Source of the DNA: Clostridia bacterium
GTDB lineage: Bacteria > Bacillota > Clostridia > Oscillospirales > CAG-272
Direction of reading: 5' to 3'
DNA length: 64,000 nt
Assembly: GCA_017467815.1 (NCBI GenBank)
Contig: JAFUKI010000123.1
Coordinates: 7,990 to 71,989, forward strand
Under the pieces are notes generated by a model, which saw only the letters and a program-made list of their open reading frames with translations, was not told the origin of the DNA and ran no database searches. Of the stretch, positions 1 to 64,000 are shown in pieces; the first letter of the stretch is position 1, and the number at the start of each line of letters is the position of its first letter. The position numbers and the translations under genes are program-made.

Positions 1-123
1 GAAAAAATACACGAGTTATAACTATGTTTCGACAGATTTTTGCAAAATATTCTAACAGTGTTTGTATATAGAACGGACTGTATTGTAGTTTTTTCGTGAT
101 TTCCGTGTTTTTTATGTCAATTA

Positions 124-187
124 TTGATATAAAAATCTATTATTTATAGAATAAACTATTGAAAAACAAATTTATATGGTGTATAAT
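124..187 (+). promoter_or_regulatory. Two candidate sigma-A promoters upstream of the first gene of the block (TTGATA-17-TAGAAT at 124-152; TTGAAA-17-TATAAT at 159-187)
   Basis: Hexamers and 17-nt spacers read directly. Located 55-120 nt upstream of the ATG at 242. Confidence 0.5.
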
Positions 188-241
188 ATATTCAGATGCA
201 AAATTTGCTCAAAATAATATATTTTTGGGGAAAGGAGAGGT

Positions 242-1324
242 ATGGGAAATAAGAAATTAAAAATATGTGAGACACCATTTGTGACATCCGAATGTTGGAC
301 ATATTATAAAATGATAGTCTTGCAAACAGAACCTGTATTTATAGAGTGGCTAACCAATCATATGGATCTTTTCTTAAATGATTGCGGAAGCGCTACTTTC
401 GGAGACCATGCAGAACCGTATACATTATCGTACTTTAATGAGATTTTGGACATTACGGAAAATAGAATCGACGATGTAACTGAAAAAGAAATTGTCGATT
501 ATGTAATTTCCCAAATCAATGAAGAATATTATGTGAAACTCGATTTGGATTTCAATAAATTATTCGGTATTGAAGCAGAAGAAAAGAATATACATGAAGC
601 CATTATATATGGGTATGATCAAGAAAAAAGAATCGTATATATCCCTTTATTGAATGGTGAAAAATTTCAAGAGGAAGAAGTCCCTTTTGAGATGTTTGCT
701 TCTGCATATGGATCTATGTGGGAACAATTTATGACTCCGCAGATAGGGAGAGAGTGGAAATATGTCAGAAGACATTACGTATTGGGGCTCACCTTGTTAC
801 GTGTAAATAAGGACTACTTCAATCCAAATGCACAATTCGATTTGATTCAGAAATTGGATTATGAACGTAAAGGATTTGTATATGAAAAGAAATCTTTTGA
901 CGGGGAAGAAATCCAACGGTATCATACCGGATTGGCATGTTTACATCATTTGGCAGAGTACATAGATGGTTTCAACCAAAACAATTTTGAAAAGATACCG
1001 GATGATTGTATATTGGGGTACAAAAAATCCTATTTGAAGATATATGAACACCAAAGTATGTTGAGGAGCTGTCTGAGTTGGTTTATCGAAAAAACAAAAA
1101 TTTATAGTGACGATATGGAAGCGCTTTGCGCCGAGTATGATGTATGTCTAAAGTCAATTTATAATATTATCTTACTGACTATTAAGTATTATATGACGCA
1201 TGAAGATACTATCGCAGCCAGAATCGTAGAAAATACCAAGGAGGTGTGTGAAAAAGAAAAAGATATTTTGAAGCGTCTTCATAAAACAGCATTAGAAGCG
1301 TATTTGTCAACGCTGGAAGTGTAA
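242..1324 (+). CDS. Hypothetical protein, first gene of the peptide-maturation block (possible papain-fold enzyme, weak)
   Basis: 360-aa ORF with RBS GGAGAGG just upstream of the ATG. No family recognised with confidence. An N-terminal Cys (TSECWTYY) and a later His (NIHEAIIYGYD) are spaced as in C39/BtrH-type papain-fold proteins. Confidence 0.5.
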   Translation: MGNKKLKICETPFVTSECWTYYKMIVLQTEPVFIEWLTNHMDLFLNDCGSATFGDHAEPYTLSYFNEILDITENRIDDVTEKEIVDYVISQINEEYYVKLDLDFNKLFGIEAEEKNIHEAIIYGYDQEKRIVYIPLLNGEKFQEEEVPFEMFASAYGSMWEQFMTPQIGREWKYVRRHYVLGLTLLRVNKDYFNPNAQFDLIQKLDYERKGFVYEKKSFDGEEIQRYHTGLACLHHLAEYIDGFNQNNFEKIPDDCILGYKKSYLKIYEHQSMLRSCLSWFIEKTKIYSDDMEALCAEYDVCLKSIYNIILLTIKYYMTHEDTIAARIVENTKEVCEKEKDILKRLHKTALEAYLSTLEV

Positions 1325-1361
1325 TAAGATTGATTGAAACACAAAAATAACATAGTGAGCC

Positions 1362-1390
1362 TTGACATTATGTTCTCAATATGATAGAAT
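1362..1390 (+). promoter_or_regulatory. Sigma-A promoter TTGACA-17-TGaTAGAAT overlapped by a 7-5-7 inverted repeat (TATGATA gaata TATCATA, 1380-1398)
   Basis: Read directly. Same architecture as, and a 12-nt identity (TATGATAGAATA) with, the promoter at 8414-8442. Confidence 0.65.
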
Positions 1391-1415
1391 ATATCATAGA
1401 GAGGAGGTATGTTTT

Positions 1416-2501
1416 TTGGTTAACTATGAATATGTGAAAGAACCCGGTATATTATTAGATGCATTATTTCTTTTGAAACTGCGATTCAATGGAGAAGGTG
1501 CTTACAGCAAATTCCGAGGGGATCCTGGTTTTGATGAGTATGAAGAGAAATACTGTGAACTCATGAAATCCAAAGTGGACAATATAAGCGATAGATTGCT
1601 GCCGTTGTTTTATTATGATGCAGAAAATGGTTTGAAAACGCCGCTTGTTTGGTATATGCGGGATAACTGGCAATTTCTCATGAAAAAACCGGCGGAAATG
1701 ATCGACAGATTCATGGATTTGATTCGGGATATGTCCAAGCTGAAAGAATATATCTTCTTTCACTATTTCCCCAAAAAAGCAGTGTCTGCTTTTAAAGGTA
1801 TGGAATATATCAGAGAAACTATTCTTGCTTCAGAGTATCCATTGGATTTGAAGTTGTATTTATTGGATTTCTTTATTGCCCCTGATGGAGAAGCGTCTTT
1901 CATTATTGAGGAATTCAATAAGGCTCTGAATATTTCTTTGCAGGCTTGTCAGGAGAATCAAATTACAACTGATAGTACTACATTGCAATCAATAGGACAA
2001 AATATTGATGCATTTTTCGAGGCCCGAAATACTGATAAGAAACAGTATAGTAATATTTTTTATACGTATTGTTATATCACGAGAAAGACTATTTCTGTTG
2101 AATCATATGGTGACAACACAATAATGGCATACTTTGGTATAAATATGGATCAATCTTGTTTTAATACCCAAAGAACAGAGGTTCCTATTGATTTTTATGA
2201 AATAGGACGCTGTCTGTATGATGAGACGCGTCTCAAAATACTGTCGATGTTACGAAACCGTGAAATGTATTGTGCAGAAATTGCACGAGAATTGAGCTTA
2301 AAAAATAATAGTACAATATATCACTTGAATATGATGGCAAAACAGAATATGTTGAGTAGTAGAACACAAGGAAAGAAAATATTTTATAGTCTAAACGTAA
2401 GTTTTTTAACGCAGCTTAACAATTACCTAAAACAAATCATTGAGGAGGAAAGCATTCGTGAGAACGAACTGGAAAAAACCACAAATAGAAACAATAAATG
2501 A
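1416..2501 (+). CDS. ArsR-family winged-HTH regulator with a large uncharacterised N-terminal domain (paralogue 1)
   Basis: The C-terminus (LYDETRLKILSMLRNREMYCAEIARELSLKNNSTIYHLNMMAKQNML...IFYSLN) matches the ArsR/SmtB HTH pattern. I moved the start to TTG 1416 because the track start at 1362 is the -35 hexamer. RBS GAGGAGG lies at 1401-1407, and the N-terminus then aligns with the paralogue at 8478 (VKEPGILLDALFLLKLRFNGEGAY vs LKEPGILYDMLFALKLRFNGERAY). Confidence 0.8.
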   Translation: MVNYEYVKEPGILLDALFLLKLRFNGEGAYSKFRGDPGFDEYEEKYCELMKSKVDNISDRLLPLFYYDAENGLKTPLVWYMRDNWQFLMKKPAEMIDRFMDLIRDMSKLKEYIFFHYFPKKAVSAFKGMEYIRETILASEYPLDLKLYLLDFFIAPDGEASFIIEEFNKALNISLQACQENQITTDSTTLQSIGQNIDAFFEARNTDKKQYSNIFYTYCYITRKTISVESYGDNTIMAYFGINMDQSCFNTQRTEVPIDFYEIGRCLYDETRLKILSMLRNREMYCAEIARELSLKNNSTIYHLNMMAKQNMLSSRTQGKKIFYSLNVSFLTQLNNYLKQIIEEESIRENELEKTTNRNNK

Positions 2502-2610
2502 TGAAAAGGTAAATAAAACTATTCTTGTTGGGGCATGTTCAGCTTTTGATGTGTTCTTACCTTGTTGGGCATATATAGAATCCTTTATCCCTGGATTAGA
2601 AATCATGTAA
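2458..2610 (+). CDS. Candidate RiPP precursor peptide A, 50 aa (MRTNWKKPQIETINDEKVNKTILVGACSAFDVFLPCWAYIESFIPGLEIM)
   Basis: Not in the ORF track (<60 aa). GTG start 9 nt after a perfect GAGGAGG (2442-2448), overlapping the regulator 3' end by 44 nt. It aligns without gaps over WKKP...ACS with the peptide at 9529-9702 and shares IPG and the C-terminal EIM. A terminator follows it. Confidence 0.7.
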   Translation: MRTNWKKPQIETINDEKVNKTILVGACSAFDVFLPCWAYIESFIPGLEIM

Positions 2611-2625
2611 AAGCAAAATTATATA

Positions 2626-2663
2626 ACAAAAAACGTCGGTGAAATAAACCCGACGTTTTTTTA
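2626..2663. terminator. Bidirectional rho-independent terminator (stem ACGTCGG/CCGACGT, A-run before, T-run after)
   Basis: Hairpin read directly. It sits between the convergent peptide A gene and the dinJ-like gene. Confidence 0.75.
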
Positions 2664-2673
2664 TATTCAGTTT

Positions 2674-2946
2674 TCATGCATCCAGAGCTGCCTTTAGATC
2701 ATCCATATTTGTATACCCCTTGACGGTCTTATCGAAAGCAAGTTTTCTGCCTTCTTCCAATGCCGAGATTGTAATATTATTGGGAATATTCAATTTTAAA
2801 TCAAAGGGAATACCGTTCTCGCGGATGGTTTGTCTCAAAAAAATGTTTATGGCGGTTGTCATATTCAAACCAAGTTCTTCGAAAATCTTTTCCGCAGCAA
2901 GCTTGACTTCCTTGTTTGTGCGAATATTTAAATTGGTAGTTTCCAT
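2674..2946 (-). CDS. RelB/DinJ-family antitoxin-like protein (no partner toxin gene)
   Basis: METTNLNIRTNKEVKLAAEKIFEELGLNMTTAINIFLRQTIRENGIPFDL is the typical DinJ ribbon-helix-helix N-terminus. The start was taken at the second ATG (METTN). Confidence 0.75.
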   Translation of the reverse strand: METTNLNIRTNKEVKLAAEKIFEELGLNMTTAINIFLRQTIRENGIPFDLKLNIPNNITISALEEGRKLAFDKTVKGYTNMDDLKAALDA

Positions 2947-3175
2947 AAAATACACCTCTCATATATAACTCCATATTTATTATATCATATTGTGTAGCTA
3001 TTGTCAACATAATGCACGAGTTATTTGAAGTAATTATTATTATAAAATCCTCTACATTAGACAGATGAAAGATAATAGTTTAGGTCATAATTTGTCAAAG
3101 TCGGAATGTTTTTATAAAAATCCTTTCATAAACTCTATAAAACATAGAATCAATGTAGACGTTTACTGAAAAATA

Positions 3176-3184
3176 TGGTATAAT
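3176..3184 (+). promoter_or_regulatory. Extended -10 element TGgTATAAT upstream of the rSAM operon
   Basis: Read directly. No good -35. Lies 66 nt upstream of the ATG at 3250. Confidence 0.45.
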
Positions 3185-3249
3185 ATATTGAATTTTATGG
3201 AATATAATGGCATGCAATAAAAACTTTTTGAAAAATAAAGGTACATCCT

Positions 3250-4266
3250 ATGGAATTTGAATCTGTCTATTTTGAATTAACAAACATCTGTAATCTGAAC
3301 TGCAAGACTTGTTATAATCGTTCGGGACTCAATAAAGAGCGGAAGGAAATCCCGGTAGAATCTTTGTTTACCGCAATCGAAATGTTCCGGAGATATGGCT
3401 TACAATCGGTTCATTTAAGTGGTGGTGAAACCATGCTGTATTCCGACATACAGTCACTGTTTGAAAAAATCGCTGCGACACCGAACATATACTTTACAAT
3501 GACTACGAACGGAACTGTAAATGGTGAGTTACTACTTGCTCAATACAGAAAAAATAAAAATTTCTTTGTACAGATCAGTCTGGATGGTTCCTGTGAAGAA
3601 GTAAACGCAAAAACGAGGGGACAAGGCGGATTTGCTAAAGCATTGGCTGTTCTGAAAGGACTCCATGACAGCGAGCGTCCTGTAGGCTATCGGATCAAGA
3701 TGGTACTGTCGAAGTATAATTTTGAGGATATACTGTCCTATTTCCGTCTTGCCTCAGAATATGGCTGCGAACCTCAATTTTCCTTTATGAGTTTAATCGG
3801 AAACGGTTTGCAAAACCAAGAGGATATGCTGCTTTCGGATATGGACAAAATGAAGGCGCTGCGTTACATAGATGAGGGAAATAAAGCATACGGTATGCAG
3901 GTAAAACTGCCATTCTGTGCATTTAGTTGTCCCTTTGGTGATGTTTCGGAAGATTTGAAAATCAACGGTATGGTAAAACCAAACGGTGATATTATGCCGT
4001 GCCAGGGGTTATATGATGAAAATTACCGTTTGGGCAACATATACGCTTTTGACGAAAGGGAAGTGTTTGACAATATTGAACGGTTGAAGAACATTGTCTG
4101 TACGCGTTTAAAAACAGATTACGGGTGCAGTAAATGTCTGATTGAACCCCTTTGTAAAAGAGGATGTCCATCAATGGCACTTTTGAACAGCGGAGATATC
4201 ATGGGAACGGATAAAGAATGTGCGTTTAGACTGAAACACTATTTGAAATATCAATTCAGAAAGTGA
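3250..4266 (+). CDS. Radical SAM enzyme with C-terminal SPASM domain (peptide maturase candidate)
   Basis: N-terminal CNLNCKTC (CxxxCxxC) in FELTNICNLNCKTCYN. C-terminal Cys-rich region with CSKCLIEPLCKRGC (CxxCx5Cx3C) plus further Cys (CAFSCPFG, MPCQG, ECAF). Confidence 0.9.
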   Translation: MEFESVYFELTNICNLNCKTCYNRSGLNKERKEIPVESLFTAIEMFRRYGLQSVHLSGGETMLYSDIQSLFEKIAATPNIYFTMTTNGTVNGELLLAQYRKNKNFFVQISLDGSCEEVNAKTRGQGGFAKALAVLKGLHDSERPVGYRIKMVLSKYNFEDILSYFRLASEYGCEPQFSFMSLIGNGLQNQEDMLLSDMDKMKALRYIDEGNKAYGMQVKLPFCAFSCPFGDVSEDLKINGMVKPNGDIMPCQGLYDENYRLGNIYAFDEREVFDNIERLKNIVCTRLKTDYGCSKCLIEPLCKRGCPSMALLNSGDIMGTDKECAFRLKHYLKYQFRK

Positions 4267-4273
4267 TACAGAA

Positions 4274-4714
4274 ATGGAAAAAACAAAACTACTCAAAATG
4301 ATTCTTGCAGCTAAGAATAGTTGTACCATAACGATAGCGGGAACCAGTATGATGCCCATACTTCAGCACGGACAGGAAGTAACTGTACTGCGTCAAAGTG
4401 ACTATATTATTGGAGATATTCTTGTGTATGAATACAAAAATGAGGGACTGCTGGCACACCGGTTATTAAAAATAGAAAACGGTCGGTATTTTTGCAAAGG
4501 TGATAATTCTTTCCGGATTGAGGATATATCCAAAGAACAGATTATGGGAAAAATTCCCTTAGAACAAGACGATCATACGGCGGATACGTTTATCCAGGCA
4601 TCGTACGCTATTGGCAGACTGTTCCGGAAGTGTGGATATAATTTGGAAATGACGAAAGCGAACCCTCAATATAGGGAGTATGCACATACTTATTTGGAGA
4701 AAACACATGAATAA
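4274..4714 (+). CDS. S24/S26-type serine peptidase (LexA/signal-peptidase fold), candidate leader peptidase
   Basis: IAGTSMMPIL (G-x-S-M-x-P nucleophile motif), GDILVY, and KGDNS downstream. Starts 7 nt after the rSAM stop. Confidence 0.65.
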   Translation: MEKTKLLKMILAAKNSCTITIAGTSMMPILQHGQEVTVLRQSDYIIGDILVYEYKNEGLLAHRLLKIENGRYFCKGDNSFRIEDISKEQIMGKIPLEQDDHTADTFIQASYAIGRLFRKCGYNLEMTKANPQYREYAHTYLEKTHE

Positions 4715-5888
4715 AACAGAAATCAAGGAAATCGTAAAGAAGGTTCTGTCTATAACAGAGATAGAAGATTCTGCTGATCTGCGTGAAATGGGTATGGAAT
4801 CGGTTCAGTTGGTCGGGTTGATCGTAGAACTGGAAAACAAATATGACATTGAAATTTTGGACAGTGATTTGCTTCCGGAGAAATTTTGCAGCGTTGATGT
4901 GATTTTTGATACTCTGCAGAAATACTGCAAGGATAGTACCCCACTGTACAAATGCATCATAACCGACTGCGACGGTGTACTGTGGAGAAAAATCGCAGGA
5001 GAAGCCGGAGAAGAAGCGGCGTATTCGGATACGGAAACACGAGAATTCTGTGAGACACTTGCAGGATTAAAGAAACGGGGCGTTCTGCTGGCGGGATGTA
5101 CCCGTAATGAGAAAAAGAATATTGAAAATATGCTGAATGCTGCAAGCATTTGCCTCGGTGTTTCTGATTTCAGTATGCTTGAGTATAACTGTGCAGATAA
5201 GGTATCCGCTGTTCGGAATATCCTTGCAGAGACAGGGTTCTATCCGGACAATGTTCTGTACATAGACGACAGTGATCAGGAGTTGGAGATACTTTCCACG
5301 GCAATACCGGAATTGAAATGTATAAAAGCATATGGGCAGGATGACTTTATAGAAGCATTGGCTTCACTCTTTTACAATCTGCCGGAAACCACAGATATTG
5401 ACCGAACAACTCAATTCCATTTAAAGAAGGAAAGAGAAAAAGTCCATATCGAAACCATGTCCGCCGAGGAATACAACCATATACTGGAAACAAACTTCTA
5501 TTGTGGCATAGCCGACAGGACGGATGCGGCTCGACTGGCAGAATTATCCCAACGCGCCAACCGATTTAATATAACCGATACCCGATATACCGTGGAAGAT
5601 ATAACTGAGCGTATAGACAATCCGGGATATATGGTTTACTATGTAAAAGTATCGGATAAATTCGGGGATATGGGAACTGTGGCAATGGCAGTTGTTTGCG
5701 GTAATGGGGAGATCGAAAGTTTTATTCTATCCTGCAGAGTGTTCGGGCGGAATTTTGAATCGCTGCTGTTGCAAAAAATACAGGAAATGACTGCAGCAGA
5801 ATTGCGAGGTGTATATGTATCCACCGGTAAAAACGACTATTGCCGAGACTTCTATAAAGAACATGGTGTAAATTATGAGACAAGATAA
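4707..5888 (+). CDS. Acyl-carrier-protein-like domain fused to an FkbH-like HAD-IIIC domain protein
   Basis: The N-terminal ~75 aa are ACP-like (LREMGMESVQLVGLIVELENKYDIEI, Ser in the DS-like position). Then the FkbH pattern follows: CIITDCDGVLWRKIAGEAGEE (DxD HAD motif I), YIDDSDQE, and C-terminal FILSCRVFGRNFES. Start taken at ATG 4707, an 8-nt overlap with the upstream stop. Confidence 0.75.
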   Translation: MNKTEIKEIVKKVLSITEIEDSADLREMGMESVQLVGLIVELENKYDIEILDSDLLPEKFCSVDVIFDTLQKYCKDSTPLYKCIITDCDGVLWRKIAGEAGEEAAYSDTETREFCETLAGLKKRGVLLAGCTRNEKKNIENMLNAASICLGVSDFSMLEYNCADKVSAVRNILAETGFYPDNVLYIDDSDQELEILSTAIPELKCIKAYGQDDFIEALASLFYNLPETTDIDRTTQFHLKKEREKVHIETMSAEEYNHILETNFYCGIADRTDAARLAELSQRANRFNITDTRYTVEDITERIDNPGYMVYYVKVSDKFGDMGTVAMAVVCGNGEIESFILSCRVFGRNFESLLLQKIQEMTAAELRGVYVSTGKNDYCRDFYKEHGVNYETR

Positions 5889-6927
5889 GATAATCGCAAA
5901 CATTCGCGAGATCATGCGTGGTGAATCTTCGCCTGATCCGGATACAATACGTTTTCTCAATCAGCATGAAGCCTATTATTTACTTTCAAAAATTCCGATC
6001 TACAAAAGTAAACAGGCTGTATATCTTGCAGTAAATCAGGTAGCGGTGAAGGAACGATATAAAGCCTGTGAAGCTTTATTTAAGGAATTGAACAGTTCAG
6101 ACATATCATATGCTGTCATAAAAGGTGCGGTATTGTCGGAACAAATATACGGCAGCACGGCGTATAGAAGGTCTGGTGATATTGATTTGTTGATAGCCCC
6201 CGATGCTATACAGAACGTAAAAACAATTTTAGAAAAGCATGGATTTATCCAGGGGCGTGTAGTGAATGATCAGATTATCCCTTACTCACGCCAGGAATTG
6301 ATTTATCAAAAAACATTCACCCACCAAATGGCAGCTTTTGTGAAAAAGATGGATAGTAAACTGTGTCCATTTATCAATGTTGATGTGAATGTGGATATAT
6401 TCTGGGGTGAAAGCAGCCGGAAAGCGGATATGACAACGTTTTTGCGTAATACGCAGATGTATAAGATTCACGATATTTTGATACGGAAATTGGATCCGGT
6501 GTTTGAATTTATTTCGCTGTGTATGCACCATTATAAGGATTTCAATTCTCTCTATTTGTTGGCTGACAGAGGCATTAAACTGTCTCATTTCTGTGATCTG
6601 TTTTACTATATTACCAATGTATCACCTGATTTGCAGGAACTCAAAAAAGTGTGTTGCACGTATGGTGTCACGGAGTATGTGGCATTTTGTATTTATCATA
6701 CGAATCGTCTTTTTCCAAATGAGCGATTGCAGGCGTATCTTGCTGCTTTGACTGATGGAGCAAACAATACAGAATATAACCGCTTCGGATTGACGGAATC
6801 GGAATATAAATATTTGGATTTCGGGATTTCCGACTACATATTGGATGAAGAATTAGGAAACACGTTCAGATCGAGTCTTACAGCACAAGACCGGACGAAA
6901 ATCGAGATCAATCGAAAATATATGTGA
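5875..6927 (+). CDS. Uncharacterised nucleotidyltransferase (NTP_transf_5-like)
   Basis: RRSGDIDLLIAPD motif and overall size and pattern of the family. Overlaps the upstream gene by 14 nt. Confidence 0.6.
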   Translation: MRQDKIIANIREIMRGESSPDPDTIRFLNQHEAYYLLSKIPIYKSKQAVYLAVNQVAVKERYKACEALFKELNSSDISYAVIKGAVLSEQIYGSTAYRRSGDIDLLIAPDAIQNVKTILEKHGFIQGRVVNDQIIPYSRQELIYQKTFTHQMAAFVKKMDSKLCPFINVDVNVDIFWGESSRKADMTTFLRNTQMYKIHDILIRKLDPVFEFISLCMHHYKDFNSLYLLADRGIKLSHFCDLFYYITNVSPDLQELKKVCCTYGVTEYVAFCIYHTNRLFPNERLQAYLAALTDGANNTEYNRFGLTESEYKYLDFGISDYILDEELGNTFRSSLTAQDRTKIEINRKYM

Positions 6928-6960
6928 TTGTTTCCATATAGAATAAAAAAGGTACTGAAA

Positions 6961-7740
6961 ATGAAGTTGACAATACAATTGCCATACCATGCAGATTGTT
7001 ATACCGTAGAAACAGAATGTCAGGATATTATGGATACATTGCGCCGGACATACGGTATGTACTGCCGTTTGGATACACAGACAGATACTGGCGCATACCA
7101 TATTACACAGATGGATAACGGATATTATATAACATATGACGGGCATACAATACCAACGGATAATCCGGTACAATACCTGCACAATGAAATGTTTCTAAAA
7201 AAGAAGATCACCCCCGGAATATTTGCACTGCATGCCGGAGGGGTATCCCATGATGACAAGGCATATATATTCTGTGCGCCGACAACCACCGGGAAAACAA
7301 CATTGACGGCATATCTTGCCGAACGGAACATGGAGTACATATCGGACGATTGTGTGTTTATAAATATGAATGATCTGTCCGTTTATCCATGCCATACACC
7401 CATTCATTTGAGAGAGGGCGGATACACGGTTTTGCAGGAACATGGCCTTGTACCCCATCCGATTGAAAAGGCAGATGAGAGATATGTCTATACGCCGAAA
7501 AAATTGTCTCCCTTGAGAATGGAAATCGGGAAAATTCTGTTTCTGACGCGTACTTTGGATACCAATGAAATAAAACCTCTCGGTAAGGCAGAGGCTTTAC
7601 GGCAGCTGATGGTGTCTCCTATAACGGTATATCCCATCACGAGAGAATATCTTGTGTTTTTGAATCGACTGATTCCGTATTGCTGTGAAGTGAAGTATTG
7701 TGATATGGAGTTTGTACTGGAGCAGATTGGAGTAAAATAG
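6961..7740 (+). CDS. HPr-kinase-related P-loop protein (candidate peptide kinase)
   Basis: LHAGGVSHDDKAYIFCAPTTTGKTTLTAYL resembles the HprK C-terminal domain P-loop. The start is uncertain (ATG 6961 or TTG 6928 directly after the upstream stop). Confidence 0.6.
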   Translation: MKLTIQLPYHADCYTVETECQDIMDTLRRTYGMYCRLDTQTDTGAYHITQMDNGYYITYDGHTIPTDNPVQYLHNEMFLKKKITPGIFALHAGGVSHDDKAYIFCAPTTTGKTTLTAYLAERNMEYISDDCVFINMNDLSVYPCHTPIHLREGGYTVLQEHGLVPHPIEKADERYVYTPKKLSPLRMEIGKILFLTRTLDTNEIKPLGKAEALRQLMVSPITVYPITREYLVFLNRLIPYCCEVKYCDMEFVLEQIGVK

Positions 7741-7837
7741 GCAGACTAAATAAAACTGTGCAGATACATGGTTTTTATTAAACGAGAAGATTTATGGCAA
7801 GGCCAATTTCCAATAGTAAAAGTTGGTCGCCAAACCA

Positions 7838-7873
7838 AATAACCTCCGCGAGAGTGTATCTCCGGAGGTTATT
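7838..7873. terminator. 11-bp perfect hairpin (AATAACCTCCG ... CGGAGGTTATT), possible terminator
   Basis: Stem read directly. There is no clear U-run on either strand. Confidence 0.35.
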
Positions 7874-8010
7874 GATAATTGTGTTTGGACTGTCCTTTCT
7901 TGCATTTTATATTGTATGGAAAATTTTACGGGAACACCGATCCAAATAACGTAAGATCAGCATTTTTCTGGATGATGTACTTTTGCGAGGGGACCAGATA
8001 ACTTACGGCT

Positions 8011-8298
8011 TTACACCAACTGTATGTCCGTTTCTTTCGCTTTTTCTTCCTCAAGGAGAGCATCAATCTTTCCTTTTAATTCTTGCAGATACGTTTTCGG
8101 ATCGTCCAGTTCAGCGAGCAACAGAATGGTAGTCAGAGTACCGCACATATTTTCGCCGGTTTCGATATCGGAATAGGAACGGTCGGTCATGATGAGTTTT
8201 TCTGCCATCTTGCTCTGGGTGAGGTTCAGACGGTCTCGGAGGGTCAGTGCCAGGGTACGCAGTTCTTCTTTTAATGCTTTTTCGATATTATGTCTCAT
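8011..8298 (-). CDS. XRE-family helix-turn-helix transcriptional regulator
   Basis: LTQSKMAEKLIMTDRSYSDIETGE is the canonical Cro/C1-type HTH. Confidence 0.75.
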   Translation of the reverse strand: MRHNIEKALKEELRTLALTLRDRLNLTQSKMAEKLIMTDRSYSDIETGENMCGTLTTILLLAELDDPKTYLQELKGKIDALLEEEKAKETDIQLV

Positions 8299-8413
8299 AA
8301 CAAATAATCAATCCAAACACAATCGAATAACATTGTATCATGTGTAAAATGGAAAGAAAATGTGTTATAGCCTGGTTTTCGACAAAAAATAGCAAATAAC
8401 ATGAAGAATATGC

Positions 8414-8442
8414 TTGACAATAAGATTTATTTATGATAGAAT
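8414..8442 (+). promoter_or_regulatory. Sigma-A promoter TTGACA-17-TGaTAGAAT for regulator paralogue 2
   Basis: Read directly. Near-identical design to 1362-1390. Confidence 0.65.
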
Positions 8443-8477
8443 AAAGTCAACAACGATGAAAGAAATGAGATGATACA

Positions 8478-9539
8478 TTGAACAATATAGTTTATCTTAA
8501 GGAACCTGGTATTCTGTATGATATGTTGTTTGCTCTCAAGCTGCGGTTCAATGGGGAACGGGCGTATTTGCCGTTGCGGACTGGTACTTCTTTGTATGAT
8601 CAAAATGAGAATTTATATCATTTAATCATTGAACGATTATCAGATATTTCTGATAAATTACTTCCTTTCTTCTATTATGACAAAGATAAAGATATATCAA
8701 CGGGCATGGTTACATATGTACGAGAATATATCAATCTTACCGCTTTTCAAGAATCGGGATTGATTGAACATTTCTACACAACATTACGAGATATCAATAG
8801 GCTAAAGCAATCAATTTATAAGAATTATATTTCCGATGATTGTCCAGATGATTTTGACAAAAACACGCTGTATACAATAAAAGATAATTTGTTTAATGCT
8901 GATTTGCCTAGTGATGTAAAAATGTACCTCCTTGATTTTCTATTGTATGGAGAGTATGAAATAGAAGAGATTATTGCTGAATTTAGAAATGTGGAATCAA
9001 TTTGTAGAGAGTTGAACCAAATACATCAGTCAGAAATCGAACAATTATTTGATAGATTTGAATCTGAACATCTTCGAACATTAAGCGCGTTGCATTGTAT
9101 TGATATATCTCAATACGAGAATGTGTATGTCACATACTGTTCAGTAAATATTGTTGCAGCTTCATTTGAAAAAGATGATAGAAAATGGCTTTCAGTATTA
9201 GGTTTACAAATCCATCAATTATTAGCAGTATATTATACTGAGATTGAGGCATCTGAGATTGATTTGTTAGGGTTAAGCCGTGTACTTTATGATGAGCAAC
9301 GATTAAGAATACTAGATATGTTGGTTATTGAAGATATGTATTGTGCTCAAATTGCAAAAAAATTAGGTTTAAAATCAAATAGCACTATTTACCATCTGAA
9401 TCATTTAGAAACAGAAGGGTTAATTATTAATTATAAAATCGGCAGAAAGATATATTATAAGATAAATAACAATTATTTCTGTTCTGTTATAGATTATCTG
9501 AAAGAGAAATTCGTGGAGAGAAAAAAGAATGAAGAATAA
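8478..9539 (+). CDS. ArsR-family winged-HTH regulator with a large N-terminal domain (paralogue 2)
   Basis: The C-terminus LYDEQRLRILDMLVIEDMYCAQIAKKLGLKSNSTIYHLNHLETEGLI...IYYKIN. Collinear similarity to 1416-2501 along the whole length (ISDKLLPFFYYD vs ISDRLLPLFYYD; DVKMYLLDFLL vs DLKLYLLDFFI). TTG start. Confidence 0.8.
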   Translation: MNNIVYLKEPGILYDMLFALKLRFNGERAYLPLRTGTSLYDQNENLYHLIIERLSDISDKLLPFFYYDKDKDISTGMVTYVREYINLTAFQESGLIEHFYTTLRDINRLKQSIYKNYISDDCPDDFDKNTLYTIKDNLFNADLPSDVKMYLLDFLLYGEYEIEEIIAEFRNVESICRELNQIHQSEIEQLFDRFESEHLRTLSALHCIDISQYENVYVTYCSVNIVAASFEKDDRKWLSVLGLQIHQLLAVYYTEIEASEIDLLGLSRVLYDEQRLRILDMLVIEDMYCAQIAKKLGLKSNSTIYHLNHLETEGLIINYKIGRKIYYKINNNYFCSVIDYLKEKFVERKKNEE

Positions 9540-9702
9540 CGTCAAAGAATGTTGGAAAAAGCCTGAATTAGTTTCTGTTGAAGAGGGAGCAGTAAAGAAA
9601 AATATTATTGCTTTTGCTTGTTCCCAGTACTCTGATGGGTGTTTCCCAGCAGGAGTACATCTTGACACCATTCCCGGATTCCCGTCGTGGGAAATCATGT
9701 AA
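9529..9702 (+). CDS. Candidate RiPP precursor peptide B, 57 aa (MKNNVKECWKKPELVSVEEGAVKKNIIAFACSQYSDGCFPAGVHLDTIPGFPSWEIM)
   Basis: Not in the ORF track. The ATG lies 8 nt after GGAGAG and overlaps the regulator 3' end by 11 nt. Shares WKKP, V-K, ACS, IPG and the terminal EIM with peptide A, and the last 12 nt (GAAATCATGTAA) are identical. A terminator follows it. Confidence 0.7.
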   Translation: MKNNVKECWKKPELVSVEEGAVKKNIIAFACSQYSDGCFPAGVHLDTIPGFPSWEIM

Positions 9703-9714
9703 ACAAAAAAGAAA

Positions 9715-9746
9715 AGAACCGCAGCCGCAAAACTGTGGTTCTTTTT
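9715..9746 (+). terminator. Rho-independent terminator after peptide B
   Basis: 10-bp stem AGAACCGCAG/CTGTGGTTCT followed by TTTTT. Confidence 0.75.
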
Positions 9747-9780
9747 AAAAAAATGGGGTTGAAACGTACATTTCAACCCC
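9747..9780 (-). terminator. Rho-independent terminator of tRNA-Ser
   Basis: Stem GGGGTTGAAA/TTTCAACCCC directly 3' of the tRNA, followed on the minus strand by a T7 run. Confidence 0.75.
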
Positions 9781-9783
9781 AAG

Positions 9784-9870
9784 TGGCGCAGGGTGTGGGA
9801 TTCGAACCCACGTGCCTGACGGCAAACGGTTTTCAAGACCGCCTCGTTATGACCACTTCGATAACCCTGC
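9784..9870 (-). tRNA. tRNA-Ser (anticodon UGA), CCA encoded
   Basis: Manual fold gives acceptor GCAGGGT/ACCCTGC, D arm with GG, and anticodon stem GCGGT/ACCGT with loop CTTGAAA. It also has a long variable arm (TGCC-GTCA-GGCA), a T arm GTGGG-TTCGAAT-CCCAC, discriminator G and CCA. Confidence 0.9.
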
Positions 9871-9904
9871 ATTTTTGATGTGAAAACTCACATACACAAA
9901 TATA

Positions 9905-9933
9905 ATTATATCATAGCTTACGCAAATTGTCAA
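9905..9933 (-). promoter_or_regulatory. Sigma-A promoter TTGACA-17-TGaTATAAT for tRNA-Ser
   Basis: Consensus hexamers with 17-nt spacing read on the minus strand, about 35 nt upstream of the tRNA 5' end. Confidence 0.75.
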
Positions 9934-9953
9934 TATTTATTTGTCATTCACAG

Positions 9954-9997
9954 GAAAAACACCACCGCCGGGACAGAATTATCCGACAGTGGTGTTT
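9954..9997 (-). terminator. Rho-independent terminator of the SPFH/zinc-ribbon gene
   Basis: Stem AACACCAC/GTGGTGTT with a T-run on the minus strand, 50 nt after the stop at 10048. Confidence 0.6.
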
Positions 9998-10047
9998 GTG
10001 CGTTTCATCAATTATCCGCGAATTCTTTTACCGTACGGTCAGGGGCA

Positions 10048-10400
10048 TTACTGTACATCCCCGTCGTCAAAACGGTCGCCGCATTCGGGACAGAACTTCG
10101 GCGGTGTGGTACCTTTTTCCGGTTCCCAGCCGCACTTGTCGCATTTGTACTGGGGAATGCCTGCCGGTTTCTTTGCGCCGCATTCGGGACAGAATTTGCC
10201 CTTGTTTACCGCACCGCAGGAACAGGTCCAGCCTTCCTCAGCCGGCTTGGCAGATCCGCATTCGGGACAGAATTTGCCTGTTGCGGTTGTGCCGCACTTG
10301 CAGGTCCAGCTGCCCGCGGGTTTGGGTTCGGGTTTCTTTGCACCGCACTGGGTACAGAAATTACCGGTTGATACTGTACCGCATGCATACTTCCAGCCAT
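10048..10400 (-). repeat. Intragenic tandem repeats (~78-81 nt units) encoding zinc-ribbon modules
   Basis: A recurring GCCGCATTCGGGACAGAA(T/C)TT-type unit is seen near 10079, 10178 and 10256, with a degenerate copy near 10337. Confidence 0.8.
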
Positions 10401-11439
10401 CCTGTTCTGATGCTGCGGGTGCCTGTGCTGCCTGCTGCTGCCCCATCTGGAACAGGTTCTGTGCATTTACTCCGCCGGCACCCATTGCCATGTTCATACC
10501 CATGAAACCCATAGCTGCGCCGCCGGAATTGCTGGCTGCTGCCTTCATTGCATCTGCCTGTGCACCGACCAGGGTTGCGCCTGCCATGGTGGGATCCTTG
10601 TACATAGCGGTCTTCTGGGCGGTTTTCAGCATTTCCTGGTCTTCTTCGGTCAGTGTCGGAGGATTGATGGAAACCTTGACATACCCGATACCCCTCGCAC
10701 CCCATTCGTCGGAAAGTGCTTCGTTCAGATGCTTTTCCAGTGCATCGGTATGAGCCGGAATCTGATTGGGACGGATCTCCAGCGTGGAAAGTTTGGCGAT
10801 AGAAACACCCAGCGCACTGATGAATTCATTCTTCATGGTATCCTTCAGCGCTTCCTTGCTGTAGGCGTGGGCGATATTGCCTGCTACGTTGGTGTACAGC
10901 TTCAGCGGGTCTACAACACGGAAGGTGTACGTACCGTTGCAGCGCAGGGAAACGTCCACATCAAAGCCGATCCGGGAATCCACTACGCGGAAAGCAATGG
11001 GATTTTTGGTGCCGAACTTGTTGTCCAGAATTTCTTTTGTGTTGAAATAGTAAACGCGCTGATCCTTGCCGGTGTCGCCGCCGTAGGTGAACCGTTTGCC
11101 GATCTGCTTGAAGGTTTCGATAATGCTTTCGCCGAGACTGCCGGTGAAAAGGGAAGGTTCGCTGGAGGAATTCCATGTGAATTCACCGGGTTCTGCGCAG
11201 AATTCCACAACCTTGCCCTGTTCCACGATGATCATGCACTGACCGTCCGCAACGGCAATGCCGGAACCGTTGGAAATAATGCTGTCTTCACCTTTTGTAT
11301 TGGAGGAGCGTGCGCTGGTGCGCTTCTGTCCTTTTACGATCAGAATATCGTTTGGAATGGAATCACAGTAGAAAAACTCTTTCCACTGATCCGCAAGTAC
11401 ACCGCCGGCAGCTCCGGTTATCGCTTTAATAAGTCCCAT
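10048..11439 (-). CDS. SPFH-domain (YdjI/virion-core-like) protein with a C-terminal array of four zinc ribbons
   Basis: The N-terminus MGLIKAITGAAGGVLADQWKEFFYCDS and the following body match the YdjI-type SPFH family pattern. The C-terminus carries 4x W-x-C-x-CG-x5-(K/N)FC-x-xCG-AKKP. Confidence 0.75.
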   Translation of the reverse strand: MGLIKAITGAAGGVLADQWKEFFYCDSIPNDILIVKGQKRTSARSSNTKGEDSIISNGSGIAVADGQCMIIVEQGKVVEFCAEPGEFTWNSSSEPSLFTGSLGESIIETFKQIGKRFTYGGDTGKDQRVYYFNTKEILDNKFGTKNPIAFRVVDSRIGFDVDVSLRCNGTYTFRVVDPLKLYTNVAGNIAHAYSKEALKDTMKNEFISALGVSIAKLSTLEIRPNQIPAHTDALEKHLNEALSDEWGARGIGYVKVSINPPTLTEEDQEMLKTAQKTAMYKDPTMAGATLVGAQADAMKAAASNSGGAAMGFMGMNMAMGAGGVNAQNLFQMGQQQAAQAPAASEQDGWKYACGTVSTGNFCTQCGAKKPEPKPAGSWTCKCGTTATGKFCPECGSAKPAEEGWTCSCGAVNKGKFCPECGAKKPAGIPQYKCDKCGWEPEKGTTPPKFCPECGDRFDDGDVQ

Positions 11440-11536
11440 TTCTGTATCCTTTCTGTGGTTGTTTGAATGTATGAAGAATACCGATAGAAAGTCACCGGAG
11501 ATGACAAACGAATGTTATCCCCGGTGAAAATTGTGA

Positions 11537-12751
11537 TTATTTGTTGAGATTGTTTACGATAGCTTCTGTATCGGAAGCGATCATGAGTTCTTCGTTGGTG
11601 GGGAGAACGTATACCTTAACCTTGGAATCAGCGGTGGAAAGTTCTACGGTGTTGGGCTGGTGGTGGGTCTTGGCGTTCAGTTCGGTGTCGATCTTTACGC
11701 CGAAGTATTCCAGACCTGCGCAGGCTCTTTCACGGAGTTCGGGGTTGTTTTCACCCATACCGGCAGTCCATACGATAGCGTCCAGACCGTCCATAGCAGC
11801 GGCATAGGAACCGATGTACTTCTTGATCTGGTAAGCCAGAGTGGATGCTGCGAGATATGCTCTCTTGTCACCCTTCAGAATAGCAGCTTCGATGTCACGG
11901 CTGTCGGAAGAGATACCGGACAGACCCAGGAAACCGCACTTCTTGTTCATGTAGTCTTCCATCATAGCAGGAGTATAGCCTTCTCTTTCCATGATGAAGG
12001 TAACAACAGCAGGGTCCATGGAACCGCAGCGGGTACCCATCAGAACGCCTTCCAGAGGAGTCAGACCCATGGAGGTATCAACGCACTTGCCGCCCTTTAC
12101 AGCGGAAATGGAGGAACCGTTACCAATGTGGCAGGTGATGATCTTGGTTTCTTCAACGGGCTTGTCCAGCAGCTTTGCCATTTCACGGGATACATAACGG
12201 TGGGAAGTACCGTGTGCACCGTAACGGCGGATGTTGTACTTTTCAGCCATTTCGTAGGAGATACCGTAAGTATAAGCCTGTTCGGGCATGGTCTGGTGGA
12301 ATGCGGTGTCGAATACCAGAACCTGGGGCTTGTTGGGCATTACAGCCTGGCAGCCTTTGATACCCATGATGTGTGCGCCGGTGTGCAGAGGAGCAAAGTC
12401 ACGGCACAGTTCCAGTTTTTCCAGAACTTCGTCAGTCAGCAGAACGGATTCAAAGAAGTAGGGACCGCCATGCACAACGCGGTGACCGATTGCTTCGATC
12501 TCGTTCATATCGGAGATAACACCGGTTTCAGCGTCGGTCAGGTACTTGATAACGATTTCGGTTGCTACTGCATGGTCGGGCATGGGGATTTCAACTTTCA
12601 GCTTTTCACCGTCTTCGCCCTTTCTGTGTTCGATGCGGCCGTCGATACCGATACGTTCACAGATACCCTTAGCCAGAACGGATTCGCTGGCAGTATCAAA
12701 CAGCTGATATTTCAGGGAAGAGGAGCCTGCGTTTACAACAAGAACTTTCAT
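11537..12751 (-). CDS. ackA: Acetate kinase
   Basis: MKVLVVNAGSSSLKYQLF N-terminus, and HRVVHGG, GAHGTSHRY and EELMIA motifs. Confidence 0.95.
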   Translation of the reverse strand: MKVLVVNAGSSSLKYQLFDTASESVLAKGICERIGIDGRIEHRKGEDGEKLKVEIPMPDHAVATEIVIKYLTDAETGVISDMNEIEAIGHRVVHGGPYFFESVLLTDEVLEKLELCRDFAPLHTGAHIMGIKGCQAVMPNKPQVLVFDTAFHQTMPEQAYTYGISYEMAEKYNIRRYGAHGTSHRYVSREMAKLLDKPVEETKIITCHIGNGSSISAVKGGKCVDTSMGLTPLEGVLMGTRCGSMDPAVVTFIMEREGYTPAMMEDYMNKKCGFLGLSGISSDSRDIEAAILKGDKRAYLAASTLAYQIKKYIGSYAAAMDGLDAIVWTAGMGENNPELRERACAGLEYFGVKIDTELNAKTHHQPNTVELSTADSKVKVYVLPTNEELMIASDTEAIVNNLNK

Positions 12752-12885
12752 GGATACATTTCCTCCAGTAGATAAAGTATGTAAAAATTAAATTTGACAA
12801 ATGATATTCTATCATATATAATATTATATAAGATTTTGCCGCAATTTACAAGAAGTTTTTGATAATTCAGAGGAAGAAACAAAAA

Positions 12886-14013
12886 ATGTATAAAAATACC
12901 GCTGTCATTTGTGAAACGAACCCATTCCATAACGGACACGCCTGTGTATTTCGTAAAGCAAAAGAAGATTCGGGCATTGTAACCGCCGTTATGAGTGGAA
13001 ATTTCGTACAGCGCGGGCTTCCTGCTGTATGGGATAAATACACCAGAGCCGCCCTTCTTCTGGAAAACGGTGCAGATATTGTAGTGGAGTTGCCATATCC
13101 CTGGTCCGTCGGTAGTGTGGAAGCATTTTCTCTGGGCGGTGTTGCTGTTGCCATGGAAATGGGCTGTGACCGGCTGATGTTCGGCAGTGAATCGGGAGAT
13201 ATGGAAATGCTTCGGAAAGCCGCAGAGTGGCTGGAAGCGGAAGAAGAACGATTCAGCACATATGCGGTCTGCCACCCGGATACAGGAGCAGCGGTACTGT
13301 ACGATATGCTTGCCGCAGAGAGCGGTTTTTCTCTTTTTGCCAACGATAAGCTTGGGGTGTGGTATCTTCGTCAGATGAAGGCTTTGGACTGTCGGGCGAC
13401 GGCTGAGGCGGTAAAAAGACTGCCTGCCGGTGCGGGTATTGCAAGCGCCAGCACTTTGCGTGATCATCTTGCCGAAGGAAGGGACTGCACACCGTTTGTA
13501 CCTGCTTCCGTGGCGCAGAAGATGAAGGACACGGCGGTCACCTTCCCAAAGCGGTTCTATGATATTGCCCATACGTATTTCCGTTTGTTCGCGGGGGATT
13601 CAGCCTGCGCGGAAGGGGAAGGCGGCTTGTGGGAACGTCTGAAGAAGACCGCATATACCGCAGAAAACGGCACGGATTTTCTGAAATCTGCCGCAACAAA
13701 AAAATACACGGACGCCAGGATCCGCCGTACTGCCTTGTTCGGTATGACCGGGATACAGCAGGAGATTCTGAAATCGCGTCCGTTATATACGATATTGCTT
13801 GCTGCGGGAGAAAAAGGTCGGGAATGGCTGCGGAATTATACATTGGCTGAAGATTTCACAGTATTAACCAAACCGGCGGATCGGAGCAAAATGAGCGGAT
13901 CTGCCGCAGAACAGTATGATTTTCTCTGTGAGGTAGACAGCCTGTACGGTTTATGTATGAACCCGCCTGTTTCCGGGGATTTCTTTCTGAAAAAGCACCC
14001 GATAATCGGTTAA
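12886..14013 (+). CDS. tmcAL: tRNA(Met) cytidine acetate ligase (YlbM/UPF0348 nucleotidyltransferase)
   Basis: CETNPFHNGHACVFRKAKE...VMSGNFVQRG matches the YlbM/TmcAL HxGH-type N-terminus. Start moved to ATG 12886, which has an AGAGGAAG RBS. Confidence 0.8.
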   Translation: MYKNTAVICETNPFHNGHACVFRKAKEDSGIVTAVMSGNFVQRGLPAVWDKYTRAALLLENGADIVVELPYPWSVGSVEAFSLGGVAVAMEMGCDRLMFGSESGDMEMLRKAAEWLEAEEERFSTYAVCHPDTGAAVLYDMLAAESGFSLFANDKLGVWYLRQMKALDCRATAEAVKRLPAGAGIASASTLRDHLAEGRDCTPFVPASVAQKMKDTAVTFPKRFYDIAHTYFRLFAGDSACAEGEGGLWERLKKTAYTAENGTDFLKSAATKKYTDARIRRTALFGMTGIQQEILKSRPLYTILLAAGEKGREWLRNYTLAEDFTVLTKPADRSKMSGSAAEQYDFLCEVDSLYGLCMNPPVSGDFFLKKHPIIG

Positions 14014-14573
14014 GGACATATCGGCAAAGCCTCGGCATTGGTCAGCAGATCCCCAACGCAGCCTGTAAACAAGAACTGTGCCTGATCCAGAGCCGTATAA
14101 TCAATGGGATGCATCAGGGACGAAGGCTTGGGCAGCTGTACCGCACCGCTTTCGTCCAGAATGTCCGCAACAAACTGGGAACAGAAGAAATGATGCTGCC
14201 GGCGCAGGGAAATGCCCCAGTAGCACAGAATCACGCCAAGAAGGTTGTAGTGGTATGTTTTTTCGCTGTCCGCCATATCCTGCAGTCTTTCACAGATCAG
14301 GGCATGGGCTTCATCGGATACGGGAAGGGCAATCAGGGTACACTGGGTATCGGGATGGGCGCCGAAATAACCGCTGCACAGCTTTTCCTGAATGAAACCT
14401 GCCGGGAGGGGATAACGGCAGATTTTTCTGCCGAAACTGTAGAATGCCCCGAAAGTGCCGTTTTCAAAAGTGGTTGCCAGAGAAATATGTGTGTACGGCG
14501 CATTGGTCAGATGATGGATCACGGCAGACAGAAAAGTGCCGGAACGGGTTAAAAGAAGATAGATCGTTTTCAT
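14010..14573 (-). CDS. Permuted papain-fold (YiiX/C92, NlpC/P60-superfamily-like) protein
   Basis: A His-first, Cys-later arrangement: APYTHISL ... HHFFCSQFVADIL (compare the F-C-S-E-L-V nucleophile motif of the family). Confidence 0.5.
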   Translation of the reverse strand: MKTIYLLLTRSGTFLSAVIHHLTNAPYTHISLATTFENGTFGAFYSFGRKICRYPLPAGFIQEKLCSGYFGAHPDTQCTLIALPVSDEAHALICERLQDMADSEKTYHYNLLGVILCYWGISLRRQHHFFCSQFVADILDESGAVQLPKPSSLMHPIDYTALDQAQFLFTGCVGDLLTNAEALPICP

Positions 14574-14671
14574 GGTATCCTCGTAGAATTTGTTGTCCTA
14601 AGTATACCACAAAAATATAAACTGTCTATAATATATCCTTTTGAATACCTTAATAATTGTTTAAGGTATTT

Positions 14672-15937
14672 TTAATTTTGCACTGTTGTTTCTGCCGCAC
14701 ATCCTGCCAGGGCATCGAAAAATTCTCTGTCGGACATCCGGTGAACCCTGTCCAGAATGGTGATGTGCATATCGTTGGCGCGTTCACGCATATACCGTAC
14801 CGCAAGGTCACCGTCATAACTGCGGTCTTCCGGATCAAAATAGGTGGTGGAAACCAGGATGCGGCGGGCATATTTGTTCCCGAATCTTCCGGCAACCGTG
14901 TGGAGTTTGTACAGCTCGTCGGTTTTGATATCGCCGTTTTTGCAGGAAATAAAATAGGGCAGCACGCCCTGCATCAGCATGACGTCGATCTCGTTCCGGG
15001 TATCCGAACCGTTCCACTCAATGACAACCCCTGCTCCGGCGTCGGTGTAGGGGATCTTTACATTGTCGGCTTTGTAATGGAAAGCGGTCATATAGGTCTT
15101 GTACTCCAGAAGCGTGCCGGATTTGGTGAGACAATCTTTGATATAGGGATTTTTGAAGGTACAGTACTGTCTGCCGCCAAGACGCTGGAAAGAGAGCATT
15201 CCAAAGCTTTCCAGTCTGCTCATGAAGTTTTCATCCATCCCTTTTTCGTGATAGGAATATACGCTGGGGTCTTCTTCCGTCTCACGTACAGAACCGCCCA
15301 GTCGCCCTGTCTGCTGATTCCAGAACCCGCAGTCGGGAATGCACAGTTTCCATAAGCGGTTTATATCCTTATACACGGAATCGGTAAAAGGGAAGCCGTC
15401 AGCAGTGTTGCCGGAAACCATTTCTTCCCGGATTCTGCCGTTGTGGAGAAGGATACCCTCCGCATTGGTCAGCTCGACTTTGTTTTCATCGGAAGTCCCG
15501 TCAATGGGAATCAGGCGGATGTCCCCGGTGCCGTTCAGGGGGATCCGGTAAAGCATACCCTGGCGTGTTTCGGCGCTGATCTGAAAAATATGCGCCCGTT
15601 GGTCGGTCAGACGGAAAACCATCCCCACAGCCACAAGCGCCGCTTCCTCACCGCCGGTGAAATCGAATACATACTCATCCTCACCGAATACCCGACTGCC
15701 GTATTCGATGATATCCTTCAGAATATCCAGAATGCCGGAGAGGTCGTAAGAATCCATAACACGCAGACTCAGGGAGGTCTTCAGTCCCCTTGCACGAAGA
15801 ATTTTCTGGATGGCAGGCAAAGCATCGGACAGCTTTCGTCTGTCGGTTCCGATAAAGACAACCCGTCTGGGACGAAGGGCAAGGGAACCAAGAATATTGG
15901 ACAGGGGCGTTTTATCAAAAAATTCGATCAGTGTCAT
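14672..15937 (-). CDS. CARF-like Rossmann domain fused to a DUF1887/Card1-type PD-(D/E)xK nuclease domain
   Basis: N-terminal FDFTGGEEAALVAVG (D-x-TGG CARF-type loop). C-terminal GTLLEYKTYMTA ... NEIDVMLMQGVLPYFISCKNG ... restriction-endonuclease-like motif. Confidence 0.65.
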   Translation of the reverse strand: MTLIEFFDKTPLSNILGSLALRPRRVVFIGTDRRKLSDALPAIQKILRARGLKTSLSLRVMDSYDLSGILDILKDIIEYGSRVFGEDEYVFDFTGGEEAALVAVGMVFRLTDQRAHIFQISAETRQGMLYRIPLNGTGDIRLIPIDGTSDENKVELTNAEGILLHNGRIREEMVSGNTADGFPFTDSVYKDINRLWKLCIPDCGFWNQQTGRLGGSVRETEEDPSVYSYHEKGMDENFMSRLESFGMLSFQRLGGRQYCTFKNPYIKDCLTKSGTLLEYKTYMTAFHYKADNVKIPYTDAGAGVVIEWNGSDTRNEIDVMLMQGVLPYFISCKNGDIKTDELYKLHTVAGRFGNKYARRILVSTTYFDPEDRSYDGDLAVRYMRERANDMHITILDRVHRMSDREFFDALAGCAAETTVQN

Positions 15938-16052
15938 AATCGTACTCCGTAAAGAAACTCAGGTATAGTATTGCCTTATAGTATAAATTATAGCAAATTT
16001 CCCATACATTTGCAATAGAAAAACTCTCCCGGCGTACGGAAGAGTTTTTTTG

Positions 16053-16781
16053 TCAGAATTCGATTTTGTTTTGGTATCTTGTGGGCAGACCTTCCGCGAA
16101 CAGATGGCTGTCATTGGAGAGGGTCAGAATCATGGGATTCGTATAACCGGAAGGATTGTTGCCGAAGTCGATAACCGTCAGGTCGGAATGGGAAATATCG
16201 AAAGAGGTCCATGCAACGGGGTGGGGAATATCCAGAAGCGCCCCCAGCCAGGTCAGACCGAAACCGTGGTGACAGAATACGGCAATACGCTCGTCGGTGG
16301 GGTTCACAATTTTGTATTTGGCTTCATTCGGATCGTGTTCATAGCCATGTTCAGCTAAAAATGCATCGCTGGCAGCACGGAGACGCTGGCAGGCAGGAAG
16401 GGGATTGATGCCGATTCTCTTGAAATAGTCCGCTTTGTACCATTCCTTGCCCAGCTTTTCCACTTCGGGAGAACGGAGTTCCACAATGCCTTCCTGGGTA
16501 CGGAAGCACCACTCGGCTTTACCGGGTTCATAAACATAAGCAAGCTCGTCCCAGTACAGATCTTCGTTTGCCCATTCCAGAATGCCCATTTCCTTGTCCA
16601 GAAGATCACAGGTGGGCTGGGCGGTAACACGGGCGCGGTTCAGCGGGGAAGAATAGATCTTGTCCACGCCGTAACGTGCCAGACGCTTGGCAAGCGCTGC
16701 TGCCTGCAGAGTACCTCTCGGAGTCAGTTCGTCGTGTTCGTTATATGTAGGGTCACCATGTCGGATGATGTAAAGTAACAT
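16053..16781 (-). CDS. Histidine phosphatase (phosphoglycerate-mutase-like) family protein, paralogue 1
   Basis: MLLYIIRHGDPTYNEHDELTPRG (RHG catalytic motif) and a later VFCHHGF His. Confidence 0.85.
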   Translation of the reverse strand: MLLYIIRHGDPTYNEHDELTPRGTLQAAALAKRLARYGVDKIYSSPLNRARVTAQPTCDLLDKEMGILEWANEDLYWDELAYVYEPGKAEWCFRTQEGIVELRSPEVEKLGKEWYKADYFKRIGINPLPACQRLRAASDAFLAEHGYEHDPNEAKYKIVNPTDERIAVFCHHGFGLTWLGALLDIPHPVAWTSFDISHSDLTVIDFGNNPSGYTNPMILTLSNDSHLFAEGLPTRYQNKIEF

Positions 16782-16851
16782 GATTCAAATCCTTTCAAAA
16801 GTATAGTGGCGTTTTTGTCGGTAAATGATTACTTCTGAAAAAATGCCGATA

Positions 16852-17574
16852 TCAGAAATACAGGTAATTGTTGTAATCCGTGGGCAGGCCTTCTGCGTAA
16901 ATATGGCTGTCATTGGAGTGGGTCAGAAGCGTGGGGACGGTGTATCCGAACTTGTTGTCGGCAAAACGAACCACACTTACGTTGGAATGGGAGATAACGA
17001 GGGTCGTCCATGCGAGGGGCAGGGGAATATCCAGCAGAGTACCGAGCCATGTCAGGCTGAAACCGTAATGACAGGATACGGCAATACGCTTTTCGTTGTG
17101 ATCCAGGATCTTGTAGCGGGAACCTTCATGCTCATAGCCCAGGGATTTCAGGAAGGCATCGCTTTCTTTGAGCAGGTTTTTGCATGCCGGTTCGGGATTG
17201 ACGCCGATTCTCTTGAAATAGTCCGCCTGATACCAATCTTTGCCCATGGCAAGTACTTCGGGAGAGCGCAGTTCCTTTCTGCCTTCGGGAGAACAGAAAC
17301 ACCACTCACCGCGGCCGGGCTCCATTTCATAAGCAAAGGAATTCCAGTAAATATCTTCATTTGTCCATTCCAGAATTTTCATATCTTTTTTCAGGAGATG
17401 GCAGAGGGGTTCCACAGTTTTCTGCGCGCGGGGACGGGGGGAAGAATAGATTTCATCCATACCGTAACGTGCCAGACGCTTGGCAAGAGCTGCGGCTTGA
17501 AGGGTACCTTTTTCGGTCAGTTCATCCTGTTCATTGTATGTGGGATCACCGTGACGAATGATATAAAGTAACAT
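16852..17574 (-). CDS. Histidine phosphatase family protein, paralogue 2 (tandem duplicate)
   Basis: MLLYIIRHGDPTYNEQDELTEKG. Collinear with 16053-16781. Confidence 0.85.
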   Translation of the reverse strand: MLLYIIRHGDPTYNEQDELTEKGTLQAAALAKRLARYGMDEIYSSPRPRAQKTVEPLCHLLKKDMKILEWTNEDIYWNSFAYEMEPGRGEWCFCSPEGRKELRSPEVLAMGKDWYQADYFKRIGVNPEPACKNLLKESDAFLKSLGYEHEGSRYKILDHNEKRIAVSCHYGFSLTWLGTLLDIPLPLAWTTLVISHSNVSVVRFADNKFGYTVPTLLTHSNDSHIYAEGLPTDYNNYLYF

Positions 17575-17665
17575 AAGTTGAGTCCTTTCCGTGAGTTTTC
17601 AATAGTATTATAACAGAAAAATCCGGGGTTTGCAATATATTGAGGGAATAATGGGAGGTTTTTGT

Positions 17666-17699
17666 ATGAAAAAACGTCCCCGGTTAAACGGAGACGTTT
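17666..17699 (-). terminator. Rho-independent terminator of the SNF transporter gene
   Basis: Stem AACGTC(C/T)CCG with one mismatch, followed by TTTTTT on the minus strand. Confidence 0.6.
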
Positions 17700-17720
17700 C
17701 AAAGTCTATTAAATACTGAA

Positions 17721-19082
17721 TTAAATACTGATGATATTCAGACCGTTGAGAACGGAAGAAACCAGAATCAGAATGATGCATACGGGCGCAACGTATTTGA
17801 TGATCACCGCAAACAGCCGCTTGCTCTTGAAAGGACTGGAAATTTCCACTTCATCAATCAGGGACTGGGGCTTGATTACAAAACCTACGAAAATGCAGGT
17901 GAAGAATGCTACGATGGGCATGAGCACGCTGTTGCTGGCAAAGTCGAAGAAGGTGAGAAAATCCATGCCGAACAGGGTGATATCCTTCCAGATGCCGTTG
18001 CCCAGAGAGGAGGGAATACCCAGCAGAACGGAGAAGGCAAATACGATCAGGCAGGAAACCTTGCGTCCGAGCTTGAACTTGTCCATGATGACGGAAACGA
18101 TGGTCTCCATAAGAGAAATGGAGGATGTCAGCGCGGCAAACAGAACCAGCAGGAAGAATACAAATCCGATAATACCGCCGCCGGGGATGTAGTCGAATAC
18201 CTTCGGCAGTGTAACGAACATCAGACCGGGACCCTGACCGAGTGCCGATTCATCACCGCCGGAGAACGCGAATACGCCGGGGATCACCATCATTCCGGCA
18301 AGAAAAGCAATACCGGTGTCGAATAATTCAATATGACGGACGGATCTTTCCAGATCGTCTTCTTTCTTCATGTAGGAACCGTAGGTGATCATGATTCCCA
18401 TTGCCAGGGACATGGAGTAGAACAGCTGACCCATGGCGGCAAGAACCGTCGTTACGGAGAATTTGCTGAAATCGGGGGTGATATAATACAGGACCCCATC
18501 CATAGCACCGGGAATAAACATGGTGTATACGGCGATAAACAAAGTCAGTACCACAAGAATGGGCATCATGATCTTGCTGACCTTTTCAACCCCCTTTTCC
18601 ACGCCGAACATAACCACAATTGCGGTCAGACCGATGTATACAAGGAACCAGATCAGAGGCTCAACGGGTTTGCCGATAAAAGTATCGAAAAAACCGTCAG
18701 CCGCGGCACCGTGACCCTGACCGGTCAGATAAATGGCAAGATACTTGGTTACCCAGCCGCCGATCACGGAATAGTACGGGAGAATGATCGCCGGGATGAC
18801 TGCACCCAAGATACCGATAAAACCGAATCGCTTGTCCAGTTTGGCGTAGGCGCCGATGGTGCTCAGACCCGTTTTTCTGCCCAGTGCAATTTCCGCTATC
18901 ATAAGGGCAAAACCGAAGGTAACGGCGAGAATCAGGTAAACCAGCAGGAAGATCCCGCCGCCGTATTTGGCAGCCAGATAGGGGAAACGCCAGATATTTC
19001 CAAGTCCTACCGCAGATCCGGCAGCAGCAAGCACAAAGCCGATCCGTCCGGTAAAACTGCTTCTTTTTTCACTCATCATCAA
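17721..19082 (-). CDS. Sodium-dependent transporter, SNF (neurotransmitter:sodium symporter) family
   Basis: AAGSAVGLGNIWRFPYLAAKYGGGIFL signature. Multi-TM throughout. Confidence 0.9.
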   Translation of the reverse strand: MMMSEKRSSFTGRIGFVLAAAGSAVGLGNIWRFPYLAAKYGGGIFLLVYLILAVTFGFALMIAEIALGRKTGLSTIGAYAKLDKRFGFIGILGAVIPAIILPYYSVIGGWVTKYLAIYLTGQGHGAAADGFFDTFIGKPVEPLIWFLVYIGLTAIVVMFGVEKGVEKVSKIMMPILVVLTLFIAVYTMFIPGAMDGVLYYITPDFSKFSVTTVLAAMGQLFYSMSLAMGIMITYGSYMKKEDDLERSVRHIELFDTGIAFLAGMMVIPGVFAFSGGDESALGQGPGLMFVTLPKVFDYIPGGGIIGFVFFLLVLFAALTSSISLMETIVSVIMDKFKLGRKVSCLIVFAFSVLLGIPSSLGNGIWKDITLFGMDFLTFFDFASNSVLMPIVAFFTCIFVGFVIKPQSLIDEVEISSPFKSKRLFAVIIKYVAPVCIILILVSSVLNGLNIISI

Positions 19083-19193
19083 AACTCCTTTGCTGTGGAA
19101 TGATCAGATATTGACACATTTACCTTTTATTATAACATAATTGACAGGGGATTACAATGGTCGCGGGAATATTTTCCGGGATTGTCGGAAAAA

Positions 19194-19727
19194 TCAAAGA
19201 TCACAATGTATCTCCCCGATATCCGGCAGAACATCCGGCAGATGCTCTGAACAAAGGTAAACACTGTATCCCCCCGCAAAAGGAATCCTTTGCAGAGGGA
19301 CGGGCGGATGAAAAACGGAAAAACCGGCAAGATTCCGTGTGATGCCTTCCCCGGTGTATTTTACATAACTTTCCTTGGCGCACCAGATATCGTAAAAAAC
19401 ATCGCTTTTCTCTCCGTTTTTCTGCCAGAAGGCGATTTCTTCCGGATGAAAATACCGCTTGGCAAGGGAGAGCGTACAGGGCCCTTTGTGCTGCTGTATG
19501 TCCAGTCCCAGCGGATGGTCATCCAGGGCGATGATCCAGAAAGTGCCGCTGTGGGAAAGGGAAAAGTGAACGTCCGGTGCAGAAGAAACAGGGGGAATGG
19601 CGAATGGCTTGCCCAATGGTTCTGTGCCGATCTTCCAGTTGTCGATCCCGGTATACCGGAACAGTGCTTTATGCAGAAGGAGGCGGGATTGCTTACGATC
19701 CGTCATCTGTGCGGTATACAGTTTCAT
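19194..19727 (-). CDS. 4'-phosphopantetheinyl transferase, Sfp type
   Basis: FSLSHSG...LGLDIQ and WCAKESYVKYTGEGI motifs. Confidence 0.85.
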   Translation of the reverse strand: MKLYTAQMTDRKQSRLLLHKALFRYTGIDNWKIGTEPLGKPFAIPPVSSAPDVHFSLSHSGTFWIIALDDHPLGLDIQQHKGPCTLSLAKRYFHPEEIAFWQKNGEKSDVFYDIWCAKESYVKYTGEGITRNLAGFSVFHPPVPLQRIPFAGGYSVYLCSEHLPDVLPDIGEIHCDL

Positions 19728-20455
19728 GATTCCCCCCTGCGGAGATGGATGAACACGGCTTCCGTGGGATTGCCGAGCCGTGGAATCGGGAAAACGGTAT
19801 TGGCAAGTCCTCTGCCTACGATCAGACGGTTCTCATGCATACCGGATGCATATTTCGGAAACAACCCCTGACCGGGGGCATAAATATCCTTGCCGAATAT
19901 CCGCCACTGACCGCCGTGCGCATGACCGGAAACGATCAACTCCACGCCGGTGGAACGGATGTATGCCGGATAATGCTCAGGATGATGGGACAGAAGCAGA
20001 TGAAATCCCTGTTCATTCGCAAACCGGGACAAAAATTCCAGATTGGGCGAGGGCGTTTTTTCGGCATGGTGCTTTTCATAAGGGAGGGGGGAAGTCAGTC
20101 CGCCGATGCACAATCCGTGGGCGTGAAGAAAAGCATTGTCCAGCAAAGTGATGCCGGCTTCCTTCAGCAGAGTGCGGTTTTCTTCCGACATACCGCCTTC
20201 GTGGTTGCCGATGGAATAATACACAGGGGCAATTGCAGTCAGCGCGGAAAGAAAGGCAAATCCCGGTTGGTTGAAGGGGGCAGTGACGGAATGGTTTGCG
20301 GTGTTTTCCATGATATCACCGGGAACAGCAATGATGTCCGGCTTTTCTTCCCCAACCCGTTCCAGAACCTCTTTGTACGGGTAACAGTGCAGATCGGAGA
20401 CAAGAGCAATGTTCAGATTCAGCGGGGCATTTACCGTATAATGTGTGCTTCTCAT
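19724..20455 (-). CDS. Metallophosphoesterase
   Basis: VSDLHC, VPGDIMEN, GNHEG and SGHAHGGQ motifs. 4-nt overlaps with both neighbours. Confidence 0.85.
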   Translation of the reverse strand: MRSTHYTVNAPLNLNIALVSDLHCYPYKEVLERVGEEKPDIIAVPGDIMENTANHSVTAPFNQPGFAFLSALTAIAPVYYSIGNHEGGMSEENRTLLKEAGITLLDNAFLHAHGLCIGGLTSPLPYEKHHAEKTPSPNLEFLSRFANEQGFHLLLSHHPEHYPAYIRSTGVELIVSGHAHGGQWRIFGKDIYAPGQGLFPKYASGMHENRLIVGRGLANTVFPIPRLGNPTEAVFIHLRRGES

Positions 20456-21123
20456 ACCGACTCCTTTCTGTGAACGATGGCATCATACAGCTCCGACGTA
20501 GTATCCGCCAGTACTGCAGCACCGCTTTGAAGTAAGACGTCCTTCTCCCTGAACCCCCAGGTGACACCGATGCAGTCGATCCCGGCATTTTTGGCTGTGG
20601 ATACATCCACTTCGGAATCTCCCACATAAACGCATTCTTCGGGAGATACGCCGATTTCCTTCATGATGGCGTACACCATATCCGGTGCAGGCTTTTTCCG
20701 GATGCCGCAGGACTCTCTTTCCCCGGCGGCATAGGGGATTTGCGGGAAATAAGTCCGTACCAGATCCACCACCGCATCGTGGAATTTGTTGGACACCACT
20801 GCCATGTGATAGCCTTCAGCGGACAGTTTTTCCAGAAGCTCCGGGATTCCGGTGTAAGGTCTTGTTTTGTTCCGGGATATTTTGGCATATTCGGTCCGGA
20901 AGGTATCCAGACAGTCGGCAAACAGCGGGTTGTTCTTGCCGTCCGGTACCATCAGTTCCATCAGCCGCATCACACCGTTGCCTACAGCCAGCCGGACTTC
21001 CTCAATGGTTTTGGCAGGCATCCCATAAGCGGCAAGGGCAATGTTCACCCCATCCGCCAGATCTTCCAGTGTATCCAGCAGGGTACCGTCCAGATCGAAA
21101 ATTACGGTTGTATATTCAGTCAT
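20452..21123 (-). CDS. HAD-family hydrolase (phosphoglycolate-phosphatase-like)
   Basis: VIFDLDGTLLDT motif I, VSNK and VGDSEVD motifs. Confidence 0.85.
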   Translation of the reverse strand: MTEYTTVIFDLDGTLLDTLEDLADGVNIALAAYGMPAKTIEEVRLAVGNGVMRLMELMVPDGKNNPLFADCLDTFRTEYAKISRNKTRPYTGIPELLEKLSAEGYHMAVVSNKFHDAVVDLVRTYFPQIPYAAGERESCGIRKKPAPDMVYAIMKEIGVSPEECVYVGDSEVDVSTAKNAGIDCIGVTWGFREKDVLLQSGAAVLADTTSELYDAIVHRKESV

Positions 21124-21295
21124 ATTTTACCTCGGTTTGTTTTTTTATTATTATACCCTATCCGGATACGGATGTCAAATAGCACGGATAAAAAAGAGAG
21201 TTTTCGGGAAAATCCATCCAGTATCGTCTTGCACACGGAAAAAAACTGTGCTATAATAAAGTCGAATCCATAACCGTTAAGGAGAATTCTGTACC

Positions 21296-23080
21296 ATGGG
21301 ATTTACAACCATAGAACATAATGTGGATCTCTGTGTAGTCGGCGGCGGGCTTGCCGGTATGTGTGCCGCTATTGCCGCTGCCAGAGGGGGATCCAAAGTA
21401 GCTTTGATACAGGACAGACCGGTGCTTGGGGGGAATGCGTCTTCCGAGATCCGGATGTGGATCAGCGGCGCCGGGGATAACAACAATAGAGAAACCGGCA
21501 TCGTAGAAGAAATCATCCTTACCTCCCTGTACCGGAATCCCGATAAGATTTATGCGATCTGGGACGGAATTTTATACGAAAAGGTAAAGATGGAACCCAA
21601 TATCTCGCTGCTGCTGAACTGTTCCGTCTGTCAGGCTGAGATGAATGGCAAGCGTATTCAAAGTGTGACGGGATGGCAGACAACCACACAGCGCTGGCAG
21701 AAGGTATATGCACCTTTGTTTGCCGACTGTTCCGGTGACAGCGTACTTGCGCCTCTGACCGGTGCGGATTTCCGTATCGGAAGGGAAGCCAGAGAGGAAT
21801 TCAATGAGAAAACCTCCCAGGAAACTGCGGATCTGCAGACAATGGGTATGAGTTGTCTGATCCAGATGCGGAAAAGTGACCGTAAAAGCACCTATATCCC
21901 GCCGGAATGGGCAGTGAAAATGACCCCGGAAGTGATTCAGTTCCGAAAACCGAATATGCGTGAGAGTTCCGAAAACTTCTGGTATCTGGAACTGGGCGGA
22001 AACAGAGATTCCATCGGAGATACGGAAGAAATACGCGACGAACTGATTGCCCTTGCCTACGGTATGGTGGATCACATCAAAAACAGCGGCGAGGTTCCCG
22101 ACGGTGATTACTGGGCACTGGATTTTCTGGGCTTTTTACCCGGTAAAAGAGAATCGCGCCGTATGGTGGGACCGTATATCATGACCCAGGGCGATGTGCT
22201 GTCCGGTGGTATCTTTGAAGATACGGTGGCATATGGGGGATGGCCGCTGGATGATCACCACCCGGACGGATTCTACCATTTGGGCAATCCCAACGTATGG
22301 GGACAAACACCCGCACCTTACGGAATCCCGTACCGGTGCTTGTATTCCGTGAATATTGACAATCTGTTCTTCGCAGGACGGAATATCTCCATGACCCATG
22401 CGGCAATGAGCAGTGCCAGAGTTATGGCAACCTGTGCGCTGCTGGGCGAAGCGGTGGGATGCGCTGCCAATATTGCAAGAGAGTATGTGCTGTCTCCCCA
22501 GGGTGTATACGATTCTAAGCTGAAACTGCTCCAGGAACGGCTGATGGAACAGGGATGCTTCCTGCCGGGAATGAGCAGAACGGTTTCCGAAGTCACACAG
22601 AATGCCGTTCTTACTGCGGAAGGCGCTGAAAACATCGACAATCTTCGCAACGGCAGGGACCGCAACAACAGAACCTACGGAGAAACGGAAAACGGAACTG
22701 TTCTGGTGCTGGGGAATGCAGTGGAATACACCTTTGCCGAACCGGTACAGCTGTCATCCGTTCATCTTGCCATGGACTCCGATCTGTCCCGTAAAACTCT
22801 GCCCGGCGATTGGATCGAACGGGGGCGGGTCATGCGCGCCAATGTTCTGCCCGACAGTCCCACAATGACTATGCCGAAAACATTGCTCAGATCCTACCGC
22901 ATCGAAGGCATTGACGAAGCCGGTGAGACGGTGGTTATTGCGGACGTACAGACCAATCTGCTCCAGTGCGTGAACCATCCCGTGTGCGGCAAGTTCCGTG
23001 CGGTAAAGCTGATTCCGTTGACCACATGGAACGACGAATCGACAGAAAAGGTACACATTTTCTCCTTTGATGTAAAATGA
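21296..23080 (+). CDS. FAD-dependent oxidoreductase
   Basis: DLCVVGGGLAGMCAAIAAARGG dinucleotide-binding motif followed by LIQDRPVLGGN. Confidence 0.75.
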   Translation: MGFTTIEHNVDLCVVGGGLAGMCAAIAAARGGSKVALIQDRPVLGGNASSEIRMWISGAGDNNNRETGIVEEIILTSLYRNPDKIYAIWDGILYEKVKMEPNISLLLNCSVCQAEMNGKRIQSVTGWQTTTQRWQKVYAPLFADCSGDSVLAPLTGADFRIGREAREEFNEKTSQETADLQTMGMSCLIQMRKSDRKSTYIPPEWAVKMTPEVIQFRKPNMRESSENFWYLELGGNRDSIGDTEEIRDELIALAYGMVDHIKNSGEVPDGDYWALDFLGFLPGKRESRRMVGPYIMTQGDVLSGGIFEDTVAYGGWPLDDHHPDGFYHLGNPNVWGQTPAPYGIPYRCLYSVNIDNLFFAGRNISMTHAAMSSARVMATCALLGEAVGCAANIAREYVLSPQGVYDSKLKLLQERLMEQGCFLPGMSRTVSEVTQNAVLTAEGAENIDNLRNGRDRNNRTYGETENGTVLVLGNAVEYTFAEPVQLSSVHLAMDSDLSRKTLPGDWIERGRVMRANVLPDSPTMTMPKTLLRSYRIEGIDEAGETVVIADVQTNLLQCVNHPVCGKFRAVKLIPLTTWNDESTEKVHIFSFDVK

Positions 23081-23175
23081 ACGTAAAAAAAGACTGACAT
23101 TACCCGTGTGCCGATAAGACAGTAATTCCGTAAAAATCATAATTTTACGGCATCTGTCTTACAGGATTGGACAAC

Positions 23176-23218
23176 AAAACAGACGATATTCAACTTCGGT
23201 TGCGTGTCGTCTGTTTTT
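23176..23218 (+). terminator. Rho-independent terminator
   Basis: 11-bp stem AAAACAGACGA/TCGTCTGTTTT running into a T-run. Confidence 0.7.
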
Positions 23219-23345
23219 GTGCGTTTAAGGGTTGAAAATCGCTTGTTTTCTGCTCTGTGATGCGTTGTTCAAAGATAAGGATATCAGATCACCTATCCGT
23301 GTGAATTGATGTAGAAATGTAATAATAACCTATTTGTAAATTTCT

Positions 23346-23395
23346 ATTTACCATTTTTGAAAATCTATTGAAAATGGTAAAAGATTGTGGTATAA
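23346..23395 (+). promoter_or_regulatory. Sigma-A promoter TTGAAA-17-TGgTATAAT (23367-23395) overlapped by an 11-bp inverted repeat TTTACCATTTT/AAAATGGTAAA (23346-23380)
   Basis: Read directly. The right arm of the inverted repeat covers the -35. Confidence 0.55.
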
Positions 23396-23418
23396 TACAT
23401 ACTGTGAGGTGATATGCC

Positions 23419-24609
23419 ATGAAACTTATTACTCGAAATCAATATTTAGAAAAACTTATCAATGTAATCGGAACTCCGGATATTAAAGTCATCACTGGTG
23501 TTCGTCGTAGCGGAAAATCCAAGCTACTTGAAGCATTTAAGAACCATATCGAACAGAACGTACCCGATCACAACATCATTCAAATCAACTTCAACTTGCC
23601 GGAGTTTGACCATCTGCTTGAATACAGACCTTTATACGACTATATCAATTCTCAGTATGTGGCTGGCAAAGAGAGCTTTGTTTTGATTGATGAAGTCCAG
23701 ATGTGTAACGACTTCGAGAAAGCAATCAATGGTCTGCACGCATCCGAAAAATTCGATATCTATATTACAGGCTCAAATGCTTTTCTTTTGAGTTCTGACC
23801 TTGCTACGCTGTTTACAGGAAGAACATTTGAAATCAAGGTATTCCCGTTCTCGTTCAGCGAATATATGCAGTATTTTGGTTACAGCGACAAGTATACTGC
23901 TGTTGACAAGTATATGATTGAGGGCGGCATGGCTGGCTCCTATCTCTATAAAGATCAAGAAGCCAAGTATGATTACATTGCCGACGTTTTCAATACGTTG
24001 ATTGTTCGTGATATTCGCAAGAAATATAAAATCCGCAATATGCAGTTGATGGATAGACTTGTGGATTTCCTTATGGACAATATCTCTAATTTGACCTCTG
24101 CACGAAATATTACAAACACATTCAGCGGCTTAAAGGAAAAGGTCAACCACGTTACCATCAGCTCTTATATTCAGTATTTGTGCAATGCCTTTGCCTTTTA
24201 CAAAGTTCGTAGATATGACATTAAAGGCAAAAAATATCTTTCAATCAATGACAAGTATTATCTGAGCGACCATACTTTCCGATATGCCAAGCTCGGTACG
24301 AAAAATATGGACTACGGCAGAATACTTGAAAATGTTGTTGCAATCGAACTGCTCCGCAGAGGGTATGAGGTCTATGTCGGTGTACTCTACAAGAAAGAGA
24401 TTGATTTTGTTGCCATCAAGCGCAACGAAAAGATTTATATACAGGTATCCGACAATATCAGCGATGAAAAAACTTTTGAACGCGAGGTTTCGCCATTACT
24501 TCAAATCAAGGATGCTTACCCCAAGATGGTAATTGCCCGCACTCGACACGATGAATATCAGTACGAGGGTGTAAGGATTGTTGATATTGCGGATTGGCTG
24601 TTGAAATAA
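23419..24609 (+). CDS. AAA-type ATPase with a DUF4143-like C-terminal domain
   Basis: Walker A GVRRSGKSKLL, Walker B VLIDEVQ, and the typical size and layout of the family. Confidence 0.75.
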   Translation: MKLITRNQYLEKLINVIGTPDIKVITGVRRSGKSKLLEAFKNHIEQNVPDHNIIQINFNLPEFDHLLEYRPLYDYINSQYVAGKESFVLIDEVQMCNDFEKAINGLHASEKFDIYITGSNAFLLSSDLATLFTGRTFEIKVFPFSFSEYMQYFGYSDKYTAVDKYMIEGGMAGSYLYKDQEAKYDYIADVFNTLIVRDIRKKYKIRNMQLMDRLVDFLMDNISNLTSARNITNTFSGLKEKVNHVTISSYIQYLCNAFAFYKVRRYDIKGKKYLSINDKYYLSDHTFRYAKLGTKNMDYGRILENVVAIELLRRGYEVYVGVLYKKEIDFVAIKRNEKIYIQVSDNISDEKTFEREVSPLLQIKDAYPKMVIARTRHDEYQYEGVRIVDIADWLLK

Positions 24610-24663
24610 TTTACAATAACAGAAAAATATCGAAAATGGTAAATAGAAAAACACGAGAAAAGG

Positions 24664-24927
24664 ATGAGTGATATGGATTATTTAGAAATTGACGGCGAAA
24701 TTATTCGCTATAACATCAATCCCGAATTGATGTGTTGCAAATATGATAAATATGGTGAGCTTGTCAAGGCACAAAGAATGATTTTGTTCTTTAATAGTTC
24801 TGGTGATGCGATTGGCTCCGGACCTTATTACGATGACATTGATAAAGTAACGTGTATAACGAAACGAATCGTAATAGAGGTTTATCATAAGTACGTTAAG
24901 AAAGAGGTGGCGGGTTCAAATGAATAA
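24664..24927 (+). CDS. Hypothetical small protein
   Basis: 87-aa ORF that overlaps the next gene start by 8 nt. No family recognised. Confidence 0.4.
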   Translation: MSDMDYLEIDGEIIRYNINPELMCCKYDKYGELVKAQRMILFFNSSGDAIGSGPYYDDIDKVTCITKRIVIEVYHKYVKKEVAGSNE

Positions 24928-26702
24928 CAATGTCCTTACAAAAACTATCTCGTTCATGTTGATGTGTGCCATGTTGTTTTGCTTATCCGCTTGCGGCGGG
25001 TCTGGGAACTTCGAAAAAGAACAAGAAGAAAAAGAGTTTGTAACGCTAACTTGGACAGAGAATCCATTTGCGGAAAAAGTTCCGACTCCAAAATCCACAT
25101 TAGGCTATATCAATAATAATAATCGTTCGATGTTTGAAGTATATCTTTCCGATTTTACTTTGGTCGATTTTAATGAATATGTGGATGCGTGTGTTGAAAT
25201 GGGTTATACCGTGGAACAAAACAGGCAAGACGCTTTCTTTTATGCTAAAAACCGAGGACTATTACGAAGTAAGAGTAGAGCATGAAGACGGTAATATCAT
25301 ACATATCGCAATATCCGAAGTTGAATATGATGTTGAAATCAAAGTAATTCGCGCCAACAATTCTTCCAAATGCGAGGTTGAAATTGACGGTTACTATGAA
25401 GAAGAAATAGAGTCAGGAGATATGGTCGCATCCTTCGATTCTTACCTAAATGTAGGAACCCACGAATTGAGGGTCATTAACACCGAGGATGATGATATTT
25501 ATGGAACCATATTCTTCGATGTAACATCAGATTCTTATTATGAATTTGAAATCAACTGTACTGATGTCGAGGTTGAAATTTCAGCAAGAGGTGAGGCAAA
25601 CGGTCAGCAAGGTGAAAAAGGGAATGAAGCAACTGCTGACAAGGATTTTCTTGCAGAAATTGAAGCGGCAGTATTAGAGAGAATGGACACCCCAACAAAT
25701 ACAAATCGTGAAAGAAGAATAGCGGTTGATGCAGAACTATATCAAATTACGCCGTTTGCCGAAAAAGAATTTCTTGATGCTCAATTAAAGCAACTTGCTA
25801 TTCAATACATTGATGGACTCAAACTACAAAAAGAAGCGAGCGAGACAGAGCATGATTACGAAGAGCCTATTACCTGGTACGAAGGGTTGGTAACTTGCTA
25901 TGAAGTTTTGAATGTCTTACATCAGAACTACGATTTCTTGACGGATAATTCTAAGTTCATTACCACCTATGTGTCACAACTTAACGAGAAGCAAGCATTG
26001 CTTGCAGCATATAAAGCCGTTGAGGAAGATTTATCAGAGCAATGTGCTGGCGAATTAGTGAACGATTACGATGGAACAAATATGTCGCTTACTTTTAGCA
26101 ACAACACCGAGTATGAGTACAGTACTATATGGAAAATTACATATTTTGATATCAATGGAACCGCAGTAGGAACTGAGTCAACAGAAGTAGAAAACATTTG
26201 CTCTGGGCAAAACTATACCGTATATTTCTATGTTCCACTTCCTGAGAAAACAGATAACTATGAGTTTACAGCATATTTTACAAATGTTATTTTGCCAGAT
26301 GAAGATGACGAAGAACTTTTTGTAGCAAAAGGCGAAACATCGCTAATGAACTTTTTAGATGCAGCCTCGCACAATGGATATGAAATTATTGATCCGCAGC
26401 GCGATGGAAGTTATGTAAATGCAAAAGCAAAGAAAGGTAGTGTTACATTCAGCATTCAATATATGGTGGAAAACCAAAAGGTATACATGGTAGAGGTCGT
26501 GTTAGATATTTTTGGTGAAATAGATTCTGAGTATACAGACTGCATTGCCGGATTAGCAAAGGCGTTAAATCCCAATATTGACTCGAATGTATTGAACCGA
26601 GCCATTGAAGAGGCTTTGACTACTCCTAATCAGAGAGTTATAAAAAGCGAAACACTATTCCTGTTTGACGATGATGAAGGAGTGTTTACTGTTACACACT
26701 AA
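24920..26702 (+). pseudogene. Lipoprotein gene interrupted by a +1 frameshift at an A5 run (25247-25251)
   Basis: The N-terminal ORF has a lipobox (LFCLSAC|GGSG). Frames 24920-25285 and 25134-26702 overlap. Removing one A restores ...DAFFYAKTEDYYEVRVEHEDGNIIHIAIS... within one domain. Confidence 0.6.
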
Positions 26703-26744
26703 TCAGCACCATCGGTGCGCAGCCAATTTCTCAAAAATTGTTAA

Positions 26745-26984
26745 AGGGCTTGGGATGTTTACCAACAAGTACGCACAAGTGGGTACCGCCGTGTCCTGCT
26801 TGCTACAGATGATTGCATCTTAGTAACCAAACTCACGCCATACGCCCTCAGAGAACTTGTAAAGGCGGTTTATGTGGAGACACCTGACAAGTCCAGCGGT
26901 AAGCGCAAGCAGAAGGTACATATCGAATATGACCTCGTTGGCTACATTCCCGTGGATGAACTGATAAAAGCGGAACAGGCATGA
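26745..26984 (+). pseudogene. C-terminal remnant of a large serine recombinase (DUF4368-type tail)
   Basis: The startless frame ends ...LTPYALRELVKAVYVETPDKSSGKRKQKVHIEYDLVGYIPVDELIKAEQA*. This matches the conserved tail of clostridial TnpX-like recombinases, but no catalytic domain is present. Confidence 0.6.
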
Positions 26985-27003
26985 CCGAAATCATGCCTGT
27001 TCC
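26972..27003. terminator. 13-bp hairpin GGAACAGGCATGA/TCATGCCTGTTCC, probable terminator downstream of MATE gene 1
   Basis: Stem read directly, with a T-rich tract on the minus strand. Confidence 0.5.
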
Positions 27004-27071
27004 AAGAAATTCAAATATTACTGTTTTACGACCACCGAGCATTACCCGAAAAGGTTTTGTCAGTCTTTTGG

Positions 27072-28460
27072 TTATACAGCTTTTTGAACGATTTCAGACT
27101 CGGCATCGCTGTAGTGCAGACGCAGCTTTTTATACCGGTGCAGATAAAATACAAAATTTGCAGATGCGGTGATGAACCAGGTTACCGGGTATGATGTATA
27201 CAGAAGTCCAAGGGAAGGTGCAGCGGCAAATACAGTCTGGATCCAGAGAATACGCAGACCGCAGGCACCGATCAGTGTAGTGACGGCGGGTGTTACGGAA
27301 GAACCCATACCGCGCTGACAGTTTGCAAAGATACCCATTAAACCGTTCAGGAAATAGGTTGTAACCACAACACGCATTCTTTCAATACCGAATCCGATTG
27401 CTGCGGGATTATCATCAATAAACAGGGACAACAGCGGTTCTGCAAAAATCATGGCAAGTGTTCCGCCAACCAATGCCAATGTCATGGAAAACAGGGAACA
27501 GTATAACGCTACTTTAGGTATTTTTTTAATTTTCCTTGCGCCTAAGTTTTGGCTTGTGAAAGTCAGTGAGGTACGACCAACATTGGTCAATGCAACATGA
27601 ACGAAGTTTTCGATCTGAGAAGCCGCAGCACTGCCTGCCATAAGGGCGGGGTTGTTGAAAGAGTTTACTGCGGTTTGAAGAAATACATTGGAGATGTTAA
27701 AGACGGAATTCTGGATACCGGAGGGAATGCCCACATGAAACATACGGAGGAGCTGATCCTTATATATTTTCAGCTTGTTCAGTTCCAGACGGCAAAAATC
27801 CTTCATGCGAACCATATAAACGAGAATCAGCACCATGGAAATGTACTGGGAAATAGTGGTTGCCAGCGCTACCCCGGCGACCCCCATGTGGAATACCGCA
27901 ACAAATACCAGATTCAGAATTATGTTGATAATTCCCGACACGGTCAGAAAGAACAGGGGACGTTTTGTGTTCCCGATACCGCGAAGAATAGCGGCACAGA
28001 AATTGTATATCATGGAAGCCGGTGCGCCGAGGAAATATATTTTCATATAAAGGGATGCCAGAGGGAGAACCTCGGCAGGTGTATCCATCAGAGACAGAAG
28101 GGGTGTTGCCAAAAAGAAACCGAGCAGCGCAAACAGAAGTCCGCCGATGATGCTGACCAATACGGAGGTGTGGATACTCTTGCGTACCCCTTCCTCATTC
28201 CGTGCGCCGTAATTTTGAGCAACGATTACGTTGGCTCCAATGGATATTCCGGTACAAAGATTCAATATCAGATTGATCAGGGAACTGGTGGAGCCTACGG
28301 CAGCCAGTGCTACGTGACCGTTGAAACGTCCTACGACAATATTGTCTGCAGTGGTGTACAGACGCTGCAGAATATTGGTGGCAATCAGCGGCAATGTGTA
28401 TCGTATGATATTCGACATCATCGGACCGTTTACGATATCCATTCTTTTTTCGGTACGCAT
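27072..28460 (-). CDS. MATE-family efflux transporter (paralogue 1)
   Basis: 12-TM pattern. N-terminus DIVNGPMMSNIIRYTLPLIATNILQRLYTTADNIVVGRF is typical of MATE/NorM. Confidence 0.9.
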   Translation of the reverse strand: MRTEKRMDIVNGPMMSNIIRYTLPLIATNILQRLYTTADNIVVGRFNGHVALAAVGSTSSLINLILNLCTGISIGANVIVAQNYGARNEEGVRKSIHTSVLVSIIGGLLFALLGFFLATPLLSLMDTPAEVLPLASLYMKIYFLGAPASMIYNFCAAILRGIGNTKRPLFFLTVSGIINIILNLVFVAVFHMGVAGVALATTISQYISMVLILVYMVRMKDFCRLELNKLKIYKDQLLRMFHVGIPSGIQNSVFNISNVFLQTAVNSFNNPALMAGSAAASQIENFVHVALTNVGRTSLTFTSQNLGARKIKKIPKVALYCSLFSMTLALVGGTLAMIFAEPLLSLFIDDNPAAIGFGIERMRVVVTTYFLNGLMGIFANCQRGMGSSVTPAVTTLIGACGLRILWIQTVFAAAPSLGLLYTSYPVTWFITASANFVFYLHRYKKLRLHYSDAESEIVQKAV

Positions 28461-28499
28461 AAAACTTCTCCTTTCAGATGCGTGAACAGAGGAAAATAC

Positions 28500-29882
28500 T
28501 CAATTTTCTGTATCCGTTGCAATGGATTTTTCATAGAGCCGGCAGGTTTTTCTGTAGCGGAGTGTGTAGAAGAAAAGATGTGTCATGGAAGTGATGAACC
28601 AGCTTACCGGGTAGGACATATACAGTGAAGTCAGGGAGGGGGAGGCGGTAAAGATGGTCAGGATCCAGAGAATACGCAGTCCGCAGGCACCGAGCATGGA
28701 TACGACCATGGGTGTCAAGGAAGCACCCATCCCGCGCTGACAGCCCACCAGCACTTCCATCAGACCACACAGGAAATAGGTTACGGCAACCACTTTCATG
28801 CGCTCAAAACCGTAGGCGAGTGCGGCAGGTTCGTCCTTGATATAAATACTCAGCAGAGGGTCTGCGAAAAGGATGGTGGTAAAGCCGACCACGATCCCGA
28901 TCACTGTAACGATGGCGGCACAGGATATCAGAACTCTGTTCACTTTGCGGATCTTACCGGCACCCACATTCTGTCCGGTAAAGGTCAGTGCAGCGTGGTA
29001 AACGCTGTTCATGGCGATATAGATAAAGTTTTCGATCTGAGAAGCCGCAGTACTGCCTGCCATAACGATGGCATCGTCAAAGGAGTTTACAGCGGACTGG
29101 ATAACCACATTGGAAAGAGAGAATACCGTACCCTGAATTCCGGCAGGCAGACCCACACGGACGATACGGAACAGCTTATCTTTGTAGATCTTCAGTTTCT
29201 GTACTTCCAGACGGCAGCAATCCTGCAGGCGAACCAAGTATACAACGATCATAACCATGGAAACATACTGAGAAATAATGGTTGCCAGCGCTACCCCGGC
29301 TACACTCATGTGGAATACAAGAACAAAGATGAGGTTCAGCACCACATTGATGATACCGGAAACGGTCAGGTAGATCATGGGCCGCTTGGTTTCACCGACA
29401 GCGCGGAGAATGGATGCGCAGAAGTTGTAGATCATGGAAGCGGGTGAACCAAGAAAATAGATTCTCAGATACAGGGTGGCGAGAGGCAGAACATCTGCCG
29501 GGGTGCCCATCCAGATCAGAAACTGGCGGGAGAAGAAAAAGCCGACTATGCCAACGATGAATCCGCCGATGATGCTGATCAGAACGGAAGTATGTATGAC
29601 TCTGTGAACACCTTTGGTATCTTTGGCGCCGTAATCCTGGGAAACCGCAACACTGGCGCCCACCGAAAGTCCCAGGCAGATATTCAGGATCAGATTGATC
29701 AGGGCACCGGTGGAACCAACAGCCGCCAGCGCTACCGGACCGTCAAACCGCCCCACTACCACATTGTCAGCGGCATTATATAGAAGCTGAAGGAAACCGG
29801 AAGCGATCAGGGGGATGATATACCGGATAATATTGGGGATCATAGGCCCGTTTACAATGTCCATTCTTTTTTCGTTTCGCAT
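28500..29882 (-). CDS. MATE-family efflux transporter (paralogue 2)
   Basis: Collinear with paralogue 1 (MRNEKRMDIVNGPMIPNIIRY...). Confidence 0.9.
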   Translation of the reverse strand: MRNEKRMDIVNGPMIPNIIRYIIPLIASGFLQLLYNAADNVVVGRFDGPVALAAVGSTGALINLILNICLGLSVGASVAVSQDYGAKDTKGVHRVIHTSVLISIIGGFIVGIVGFFFSRQFLIWMGTPADVLPLATLYLRIYFLGSPASMIYNFCASILRAVGETKRPMIYLTVSGIINVVLNLIFVLVFHMSVAGVALATIISQYVSMVMIVVYLVRLQDCCRLEVQKLKIYKDKLFRIVRVGLPAGIQGTVFSLSNVVIQSAVNSFDDAIVMAGSTAASQIENFIYIAMNSVYHAALTFTGQNVGAGKIRKVNRVLISCAAIVTVIGIVVGFTTILFADPLLSIYIKDEPAALAYGFERMKVVAVTYFLCGLMEVLVGCQRGMGASLTPMVVSMLGACGLRILWILTIFTASPSLTSLYMSYPVSWFITSMTHLFFYTLRYRKTCRLYEKSIATDTEN

Positions 29883-30110
29883 CAGAATCCTCCGTAATAA
29901 CAGTACAAATCAAATATAACAATACAGATAATATCAGCTGTTCCGCAGTCCGTCCACAACCGACAGAGCGGGTTTCTGACGTTCAATGCCATAAACAACG
30001 ACCGATGGCTCGCCTTTGATGCAGATGCCGAATACAGCAGCTGCAAAATTCCGGAAACGATCAGCGGAAGGCAGAATTATATATGAACAGCGAATATTCC
30101 AATTTTTGCA

Positions 30111-30139
30111 CACTCTTATAATTATAACACCCCCGGGGA
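30111..30139 (-). promoter_or_regulatory. Sigma-A promoter TTGTAA-17-TGtTATAAT for MATE paralogue 2
   Basis: Read on the minus strand. It leaves a leader of about 220 nt. Confidence 0.5.
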
Positions 30140-30228
30140 AAATTTACAATATCACTGTTACATGAAAACCGGAATATACTTATGTGTGAAAATTAGATAA
30201 AATTTTTCGGAATATAGCAAAATGGGAA

Positions 30229-30268
30229 CAAAAAACCGCATACGTTGTAAAAAACGAAATGCGGTTTT
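30229..30268 (-). terminator. Rho-independent terminator of MATE paralogue 3
   Basis: Stem AAAACCGCA/TGCGGTTTT with a T-run on the minus strand. Confidence 0.75.
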
Positions 30269-30286
30269 GGTATGTAATATAAGGAT

Positions 30287-31669
30287 TTACTGGGTGACGG
30301 CTGCTTGGGTGGATTCAGAAAAACGACGTACGAACTGTTTGTGGGTACGGATATAGAAGACAAACTGTGCAGCTCCGGTGATGAGCCAACTGACCGGATA
30401 GGCCAGATACAGGGAGATCACGGAGGGGACAGCGTAGAATACTGCATAAACCCAGAAGAAACGCACACCGCATCCGCCGATCAGGGATACCACGGAGGGA
30501 ATAAAGGAAGAACCCATACCCTGCTGACAACCCACCAGCACTTCCATGGTGCCGTAGATGAAATAGGAGGTGGCAACAATGCTCATACAGTCGATGGCAT
30601 AACGGACGGTTTCCGGGGAATCCTTAACATAAATACTGAGCAGCGGTTCGGCGAAGACCATGGCGATCGTGCCGGTGATCAGACCGATGATCATAACGGT
30701 AGCGGAACAGGTCAGCATAACCTTGTGCAGGCGCTGTACTTTTTTGGCACCGACCATTTGTCCGGTGAAGGTCATGGCGGCCTGGCTGAGACTGATCATG
30801 GCTGTGTAGATATAATTGTCGATTTCGCGTGCTGCGGCGGAACCGGCGATTACATAGGCATTGTCAAAGGAGTTGAGGGCGGACTGGATGACCACCTTGG
30901 TCATGGAATAAATGATAGCGGAAATTGTGGGTGGAATACTGATGCGGATGATACGGATGAACTCGTCTTTATATACCTTCAACTTACGGAAATCCAGATG
31001 ACAGCAGTCTTTCAGACGTACCAGGTAGATAAGGATCATTCCCATGGAAACATACTGGGAAATGACCGTAGCCCATGCCACACCTGCAATACCCAGATGG
31101 AACAGGCAGACAAAGACCAGGTTCAGAATCACGTTGAGCAGTCCGGAGACAGAGCCGAAAAGAAGGGGTGTACGGGTGTTTCCTATGGCACGGAGCAGAG
31201 CGGCTGTAAATCCGTAGATCATGGAAGCGGGAACGCCGAGAAAGCAGATGCGCAGATAAGTCACGGCATAGGGAAATACATCAGCAGGTGTATCCAGCAG
31301 GGTCAGAAACAGCGGCGTGAGACTGAAACCGAAGACGGCTACAAACAGTCCGCCGAAGAAGCTGATCAAAACAGAAGTATGGAGAAGCTTGTGAATACCG
31401 TCCGTATCTTTGGCACCGTAATTCTGCGCGGCGGCTACATTGACACCAGTGGCGAAACCGGAACACATGGTAACGATCAGCGCATACAGACTGCTGGTAG
31501 CACCCATGGCAGCCAAAGCAATGGGTCCTTCAAACTGTCCGATTACGGCGGTGTCGGCAGTATGGTACAAATGTCCCAGATACCCGGAGGCAATCAGCGG
31601 CAGAATATAGCGGATGACATTGGAAAACATCGGTCCGTTAACGATATCCAGTTTTTTCTTAGTATGCAT
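30287..31669 (-). CDS. MATE-family efflux transporter (paralogue 3)
   Basis: MHTKKKLDIVNGPMFSNVIRYILPLIASGYL.... Collinear with the other two. Confidence 0.9.
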   Translation of the reverse strand: MHTKKKLDIVNGPMFSNVIRYILPLIASGYLGHLYHTADTAVIGQFEGPIALAAMGATSSLYALIVTMCSGFATGVNVAAAQNYGAKDTDGIHKLLHTSVLISFFGGLFVAVFGFSLTPLFLTLLDTPADVFPYAVTYLRICFLGVPASMIYGFTAALLRAIGNTRTPLLFGSVSGLLNVILNLVFVCLFHLGIAGVAWATVISQYVSMGMILIYLVRLKDCCHLDFRKLKVYKDEFIRIIRISIPPTISAIIYSMTKVVIQSALNSFDNAYVIAGSAAAREIDNYIYTAMISLSQAAMTFTGQMVGAKKVQRLHKVMLTCSATVMIIGLITGTIAMVFAEPLLSIYVKDSPETVRYAIDCMSIVATSYFIYGTMEVLVGCQQGMGSSFIPSVVSLIGGCGVRFFWVYAVFYAVPSVISLYLAYPVSWLITGAAQFVFYIRTHKQFVRRFSESTQAAVTQ

Positions 31670-31925
31670 TTATTCTTCCTCACAATACTCTGGATGATTT
31701 TGTATATCTGTGGGTAAGTATAGCACAATTGCCTGCAGAAAGCAATGTGGCGGATGAACAAAAAACAGAAAACAGAATCATTATTTTTGGAGACAATTCG
31801 GCAAATAGTGCATAATGCATACTTTCTTATCATAGTCGTATCCGGGAAGCAGCCGGCAATCCTTCGGAAAGAAAAACCGTATCCGGTCCGAAGACAGAAT
31901 ACGGTTTATGATTTACAGAATAAAC

Positions 31926-32714
31926 TTATGCAAGCCAGCCCATATCCATGAGCCAGTTCTTCATCAGATCAACCCACTGTGCGGTGTGGGGAATATGGGA
32001 AGCCAGACCGATACCGTGGTCGCCGTAGGGGAAAATGTGCATTTCGCAGGGGACATTGTGCCTGCGGAGTGCTGCAGCATACATATAGCTGTTGATAACA
32101 TCCACACAGGTATCGTCAGCGGCGTGCCAGATATAGGTGGGCGGAGTGGAGTCCTTGACCAGCAGATCGGGGCTGAGAGAGGGAGCGAGATCCGGCATCG
32201 TTTCACCCAGCAGATTCTTGTAACTGCCTTCATGGGGAATCTTCGTGCCGTCCGGGTGATGGATCACGGGGTAACACAGAATGGTCGCATTGGGCATGTA
32301 ATCCGCAGTGTCGATTTCGTCCAGGTTTTCAAAGGCAATGGGCGCTGTGTAGGTGGAAACAAGGGCAGCCAGATGACCGCCGGCGGAAGAACCCATCACA
32401 GCAATCCTGTCCGGGTTGATGCCGAATTTTTCTGCATTGGCTCTAACATAGCGGACAGCACGGCGTGCATCCAGTAAGGGCAGGGGGAAATGATGGGGGA
32501 ATACACGGTACGGGCAGACAAAGGCATCCATACCGATGGAGTTGAAGTATTCTGCATACCCCTTTCCTTCGTGTTCGGCGTGGAATTCATATGCACCGCC
32601 GGGGAAAATGACGACGGCTGCATCGGTTTTCTTGTTTTCGGCAGGGTAATAGTCAAGAATGGGTTTGTACGTAAATGTACCGGGAGCTTCCTCCCAAAGA
32701 TTCAATTTTTCCAT
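31926..32714 (-). CDS. Alpha/beta hydrolase (esterase/lipase-type), paralogue 1
   Basis: IFPGGAY...H, and the nucleophile elbow MGSSAGGHLAA (GxSxG). Confidence 0.8.
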   Translation of the reverse strand: MEKLNLWEEAPGTFTYKPILDYYPAENKKTDAAVVIFPGGAYEFHAEHEGKGYAEYFNSIGMDAFVCPYRVFPHHFPLPLLDARRAVRYVRANAEKFGINPDRIAVMGSSAGGHLAALVSTYTAPIAFENLDEIDTADYMPNATILCYPVIHHPDGTKIPHEGSYKNLLGETMPDLAPSLSPDLLVKDSTPPTYIWHAADDTCVDVINSYMYAAALRRHNVPCEMHIFPYGDHGIGLASHIPHTAQWVDLMKNWLMDMGWLA

Positions 32715-32769
32715 AATGGATCCTCCGATTGGTATATTTTTTATTGTAATCAGACTGACGGATAATCGG

Positions 32770-33558
32770 TTATTTCAGCCAATCTATATCTGTGAGCCAG
32801 TTTTTCAACAGTCCAGCCCACTGCGCCACATGAGGTTCAGAAGGGGCAAGTCCAAGACCGTGTCTTCCGTGGGGGAAAATATGCATTTCGCAGGGAATAT
32901 TGTGCTTGCGGAGTGCTGCGGCGTAGAGATAGCTGTTGATAACATTCACACCGCCGTCATCTGCCGTATGCCAGATAAATGCAGGAGGTGTGGTGGCTTT
33001 CACCAGCAGATCGGGACTGAGCGCGGGGGCAAGATCCTGTTTTTCTTCTCCCAGCAGATTCCGATAACTGCCCACATGAGGAATATCCGTGTCGTCCGGA
33101 TAATGGATCACGGGGTAACACAGAATGGTGGCGTTGGGCAGATAATCCGCAGTGTCGGTTTCGTCCAGATTTTCAAAATCAATGGGGGCAGTGTAGTTGG
33201 AAACAAGGGCAGCCAGATGACCGCCGGCAGAAGAACCCATGACAGCGATCTTGTCCGGGTTGATGCCGAATTTTTCCGCATTGGTCCTGACAAAGCGGAC
33301 AGCACGGCGCGCATCCAATAGGGGCAGGGGGAAAAGATGGGGATGTACACGATACGGGCAGACAAAGGCGTCCGTGCCGATGGAGTTGAGGTATTCCGCA
33401 TATCCCTGTCCTTCATGCTTGGCGTGATGGGAATAGCCGCCGCCGGGAAAAATGACGATGGCTGCATCGGTTTTTCTGTTTTCGGCAGGGTAATAGTGAA
33501 GTACCGGCAGTTCCGTATAGTCACCGGGGACGTTGTCCCACAATGTAAATGTTTCCAT
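32770..33558 (-). CDS. Alpha/beta hydrolase (esterase/lipase-type), paralogue 2 (tandem duplicate)
   Basis: Same length (262 aa), MGSSAGGHLAA, and collinear with paralogue 1. Confidence 0.8.
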   Translation of the reverse strand: METFTLWDNVPGDYTELPVLHYYPAENRKTDAAIVIFPGGGYSHHAKHEGQGYAEYLNSIGTDAFVCPYRVHPHLFPLPLLDARRAVRFVRTNAEKFGINPDKIAVMGSSAGGHLAALVSNYTAPIDFENLDETDTADYLPNATILCYPVIHYPDDTDIPHVGSYRNLLGEEKQDLAPALSPDLLVKATTPPAFIWHTADDGGVNVINSYLYAAALRKHNIPCEMHIFPHGRHGLGLAPSEPHVAQWAGLLKNWLTDIDWLK

Positions 33559-33737
33559 AAGACCTCCTTATGTGTCATTATTACATCCGATTTTATTATA
33601 CAAACATTCGGAATGAAAGTCAAGGGAAATCCACATTTTTATGTTTGTAGAAAAAAGTGTAAATTTTACACCGATCTCCTTTACTTTGGTGTCGATATAT
33701 GTTATAATAAATCGATTATATGGAAAGGTACTGGGAC

Positions 33738-35186
33738 ATGGTATTTTCACAGCTTTTATTTTTATATATTTTTATGCTGCTGCTTGTAGCAGCGTATTTT
33801 TTGATTCCGAATAACAGATGGCGGCGGGGTGTACTTATAGTGTTTTCCCTGTTGTTTTATGCCTTCGGGGAACCGATGTATGTATTTCTGATGATCGGTC
33901 TTGTGCTGGCGGACTATCTGTTCGGTCTGCTGATCGCTCATAAACAATCCGTGCGATGGCGGAAGACCTGGCTGATCCTGGCAGTGATTACAAACCTGGG
34001 CATATTGTGCCTGTTCAAATATGTGGGTTTCTTCACGGATACGATCAACGCGGTGTTCGGGCTGGATATTCCCATACTGCAGCTGACCATGCCCATCGGC
34101 ATCAGCTTTTTCACCTTCCAGACAATGTCGTATGTCATTGATGTGTACCGTGAAGATGTGCCCGTGCAGCGTTCCTTCCCGAAACTGCTTCTGTATGTGT
34201 CCTTCTTCCCCCAGCTGATTGCGGGACCCATTGTACGGTATAAGGATATCGAAGCCCAGCTGGAAGACCGCAGAGTGAATATTGTGGAAATTCAGGAAGG
34301 TCTGTACCGCTTTGCCGTCGGTCTTGGGAAAAAGGTTCTGATTGCGGATAACTGCAATACAGCGGTCAGCCTGTTTTACGGACTTAAGGATGCAACGGTT
34401 ACCGGACAGTGGCTTGGCGCTGTGTTCTTCACTTTACAGCTGTATTTCGATTTCTCCGGTTATTCCGATATGGCGATCGGTCTGGGACGGATCTTCGGCT
34501 TCCGTTTCCTTGAAAACTTCAATTATCCGCTGATCTCCGGAAGTGCTACGGAATTCTGGAGAAGATGGCATATCTCCCTCGGTACATTCTTCAGAGACTA
34601 TGTTTACATCCCCCTGGGCGGCAACCGTCACGATCAGATGCGGAACATATTTGTGGTATGGTTCCTCACCGGTATGTGGCACGGTGCGTCCTGGAATTTC
34701 ATCCTGTGGGGCGTCTACTACGGCATCCTGCTGCTCATCGAAAAAACAAAACTTCTGGCATTTTTTGGTGCCAGACCGGACAGCGAAAAACATCCGGTAT
34801 CGGCAAAGATCGTCGGTGCCGGGAAGTGGATACTGTCCCATGGATACTGCATCTTCATCACCGTATTCGGTTTTGCCATATTCTATTTTGAAAAAGGTTT
34901 GTTCGCCGGTATCGGAAAACTGTTTGGTGTCGGCGTAACCGGATTTACGGATCTGTTCACGGTATCCGTGCTGATGGAACATATCTGGTTGCTGACGGCT
35001 GCCTGTGTGCTTGCCTGCCCCGTGATTCCGTACATCGGCAAAAAACTGTACGGACTTCTTGGGGAAGAACGGTATTATGTTCCGATGCGGCTGTATAAAA
35101 CGGCTTGTGTGATCCTGCTTGTGGCAGCTTCCACAGTTCAGCTGGTGGGCAATTCCTACAGCCCGTTCCTGTACTTCCGCTTCTGA
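33738..35186 (+). CDS. MBOAT-family membrane O-acyltransferase (AlgI/DltB-like)
   Basis: FFTFQTMSYVIDVYR and WRRWHISLGTFFRDYVYIPLGGNR motifs. Start placed at MVFSQL (ATG 33738); 33720 is an alternative. Confidence 0.9.
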   Translation: MVFSQLLFLYIFMLLLVAAYFLIPNNRWRRGVLIVFSLLFYAFGEPMYVFLMIGLVLADYLFGLLIAHKQSVRWRKTWLILAVITNLGILCLFKYVGFFTDTINAVFGLDIPILQLTMPIGISFFTFQTMSYVIDVYREDVPVQRSFPKLLLYVSFFPQLIAGPIVRYKDIEAQLEDRRVNIVEIQEGLYRFAVGLGKKVLIADNCNTAVSLFYGLKDATVTGQWLGAVFFTLQLYFDFSGYSDMAIGLGRIFGFRFLENFNYPLISGSATEFWRRWHISLGTFFRDYVYIPLGGNRHDQMRNIFVVWFLTGMWHGASWNFILWGVYYGILLLIEKTKLLAFFGARPDSEKHPVSAKIVGAGKWILSHGYCIFITVFGFAIFYFEKGLFAGIGKLFGVGVTGFTDLFTVSVLMEHIWLLTAACVLACPVIPYIGKKLYGLLGEERYYVPMRLYKTACVILLVAASTVQLVGNSYSPFLYFRF

Positions 35187-36943
35187 TGAAAAATAACAAA
35201 GGAGAACATCCGTTGAAAAAAATTGATATTATTACCTTGCTGCTGGTAGTTTTATTATTCGGCGGCGTGGCGTGTGCGAATCTGTTTCAGACGGACAGAC
35301 CTACAGAATCCATAGAGGAAAAACGAACATTGCAGACTCTGCCCGAATTTTCATGGGAAAATCTGGCGGACGGAACCTATTTCTCGGAATGGGCGCTCTA
35401 TGTTTCGGATACCTTCATCGGCAGAGAAACACTGGTTTCCCTCGCCAAGAAAATGGACACTTTTATGGGTACCAGCTTTTCCATCAATGGGGAAGATACC
35501 TTTGTGCTTCTCCAGTCGGGGAACAAGACGGAAGACACAGGGGATCTGGACAATCGTCTGGAAGATGCTTTTGCCCAGTTGGAATCCAAACAGCCGGAAA
35601 CCAACCCTGCAGCAGAAGAAACGGAACCGGCAACCGCCGAAACGGAAGCTGAGGAGACTATAGAAACCACAGAAGCACCCGAAACTACGGAATCCGAAAC
35701 AACGGAAGATCCCGAAACCACAGAGCCGGAAACCGAGACAGAACCGGCAGAAACCGAACCGGTACCGGAATATGACCTGAAGCTGAGCCGTGAGACTCTC
35801 CAGCTTACCATTGGCAGCGGCGCGGTCGTTTACGCCACCGTATCAGACGGAACAGGGGAAAGCGTACCGATTACCTGGTCTATTTCCGATAAGAGCATCG
35901 CTACCATCGCCAAGAATCCCAAAGGCGGGCTGGATGTGAAAGGCGTTGCGGAAGGCACCTGTACTCTGACCTGCAGAACCAAGGAAGGAAATGCCGTTGC
36001 CGTTTGTACCGTTACCGTCAAAACAGTATCCACCGGAAACGCCAACGAAGATGCAGCGGCGGACTTCATGGATAACGGTCTGTTTATTTTCGGCGATGCG
36101 GTGTATACCGGCGGATTCTACTCAGACAAAAATGCAAAGTATTACGCCCAGACAGCCGCATATTATAAGACCCTGTTCGGCGAAAATACCCGTATGAATA
36201 TTGTCGTGGCACCGGTATCTGCCGTAACCATCGACAATCCCGAAGTGAAGAAAAAGATTACCGACCAGCAGAGTGCGCTGGACAAAATGGCAGCCCATTG
36301 TGATGCTTCGGTCAACTTCGTCGATACATATGACAGCATTTACGGACACAGAGACGAGTACTTGTACTTCAAGAGTGACCACCACTGGACGGGCAGAGGT
36401 GCGTATTATGCCTATGCAGCATATGCCGAATCCATCGGTCTGACACCCACACCGCTGGATCAGTTCGATTACAGTGTCATCAATGATGATTACCACGGTT
36501 CCATGTATTCCTTCACCAAGGACGACCGTGTGCTGGCATTCCGGGATTCTGTGGAAGTATTCATGCCCCGGAAGGAAATGACGATGACGATCACCACGAA
36601 AAACGGTACCACCGCCACATACGATTCCTGTATTCTGGAGTACAACAAAAACTATCTGGCATTCATCGGCGGCGACAATCCCTATACGGTTATCAATGTC
36701 CCCGAAAATCCCCAGGATTTCAACGTATTGGTTCTGAAAGACTCTTTCGGAAATGCCTTTATTCCTTACCTGTGCGAACATTACGGCAATATTATCGTGG
36801 TGGATACCCGGTATACTGACCTCAACGTATATGAACATCTCAAGGATTACGGCTTATCGGATATTATATTCATGAACAATATTGAAGCAGCCAACAACAG
36901 TGCATGGGCAAATATGTATCTGAAGGCTGTTGGGGTTGAATAA
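35186..36943 (+). CDS. DHHW-family (AlgJ/AlgX-like) protein with an acidic E/T/P linker and a Big_2-like domain
   Basis: N-terminal TM, E/T/P-rich tract, an Ig-like segment (LQLTIGSGAVVYATV...TCTLTCRT), and FKSDHHWTGRGAYYAY. The ATG at 35186 overlaps the MBOAT stop; TTG 35212 is an alternative. Confidence 0.8.
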   Translation: MKNNKGEHPLKKIDIITLLLVVLLFGGVACANLFQTDRPTESIEEKRTLQTLPEFSWENLADGTYFSEWALYVSDTFIGRETLVSLAKKMDTFMGTSFSINGEDTFVLLQSGNKTEDTGDLDNRLEDAFAQLESKQPETNPAAEETEPATAETEAEETIETTEAPETTESETTEDPETTEPETETEPAETEPVPEYDLKLSRETLQLTIGSGAVVYATVSDGTGESVPITWSISDKSIATIAKNPKGGLDVKGVAEGTCTLTCRTKEGNAVAVCTVTVKTVSTGNANEDAAADFMDNGLFIFGDAVYTGGFYSDKNAKYYAQTAAYYKTLFGENTRMNIVVAPVSAVTIDNPEVKKKITDQQSALDKMAAHCDASVNFVDTYDSIYGHRDEYLYFKSDHHWTGRGAYYAYAAYAESIGLTPTPLDQFDYSVINDDYHGSMYSFTKDDRVLAFRDSVEVFMPRKEMTMTITTKNGTTATYDSCILEYNKNYLAFIGGDNPYTVINVPENPQDFNVLVLKDSFGNAFIPYLCEHYGNIIVVDTRYTDLNVYEHLKDYGLSDIIFMNNIEAANNSAWANMYLKAVGVE

Positions 36944-36950
36944 AAGACAA

Positions 36951-37595
36951 ATGCCGACAAAAAATAACAGCCATACAAACCACCGCAGCAGAATGCGGGA
37001 AAGATACAAACGGTGCGGCATGGACGCCTTTGCGGAACATGAAGCACTGGAAGTGTATCTGTACAGATGTCTGCGGCGCGTGAACACCAATGACATCGCA
37101 CATAATCTGCTGGAAAAATTCGGTTCGCTGAGCCGTGTCTTTTCACGGGAAAGCAGAAAACAGTACCGGGAAGTGGATCTGGTCGGAGACAAGACAGCCT
37201 TTATCATGGGCAGTTCTGCGGAAAACATGGAAAGAACCATGCTCGGTCTGATGCAGGACAAGCCTGCTTACAGTGTCGGGAAAGCGATGGTGTTCTCCCG
37301 GTTCATGCTCAGGCGGATACCGGAAGATCACGTGCTGATACTGCGGTATGACGGGGTGGCAAACTTCCGTGACTATACGGTTCTTCCCGATGCGGATGAC
37401 GGAACCGACTGGATTCTGCAATGTCTGGCCCAAACAAAGGCCGGCGAGGAAATCCATATCCGTCTGCCCGGAAACTGCTTATGGACATCGGACAGATGCC
37501 TGAAGCTGGGTTTGGAATTGCGCAGACACGCTCGAAAACTGCGCAGTGTCCACAGAATCAGTCATTCCGGTGAAACAGAAGTGATTTACGAATAA
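36951..37595 (+). CDS. RadC-like (UPF0758 N-terminal region) protein lacking a recognisable JAMM motif
   Basis: HRSRMRERYKRCGMDAFAEHEALEVYLYRCL...LLEKFGSLSRVFS resembles the RadC N-terminal HhH part. No HxHPSG-type motif was found in the C-terminal half. Confidence 0.5.
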   Translation: MPTKNNSHTNHRSRMRERYKRCGMDAFAEHEALEVYLYRCLRRVNTNDIAHNLLEKFGSLSRVFSRESRKQYREVDLVGDKTAFIMGSSAENMERTMLGLMQDKPAYSVGKAMVFSRFMLRRIPEDHVLILRYDGVANFRDYTVLPDADDGTDWILQCLAQTKAGEEIHIRLPGNCLWTSDRCLKLGLELRRHARKLRSVHRISHSGETEVIYE

Positions 37596-37596
37596 T

Positions 37597-37643
37597 AAAA
37601 AACGTGACTGCAGGTAAAAGTTAAACTTGCAGTCACATTTTTT
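37597..37643. terminator. Rho-independent terminator (stem GTGACTGCA/TGCAGTCAC, A-run before, T-run after)
   Basis: Read directly. Confidence 0.75.
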
Positions 37644-37774
37644 GTTTTATCAGAAATAAAAAGACACGTTCAAACAAAAAATGTGGATCTGAACGTGCCT
37701 GTAACGCTGCAGAAAATTCCACCTCCGAAAAAGTTTTTGAAGTGAGATGGGGATGAATTTACTGCACAAATTTT

Positions 37775-37815
37775 AAAGGGAGAGAGAAGCTCTTTTGAAG
37801 TTTCTCTCTCCCTTT
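37775..37815 (-). terminator. 14-bp perfect hairpin AAAGGGAGAGAGAA/TTCTCTCTCCCTTT just after the ABC operon stop
   Basis: Read directly. The U-run is weak. Confidence 0.55.
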
Positions 37816-37831
37816 GGAATGATCACAAATA

Positions 37832-40084
37832 TTATGCTTTTGCGGCAGGTTTTTTGTTCATGCCGGAGCCTTGTCTCTGGGCCATTACCAGACGCCAGTA
37901 TACACCCTTCAGGGCAAGCAGTTCCTGGTGTGTACCGAATTCCACGAGGCGGCCTTTGTCCAGTACCATCAGCTTGTCCGCGTTGCGCAGAGTGGACAGA
38001 CGGTGGGCAATGGCGAAGGTGGTGCGGTCCTTGGTCAGCTTGTTGATGGCATCCTGAATCAGCTTTTCGGTTTCTGTATCCAGTGCGGCGGTTGCTTCGT
38101 CCAGAATCAGAATTCTGGGATTATGGATCAGCGCACGGGCAATCGCTACACGCTGACGTTCACCGCCGGAGAGGGAATATCCCTTTTCACCGATGATGGT
38201 ATTGTAACCTTCGGGAAGGTTTACGATAAAGTCATGGGCATTGGCAAGTCTTGCGGCAGCCACAACTTCTTCATCGGTTGCATAAGGCTTGGCATATTTG
38301 ATGTTGTCACGGATGGAACCGCCGAACAGCAGGGTTTCCTGCAGTACGATACCGATCTGTGAACGGAGAGCGTTCTGGGAGATATCCTTGATGTTTACGT
38401 TGTCAATGACGATCTCCCCTTCCGTTACATCGTACAGACGCATGATCAGGTTGATCAGGGTGGATTTACCGGAACCGGAGTGACCTACGATACCAATCAT
38501 TTCGCCCTTCTTGATCTCAGCGGAAATGTTTTCCAGTACGGGGTTATATGTATCGTAGCCGAAGGTCACGTTGCGCAGAGAAATATCGCCTTCGATGGTA
38601 ATATCGATAGGCAGGTCGATATCGTCGACTTCCGGGGGTTCCTCGAGAATTTCCAGCACTTTACCAAGAGAAGTGGATAAAGCAGTCAGAACACTCGGGA
38701 GCGTTGTGAAATACGCCAGAGGGCTGTACAGGATGTTGGAATATGCATTGAACTGGTGGAGTTCACCGTAGTCCATGGCACCCGTGAACAGAAGATAGTT
38801 ACCATAGAACAGGATAAAGTAACTGCCGAGACGCATGACCTGACCTAAGAGTGCGAAGAACGTATCGCCCCATACTCCGCGTGCTTCTGCGTGGTAGGCA
38901 TCTACATTTGTTGCATCCAGATAGTTCTTGATCTCTTTTTCTTCGTTACCGAATGCTTTTACAATACGGATACCGTTGAAAATATCCTGCGTGATCTGGT
39001 TGACACGGTTGGAATATTTCCAGCAGATCCTGGAGAACATACTGAATTTTTCGTTTACACTTTTGTATGTAAAGATAACAATGGGAATGGGAAGAAATAC
39101 GAATAATGCCATCATCGGATTCAGAAACAGCAGCAGCACAGATGCCATCACAAAGGAGAATATCGAAGTGAACACCTGCGGCATCTGGTTTACCATGAAG
39201 TGCTGTACCCGAATGGTATCGTTCAGGACACGGCCGATCAGGTCACCGGTAGCACGGCGGGAGATCGAAGAAATGGACAGGGACTGTACCTTTTCATAAA
39301 CCACGGTACGCAGGATCATAGTAGATTTGCTGCCGGCGATGGTGGCGATACGGCTCTGTACGATACCGATAGCTCTTTGGAACAGGTCAATGGAAATGAT
39401 GCACAAGAAGATGGCAAGGAATCCGCGCATATGCGGGTCGCCTATGGACGATACGGGACGGATGGACTCATTGGCAATGTAGTCATTGACCGCAATTTTC
39501 TGAATGGAAGGCAGAATAAACTGGATCGCCAGGGAGAAAATGGATACAAGCAGCGGGAAGAAGATCATAAGTCTCATACCCTTTGTCAGTCCCCAGAGCT
39601 TTCTGTACACTTCCTTCTGGTCACGGCAGAAAGGACAGATGGAGGTGCCGGGAATAAGAGGACGGTTGCATATGGGACAGAATCGTTCTCTTTCATCGTT
39701 GGTAATGGGATCACCGGGGGCTTCGTTATGCCGCAGCTTGTGTGAGAGACTTTCGCAGGCATTGACCAGAACGGAATATCTCGACAGGTTGCGTGCGGAC
39801 TGGAAACGGCAGATCAGGGTGGTGATCCCGTCGATCACACCATAGAAGGCGCAGTTGCCGTACAATACTTCGGTAGAGAAGACGGTACAGCGGGACAGAT
39901 CGACTTCGGTAATGATCTTACCGTCCAGAATACAGTAAATATGTTTGTCGGTAACAACTGTAAACCCTTTAACAAAACGTTCTTCAAGCATATTAAAGGG
40001 GACACAGTACATCAGTTTCTCGCCGACAGCTCGGGCATCGTAAGCAGCCTGATCCGCCGCCGGGAGATCGTATAACAGTTTCAT
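37832..40084 (-). CDS. ABC transporter permease/ATPase half-transporter with a ~170-aa N-terminal cytosolic extension containing a zinc ribbon
   Basis: Walker A GHSGSGKST, signature LSGGERQR, Walker B ILILDEATAALD, and a six-TM exporter-type core. The N-terminal extension carries CPICN...CPFC. Confidence 0.9.
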   Translation of the reverse strand: MKLLYDLPAADQAAYDARAVGEKLMYCVPFNMLEERFVKGFTVVTDKHIYCILDGKIITEVDLSRCTVFSTEVLYGNCAFYGVIDGITTLICRFQSARNLSRYSVLVNACESLSHKLRHNEAPGDPITNDERERFCPICNRPLIPGTSICPFCRDQKEVYRKLWGLTKGMRLMIFFPLLVSIFSLAIQFILPSIQKIAVNDYIANESIRPVSSIGDPHMRGFLAIFLCIISIDLFQRAIGIVQSRIATIAGSKSTMILRTVVYEKVQSLSISSISRRATGDLIGRVLNDTIRVQHFMVNQMPQVFTSIFSFVMASVLLLFLNPMMALFVFLPIPIVIFTYKSVNEKFSMFSRICWKYSNRVNQITQDIFNGIRIVKAFGNEEKEIKNYLDATNVDAYHAEARGVWGDTFFALLGQVMRLGSYFILFYGNYLLFTGAMDYGELHQFNAYSNILYSPLAYFTTLPSVLTALSTSLGKVLEILEEPPEVDDIDLPIDITIEGDISLRNVTFGYDTYNPVLENISAEIKKGEMIGIVGHSGSGKSTLINLIMRLYDVTEGEIVIDNVNIKDISQNALRSQIGIVLQETLLFGGSIRDNIKYAKPYATDEEVVAAARLANAHDFIVNLPEGYNTIIGEKGYSLSGGERQRVAIARALIHNPRILILDEATAALDTETEKLIQDAINKLTKDRTTFAIAHRLSTLRNADKLMVLDKGRLVEFGTHQELLALKGVYWRLVMAQRQGSGMNKKPAAKA

Positions 40085-40151
40085 GAGTTATCTCCTTACT
40101 TGCAAAGGTTTATGGTGTAAGAATCACTTACACGGACCTTGATTACGGATG

Positions 40152-40847
40152 TCAGATATATACTTCGATGAATTTGAGGCTGTGACGGTCCAGCTTCTTG
40201 GGATCCGGGACAACAAAGCAGTTACCGTCCATATCGTTGATGATTACACGACCGTCTTCCAGTGAACGGATGTTGTAGAAGGGGTTGTTCAGAACGATGG
40301 CGACACGTCCTGCGCTGGTTTCGGCTTCCATGTAGCTGTATCCGAATTTTTCCTTGCAGGAATAGATGTGGGTGATCTCGGGGGTGAAGTAACGGATATC
40401 CAGCTCGGCGTTCAGCAGATCCACGGTATCCTTGTCGAAAATGTGGATATTGCGGATCATGCCGATTTCATGACCCCGACCGTTTTTCTTGGTGTCGGGT
40501 TCTCTGACGGAAAGGAATTCATCCGGTGCGGAAATGGGGAAGGAACGGCGGATAATGACTCTTTCGAAAAATTCTTCTTCACCTTCCGCGTTGATGATCT
40601 TGGCGGAGATCAGACCGCCCACAGATTTGCTGAACCAGGTGTTTTCCGGCGTCATGTCGATGGACTCGCGATGCTTGAACAGCAGGTCGGTATCAATGTC
40701 GTCATCATCGACATCATCTTCGTCATCTTCCACAGCAGCAGCGGCTTTTTCCTTGGCAGCTTCCTTTTTGTTTTCAGCCTGCACCTGTTTCTTGGTGTTT
40801 TCGGCTTCGTTTTTCTTCATAGCATCTGTTTTTTCAGTAGTACTCAT
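40152..40847 (-). CDS. DUF1854-like protein with a K/E/D-rich N-terminal tail
   Basis: The body (RRSFPISAPDEFLSVRE...EIGMIRNI...LNAELDIRYFTPEITHIY...FGYSYMEAETSAGR...INDMDGNCFVVPDPKKLDRHSLKFIEVYI) matches my recollection of the ABC-associated DUF1854 pattern. Confidence 0.6.
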   Translation of the reverse strand: MSTTEKTDAMKKNEAENTKKQVQAENKKEAAKEKAAAAVEDDEDDVDDDDIDTDLLFKHRESIDMTPENTWFSKSVGGLISAKIINAEGEEEFFERVIIRRSFPISAPDEFLSVREPDTKKNGRGHEIGMIRNIHIFDKDTVDLLNAELDIRYFTPEITHIYSCKEKFGYSYMEAETSAGRVAIVLNNPFYNIRSLEDGRVIINDMDGNCFVVPDPKKLDRHSLKFIEVYI

Positions 40848-40911
40848 AATCTAATTCTCCTATTTCACCTGATGGTGTTGGACTTATGTAGGACAGAGTC
40901 TGTCGAGCGGC

Positions 40912-43305
40912 TTATGTACCAGACAGAACTTTCTTCATGGCATCACTCTGGAGCATATACAGCTTATAGTATACGCCCTTCTTGGCAAGAAGTTCTTCCG
41001 GTGTGCCTTCTTCTGCGATCTCACCGTTTTCAATGGCGAACAGGTAGTTACAGTCTTTCAGCGTAGAGAGACGGTGGGCGATGGAAATACAGGTGCGTCC
41101 TTCGATCAGCTTGGCAAGAGCATCGCCGATGAGACGTTCGGTTTCCGTATCCATAGCGGCTGTTGCTTCGTCCAGAATCAGAATGGAAGGAGACATCAGC
41201 AGCGCACGGGCAATGGAAACACGCTGTCTTTCACCGCCGGACAGGGAACGGTTGCCGGTGCCGACCTGGGTCTCGTAACCTTCGGGCAGACGCATAATGA
41301 AATCGTGGGCATTGGCAGCCTTAGCTGCAGCGATCACATCAGTCATGGTAGCATCCGGCTTTGCGTAACGGATATTGTCGGCAATCGTACCGCGGAAAAT
41401 GAATACTTCCTGGGATACGATGGCAACATTCCGGCGGATATCGTCTAACTTGATATCCTTCAGATTTACCCCGTCAATGGAAATGGAACCGGAGACCGGG
41501 TCATACATACGGGTGATCAGGTTGGCTATGGTACTCTTACCGCTGCCCGTGTGACCGACCAGACCGATATTGTCGCCGGCTTTGATGTTGATGGTGACAT
41601 TCTTCAGGATCGGACGGTTGGGCAGGTAATGGAAGTTTACATTGTCGAAGGAGATATCCCCTTTGAACTGCTGGATCTCAACCGGCTTTTCGGCATCGCG
41701 GATCTCGGGAACCATGTCGGTGATCTCGAAAATACGCTGTGCGCCGTTGAGGGTACTCAGTGTCAGGCTTACAAATTGGTTGAGCGCCTGCAGAGGACCA
41801 AAGAGCATACCGACGTAGCCGAAATAGGTGGACCATTCACCGTAGGTCATGGTTTCGCCCATAACGGACAGACCGCCGATACCCCAGATCGCCTGGGAAG
41901 ACATACCAATAAGCAGGTTGATAACCGGGAAGATGGTCAGGGACATCATGTTGACCTTCAGGTTGGCATCATAATGTATCTCGGAACGCTGGTGGAAACG
42001 GTTGGTTTCTTCCGCTTCTTTGGCAAAAGCCTTAACAACACGGATACCGACCATAGCATCACTGATAACGGAATTCAACCCGGAGGATGCACGGTTGAGC
42101 TTGGTGTGCAGGACGTTCATCTTCGGCAGAACCACACGGTAGATGAATATGATGATCGGTACGGGAATAAATACGATCAGAGTCAGCACAAAGTTCAGCT
42201 GGAACAGGAAGATGGCTATGCCGATAAGCGTAACGATCTGGATGGCAACATAGGGGATATAGGCAAGGAAGTTGTAGATCAGGTTGGAATCCCCGATGAG
42301 ACGGTTGTTCAGCCAGCCGGTGGACTTGGAGTTAAAGAAACCCAGAGAGAGAGGAAGCATGGACTTGAATATACTCTGCTTAACGTCCCTTGTGATGCGG
42401 TGTGTAAGCCGGAGACTGAGACGGTTGTTCCAGATGGTGAAGAACAACGAAACGAAACCGATGCCGACGCTCACACCCAGTACAGTGAACAGCATGGGCA
42501 GAGAGTGCCACTTACCGTTTGTGTTCAGTACGTCATCATACAGGATCCGACCGTTGATAATGGGCGTGATCAGGGAGATGGCTGTGACCATGACCATGCA
42601 GAATAAAAGCTGCAGGACAAATTTCTTGTACGGCAGAACGTAAGCAAAGATACGCTTCAGGATAGCCTTGGTATCCAGTGCATCACAGTCGGTACAAAGC
42701 TTACGGTACTGGTTTTCGTAGATCTTGCCGCACTTGGGACATCTTGCGTAGAACTGGTTGAAGATGGGATCATCATCCGCAACCTCTTCGCCCTTGCGCA
42801 GCCGCCCTACAATATCGCGGAATGCGAACAGGTACTGTCTCTTGGAGTTGGTAGAAAATCCGAAAATTTCAAAATCGGAATCTTCATCCCATTTTGCAAG
42901 GATCTTGTCCGTTTCTTCTTCGGACATTCCTGCCGTATCCGGTCTCGGCGTGGGGTGCTTTCTCATGATCAGCCGGTTGCTGGATGCAAGGGTATCCACG
43001 ACCATATCGGAATAACAGTGCAGATCGGTTTCGTCAAGGAACGCAACCTTCAGGGCATCCGGTTTTTTGTCGAAGTCCTTGAAATCCTTGCTTTTGTTGG
43101 CTGATTGAATTTTCGGGATGGAAGCGGTGTCGGCAAGGAGACGGATGAGGGTATCGGTCTTGGCGGTGTAAAGCAGCCAGCTCTCACCGAATTCCCCTTC
43201 AATATCCAGATCCAACTTCAATGCGACTGACACATCATCGGGTGACAAACCGCGTTCCTGCAATGCTTTTACAGCGGCCTCTGATAAATTGTCTAACGGA
43301 AGCAT
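40912..43305 (-). CDS. ABC transporter permease/ATPase half-transporter with a ~210-aa N-terminal extension containing a zinc ribbon
   Basis: GHTGSGKST, LSGGERQR and ILILDEATAAMD. The extension carries CPKCG...CTDC. Start moved to MLPLDN (GGAG RBS 8 nt upstream). Confidence 0.9.
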   Translation of the reverse strand: MLPLDNLSEAAVKALQERGLSPDDVSVALKLDLDIEGEFGESWLLYTAKTDTLIRLLADTASIPKIQSANKSKDFKDFDKKPDALKVAFLDETDLHCYSDMVVDTLASSNRLIMRKHPTPRPDTAGMSEEETDKILAKWDEDSDFEIFGFSTNSKRQYLFAFRDIVGRLRKGEEVADDDPIFNQFYARCPKCGKIYENQYRKLCTDCDALDTKAILKRIFAYVLPYKKFVLQLLFCMVMVTAISLITPIINGRILYDDVLNTNGKWHSLPMLFTVLGVSVGIGFVSLFFTIWNNRLSLRLTHRITRDVKQSIFKSMLPLSLGFFNSKSTGWLNNRLIGDSNLIYNFLAYIPYVAIQIVTLIGIAIFLFQLNFVLTLIVFIPVPIIIFIYRVVLPKMNVLHTKLNRASSGLNSVISDAMVGIRVVKAFAKEAEETNRFHQRSEIHYDANLKVNMMSLTIFPVINLLIGMSSQAIWGIGGLSVMGETMTYGEWSTYFGYVGMLFGPLQALNQFVSLTLSTLNGAQRIFEITDMVPEIRDAEKPVEIQQFKGDISFDNVNFHYLPNRPILKNVTINIKAGDNIGLVGHTGSGKSTIANLITRMYDPVSGSISIDGVNLKDIKLDDIRRNVAIVSQEVFIFRGTIADNIRYAKPDATMTDVIAAAKAANAHDFIMRLPEGYETQVGTGNRSLSGGERQRVSIARALLMSPSILILDEATAAMDTETERLIGDALAKLIEGRTCISIAHRLSTLKDCNYLFAIENGEIAEEGTPEELLAKKGVYYKLYMLQSDAMKKVLSGT

Positions 43306-43591
43306 AATTTCATCTCCGCGCCCCAAATGGGACATTTTCTGGTTGGATTTGCGTCATTTATGAACATATTCAGGGAAAATTTTCACTTTATATATTCACA
43401 GAAAGACACTTTTGTGCTATAATGCAGATAATAAGGAAAATACCGTGAGTCTTTTACGACCCGAAAGACATTTTTCACTATTTCTGCTTCACCTAATAAT
43501 AGCAATAAATTCAAAAAAAAGCAATAGTTTTTTTGAATTTTTGGAATTACGGCGAAATGAACAAAACAGACCACGAAAACGGAGCGAAAAT

Positions 43592-43939
43592 ATGTTCAAA
43601 AAGACCAAGCACTGGACGAAAAGCAAAAACGTAAACAGTAAACGATATAAGTTGGATCTGGCAAATTATCTCCACGGAAAAGCACTGAAATGTGTTACGG
43701 AGAAAGTGAACGGTATTGAAGAAGTAGTTGCCAAAAAAGGCTCCATCATCCGCAAAGAAGATGAACTTCTGGTGTTTGCCAGCCAGGATGTGGTGATGCG
43801 CGCCAATGTTCTGGAAGTATCCGCCTGGGAACTGCTGTCACTGGAGGGAGTTGTCATCACAGCACCCGATCTGGAGCACGGCGGAGAAGAAAGAACCATC
43901 GTGGCTTATTACAGTTACTGGCGCGAGCTGGAAGATTGA
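43592..43939 (+). CDS. Hypothetical protein (~115 aa)
   Basis: ATG with a GGAG RBS 7 nt upstream. The track start at 43412 lies in promoter/leader sequence. No family recognised. Confidence 0.45.
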   Translation: MFKKTKHWTKSKNVNSKRYKLDLANYLHGKALKCVTEKVNGIEEVVAKKGSIIRKEDELLVFASQDVVMRANVLEVSAWELLSLEGVVITAPDLEHGGEERTIVAYYSYWRELED

Positions 43940-43995
43940 CTGGATTTTTTGCGCAGAATCGTATATAATTATATGGAAGAGTAAATGTAAGAAAC

Positions 43996-44985
43996 ATGGA
44001 TATTTTGATAAACGGACAGTATGTGGGATTGACCATACGGACATTGCTGCAGCGTGAACTGGGTTTTTCCGCCAACCTGATCAAGAAACTGAAATTTACC
44101 GAAAACGGAATCACGGTAAACGGCGTATTCAAAACGGTACGGTATGAACTGGCGGAAGGGGATGTGCTTTCTCTGGCGGTGGAGGACACTGCATCGGATG
44201 TCAGTCCCTATACCATTCCGGCAGAACTGCCCATCGGGATCCTGTATGAGGACGAATGGCTGACCGTGGTGGACAAACCTGCCAATATGCCGGCGCATCC
44301 GTCTCTGGGTCATCAGCTGGACACTGTTTCCAATGCCCTTGCCTGGCGATACCGGGAAAAGCCCTATGTTTTCCGTCCGGTGAACCGACTGGACAGGGAC
44401 ACCAGCGGGTGTATGCTGACCGCCAATACCAGGGATGCTTCTTATAAGATGTACACCGCCATGACCACGGGGAAAGTGTACAAAACCTATCTGGCTGTAT
44501 TGGACGGTGTACCCGGTCAGACGGAAGGAACACTGGAAAGCTATATGCACCGGAAAGCGGAAAGTATTATAGAACGGGAAGAAACCTCTCCCGACACACC
44601 GGATGCCAAAAAGGCTGTGACAGAATATATCGTTATCGCCCGGCGGGAGAACACTTCCGTTGTGCTGGCACATCCCATAACCGGACGTACGCATCAGCTC
44701 CGTGTGCAGTTTGCCGGCATCGGATGCCCTATTGTGGGAGATGATCTGTACTGGAAGCCGAGTGCGTATATCACCCGTCATGCTCTCCACTGTACGGCAA
44801 CCTGTTTCCCCCATCCGGACACCGGGGCAAAAGTATCCGTACACGCGCCTGTGCCGGAGGATATCGGGGTACTGCTGACGGCACTGGGATACGATGCCGC
44901 AGAGATCGAAAAAATCGGCAGTACCTACTGCGAAATGTATCACAACCAGATGTATAACGGAAAGGAAAACGATCCGAATGTTTAA
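43996..44985 (+). CDS. RluA-family 23S rRNA/tRNA pseudouridine synthase
   Basis: S4-like N-terminus, catalytic RPVNRLDRDTSGCML, and GRTHQLRVQF. Confidence 0.9.
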   Translation: MDILINGQYVGLTIRTLLQRELGFSANLIKKLKFTENGITVNGVFKTVRYELAEGDVLSLAVEDTASDVSPYTIPAELPIGILYEDEWLTVVDKPANMPAHPSLGHQLDTVSNALAWRYREKPYVFRPVNRLDRDTSGCMLTANTRDASYKMYTAMTTGKVYKTYLAVLDGVPGQTEGTLESYMHRKAESIIEREETSPDTPDAKKAVTEYIVIARRENTSVVLAHPITGRTHQLRVQFAGIGCPIVGDDLYWKPSAYITRHALHCTATCFPHPDTGAKVSVHAPVPEDIGVLLTALGYDAAEIEKIGSTYCEMYHNQMYNGKENDPNV

Positions 44986-46084
44986 GAAAATCACCCGCTG
45001 GGTACCGAAAACTTCATTAATCATATTCCTGCTCGGCATTGCGGCAGTTGTCTGTCATATCGGCTTCTGCCTGTCTGCATCCTTTGCGGACCGGTTCAAT
45101 CTGTACGTAAGCGCTTTCCTGCGGACGGTTACGGCAAAGCTGACGGGATGGATCCCCGTGTCCCTGGCGGAAACCATTATTTTATCCCTGCCGGTGACAC
45201 TTACGGTTATATTTGTTGTATGTTTGCGGAAAAGTGCCGGCGGTAAACGGCAGATGGTGCGCTGCATCATGGGCGTTTTATCCATTGCGGTACTGCTGTA
45301 TGTATTGTTTGTGTTTACCTTTGCTCCCGGCTACCGTGCGCCGACGCTGGATACCAAACTGGATCTGGAATGGACGGATGTTTCGGCAGAAGAATTGTAC
45401 AATACGGCGAAAACCGTCACCCGGCATCTGAATGAACTGGCGGATCAGGTATACTTTGCAGAAGAAATCGGTTCCGTCCGTACGTACAGCCATAAGGAAA
45501 CTGTGGAAAAGTGCATGGCATCCTACGAAGTGTTGGCAGAAGAATATGATTTTCTGCCGGTGCTGCGTGCTCCCGTGAAACAGATTACAATGTCGGGACT
45601 GATGACATATACCCATATTTCCGGTATGTACACATTTTTCACCGGTGAAGCGAATCTGAATACCAATTATCCTTATTTTGTCAACGTATACAGCACCGCC
45701 CACGAAATGGCGCACCAGAGAGGAATTGCCAGAGAAAATGAGGCAAACTTTATTGCATATCTTGTCTGCATCCATTCAGATGACCCGTATATGCAGTACA
45801 GCGGTTATCTGAATATGTACGAATATCTGACCAGTCCCCTGTACGCCGCCTCTCCCAGACTGTATACGGATATTGTAAACGGTCTGGATTCCCGTGTCCG
45901 GTATGATCTTCAGTGCTACAGTGAGTTTTTCGAAAAATACAGGGACAACGTGGCATCGGAGGTCAGTAATGCGGTGAACAATACGTATCTGGTACTCCAG
46001 GGACAGGAGGAAGGCGCAAAAAGTTACGGAATGGTTGTGGATCTGGCAGTGGCATATCACAAGAAAGCGGGGGATATCCAATGA
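44978..46084 (+). CDS. DUF3810-like membrane zinc-metalloprotease-like protein
   Basis: N-terminal TMs and STAHEMAHQRGIARENEANFIAYL (HExxH plus downstream E). The ATG at 44978 overlaps the upstream stop by 8 nt. Confidence 0.7.
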   Translation: MFKKITRWVPKTSLIIFLLGIAAVVCHIGFCLSASFADRFNLYVSAFLRTVTAKLTGWIPVSLAETIILSLPVTLTVIFVVCLRKSAGGKRQMVRCIMGVLSIAVLLYVLFVFTFAPGYRAPTLDTKLDLEWTDVSAEELYNTAKTVTRHLNELADQVYFAEEIGSVRTYSHKETVEKCMASYEVLAEEYDFLPVLRAPVKQITMSGLMTYTHISGMYTFFTGEANLNTNYPYFVNVYSTAHEMAHQRGIARENEANFIAYLVCIHSDDPYMQYSGYLNMYEYLTSPLYAASPRLYTDIVNGLDSRVRYDLQCYSEFFEKYRDNVASEVSNAVNNTYLVLQGQEEGAKSYGMVVDLAVAYHKKAGDIQ

Positions 46085-47142
46085 AGAATGTATTTCTGAA
46101 AATGATGCTCTGCTGTCTTGCCGCCGTTCTGCTGTGCCTGCCGATTGTCGGTTATGAAACGGAAAATGGCTACAAGCCCAGTCTGTATCATAATGACGAG
46201 GCGTGGTATAAGGATACAATGGCGCCCCTTCTGGTGAAAGACGGCGTATATCATATTCCGGCGGACATTTTGGAAATGTTTTCCGGCATTACGGTACAGA
46301 TATACACGGAGAATAACAATCTGCTGATCCATAATACGAATACCGATGTGTATGCCTCTGTTCTGTACAGTACAGCAACTGCGGCGGTAAATGGAGAAAT
46401 TGCGGAAAAGGTGGATATATTCCGTCAGCAGGGATATTATTACATTGATGCGGAATGGATTGCCGATATCTGCGGACTGGAATGTACTTTCAAAGAAGAT
46501 GCCCACGGAAATATGCTTCTGCGCCTGACAAACGGGGAACAGAGAAGATCCTTTGATGAACTGATCGATGATTATACAAACAGTGCCGAACCGGAAGAAG
46601 CGGAGACCAAACCCATAGAAACCCCTCCGCCGGAAAGTGACGGTACCAAAAAGATATATCTGGTATGTACAAATGCACCGGGTGCTCAGCAGACCCCGGC
46701 GGATCTGATCGAAGGCTACGGACTTGTCTGTACGGAATTTCTGACGGAAAACACCGGAACTGCTGAAATTGTGCAAAAGGCAGTCGTAACCCGCTGCGGT
46801 GTATTTGCCGAAGACGGTACTGTGGAAGCGGCGGATGGAGTGAATGCAATGGTGGAAACCTTGCTCTGCCGCAAACTTCCTCTGGCGCTTCTTCCCGAGG
46901 GCGGTGACACCGTACCTTTTACGGAAACCGGATATATACCGGTTGTACCGGATTTCACGGTGAATTATCAGACAGACCCGGATGTGGTATTTGAGAATAT
47001 GCTGACCTATCTGCGGAACAGCGATCATGTTGTTCTCAGAGTGGGTACGGACGGTTGTTCGCAGCGGATTCTGGTACTGCTGATCGAACTGCTCGGCTGG
47101 AATGAAGATTATTCTGTAGTTAAGCTGACCGAGTGGGAATAA
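46081..47142 (+). CDS. Secreted/membrane-anchored hypothetical protein
   Basis: Signal-like N-terminus MKNVFLKMMLCCLAAVLLCLPIV. 4-nt overlap with the upstream gene. Confidence 0.5.
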   Translation: MKNVFLKMMLCCLAAVLLCLPIVGYETENGYKPSLYHNDEAWYKDTMAPLLVKDGVYHIPADILEMFSGITVQIYTENNNLLIHNTNTDVYASVLYSTATAAVNGEIAEKVDIFRQQGYYYIDAEWIADICGLECTFKEDAHGNMLLRLTNGEQRRSFDELIDDYTNSAEPEEAETKPIETPPPESDGTKKIYLVCTNAPGAQQTPADLIEGYGLVCTEFLTENTGTAEIVQKAVVTRCGVFAEDGTVEAADGVNAMVETLLCRKLPLALLPEGGDTVPFTETGYIPVVPDFTVNYQTDPDVVFENMLTYLRNSDHVVLRVGTDGCSQRILVLLIELLGWNEDYSVVKLTEWE

Positions 47143-47320
47143 TATTTATTTGAAATCAATAGCAATTAATCCCACTCCTGAGAATTTCCCTGACGGAAAA
47201 TTCTCCAAAGTTGGGTGCGGACTGCGTGGGAATAATAATCACCTGAACACAAAAGCAATCAATCCTACATTTCAATAATCCTTAAGCGGGAATAAATGTT
47301 TGACAGAACGGAGAGAGAGA

Positions 47321-48031
47321 ATGGATAGCGTAAAGAAGAAAATTCTTGTCGTGGAAGATGAAAAGAAGATCGCGCTGATGCTGGCTTACAATATTAAAAA
47401 AGAGGGGTACGAGTGTACCACGGTCTATGACGGAGAATCCGGTCTGACGGAGGCACTGGGCGGCGGATACGATCTGATTCTTCTGGACATCATGCTGCCG
47501 CGGATGAACGGGTATGAAGTCTGTGAAAAGGTGCGTCTGGTGAGCCAGGTGCCGATCATTTTTCTTACAGCCAAGGAAGAAGAAAAAGACAAAATTCTCG
47601 GACTGGACACGGGGGCGGACGACTATGTGACAAAACCTTTTTCCTTCGGGGAACTGATGTCCAGAATACGTGCCAACATCCGGCGCAGTTCCGGAGAAGT
47701 GGTGGCGGAGAAGAAGGCGGCGCTGGATATCATTCAGATCGGCGAACTGAAGGTGGACGGCGATCACTATCTGGTAACCAAAAACGACGAACCCATCGAA
47801 CTGTCCAAAAAAGACTATGATTTTATCGCTTTTCTGGCAGCCAATGTAGGAAAAGCCTACTCCAGAGAAGCCCTGCTGGAAGAAATCTGGGGCTATGACG
47901 ATTACTATGGAGACATCCGTACTGTGGACGTAACGGTATGCAGAATCCGCAACAAAATCGAGAAAGACCCGGCAAAACCGGAGTACCTGATGACCAAGCG
48001 CGGTGTAGGGTATTATCTTGCCAAGCACTGA
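47321..48031 (+). CDS. OmpR/PhoB-family response regulator (WalR-like)
   Basis: KILVVEDE, LILLDIMLP and DDYVTKPF, with a C-terminal winged helix (TKRGVGYYL). Start at ATG 47321 after GGAGAGAGAGA. Confidence 0.9.
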   Translation: MDSVKKKILVVEDEKKIALMLAYNIKKEGYECTTVYDGESGLTEALGGGYDLILLDIMLPRMNGYEVCEKVRLVSQVPIIFLTAKEEEKDKILGLDTGADDYVTKPFSFGELMSRIRANIRRSSGEVVAEKKAALDIIQIGELKVDGDHYLVTKNDEPIELSKKDYDFIAFLAANVGKAYSREALLEEIWGYDDYYGDIRTVDVTVCRIRNKIEKDPAKPEYLMTKRGVGYYLAKH

Positions 48032-48061
48032 TTCTGAGAATTCTTCGACCGGAGAAAAGGA

Positions 48062-49894
48062 ATGTTTAAAAGTCTGTATTTTAAGATAGTTCTGATTCTG
48101 CTGATATTCATTGTAGCGGTTATGTGTGCGGTAGCCGCCATTCTGATGAACGGTGTAACTACGTACTACGTGAATACGTTTGCAGATCAGATGGAGGAAT
48201 GTTTCGGGGATGAAACCATTCTGCGCCATGAATTGACGGCAGCGGCGGAAAATGAAGGCTTTGCTGCGGATATGAAGGCGATACTCACTTCCTACGGCAG
48301 TATTTTGGGGATCGACCAATACAGAAACTACTATGTTCTCAACATGGATGCTGAAATGCTTGCCGGATCGGATGCGGAACTGGGCGCCTCCCTTGCCGTG
48401 ACGCCCAATCTGCTGTCTGCCATCAGCGGTGAAAACAGCAACCGCATCATCAGCGGTACTGAGTACGCCGACTGGGCTGTGCGGATCGACGGGGCGGGAA
48501 ATCATTGTATCATTTACGTAAAAGATACCCTTGAGGAAATGAGACAGCTGAATCAGGTGGTGTTTTCCATCATCCTGCAGGCAATGGTGGTCGGTATCCT
48601 GATCGCCATCCTTCTGTCCTTCTTCCTTGCCAAAGCGATCACCTCACCCATCCAGAACCTGACCTACGGTACACAGCTTGTGGCATCGGGGCGGTTCGAT
48701 CATGCCATCGAAGTAAACTCCAGTGACGAACTGGGTATCCTGACGGAAAACTTCAATTTCATGAAGGAACGGCTGAAAGGAACACTGGATGAAGTATACA
48801 GTGAACGGGAAAAACTGGAAACCATCCTTGCCTGTATGCGGGATGCGGTAATGACATTTTCCACGGACGGAAAACTGCTTCTGCGCAACAACAGTGCGGC
48901 GGAACTGTTCGGGGATACCTTGAAACAGGGAACATTCACGCTGGAACAGTGTTTTGAGAAACTGGATATTCCTCTGCAGAAAGAAGGAAACAGTATCCGC
49001 CTGACTTCGGCGGAAGCGGCAGTGGAAAGAACCAGGGACGGATTTGTATTCCGTGACCGTATTTTCGGGGATCGTGTGTATGACGTCAGCTTCGGGATCA
49101 TCCGTTATGCGGAGAGGGGAAAGATGGTACCCGGCTGTATTCTGATTTCCCACGATGTAACGGGACGGTATGAGCTGGACGAAAGCCGACGGGAATTTGT
49201 TGCCAATGTATCCCACGAGCTCCGTACCCCCCTGACCTCCATCAAAGGGGCTGCCGAAACGATTCTGGGTGATACGGAAATGGATAAAGAAACCAGAGAG
49301 TATTTTCTGGACAGCTTTATTCTGGCGGAATGTGATCGTATGACCCGTATCGTATCCGACCTGCTGACCCTGTCCCGTCTGGACAATAACCGTACCCAGT
49401 GGAATATTGAAATTTTCGATATGCAGACCCTGCTTCGGAGACTGGCTGACGTAATGCAGAAGGAGTCTGATGAGCATAACCACATTCTGACTCTGCAGGC
49501 AGACGATGTTCCTCTGATCACGGGGGACAAGCAGCGTCTGGAACAGGTATTCGTGAATATTTTATCCAATGCGATCAAGTATACACCGGACGGCGGAAAA
49601 ATTGATATTTCCATTACGGAAGGGAAGAACCGGCTGATCACGACCATTACGGATAACGGCATCGGCATTCCCGAAAAGGATATAGTCCACCTTTTTGAGC
49701 GATTCTACCGTGTGGAAAAATCCCGTACATCCGATGCAGGCGGTACAGGTCTCGGTCTTGCCATCGCCAAAGAAATCGTGGAAGCTCATGGCGGACGGAT
49801 TTCCGTACAGAGTAAAATGGGTATGGGAACTTCCGTGGTTGTGGAACTGCCCTTCGAATGCCGCCTGAAATCTTCACAAAAAGCGGAAAAATAA
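48062..49894 (+). CDS. Sensor histidine kinase (two TM, HAMP, PAS, HisKA, HATPase; WalK-like layout)
   Basis: H-box FVANVSHELRTPLTSI, N box NAIKYTP, and G boxes DNGIGIP and GGTGLGLAIAK. Confidence 0.9.
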   Translation: MFKSLYFKIVLILLIFIVAVMCAVAAILMNGVTTYYVNTFADQMEECFGDETILRHELTAAAENEGFAADMKAILTSYGSILGIDQYRNYYVLNMDAEMLAGSDAELGASLAVTPNLLSAISGENSNRIISGTEYADWAVRIDGAGNHCIIYVKDTLEEMRQLNQVVFSIILQAMVVGILIAILLSFFLAKAITSPIQNLTYGTQLVASGRFDHAIEVNSSDELGILTENFNFMKERLKGTLDEVYSEREKLETILACMRDAVMTFSTDGKLLLRNNSAAELFGDTLKQGTFTLEQCFEKLDIPLQKEGNSIRLTSAEAAVERTRDGFVFRDRIFGDRVYDVSFGIIRYAERGKMVPGCILISHDVTGRYELDESRREFVANVSHELRTPLTSIKGAAETILGDTEMDKETREYFLDSFILAECDRMTRIVSDLLTLSRLDNNRTQWNIEIFDMQTLLRRLADVMQKESDEHNHILTLQADDVPLITGDKQRLEQVFVNILSNAIKYTPDGGKIDISITEGKNRLITTITDNGIGIPEKDIVHLFERFYRVEKSRTSDAGGTGLGLAIAKEIVEAHGGRISVQSKMGMGTSVVVELPFECRLKSSQKAEK

Positions 49895-49898
49895 TCAT

Positions 49899-51278
49899 AT
49901 GAAAGAGAAGAAGCAAATAAAAGGGGAAAAAGGAACGGCTGCGCTGGCGATCACCGTTACAGTATGCACGCTGTTTTTGCTGATACTCCTGCTGGTAACG
50001 GTTATCCTGACCAGCGCAACCAGCGGAATTCTGAACAGTACATCCCCTCTGGATCCTTCCGTACTGCTGTCGGAAGAAGAAAGCAGTGCGGCATCCATAA
50101 AAGACAGTATCATTCCGGCATTTATCGGAATCGGTACGGAAGAAAGCCGTAAGGGGATCTCCGCCGGGGACAATGTGGTGCGGGAATTGTACGCCCTGCT
50201 GACTCCCTATCTGGTAAACGGTCTGTGTACCGAACCGGAACGTGTGGAATCCTTTGTGTGGAAGGAAGCCATAAGCACATACCCCTACGTATTTGTTCAG
50301 TACCATTCGCCGATGCCCATTGAATTCCTTCAGGCAACAGGTGCACAAAAGGAAGAGGAAATGGCTGTCGGGGAAAATACACTGCTGGCAGAGTCTTTAT
50401 TGCTGAAACCCGGTTTTGCCGGATCCATGCTGCTGCTGGTGAAAATCACGGACGGCACTGTCCTTCGTTATTCCTGTGATTCCGGAAACCGGGAAGAATT
50501 TCCCACAATGGATACTCTTTCGGAATGGGTACAGAATTTCCCCAATAATTTTTACCGCTATGAACTGCGGTTTGACGGAATGAAAACGGAACCGGTGTTC
50601 TTGGAGCGAATTCGGGTGCAGAATGTAACCATGGCAGCCGGAAGCCTGGAGATGCTGGAAAGCAATGACGCGCAAATGGGGCGTTTCCTGCGTTTGCTGG
50701 ACTTCAACCCGGACAAACTGTCCAAGCATACGGAATCCGACGGTACCAGCGTACTGGTGGAAAGCCATGGGATACTGCAGTACTGTGAGAATTGGTATCG
50801 GTATATTGCCTCCTCGGATGGCGGTGTGCCGATCAGCAGTGTAATCGGCAATCAGGATTATTATACAGTCTATGACATTATCCGCACAGCCTGTACCATT
50901 GCAGAACGTCTGCGGAATGCCTCCCAGTATTATCTGGGCGGAGAAGCCGAATTGGTGCTCACTTCCTGTGAAACCACCGGCGACACCGTAACACTGACGT
51001 TTTCTTATGCTTTTGACAATTTACTGATCAGCGAATATGATCCGGCACTGGTACTGACGGTATCGGACACATACCGTATTCTGTCCCTGCAGATCACATC
51101 CATTGCAGTAACAGGATGGGGGGAATACAGAACGGTGTACACGGAGTCAGGCATACATGATCAGAACGATGGGAAAAACAAAAGTGTATTTCTGACATAT
51201 CCCAGTGATTTTTATGCGGAAGCTGTGTTCCCGGTGTGGACAGTATGTACACCGGTGGATGTACAGACCGGAGAATAG
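49899..51278 (+). CDS. Membrane-anchored protein, positional analogue of YycH (inference)
   Basis: A single N-terminal TM (ALAITVTVCTLFLLILLLVTVIL) and 459 aa. Starts 4 nt after the kinase stop. Confidence 0.4.
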   Translation: MKEKKQIKGEKGTAALAITVTVCTLFLLILLLVTVILTSATSGILNSTSPLDPSVLLSEEESSAASIKDSIIPAFIGIGTEESRKGISAGDNVVRELYALLTPYLVNGLCTEPERVESFVWKEAISTYPYVFVQYHSPMPIEFLQATGAQKEEEMAVGENTLLAESLLLKPGFAGSMLLLVKITDGTVLRYSCDSGNREEFPTMDTLSEWVQNFPNNFYRYELRFDGMKTEPVFLERIRVQNVTMAAGSLEMLESNDAQMGRFLRLLDFNPDKLSKHTESDGTSVLVESHGILQYCENWYRYIASSDGGVPISSVIGNQDYYTVYDIIRTACTIAERLRNASQYYLGGEAELVLTSCETTGDTVTLTFSYAFDNLLISEYDPALVLTVSDTYRILSLQITSIAVTGWGEYRTVYTESGIHDQNDGKNKSVFLTYPSDFYAEAVFPVWTVCTPVDVQTGE

Positions 51279-51326
51279 AATCCCCGGTAAAGAAAAACGA
51301 TTGATACTGCAGGAAAGGAGACATAT

Positions 51327-52268
51327 ATGCGGCAGAGACGGGTAATGATTGTATTGATCGGTATCCTTGCGGCGGCTATTTGTATTCTTGCCGTAAATCT
51401 GGTTATACTGAACCGTAAGGTATACAGTATTCCCGAACAGGCAGTGACGGATCTTTGCGCAGCATTGGCGGAAGACGGAATTGTCCTGAATCCCGATCTG
51501 GTTTCCCGCAGGAAGATGGAGGGGATCATCTATATGGGTTCGGGGGATGCGTATGAAGAAAACGTATCGGTTCTTCTCAGCGCAAGTCGGATACGGAACA
51601 GTTATGTGATCCCGGACGGTATTCTGTTTGAACATCACAACGGCACAGTTACAGAGTTCATGTCGGACTTTTCCTTCTGCTACCGAACCGTAGCGGCACA
51701 GGGAACTCTTACGGAAGATTTTGTGTTTGATACATTCACCGAAGGAATGCGCGGACTGGATCCTCAGAGCGAATACGGAAAGATTGCCGCCGCATTTCTG
51801 GAACGGGGGGACAGTGCCTTTGAAGGTGCGCCTACTGCACCGGAGGTTAAAATACGGGTGGAATCTGTGAAGCAGGGGGAGGACGGCAGCGTGTATGTCC
51901 GCTGCGTGCGCCTGATGGATGAAATGGAGATCACCGGCAATGAAGCTGTCTGCGTGATCTGGAACGGAAAAGTAACGGAAGCTGCCGGAAACTGGTGTTT
52001 TCTGACGCTTGGCGAATCCTGGCAGACACAACTTTCCGATATTACGAATATCCTGTTTACGATGAAACGTGATATCCGGGATATCGTGAATGATGTCGAA
52101 CAGGAAATACGAATCAGAGAAGTAAGCCGGTGTTACTCCCTGTATTTTCTCAGCGGTGACGATGGATTTTGTTTGATTCCATGCGTGAAAATATACGCAG
52201 AACCATATGGTATCTTAGTGTATAACGCATTGAATGGTACACTTTACACAACGATTGTCGGTGATTGA
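51327..52268 (+). CDS. Membrane-anchored protein, positional analogue of YycI (inference)
   Basis: A single N-terminal TM (VMIVLIGILAAAICILAVNLVIL) and 313 aa. Confidence 0.4.
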   Translation: MRQRRVMIVLIGILAAAICILAVNLVILNRKVYSIPEQAVTDLCAALAEDGIVLNPDLVSRRKMEGIIYMGSGDAYEENVSVLLSASRIRNSYVIPDGILFEHHNGTVTEFMSDFSFCYRTVAAQGTLTEDFVFDTFTEGMRGLDPQSEYGKIAAAFLERGDSAFEGAPTAPEVKIRVESVKQGEDGSVYVRCVRLMDEMEITGNEAVCVIWNGKVTEAAGNWCFLTLGESWQTQLSDITNILFTMKRDIRDIVNDVEQEIRIREVSRCYSLYFLSGDDGFCLIPCVKIYAEPYGILVYNALNGTLYTTIVGD

Positions 52269-52510
52269 TCGGAAATTATCGGTAAAAATATCAATTTATA
52301 TGAAATATGTGAAAATCATTAAAAAAACTCTTCCAATTTCTGCAACAAACTGTTATAATATAAAGAGGCTAATGTGGTGCATTGTATGACCATAATGGTG
52401 TACCATGGCTGAAATCATAAAATTATGACACAGTTCCCGCAGTCTGCTGTAGGCTGGCCGGTGGATACACATAATCATAGATACTCCAAAGAAAGGCACG
52501 GTGCTTGGTA

Positions 52511-53800
52511 ATGGAGAAAATTCTGGTGCGTGGAGGCGTACCGCTTATGGGCAGCGTTGAAGTCAGCGGCTCAAAGAATGCAGCGCTTCCGATCATCTAC
52601 GCGTGCGCCCTGGTTTCGGGCAAATGCGTATTGGAAAACATACCAAACATAAGAGATATTCATTTTTCATTTGAAATTCTGAAGGGCATGGGCGCAACTG
52701 TCCGTATGTTGGATCGTACAACATATGAAGTGGACTGTACCGATCTGGTTCCCGGTACCTCCAATTATGACCTTGTCCGCAAACTGCGCGGTTCCTATTA
52801 TCTGCTCGGCGCGGAATTCGGACGTTTCGGCAAGGCAAAAGTCGGATTCCCCGGCGGCTGCAATTTCGGTGTACGTCCCATCGACCAGCATATCAAAGGA
52901 TTTGAAGCATTGGGCGGCACGGTGAACACCGAAGGCGGCTATATTGAAATTGAATCCGAAAACGGCGTAAACGGTACCAATATATTCTTTGATGTTTCCA
53001 GCGTAGGCGCAACCATCAATATCATGATCGCCGCCGCAACCGGAAAAGGTCTTACCATCATTGACAATGCGGCAAAAGAACCCCATGTAGTAGACTGCGC
53101 CAACTTTTTGAATACCTGCGGTGCCAATATCAGCGGTGCCGGTTCCGATATGATCCGTATCAAGGGTGTGCCGGAACTCCATGGCTGTTCCTATGCGATC
53201 ATTCCCGACATGATCGAAGCAGGATCCTTCATGGTGGCAACAGCGGCAACCAGCGGTTCTGTACGCATCAACAATGTTATCCCGAAACACCTGGAATCCA
53301 TTACTGCAAAACTTCTGGAAGTGGGTGTGGAAGTGGAGGAATTTGACGATGCCGTACACGTTACAGCGCCTGAAAAATTGCGTAAGACAAGTGTAAAAAC
53401 GCTCCCGTATCCCGGTTTCCCCACGGATATGCATCCCCAGAGGTGTGCGATGCTGTGCAAAGCCGAGGGTGTCAGTTCCATCAACGAAAGCATTTATGAA
53501 AACCGCTTCCGTTATGTGGAAGAGCTGAAGCGTATGGGTGCGCAGATCAAGGTTGACGGCAGGATCGTGTCCATTGAAGGAGGAAATCCTCTGTCAGCGG
53601 CACCGGTTGTGGCAACGGATCTGCGCGGCGGCATTGCTGTAATGATTGCTGCGCTGATGTGTGAAGGACAGACCGAGATCGGAGAATGTCATCTGATCGA
53701 GCGCGGATACGATGATATTTGCGGTAAGCTGAGAGGGCTGGGTGCGGATATCCGGAAAGTGGAATGTCCCGAACCCGTGGCGACCCAGAAAGCAAACTGA
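52511..53800 (+). CDS. murA: UDP-N-acetylglucosamine 1-carboxyvinyltransferase
   Basis: MEKILVRGGVPLMGSVEVSGSKNAALPI, the active-site loop FPGGCNFGVRPIDQH, and a C-terminal ATDLRGG. Confidence 0.95.
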   Translation: MEKILVRGGVPLMGSVEVSGSKNAALPIIYACALVSGKCVLENIPNIRDIHFSFEILKGMGATVRMLDRTTYEVDCTDLVPGTSNYDLVRKLRGSYYLLGAEFGRFGKAKVGFPGGCNFGVRPIDQHIKGFEALGGTVNTEGGYIEIESENGVNGTNIFFDVSSVGATINIMIAAATGKGLTIIDNAAKEPHVVDCANFLNTCGANISGAGSDMIRIKGVPELHGCSYAIIPDMIEAGSFMVATAATSGSVRINNVIPKHLESITAKLLEVGVEVEEFDDAVHVTAPEKLRKTSVKTLPYPGFPTDMHPQRCAMLCKAEGVSSINESIYENRFRYVEELKRMGAQIKVDGRIVSIEGGNPLSAAPVVATDLRGGIAVMIAALMCEGQTEIGECHLIERGYDDICGKLRGLGADIRKVECPEPVATQKAN

Positions 53801-53914
53801 CAGTATTTTTCAGTATAGGATCAGCCGCAGGGCGGTAAAATGTTATGTGAAGCCCCGTTGTACAGGGGATCACAGAATGGATAGTCGTTTTTGTAACGGC
53901 GGAAGGAGAAAAAA

Positions 53915-54118
53915 ATGGAAGTAACGAAAGAGACCATCATTGGTGACATCATTGATTTTGACGAAGACTGCAGCGAGATCTTCCTGGAAGCAGGTATGCA
54001 TTGTCTGGATTGTCCCGTATCCCGCAGCGAATGTATTGAAGATGCCTGTGACGTCCACGGTATCGATGCCGATGAACTGATCGCAAAACTGAACGCGTAT
54101 TTCGCATCCAAGAAATAA
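53915..54118 (+). CDS. DUF1858 (hybrid-cluster-protein-associated redox disulfide) domain protein
   Basis: ETIIGDII...EIFLEAGMHCLDCPVSRSECIEDACDVHGID is the characteristic pattern. Confidence 0.75.
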   Translation: MEVTKETIIGDIIDFDEDCSEIFLEAGMHCLDCPVSRSECIEDACDVHGIDADELIAKLNAYFASKK

Positions 54119-54185
54119 ACAGGAACAAAATGTGGCGATCCGTAATACGGTTCGTCATTTTTTGTTTGCAGATCTGAGGTAGGGA

Positions 54186-54902
54186 ATGACCATGGAAACG
54201 GAAAACATCCAAAAAGTACCGACACTTGACGATCGGCTTATGACAGCAGCATCCTATGTACGGCATGACGGCGTTGTCTGCGATATCGGCACGGATCACG
54301 CCTATATCCCCATATGGCTGCTGTGCAAAGGGATCTGCTCCCGGGCGGTTGCATCGGATATCAACAAAGGTCCCCTGATGAGGGCACGGCAGCACGCGGA
54401 AGAATACGGTGTGGCGGAGAAAATTGCTTTCTATCTGTCCGACGGGCTGGATACTGTGGAACCGGAAGAAAACGGTGTTACGGATATCTGCATCTGCGGC
54501 ATGGGGGGAGAGTTGACGGCATCTATTCTGGAAAGGGGAATGTATACCCGAAAACCGGAAGTACAGATGATCCTTCAGCCCATGTCCAGCGCCTATGAAC
54601 TGCGCGCATATTGCACGGCAAACGGATACACCATTGCCGATGAAAAACTGTGCAAGGCAAACGGTAAAATATACAGCTGTATGTCCGTGTTTTACACAAA
54701 TGAAAAAACAACCTATTCCGAAGGAGAACTGCTGCTTGGCAAACGGAATATTGAAAAACGGGAAGCGTTGTTTGAGGAATATGCGGAGAGACATCTGGCG
54801 GCATTGGACAAAAAGATTAAGGGAAGAACCGCCGGCGGACTTGATATTACCTATGAAACCGGACTGCGTGCCGAACTTACGGAAATAATCAGCGGAAAGT
54901 AA
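54186..54902 (+). CDS. trmK: tRNA (adenine22-N1)-methyltransferase
   Basis: RLMTAASYV...VCDIGTDHAYIPIWL and ICGMGG motifs. Conserved adjacency to the Nif3-like gene. Confidence 0.85.
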   Translation: MTMETENIQKVPTLDDRLMTAASYVRHDGVVCDIGTDHAYIPIWLLCKGICSRAVASDINKGPLMRARQHAEEYGVAEKIAFYLSDGLDTVEPEENGVTDICICGMGGELTASILERGMYTRKPEVQMILQPMSSAYELRAYCTANGYTIADEKLCKANGKIYSCMSVFYTNEKTTYSEGELLLGKRNIEKREALFEEYAERHLAALDKKIKGRTAGGLDITYETGLRAELTEIISGK

Positions 54903-54917
54903 AATGAGGATGAATAT

Positions 54918-55694
54918 ATGAAAATTGCGGAATTGTATGCCTTTCTGGAAGAGAAATACCCGAAGGAATTATCCTGTGCCTGGGACAACGACGGTATGAT
55001 GATCTGCTCTGACCCGGAAGCGGAGATCGGACGTGTTCTGGTCTGCCTGGATGCGACGGAATCCACATTGCGATATGCCGCGGAAAAGGGATATAAAACA
55101 GTGATTACCCATCACCCCCTGCTGTTCAGAGGTCCGAAATCCATCACCCCCGGAAATGTGGGCGGCAGACGGATTCTGCAGGCATTGTCTGCCGGAATAA
55201 CCGTATTGTCATACCACACCAGACTGGATGCAGCCGAAGGTGGGGTAAATGACACCTTGTGCAAACGTCTTGGTTATGCAGCTTCAGAAACATTCGGTGA
55301 TGCGGAAGCGCCTGCACTCGGCAGAATATTCGAACTGCCTTTCCCGATCCCCGCCGGCATGATGGCATCGCAGATCTGCGAAAAGCTGGGTTGTACATCC
55401 GTGCGGCTGAATGGGAACAGTGATAAAATGGTACAGCGGATCGCGGTCTGCGGCGGCGATGGGAAGGATTTCATTTACCCAGCCCTTGCAGCCGGTGCGG
55501 ATATGTTTATAACCGGGGATGCCGGCTACAACATGGCATTGGATGCGGCAGAAGAAGGACTGGTCACGGTGGAAGCCGGACATTATCACACCGAAGCACC
55601 GGTATGCCATGAACTGGCAGAAGTGATCCGCGGCTTTACCGGAGAAAGATGCGTGGTACTGGAGGAAGAGCCGTATACACATATTCTCGGATAA
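54918..55694 (+). CDS. Nif3-like dinuclear-metal-centre protein (YqfO family)
   Basis: WDNDGMMI, VITHHPLLFRG, and TGD...H at the C-terminus. Confidence 0.85.
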   Translation: MKIAELYAFLEEKYPKELSCAWDNDGMMICSDPEAEIGRVLVCLDATESTLRYAAEKGYKTVITHHPLLFRGPKSITPGNVGGRRILQALSAGITVLSYHTRLDAAEGGVNDTLCKRLGYAASETFGDAEAPALGRIFELPFPIPAGMMASQICEKLGCTSVRLNGNSDKMVQRIAVCGGDGKDFIYPALAAGADMFITGDAGYNMALDAAEEGLVTVEAGHYHTEAPVCHELAEVIRGFTGERCVVLEEEPYTHILG

Positions 55695-55750
55695 ACCATA
55701 CGCAACGTAACGGAATGAATCTATTTTTGTAGTATTTTTAGGCTGGGTGC

Positions 55751-55779
55751 TTGACTTTTTCTTGGACAGAATATATAAT
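55751..55779 (+). promoter_or_regulatory. Sigma-A promoter TTGACT-17-TATAAT
   Basis: Read directly. Lies about 225 nt upstream of the ATG at 56005. Confidence 0.5.
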
Positions 55780-56004
55780 AGATCCAAAAGTACCATCATA
55801 CGGATGATGCTCATTTTTAAGAGAAAGTATTTCCTTCTATATTGAAATTGAAATTTTGCACAGCCCTTTGGTGCCCGAGTGGTCGATGGTGATGAATTGT
55901 TTTTGAATTTTTTTGTTTATTTGAGGGCGATGAGAGATATATTACCATAAAGTATTTCAAGTAAAACCTAAAAGGTAAATTCAAAATCAATGAGGTGAAA
56001 ACAA

Positions 56005-58722
56005 ATGGAACGACTGGTGAAGATCGATCCGTTCTTTGATAAACAGCCGCCGCTTTCGTTTATCGAAGATCTGAAAAAACCGCTGCACGTCTCAGCACCC
56101 GTCTATTATGGAAAACGTGCCAAAGACGAAAAAGAAATCGATGCTCACGGATTGTACCTCGATACTCTGTATCCCGACGATCCGGAACGATTGCTCGAAA
56201 CGGTATACGACGATATTCAGTTATTCTTCAATATTTATGGTATCGGAGGAGACAAATATCCCATAAGGATAGTAAAAGGGAATACCGATTGCTTTGAAGC
56301 CTATATTGTGGAGATTACGGCTGAAGGTATTACGATAACTGCCAACGATACGGAAGGGGTAAGACGTGCACTGATCTGGCTGGAAGATGAACTGCGCCGC
56401 CGGGAGAATGCTTATCTTGAACCCGGTATGGTCAAACGTGTTCCCCATATCCGTTCAAGAATTACGCGCTGTTTCTTCAGCCCCATCAACCGTCCGCCGA
56501 AAAATGGCGATGAACTGAGCGATGATATTGACTACTATCCTGAAGAATATCTGAACCGATTGATGCATGACGGTGCCAATGGGGTATGGATCTATACCAG
56601 ATTTTCGGACCTCCTGCCTTCTACCTATATCGAAGAAAACGGACGGGGATATGAGGCACGTATAGCAAAGCTCAACCGTGTCATTGAGAAGTGCAGGCGG
56701 TACGGTATCGGTGTGTATGTGTTTGCCATCGAACCGGTGGCTTTGTACGGCAGACAGGCGGAGAAATATTCCGGAATGACCGGTTCACCCATCGGGACCG
56801 CCGGTGCTGCCATCTGTCCCGGCAGTGAAATGGGAAAGGCTTACTGTTACGAAGCCGGTGTGCGTCTGATGCAGTTGGCGCCGAAACTGGCAGGCTACAT
56901 CAGCATCACTTACGGTGAACGGGCGACCAGCTGTGCGTCTGTCAATCATCGGCTCTGTCCCCTCTGCGGTAAAAAAGGTCATGGAGAAGTGCTGGCTTCG
57001 GCAGTGGAGGCTCTCCGTTCCGGTATCCGTGATGTCAGACCCGAATGTGAAACCGTCAGCTGGACATACGGTGCCCGCAACTGCAAACCGGAAGAAATTC
57101 GCGAATATGTACGGTGTGCGCCGGCGGACGTAATGCTGATGCAGAATTTTGACGATATGGGGTATGAAGAACAGCTGGGCGAGATGCGGCAGGGCGTGGA
57201 CTATTGGCTGTCATACATAGGTCCTTCGGATCTGTTCCGTCTGACCGCAGAGGAAGCAAAAGCACAGGGAAAGCATATGTTTGCGAAAATGCAGGTCTGC
57301 TGTTCCCACGAGATTGCATCCATTCCATATGTTCCGGTACCGGGAATTCTGTATAAGAAATACAAAGCCGCCTATGAACTGGGTGTGGAAGGCGTTATGC
57401 AGTGCTGGTATTTCGGCAATTATCCTTCTCTGATGAGCAAGGCGGCAGGCGAGCTGGCGTTCAGCGATTTCACTGACGAGGATGCATTCCTTACTTCTCT
57501 TGCCGGTGTTTACTGGGGCAGAACCAAAGCGCCGACGGTTGTGAAGGCATGGAAAGCATTTGAGGCATCCTACCGTCAGTATCCTCTCAATATTGTGTTC
57601 AGTTATTATGGACCGATGCACGACGGTGTAGTATGGAAGCTGGCTCTCAAGCCGAAAAACTTCTCACTGGCAAGAACCTGGCAGGGGATTGACCCTATCG
57701 ACGGTGACCGTATTGGAGAAGCCCTGCTGAACGGACATACCTTGGAGGAAGCACTCACGTTGGTGAACGGTATGAGTGACCGATGGGATGACGGTATGCA
57801 TGCACTTGCTGCTCTTCAGACAGAAAGTGACGATGAACGGGAACAGAATTCCGTAGCCGCGGCTATCCGGCTTCTGTTTGCATCGGGACGGAACATTCTT
57901 GCTTTCTATCAGTTACGCGATCTACTGGGACGGGGTGTCGGTGATCCGATGGAAACCCTTGAAAAGATGCGTACTTTGGTGAAAAATGAGATGGAAAACA
58001 GCCGTCTCATGATTCCGCTTTGCGAAAACGACAAACGCCTTGGATATCATTCTGAGGCAGAAGGTTTCAAATTCTTCCCGGAAAAGCTGCAGGACCGTAT
58101 CGCACAGCTGGAAGAATTGTTGGCAGCCGAATTTGCTGAAGTGGAACAGCGTATCAAAGACGGTAAAGCACCTCTTGAATACTATGAAGGTATTGAAGAC
58201 GCACCGGATATTAAGTCGTATACGATGCAGGATACCGGTTTGGAGAATGCGGAGTGGGAATGTGTCGGTGAGGAGGATACCCATAAGTTCCGTGTGGCTT
58301 ATGACAGTGAACATATCTATCTGGAATTGTACAGCAGCAAAGAGGTTACCTTCACCATCGGGCCGGAGTTCAGGCTTTTGTGGCCGGACGTGATAATGAA
58401 TGTTTCCAAAGGCGGGAAAATGCAGCTTGGTTACGATGCCCGGATGTATCATTCATTGTTTGGGGAACGTGAAGCAAAGGAATACGAAAAATATGCAGAT
58501 TTCCAAAGTGAAGATGGTCCCGGCACGCATGTTCGGTTTGCTTTTGCCCTTGATAAGATAGGACTTGATAGAATCCGTCCGTTCAAACTGAAAATTGAAG
58601 CGGACGGTAAAGCATGGTGTACAGAAAAAGAAGGTATTTATGCATCCGGCAAGGTGACAATCAATCCCAGCGGATACGGGTGGATTATACCGGCAGCAAA
58701 ATCTGAAATATCGGATCCGTAA
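56005..58722 (+). CDS. Large (905-aa) cytoplasmic hypothetical protein, possibly a glycoside-hydrolase-like TIM-barrel enzyme
   Basis: Clean ORF with an AGGTGA RBS and no signal peptide. The segment GVWIYTRFSDLL...YGIGVYVFAIEP suggests a barrel, but I cannot name a family. Confidence 0.35.
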   Translation: MERLVKIDPFFDKQPPLSFIEDLKKPLHVSAPVYYGKRAKDEKEIDAHGLYLDTLYPDDPERLLETVYDDIQLFFNIYGIGGDKYPIRIVKGNTDCFEAYIVEITAEGITITANDTEGVRRALIWLEDELRRRENAYLEPGMVKRVPHIRSRITRCFFSPINRPPKNGDELSDDIDYYPEEYLNRLMHDGANGVWIYTRFSDLLPSTYIEENGRGYEARIAKLNRVIEKCRRYGIGVYVFAIEPVALYGRQAEKYSGMTGSPIGTAGAAICPGSEMGKAYCYEAGVRLMQLAPKLAGYISITYGERATSCASVNHRLCPLCGKKGHGEVLASAVEALRSGIRDVRPECETVSWTYGARNCKPEEIREYVRCAPADVMLMQNFDDMGYEEQLGEMRQGVDYWLSYIGPSDLFRLTAEEAKAQGKHMFAKMQVCCSHEIASIPYVPVPGILYKKYKAAYELGVEGVMQCWYFGNYPSLMSKAAGELAFSDFTDEDAFLTSLAGVYWGRTKAPTVVKAWKAFEASYRQYPLNIVFSYYGPMHDGVVWKLALKPKNFSLARTWQGIDPIDGDRIGEALLNGHTLEEALTLVNGMSDRWDDGMHALAALQTESDDEREQNSVAAAIRLLFASGRNILAFYQLRDLLGRGVGDPMETLEKMRTLVKNEMENSRLMIPLCENDKRLGYHSEAEGFKFFPEKLQDRIAQLEELLAAEFAEVEQRIKDGKAPLEYYEGIEDAPDIKSYTMQDTGLENAEWECVGEEDTHKFRVAYDSEHIYLELYSSKEVTFTIGPEFRLLWPDVIMNVSKGGKMQLGYDARMYHSLFGEREAKEYEKYADFQSEDGPGTHVRFAFALDKIGLDRIRPFKLKIEADGKAWCTEKEGIYASGKVTINPSGYGWIIPAAKSEISDP

Positions 58723-58790
58723 ATATAATAAAAATATCCTGTGTTCCGCAGAACTTTTTCTTGCAGAATACAGGATATTTTTTATGAATT

Positions 58791-59855
58791 TCATTTAACC
58801 ATAAACAAAGTCAGATCCCAGAACGGCACGCAGTCCGGACGGCGCAGATGCAATGTGTGATCCGGCAGCCATTCGTGCAGGAGCAGGGGCAGCTCCCATA
58901 AATCTTCCGTCCGATGATACAGGGATACCATCATGGACGGTGCCTGGGTGCAGATTGTCGTTTTTCCGCCGTACAGCGCGTTTCTCTCAGCACCTTCCAC
59001 ATCCAGCTTGATCAGATCCACCGGCACGTCATCGGAAAACAGACTGTCGATGGTCCGCGCCTGAACGATGGTCTCTTTGGAACGGCGGTTCCTGCCGCTT
59101 TCACCGGATCCGCGGCTGGCGGAGGAAGTGTACTGCAGCTGTTCATCCTTGTCCCATAAGGCACAATGGACGGGACGGATACTGCATCGCGTCTCAGAAG
59201 CGGCGTAGGCTTCCAGATGACGGAAAGTCCGGCTGTCGGCTTCGGCGGCGTAGATTACCCGGGCATCCGGCAATGCGGTACAGAAATCTGCGGCACTGTC
59301 TCCCCGGAATGCACCGCCGTCCAGAATTACGCGGATTCCCCTGCCGCCCAGCAGTTCACGGATGGCATCAGTATTTTCGCAGGTACAGCGCAGATACTCC
59401 TGTTTTCCCGTCAGCCGGAACTGCAGAGCATCGTCAAAAATCCGCAGGGATTCTGCATCCCCCAGAAGGGCACGCACCTGTTCGATTTCCGGTAAATGCG
59501 CAGTATAATATGCCGTATTGAACACCGCACCGCCGTACAGGGGGACTTCGGGAATGTATAAAGTATGACGACGATCCAGAGAATCAATGAATGCCCGTAC
59601 TTCCGGCAAAGTGGTGCCGAATGCCAGCAGAATCACAATATCCTCGCCGTATTCCCCCACAACATCACGGTAAGCACGAACCGGCATATCCCGGAATGTG
59701 CGGTTTCTCACAAAGCCATCGGATGCAAATACGCCCGTAAGATGAGCACCGGCAGATTGGCAGGCGTCAATGATCTTGTCCCCGCCATTTCCCGTGCCAT
59801 ACAGGAAGATCGGTCGTGTTTCACCGGCAAGTGTATCCCACAGATCCATATTCAA
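58791..59855 (-). CDS. FkbM-family methyltransferase
   Basis: VILDGGAFRGDSAADF (SAM-binding) and LIKLDVEGAERNALYGG motifs. Confidence 0.8.
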   Translation of the reverse strand: MNMDLWDTLAGETRPIFLYGTGNGGDKIIDACQSAGAHLTGVFASDGFVRNRTFRDMPVRAYRDVVGEYGEDIVILLAFGTTLPEVRAFIDSLDRRHTLYIPEVPLYGGAVFNTAYYTAHLPEIEQVRALLGDAESLRIFDDALQFRLTGKQEYLRCTCENTDAIRELLGGRGIRVILDGGAFRGDSAADFCTALPDARVIYAAEADSRTFRHLEAYAASETRCSIRPVHCALWDKDEQLQYTSSASRGSGESGRNRRSKETIVQARTIDSLFSDDVPVDLIKLDVEGAERNALYGGKTTICTQAPSMMVSLYHRTEDLWELPLLLHEWLPDHTLHLRRPDCVPFWDLTLFMVK

Positions 59856-60685
59856 TACCCCAGTGCCTTCGCTTCTTCTTCCAGATGCAGGAAACGTACG
59901 GCATTGTTCCAGAAAATGTCTTCCCGCTGGTCATCGGTCAGATCAATTCTCAAAAATCTTTCCACTTCTTCAGCAGTGTTTTTTACAGGATAGTCCGTAC
60001 CGAACATAATATTTTCCGCACCCAGCTTACCGATCAGCATACCGGCATATTCCGGCGTCATTGCCCAGAGTGCGCTGGAAGTATCATACCAAACCTGTTC
60101 CTTGCCTGCCAGATAGGTCAGTGCATCTTCCCATGCCTTGTAGCCGCCGAGATGGGCTGCCACGATTTCCAGCTTGGGGAAGTTTTCCATGATATGTACG
60201 ATTTTTCTGGATTCGGAAAAACGGTACTGGGGACGGTCATCGCCTACATGGAGATATAAGGGCATTCTGCCCTCCATGAGAGCATACAGTTCAAACAACC
60301 GGGGATCGTCCACATCCACTTCCTGAATATCCGGGTGAAGCTTCACGCCTTTGAGACCGATTTCCAGGGAACGGTTCAACTCCCCTTCGAAATCCGCAAA
60401 ATCCTGATGCATTCCGGCAAAACCAACTGTCAGGAAACCTCTGGAACGGGAATATTCCGCAAGAGCTGCGATGGAATCGTTTACCTTGGAAACCTGATGG
60501 ACATTGGTGGCAACGGAAAATAAGAGGTAACCGTGTACATTGTTTTCCTGTGCCTGACTTTCCAGATGGCTGTAAGTACCCTTGCCTTCTACATGTAAAT
60601 TATAGAAATTCCCCAGATTGACCGTAGCTTTGTCGGCAATTATTTCGGGGTAGGTGTGTGTGTGAATATCGAATATCTTGTACAT
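59852..60685 (-). CDS. Amidohydrolase-family (TIM-barrel metal-dependent hydrolase) protein
   Basis: FDIHTHTYP (HxH), later H/D ligand positions (LHPDIQ, AAHLGG, FGTDYP). 4-nt overlap with the FkbM gene. Confidence 0.75.
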   Translation of the reverse strand: MYKIFDIHTHTYPEIIADKATVNLGNFYNLHVEGKGTYSHLESQAQENNVHGYLLFSVATNVHQVSKVNDSIAALAEYSRSRGFLTVGFAGMHQDFADFEGELNRSLEIGLKGVKLHPDIQEVDVDDPRLFELYALMEGRMPLYLHVGDDRPQYRFSESRKIVHIMENFPKLEIVAAHLGGYKAWEDALTYLAGKEQVWYDTSSALWAMTPEYAGMLIGKLGAENIMFGTDYPVKNTAEEVERFLRIDLTDDQREDIFWNNAVRFLHLEEEAKALGY

Positions 60686-60779
60686 AATTCAGTCCTTGAT
60701 TTTTTGTAATGGATGTGGTAAAATGATGACGGACAAAATAATCTGCATCGGGAGACCGATGATTTACGGGAGGAAAAAT

Positions 60780-61121
60780 ATGACAGACTGCCTGTTCTGC
60801 AAAATTATCGCAGGGACAATTCCCTCAAACAAGGTTTACGAAGATGATGACATGCTGGCTTTCCACGACATCAATCCGGAAGCACCCGTACACGTGCTGG
60901 TGATCCCCAAGGCGCACATCCCGTCCATGGATGGCGTAACGGCGGAAAACAGCTGTGCGGTAGCGAAGATCTTTGAAAAGATTCCGGAAATCGCCAAGAT
61001 GGCAGGTATCACCAACGGCTACAGACTGATTTCCAACTGCGGCGAAGATGCCGGACAGACTGTACATCATCTGCATTTCCACATCGTAGGCGGAACAAAA
61101 CTGCCGGTTCACATTGTATAA
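60780..61121 (+). CDS. HIT-family (histidine triad) nucleotide hydrolase
   Basis: CLFCKIIAG...VLVIPKAHI...QTVHHLHFHIVGG. Start at ATG 60780 after GGGAGGA. Confidence 0.9.
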   Translation: MTDCLFCKIIAGTIPSNKVYEDDDMLAFHDINPEAPVHVLVIPKAHIPSMDGVTAENSCAVAKIFEKIPEIAKMAGITNGYRLISNCGEDAGQTVHHLHFHIVGGTKLPVHIV

Positions 61122-61126
61122 AGAGC

Positions 61127-61167
61127 AAAGCAGGAGAGTAATCGTAGAAACGAGGCTCTCCTGCTTT
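61127..61167. terminator. Bidirectional terminator (12-bp stem AAAGCAGGAGAG/CTCTCCTGCTTT)
   Basis: Sits between the convergent HIT and aspartate kinase genes. Confidence 0.75.
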
Positions 61168-61172
61168 CGGAT

Positions 61173-62525
61173 TTATTTAACAAATTCGTGATAGATAGCG
61201 CCGAGAGCTTTTTCAAAGTCATCTTCCATAACGCCGATAATGATGTTGAATTCAGAAGAACCCTGGTCGATCATACGGATGTTGACATCGGCTTCCGCAC
61301 AGGCTTTGAATACGCGCAGTGCAGTACCCTTGGCTTTGACCATACTGCGTCCTACAACGGCGATAAGTGCCAGACCTTCTTCTACTGTTACGGAATCCGG
61401 TTCTACAAGACTGCAGATACGGTTTACAATGCGTTCTTTGCAATGCTCGATTTCATGGGAGTTAAGAACAACGCTCATGGTATCAATACCGGAGGGCATA
61501 TGTTCGAAGGAAATGCCTTCGTTTTCAATGGCTTCCAGAACCTTTCTGCCGAATCCCTTTTCGGAGTTCATCATTGCCTTTTCGATGTTGATAACGGAGA
61601 AGCCTTTTTTACCGGTAACGCCGGTGATGATGTTTTTGGTATCATACTTGTTGGTGTGGGGAACGATCATGGTGCCATTGTCTGCAGGATTGTTGGTGTT
61701 GCGGATGTTTACCGGAATTCCGGCAAAACGAACAGGGAAAATCGCGTCTTCATGGAGAACGCTGGCACCCATGTAGGACAGTTCACGGAGTTCCTTGTAG
61801 GTGATCAGGTCGATACCCTTGGGATCGTCTACGATACGGGGATCTGCCATCAGGAAACCGTTTACGTCGGTCCAGTTTTCGTAAATATCAGCCAGTACGG
61901 CTCTTGCAACGATGGAACCGGTAATGTCGGAACCACCTCTGGAGAAGGTACGGATGGTACCGTTGGGCATGGAACCGTAGAAACCGGGGATAACACCGTT
62001 TTCATGCTTAGCCAGTTCAGCGGAAAGCAGTCCGTTTGTCTTTTCCGCATCAAATATGCCGTTGTCAGCGAAATGAATGAAGTGGGCAGGATCAATGAAA
62101 TCGTAGTTCAGATAAGCAGCGAGAATGATACCGTTGAGATATTCACCGCGGCTTGCCGCATAGTCACGACCGGCGTGATGGGTGATTGCCCACTGGATAT
62201 GCTCATATTCATCCTTCAGATCCAGATCCAGACCCAGACCTTCGATGATGGAGTTGTATCTTTCCTGAATCTTTCCAAAAATTTCAGAAATGTCCTCACC
62301 GGCGGCGGATATATTATAGCATTCGTACAGCATATCCGTAACTTTGGTGTCATTGCCGAAGCGTTTGCCGGGGGCAGAGGGGATTACAAAACGACGGGAG
62401 GGATCGGCGGTAACAATTTCTTTTACTTTACCGAAATGTTCGGCGTCCGCAAGGGAACTGCCTCCGAATTTCAAAACTTTTACTTGTGCCTGCTGATTTG
62501 CGGCTTCTTTCATTTGTCTGTCCAC
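61173..62525 (-). CDS. Aspartate kinase
   Basis: VLKFGGSSLADAE, SRGGSD and a C-terminal ACT-type region. GTG start after GAGGA. Confidence 0.9.
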   Translation of the reverse strand: MDRQMKEAANQQAQVKVLKFGGSSLADAEHFGKVKEIVTADPSRRFVIPSAPGKRFGNDTKVTDMLYECYNISAAGEDISEIFGKIQERYNSIIEGLGLDLDLKDEYEHIQWAITHHAGRDYAASRGEYLNGIILAAYLNYDFIDPAHFIHFADNGIFDAEKTNGLLSAELAKHENGVIPGFYGSMPNGTIRTFSRGGSDITGSIVARAVLADIYENWTDVNGFLMADPRIVDDPKGIDLITYKELRELSYMGASVLHEDAIFPVRFAGIPVNIRNTNNPADNGTMIVPHTNKYDTKNIITGVTGKKGFSVINIEKAMMNSEKGFGRKVLEAIENEGISFEHMPSGIDTMSVVLNSHEIEHCKERIVNRICSLVEPDSVTVEEGLALIAVVGRSMVKAKGTALRVFKACAEADVNIRMIDQGSSEFNIIIGVMEDDFEKALGAIYHEFVK

Positions 62526-62559
62526 TGTTCTATCCTCGAATTATCATGTAATACATTAT

Positions 62560-62588
62560 ATTATATGAAAAATTCCCGTCATTGTCAA
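62560..62588 (-). promoter_or_regulatory. Consensus sigma-A promoter TTGACA-17-TATAAT for aspartate kinase
   Basis: Read on the minus strand. It leaves only about 30 nt of leader. Confidence 0.75.
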
Positions 62589-62767
62589 TGGGATATTTAT
62601 ACAGATTCGTACGAATAATCATACCAAAATAAGGCAGTTTTACAATTTCCGCGCCTCTGAATCCGACAAATCCGGCGGCAGGGGAGGCAGAAGGGGCGCA
62701 ATTCCGGTCAAAAAGGGGTAAAAACGGAATTTCCGGCTGCACAAAAGGAATGCATTGGCAAATCTTC

Positions 62768-62796
62768 TTGCATAGAAAAGGGGAATGTGGTATAAT
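62768..62796 (+). promoter_or_regulatory. Sigma-A promoter TTGCAT-17-TGgTATAAT for murC
   Basis: Read directly, 50 nt upstream of the ATG at 62847. Confidence 0.7.
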
Positions 62797-62846
62797 ATAG
62801 AAAAGATATTCCGGTATACGGAATGATACAGGAAAGGATTACAAAT

Positions 62847-64000
62847 ATGGCATTGCCGAACACGCATCTCGGTGCTTCTTATATACAAACATTGCTGGAT
62901 GGAGATACCCCCAAAAAATTATTTTTTGACGGAATCGGCGGTATCAGTATGAACGCCCTGGCACATATCAGCCACCTGCGCGGTCATATCGTTTCCGGTT
63001 ACGACAGAACCCCGTCTCCGCTGACCAAAAAGCTGGAGGATATGGGCATAAAAATCTACTACACCTCGGAATCTGCCCATGCAGCCGATGCGGACGCACT
63101 GATCTACACCGTTGCTCTGGGTGAAGATAATCCCGAATATTGTTTTGCCGGTGAACACTACATTCCCAGAATCTCCCGTGCGGATTATCTGGGCTACCTG
63201 ATGAGCGGATACAAAAAACGCATCGGTATCTCCGGCACCCACGGAAAAAGCACCACGACCGGTATGGTCAGCCAGATCCTGACGACAGCGGGCGTACAGC
63301 CGACCGTATTCAACGGTGCAGAGATGAAGCAGTCCGGCAGTGTGGATATTATCGGGGATGAGGAGTATTTCGTCTTTGAAGCCTGCGAATACATGGACTC
63401 CTTCCTGGATTTCTGCCCCACGACAGCCGTTGTTCTGAATATCGAGCTGGATCACGTGGACTATTTTTCCTCGCTGGAGCAGATTCGCCAGTCCTTCGGT
63501 ACATTCATGTCGATCACCGGAAAAGACGGCTGGGCGGTACTGAACGGGGACGATCCGGATTGCCTGAAAGCGGCGGAAGCATATACGGGAAATATCGCAA
63601 CATTCGGTGTGGAAAACCCCGATTGTGATTTTTATGCGGTCAATATCCGTTCCGAGCATGGCAGAAACCGTTTTGCCGTTTGCCATAAAGGGGAGACACT
63701 GTGTGAAATTGCCCTGCAGATACCGGGACGTCATACGGTAAGCGATGCGATGGCGGCATTCTGTGCCTGCTATGTCAACGGGATCGCACCGGATGTGATC
63801 GCCAAGGGACTGGAAGCATACAGCGGGATCTGCCGCCGTATGGATTTCATGGGAAAGGCACCCTCCGGAGCGGATGTGTACAGCGATTATGCCCATCATC
63901 CCACAGAACTTGCCGGTACGCTTGCCGGGGCAGGGGAAATGGAATATAACAAGATGCTGGTCGTATTCCAGCCCCATACTTTCTCCAGAACCCACGAACT
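62847..64000 (+). CDS. murC: UDP-N-acetylmuramate--L-alanine ligase (5' part; runs off the window)
   Basis: My own translation gives FFDGIGGISMNALA, GISGTHGKSTTTGM, EACEYMDSF, LNIELDHVDYF, DYAHHPTE and FQPHTFSRT. It is absent from the ORF track because no stop lies in the window. Confidence 0.9.
   Translation, partial: MALPNTHLGASYIQTLLDGDTPKKLFFDGIGGISMNALAHISHLRGHIVSGYDRTPSPLTKKLEDMGIKIYYTSESAHAADADALIYTVALGEDNPEYCFAGEHYIPRISRADYLGYLMSGYKKRIGISGTHGKSTTTGMVSQILTTAGVQPTVFNGAEMKQSGSVDIIGDEEYFVFEACEYMDSFLDFCPTTAVVLNIELDHVDYFSSLEQIRQSFGTFMSITGKDGWAVLNGDDPDCLKAAEAYTGNIATFGVENPDCDFYAVNIRSEHGRNRFAVCHKGETLCEIALQIPGRHTVSDAMAAFCACYVNGIAPDVIAKGLEAYSGICRRMDFMGKAPSGADVYSDYAHHPTELAGTLAGAGEMEYNKMLVVFQPHTFSRTHE

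Follow-up and report, generated by a model that had tools for sequence, protein, structure and literature searches.

What could a gene resembling the signal-activated nucleases of type III CRISPR systems be doing in a stretch of chromosome that holds no such system? The question is raised by gene A, which lies in a 64-kb stretch of Clostridia bacterium DNA (hereafter the window). An earlier description made from the letters and open reading frames (the sequence-only reading) saw in it a stand-alone CARF plus PD-(D/E)xK gene of Card1/Can2 type with a suspected catalytic substitution, and offered three options for its role. We ask what kind of protein gene A encodes, whether its nuclease site and sensor pocket are intact, and where its relatives occur.

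Identity and fold of gene A

The product of gene A is identical in sequence to GenBank MBQ7922902.1, from a Clostridia bacterium metagenome-assembled genome (MAG). In its AlphaFold (AF2) model, which has a pLDDT of 89.6, a single chain joins an N-terminal CARF fold to a C-terminal restriction-endonuclease-like fold. Foldseek searches of the PDB returned VC1899 (1xmx, E=7e-21) as the best structural match; it matched full-length, as did Can2 (7bdv, E=5e-19), Cdn1 (9u49), Card1 (6xl1) and 8bao, with E-values between 1e-21 and 1e-15. Identity to the solved structures is 12-18%. These matches bear out the fold proposed by the sequence-only reading, while profile searches were divided: the PADLOC profile CARF4--CARF_PDDEXK matched at E=2.7e-23, whereas Pfam PF09002 (Card1_endonuc) reached E=2e-4 and 21.2 bits, below its cut-off of 26.4 bits. 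PF09002 matches are precomputed for many homologs of gene A.

Gene A shares with Can2, Card1 and Cdn1 (the CARF4 or Crf4 family, DUF1887; 7bdv, 6wxw/6xl1, 8q3y, 9u49) the order of N-terminal CARF domain, helical insert and C-terminal PD-(D/E)xK domain, as well as the E...ExD...xK catalytic framework. Judged from the model and these matches, gene A is an intact, stand-alone member of a large, Clostridia-centered clade of the Can2/Card1/VC1899 family, combining a CARF4/Crf4 sensor with a PD-(D/E)xK nuclease. Its features are collected in Table 1.

Table 1. Positions of gene A, gene B and associated features in the window
Feature	Positions	Strand	Description or basis
Terminator-like hairpin and U-run	16019..16049	(-)	closes upstream His_Phos_1 gene; -16.4 kcal/mol, z = -5.65
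Promoter-like site TTGCAA-17-TATAAT, extended TG	15987..16015	(-)	~50 nt upstream of gene A start; consensus match only
Gene A	14672..15937	(-)	421-aa CARF + PD-(D/E)xK protein, Can2/Card1/VC1899 type
CARF (Rossmann-like) domain, N-terminal, residues 1-146	15500..15937	(-)	model secondary structure; PADLOC Csx1/CARF matches, residues 2-141; HMMER alignment to Can2 CARF
Remodeled ligand-pocket motif D92-F-T-G-G-E97-E98	15644..15664	(-)	position of Can2 NxTGGTK; HMMER and homolog alignments
Middle helical and beta insert, residues 150-270	15128..15490	(-)	W196, W206, N207 invariant; model and homolog alignment
Restriction-endonuclease-like domain, C-terminal, residues 272-421	14675..15124	(-)	alpha-beta-beta-beta-alpha-beta core; model and Foldseek
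E278, invariant Glu, first core helix	15104..15106	(-)	equivalent of TbrCan2 Glu304
N315-E316-I-D318, invariant ExD catalytic strand	14984..14995	(-)	equivalent of SthCan2 E276/D278
S331-C-K333, Ser replacing Glu of ExK	14939..14947	(-)	clade-invariant; HMMER and homolog alignments
E341, invariant Glu opening helix after SxK strand	14915..14917	(-)	candidate compensating acidic residue
AT-rich hairpin, 10 bp, directly 3' of gene A stop codon	14644..14670	(-)	-8.5 kcal/mol, z = -3.5; no U-run after
Promoter-like site TAGACA-16-TATACT upstream of gene B	14601..14628	(-)	consensus match only
Gene B	14010..14573	(-)	187-aa YiiX/3kw0-like permuted papain-fold protein; His29, Cys131, Asp158 invariant

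The nuclease site

Residues 315-335 of gene A, re-read from the translation, are NEIDVMLMQGVLPYFISCKNG. The sequence-only reading had suspected a Ser at the acidic position before C-K, and the alignment agrees: HMMER places S331-C-K333 on the E-C-K of VC1899, SthCan2 and 8bao. Compared residue by residue with Can2 and Card1, gene A keeps the catalytic E278, the ExD and K333, but has Ser for the ExK Glu and has lost the NxTGGTK motif of the sensor. E278, N315, E316, D318, S331, K333 and E341 are invariant in 118 homologs of 32-100% identity, SxK is also found in 143 of another 145 sequences that represent clusters at 50% identity, and the catalytic residues other than the ExK Glu are invariant across at least 260 diverged sequences. 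The clade thus has a nuclease signature of its own, E...NExD...SxK...E, and on these alignments Ser331 is a signature of the clade rather than a lesion.

The equivalents of the ExD residues in SthCan2, E276 and D278, are needed for activity (PMC7969007). A parallel to the Ser is TbrCan2, a clade 1 Can2 from Thermoanaerobacter brockii, which is an active, cA4-dependent and Mn2+-dependent nuclease although its ExK Glu position is also Ser; this Ser takes part in outer-sphere Mn2+ coordination (PMC10783487), and both proteins carry a Glu on the following helix. They differ in that the TbrCan2 motif is SxTTS and its Lys has shifted onto the helix (K369), whereas gene A, with SxK where the Can2/Card1/Cdn1 group has ExK, retains the Lys on the strand. 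TbrCan2 also has a canonical NxTGGTK pocket and binds cA4. To call gene A catalytically altered is consequently an overstatement, because the Ser is family-wide, the other catalytic residues are invariant and TbrCan2 is active with Ser in this position.

The sensor pocket

A larger change, which the sequence-only reading missed, is in the sensor, where alignment indicates that the NxTGGTK of Can2, Card1 and Cdn1 has become DxSGG[DE][ED]. The motif lies within FDFTGGEEAALVAVG (residues 91-105, re-read from the translation), and HMMER aligns D92-x-[ST]-G-G-[DE]97-[ED]98 with NVTGGTK of Can2 and NISGGTK of 8bao. In Can2 the Thr and Lys of NxTGGTK touch the ribose and phosphate of cA4 (PMC10783487), and the Lys is kept across Can2 clades (PMC12825302); throughout the gene A clade both are replaced by acidic residues. 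Because the pocket residues E5, D8, N14, D92, G95, G96 and R125 are conserved, the pocket appears to have been re-tuned rather than to have decayed. We liken this change to the basic-to-acidic logic that Chi et al. found for SAM recognition in Cas10.

VC1899 of Vibrio cholerae (1xmx), the founding DUF1887 orphan, resembles gene A in standing alone with no type III system nearby and in having an acidic/hydrophobic rather than basic CARF pocket. Zhu et al. argue that this acidic pocket is incompatible with cA4 binding, and cA4 fails to activate VC1899 (PMC7969007). Unlike gene A, VC1899 keeps E-C-K, has SCGLR in place of the GG motif and belongs to a different lineage (Vibrio), and CRISPR-linked relatives with its pocket have not been reported.

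Within the gene A family, the window's own clade departs from the rest at otherwise near-invariant positions, R119Q, N161G and G166N (Gly in 90/90 sequences outside the clade), the last two falling in the motif E160-N-x-x-L-H-G-G167 of the middle insert. These departures suggest that the ligand, or its coupling to the nuclease, may differ from that of the rest of the family. The pocket variants that occur naturally in the gene A clade could help to show how CARF domains switch ligand.

Relatives in CorA-type type III-B loci

The sequence-only reading also missed that members of the family recur in type III-B loci of the CorA (SAM-AMP) type. Homologs of gene A with the same signatures lie inside loci encoding Cmr1-6 and CorA: three of the 36 species-level genome loci flanked by 5 kb or more on each side (L036, L049 and L064), and, in metagenomes, L097, the L120-L128 group (L12x) and L125. 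These relatives represent at least five lineages at no more than 55% mutual identity, dispersed in the tree, and their signature residues are identical to those of the orphan members. CorA is present in every cas-linked locus not cut by a contig end, and no cyclic oligoadenylate (cOA) effector was seen in the cas-linked loci of gene A relatives. In other words, where relatives of gene A lie in a CRISPR locus, it is type III-B Cmr with a CorA-1 effector and no other kind. The presence of some members inside type III-B loci is shared with Can2, Card1 and Cdn1; the restriction to CorA loci and the preponderance of orphans are differences. In complete genomes CorA occurs in just 53 of 1113 type III loci (PMC11229360).

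The remaining components fit this assignment. The CorA proteins of the linked loci carry the CorA-1 motifs IN[DE][FY]GRR and DDRM, which have been probed by mutagenesis in B. fragilis. The Cas10 proteins are short (491-549 aa) and without an HD domain, with GGDD intact; their invariant D72 and E146 (L049 numbering) lie near the D70/E151 reported for SAM-AMP synthases, a correspondence of near-equal position rather than of alignment to B. fragilis Cas10. This co-location of CorA-1 with HD-less Cas10 was seen for L036, L049, L064, L097, L120-L128 and L125, and is absent for the window copy and its closest clade. Gene A relatives are thus encoded, beside corA or cas6, in the same loci as the CorA/NrN/DEDD/SAM-AMP lyase module, and share with it the acidic-for-basic logic, although the folds are unrelated. 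The literature searched contains no report of a CARF protein that senses or degrades SAM-AMP.

Orphan copies

Most copies of gene A are orphans: 33 of the 36 well-flanked genome loci have no nearby cas gene, and the window's own clade (L005-L034) has no CRISPR-linked member. The absence of cas genes, CRISPR repeats and cyclases from the 64 kb, as first described, was upheld. A search for CRISPR-like tandem arrays found none; precomputed Pfam labels of called genes, which span 4.7-25 kb and 27.8-64 kb of the window, included no cas gene or cyclase, nor did Pfam and PADLOC scans of the remaining or unlabeled ORFs find anything relevant; and tblastn with Cmr1-6, Cas10, CorA, Cas6, Cas1, Cas2 and DEDD from related loci had no match in the window. 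Gene A sits instead among ackA, a HIGH_NTase1 (TmcAL-like) gene, His_Phos_1 genes and transporters, a neighborhood whose synteny is kept in relatives down to ~52% identity.

One route to orphan status was caught in metagenomes. L117 and L126, otherwise 97-99% identical to L123, have no counterpart of L123:11599-19231, a 7.6-kb segment running from cas6 through corA, and both keep gene A. A clean cas6-to-corA deletion can therefore turn a linked copy into an orphan. The window copy is an orphan under purifying selection (dN/dS ~0.08 against L005). The family, with 562 species-level genome hits and 699 clusters at E<=1e-30, was not found in IMG/VR viral contigs and has no neighbor conserved across it (the best in 13/80 loci). 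The conserved module around another orphan subclade is a different one, comprising an AAA+/M41 protein, multi-TM proteins and a protein with a RyR domain.

Proposed mechanism and alternatives

The fold, the motifs and their conservation, the presence of relatives in CorA loci, the origin of orphans by deletion and the purifying selection are observed; for the dimer, the identity of the ligand, activation and the biological role of the orphan, we infer the following mechanism. By homology, the gene A protein would be a dimeric, ligand-gated, metal-dependent nuclease; a small molecule bound across the CARF dimer would switch on cleavage of DNA and/or RNA, and the infected cell would be arrested. 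SAM-AMP has a cationic methionine moiety where cOA has phosphates, and the CRISPR loci of the relatives are all of CorA-1 type, so SAM-AMP or a closely related cationic nucleotide would be the likeliest ligand, rather than cA4 or cA6. From this genomic association and the reversed charge of the pocket, SAM-AMP itself may be the ligand. For the orphan copy in the window, the signal would come either from another part of the genome or from an incoming element. Among the three options of the sequence-only reading, an orphan effector with a distant or foreign signal source fits best, with the amendment that the signal is probably not cA4 or cA6. Sharing of effectors in trans among type III loci is an earlier proposal (PMC11229360).

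We give an even chance to the proposal that the orphan gene A encodes a nuclease gated by SAM-AMP or by some similar cationic nucleotide. Against it weigh the preponderance of orphans, the departures of the window's own clade from the family and the cautionary precedent of VC1899, likewise an orphan with an acidic pocket, whose RNase activity in vitro was only weak and unregulated (PMC7969007). More tentatively, and at somewhat less than even chances, we hypothesize that in the clade as a whole the CARF sensor has been re-tuned, with SAM-AMP taking the place of cyclic oligoadenylate; the clade would then supply the first CARF-family SAM-AMP receptor and a second (nuclease-type) effector or sensor-degrader beside CorA, and the orphans would answer in-trans SAM-AMP or be remnants of Cmr-CorA loss. 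If the ligand proves to be something else, gene A simply represents a new and well-defined subfamily within an effector class already known.

An unlikely alternative is that gene A encodes a chromosomal nuclease, gated by a cellular ligand, that serves repair, nucleic-acid turnover or another defense module rather than CRISPR, and that the few members in CorA loci are secondary recruitments. The housekeeping neighborhood with its synteny, the majority of orphans, the size of the family and the AAA+/M41 module all speak for it, and VC1899 is a precedent for a non-CRISPR orphan. Against it stand the link to a single rare CRISPR subtype, which is exclusive and recurs in five or more lineages dispersed in the tree, the same signature residues in linked and orphan members, the directly observed deletion from linked to orphan and the lack of a neighbor conserved family-wide. 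It is rather improbable that gene A mainly degrades or sequesters SAM-AMP, as an off-switch or "required degrader" like NrN, DEDD, SAM-AMP lyase and the CARF ring nucleases, and is not a toxic effector. CorA immunity depends strictly on a degrader (PMC12255297); the gene A homolog lies directly after corA in L036 and L049, the usual place of NrN, DEDD or lyase genes, and the visible parts of L036, L049, L064 and L097 showed none of these. Some CARF domains are known to act as ring nucleases, and proteins such as Csm6 both sense and degrade their signal; a degrader, being harmless, could easily persist as an orphan. Against this, the L036 and L097 contigs end close to the locus, so that a degrader could lie beyond; corA is already followed by a DEDD phosphodiesterase in both the L12x group and L125, with the gene A homolog at the opposite end of the locus; and a full, invariant PD-(D/E)xK site exceeds what is needed for cutting one phosphodiester of a dinucleotide-like molecule.

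We consider it very improbable that gene A is a conventional cA4/cA6-activated Can2/Card1 effector far from its type III locus. The fold and domain order would allow it, and effectors that are orphans or act in trans are plausible, but the cA4-binding Thr and Lys are replaced clade-wide by two acidic residues, an acidic pocket has been argued to be incompatible with cA4 in VC1899, and the linked relatives occur only in CorA loci, which are of SAM-AMP type and follow a one-signal-per-locus trend. Least probable of all is a catalytically dead pseudo-enzyme that serves only as sensor or scaffold after loss of the ExK Glu: although a metal-binding Glu has become Ser, and VC1899 retains only residual activity in vitro (PMC7969007), the invariance of the other catalytic residues, the low dN/dS and the activity of TbrCan2 with the same Ser (PMC10783487) all speak against it.

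We return to a SAM-AMP-tuned nuclease as the preferred reading. SAM-AMP signaling was discovered in 2023, and the membrane protein CorA is, to our knowledge, its sole known receptor. [quoted passage not shown] In combining a charge-reversed pocket, an intact catalytic site and an exclusive association with CorA-1 type III-B loci, this CARF-nuclease clade offers a concrete candidate for a second protein that responds to SAM-AMP, and one that could be tested cheaply. If this is true, hundreds of orphan copies in gut and rumen Clostridia, the window copy included, would let cells answer in-trans SAM-AMP or would persist as remnants. For the long-standing puzzle posed by DUF1887 orphans, VC1899 among them, the analysis suggests one possible answer: at least some orphans are leftovers or satellites of a signaling CRISPR system.

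Transcription and the neighboring gene

The two open reading frames lie on the same strand, 98 nt apart. The terminator-like hairpin upstream of gene A suggests that it is its own transcription unit, and it appears to be transcribed on its own within its housekeeping neighborhood. The permuted papain fold that had been proposed for gene B holds. The model of gene B (pLDDT 92.6) matched 3kw0 and YiiX (2if6) full-length in Foldseek (TM 0.55-0.63, prob 1.0), its invariant His29 precedes the invariant Cys131 in the circularly permuted order, and in its profile both segments are collinear with 3kw0. Gene B thus resembles the YiiX/YaeF permuted papain-like family in its full-length fold and in a conserved His before a conserved Cys (FCSQFV helix), but differs in having no Pfam match and no significant NCBIfam match (YaeF, E=0.15, 11 bits against a 279-bit cut-off).

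The suggestion that the two genes form a conserved pair did not survive comparison with relatives. Gene B adjoins gene A only among relatives of at least ~50% identity, several of which have intervening genes, and is present in Enterococcus without gene A. The pairing is local synteny only, with no functional link to gene A; gene B is a neighbor, not a partner, and belongs to a separate family with ~270 detectable Firmicutes members.

Fold and family of gene A

Both open reading frames described in the sequence-only reading, gene A (a CARF plus PD-(D/E)xK protein) and gene B (a permuted papain-fold protein), are present as it gave them, and the two peptides it quoted occur in the gene A translation. 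The protein is 100% identical to GenBank MBQ7922902.1, annotated as a hypothetical protein of a Clostridia MAG. NCBIfam profiles gave no match to it and the Pfam family Card1_endonuc matched below threshold; the PADLOC CARF4--CARF_PDDEXK profiles matched at E=2.7e-23, and PADLOC CARF/Csx1 profiles covered residues 2-141. As a single query against PDB sequences, gene A found a weak match to 1xmx only, and a family profile was required for more. An AlphaFold model with 30 homologs as input (mean pLDDT 89.6) had VC1899 (1xmx) as its top Foldseek match in the PDB (E=7e-21), with further whole-chain matches to SthCan2 (7bdv), Cdn1 (9u49), the Dysgonamonadaceae Can2 (8bao), Card1 (6xl1, 6wxw), TbrCan2 and Can1; unrelated folds appear only beyond E>1e-4. 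Judged from this predicted structure, membership in the Can2/Card1/VC1899 family is secure at the fold level, with 12-18% sequence identity to the solved structures. One family member, P0298 (833 aa), has a C-terminal fusion to ~400 residues of TPR-like repeats, recognised by sequence reading.

A Ser-variant nuclease site and a charge-reversed sensor pocket

In HMMER alignments, S331-C-K333 of gene A falls on the E-C-K of VC1899, SthCan2 and 8bao, and N315-E316-I-D318 on their NExD strand. The serine before C-K, flagged earlier as needing alignment, is real. Among 118 full-length homologs with 32-100% identity to gene A, the residues E278, N315, E316, D318, S331, C332, K333, N334, G335, E341, L342, Y343 and K344 are invariant (118/118), and SxK was matched in 143 of 145 further sequences, each the representative of a 50%-identity cluster. 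Given this conservation, we read Ser331 as a signature of the clade, the Clostridia-centred relatives that share it together with an acidic pocket.

The serine is no reason to suppose a dead enzyme, a reading that is poorly supported: in SthCan2 it is mutation of the ExD residues E276/D278 that abolishes activity (PMC7969007), and TbrCan2, which lacks ECK and has Ser356 at the same ExK-Glu position as gene A, is an active cA4-dependent nuclease in which that serine takes part in water-mediated Mn2+ coordination (PMC10783487). One idea is that the lost Glu might be made good by E341, acting as a migrated catalytic residue of the Cfr10I/NgoMIV kind; in the model, E341 stands at the N-terminal end of the helix that follows the SxK strand. 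Since an acidic residue also occurs close to this position in Can2 and 8bao, the candidate may not be specific to the clade.

On the sensor side, D92-x-[ST]94-G95-G96-[DE]97-[ED]98 aligns (HMMER) with the NxTGGTK motif, which is NVTGGTK in Can2 and NISGGTK in 8bao. In TbrCan2, cA4 is contacted at its ribose and phosphate by the motif residues T, G, G, T and K (PMC10783487), of which the Lys is kept across Can2 clades (PMC12825302). Of the 118 homologs, 116 have an acidic residue at position 97 and 106 have one at position 98; E5, D8, N14, D92, G95, G96, R119 and R125 are conserved as well. The wider representative set shows this pattern too, with a Lys after GG in only one of ~118 readable motifs. 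As the alignments have it, the pocket is conserved yet charge-reversed at its phosphate-binding positions. For VC1899, which has an acidic pocket and gives no response to cA4, Zhu et al. argued along the same lines (PMC7969007). That gene A encodes a canonical cA4 effector is poorly supported; the gene represents a new variant, sharply defined, within a known family of effectors.

The window's copy keeps all catalytic and core pocket residues and is under strong purifying selection (dN/dS ~0.08 against its relative in L005, with dS near saturation). Its own clade (loci L005-L034) carries the changes R119Q, N161G and G166N at positions that are near-invariant elsewhere in the family; position 166 is Gly in 90 of 90 sequences outside this clade, and N, S, H, R, Q or G within it. 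These differences make some functional shift in the window's clade possible.

Relatives of gene A in CorA-type III-B loci

When one genome from each GTDB species was scanned, 562 loci with a gene A relative were returned. In the best 80 of these no neighbour is conserved family-wide, the most frequent being a purine nucleoside phosphorylase (13/80). A repeat scan found CRISPR arrays beside the homolog in L049, where PADLOC gives the order Cmr1, Cas10, Cmr3, Cmr4, Cmr5, CorA, A, Cas6, array, and in L064, where it gives Cas10, Cmr3-6, CorA, Cas6, RT-Cas1, Cas2, array, A, with Cas1 as an RT fusion. A third locus, L036, found by tblastn, reads Cmr1-6, CorA, A. A metagenome scan seeded with these three homologs added L097 (A, Cas6, CorA, Cmr1-6, array) and the human-gut group L120-L128, and L125 (A, Cas6, Cmr1-6, CorA, then a small DEDD-type exonuclease).

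The linked proteins are at most 55% identical between lineages and lie scattered among orphans in a neighbour-joining tree, and they share the signatures of the clade (pocket DLTGGDD, DLDGGED or DLTGGDE; nuclease NExDV, F[IV]SCKNG and EELYKL). CorA is present in every cas-linked locus whose contig is not truncated. It occurs in just 53 of 1113 type III loci of complete genomes (PMC11229360), and the chance that random joining of type III loci would give five independent CorA loci is, as a rough estimate, of the order of 1e-7. Mobile contexts surround the CorA-type III-B loci with a gene A homolog (L049, L064, L123, L125; see the table).

A possible SAM-AMP-gated nuclease

There is good sequence-level support for placing the linked loci in the CorA-1 class of SAM-AMP systems, SAM-AMP being the messenger of CorA-type III-B systems. 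Their CorAs have an N-terminal YSYHxFxFPF motif as well as IN[DE][FY]GRR and DDRM, which correspond to the CorA-1 motifs R152-R153 and D219-D220; in B. fragilis, immunity was abolished when these motifs were mutated (Chi et al.). Their Cas10s (491-549 aa) keep GGDD without an HD domain and have invariant D72 and E146 (L049 numbering). Chi et al. linked SAM binding to D70 and E151, which lie close by; the match is by position rather than by alignment to the B. fragilis Cas10. The small ORF after corA in L123 and L125 has no Pfam or PDB match; its DxE and HxxxxD motifs read as those of a putative DEDD exonuclease, and a DEDD phosphodiesterase beside corA, as in these loci, is one known SAM-AMP-degrading partner. 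The placement draws on all of these features together.

In the best-supported reading, the gene A product would be a dimeric, ligand-gated nuclease of the Can2 kind, its CARF pocket adapted to SAM-AMP or to a cationic nucleotide related to it. Chi et al. described acidic residues in place of Asn and Arg in the Cas10 acceptor site, and the N->D, T->D/E and K->E/D substitutions in the pocket of the gene A clade follow the same logic. The main rival is that the protein degrades SAM-AMP. Its homologs in L036 and L049 lie directly beside corA, the usual slot of NrN, DEDD or lyase genes, and Pfam and tblastn searches, up to the contig ends, found no known degrader in the four lineages L036, L049, L064 and L097; however, the L12x group and L125 carry the DEDD gene and a gene A homolog together. 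A non-CRISPR role is the second rival, kept in play by the housekeeping context of the window's copy and the predominance of orphans in the family.

In the literature searched, CorA is the only SAM-AMP receptor and no CARF or Can2-like protein is tied to SAM-AMP. The hypothesis of a re-tuned pocket is a specific one that can be put to the test, and it is of real interest for research on type III CRISPR; the biochemistry it implies, like the role of the orphan gene A in the window, is what we infer. The observation made in the sequence-only reading is confirmed, and its interpretation was partly right.

Orphan copies

Genome loci flanked by at least 5 kb on either side number 36, and 33 of them have no cas gene nearby; no CRISPR linkage was found within the window's own clade. 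The window itself, as read earlier, is free of cas genes, CRISPR and cyclases: precomputed Pfam labels and our own scans covered essentially all of the 64 kb, the repeat scan found no array, and tblastn with Cmr1-6, Cas10, CorA, Cas6, Cas1, Cas2 and DEDD gave no match. Deletion is one route by which orphans can arise, since two human-gut metagenome contigs (L117, L126) that are 97-99% identical to L123 lack the stretch from cas6 to corA, yet keep an intact gene A homolog and a fragment of the DEDD gene. A phage origin was rejected, as the family is absent from the 2.9 million viral contigs of IMG/VR.

In an orphan subclade (L039, L040, L041, L046, L053, L057, L062, L063, L069, L075, L081) the homolog is part of a module that recurs with all genes on the same strand: one or two 160-aa proteins, A, a ~1150-aa AAA+/AAA+/Peptidase_M41 protein, one or two 600-720-aa multi-TM proteins and a 95-aa RyR-domain protein. 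PADLOC recognised no known system in this module; the similarity it reported was of a generic AAA+ (IetA-like) kind. In L123 and L125, where the copies are CRISPR-linked, an AAA+/M41 protein resembling that of the module is encoded 5 kb upstream of them.

Gene B and the surroundings of gene A

Gene B has no Pfam match. In its family, of which 274 members are detectable, H29, R49, E63, F130-C131-S132, P156 and D158 are invariant. As far as the fold goes, the permuted papain reading is right, because the model (pLDDT 92.6) matches 3kw0 (a B. cereus 'cysteine peptidase') and E. coli YiiX over its full length and the family profile can be aligned to 3kw0 in its His segment as well as its Cys segment.

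The functional A-B pair was rejected. By tblastn in the best 80 of 562 loci, gene B lies near A only in the five closest (L005-L011; A at least ~51% identical); 1.2-1.3 kb of other DNA or genes intervenes in L006, L007 and L011, a 2-hydroxyacid dehydrogenase gene separates the two in L089, and in Enterococcus gene B stands beside HMG-CoA synthase without gene A. A promoter-like site also precedes each of the two genes, and gene A lies between hairpins; these consensus and folding matches suggest two separate transcription units. The adjacency is a matter of local synteny, in which ackA and the HIGH_NTase1 gene take part too. It is echoed by the published P. lutiphocae Cdn1 (DUF1887) locus, which adjoins a radical SAM enzyme and an LRAT-like (permuted papain-fold) hydrolase (PMC12825302), and by L097; these proteins are from different families, and the adjacency is not conserved in the gene A clade.

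Around gene A lie genes for an SPFH/Band_7 protein, acetate kinase, HIGH_NTase1, gene B, two His_Phos_1 paralogs, an SNF transporter, ACPS, Metallophos and HAD proteins, and further out ABC and MatE transporters, a two-component system, cell-wall genes and others. The low-GC island at the start of the window looks like an acquired RiPP-type peptide-modification cluster.

Features of the window and of related loci (window positions unless a locus is named)
Feature	Position	Remark
Gene A	14672-15937(-)	421 aa
Gene B	14010-14573(-)	187 aa; 98 nt from gene A
Codons 166, 161, 119 of gene A	15440-15442, 15455-15457, 15581-15583	changed in window's clade
Hairpin, 13-bp + U-run		closes upstream His_Phos_1 gene; -16.4 kcal/mol, z = -5.65 (folding match)
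Promoter-like site TTGCAA-17-TATAAT		after that hairpin, ~50 nt before gene A start; consensus match only
Hairpin, 10-bp		3' of gene A stop codon; folding match
Promoter-like site of gene B		upstream of gene B; consensus match only
Low-GC island	1-9600	33-41% GC vs ~49% elsewhere
Two paralogous 350-380-aa proteins	1362-2501, 8478-9539	in island; C-terminal ArsR-type HTH
Radical-SAM/SPASM enzyme	3250-4266	in island
PP-binding protein	4680-5888	in island
NTP_transf_5 protein	5875-6927	in island
57-aa ORF	9529-9702	with the island features
tRNA gene	9787-9870(-)	adjoins island
905-aa ORF	56005-58722(+)	no Pfam or PADLOC match
Three ORFs	25134-26702, 49899-51278, 51327-52268	no Pfam, no significant PADLOC match
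TraG/VirD4-type coupling protein	L123:8432-9823, L125:6428-7771	directly upstream; mobile context of CorA-type III-B locus
IS66 fragments, EndoU toxin, tyrosine integrase	L049:13142-17064	at CorA-type III-B locus
Serine recombinase	L064 (coordinates given: 13499-15085, 6818-8728)	at CorA-type III-B locus
Stretch deleted in L117/L126	L123:11599-19231	3' part of cas6, cmr1-6, most of corA (to about its end)
Transglutaminase-like gene	L097:2070-3128	two genes upstream of gene A homolog
Tandem His_Phos_1 paralogs	16053-16781(-), 16852-17574(-)	directly upstream of gene A; three copies in L005
Three MatE genes	27072-31669	tandem duplicates
Two BD-FAE esterases	31926-33558	tandem duplicates
SPFH/Band_7_1 protein	10048-11439(-)	C-terminal run of five CxxC...CxxC zinc-ribbon repeats
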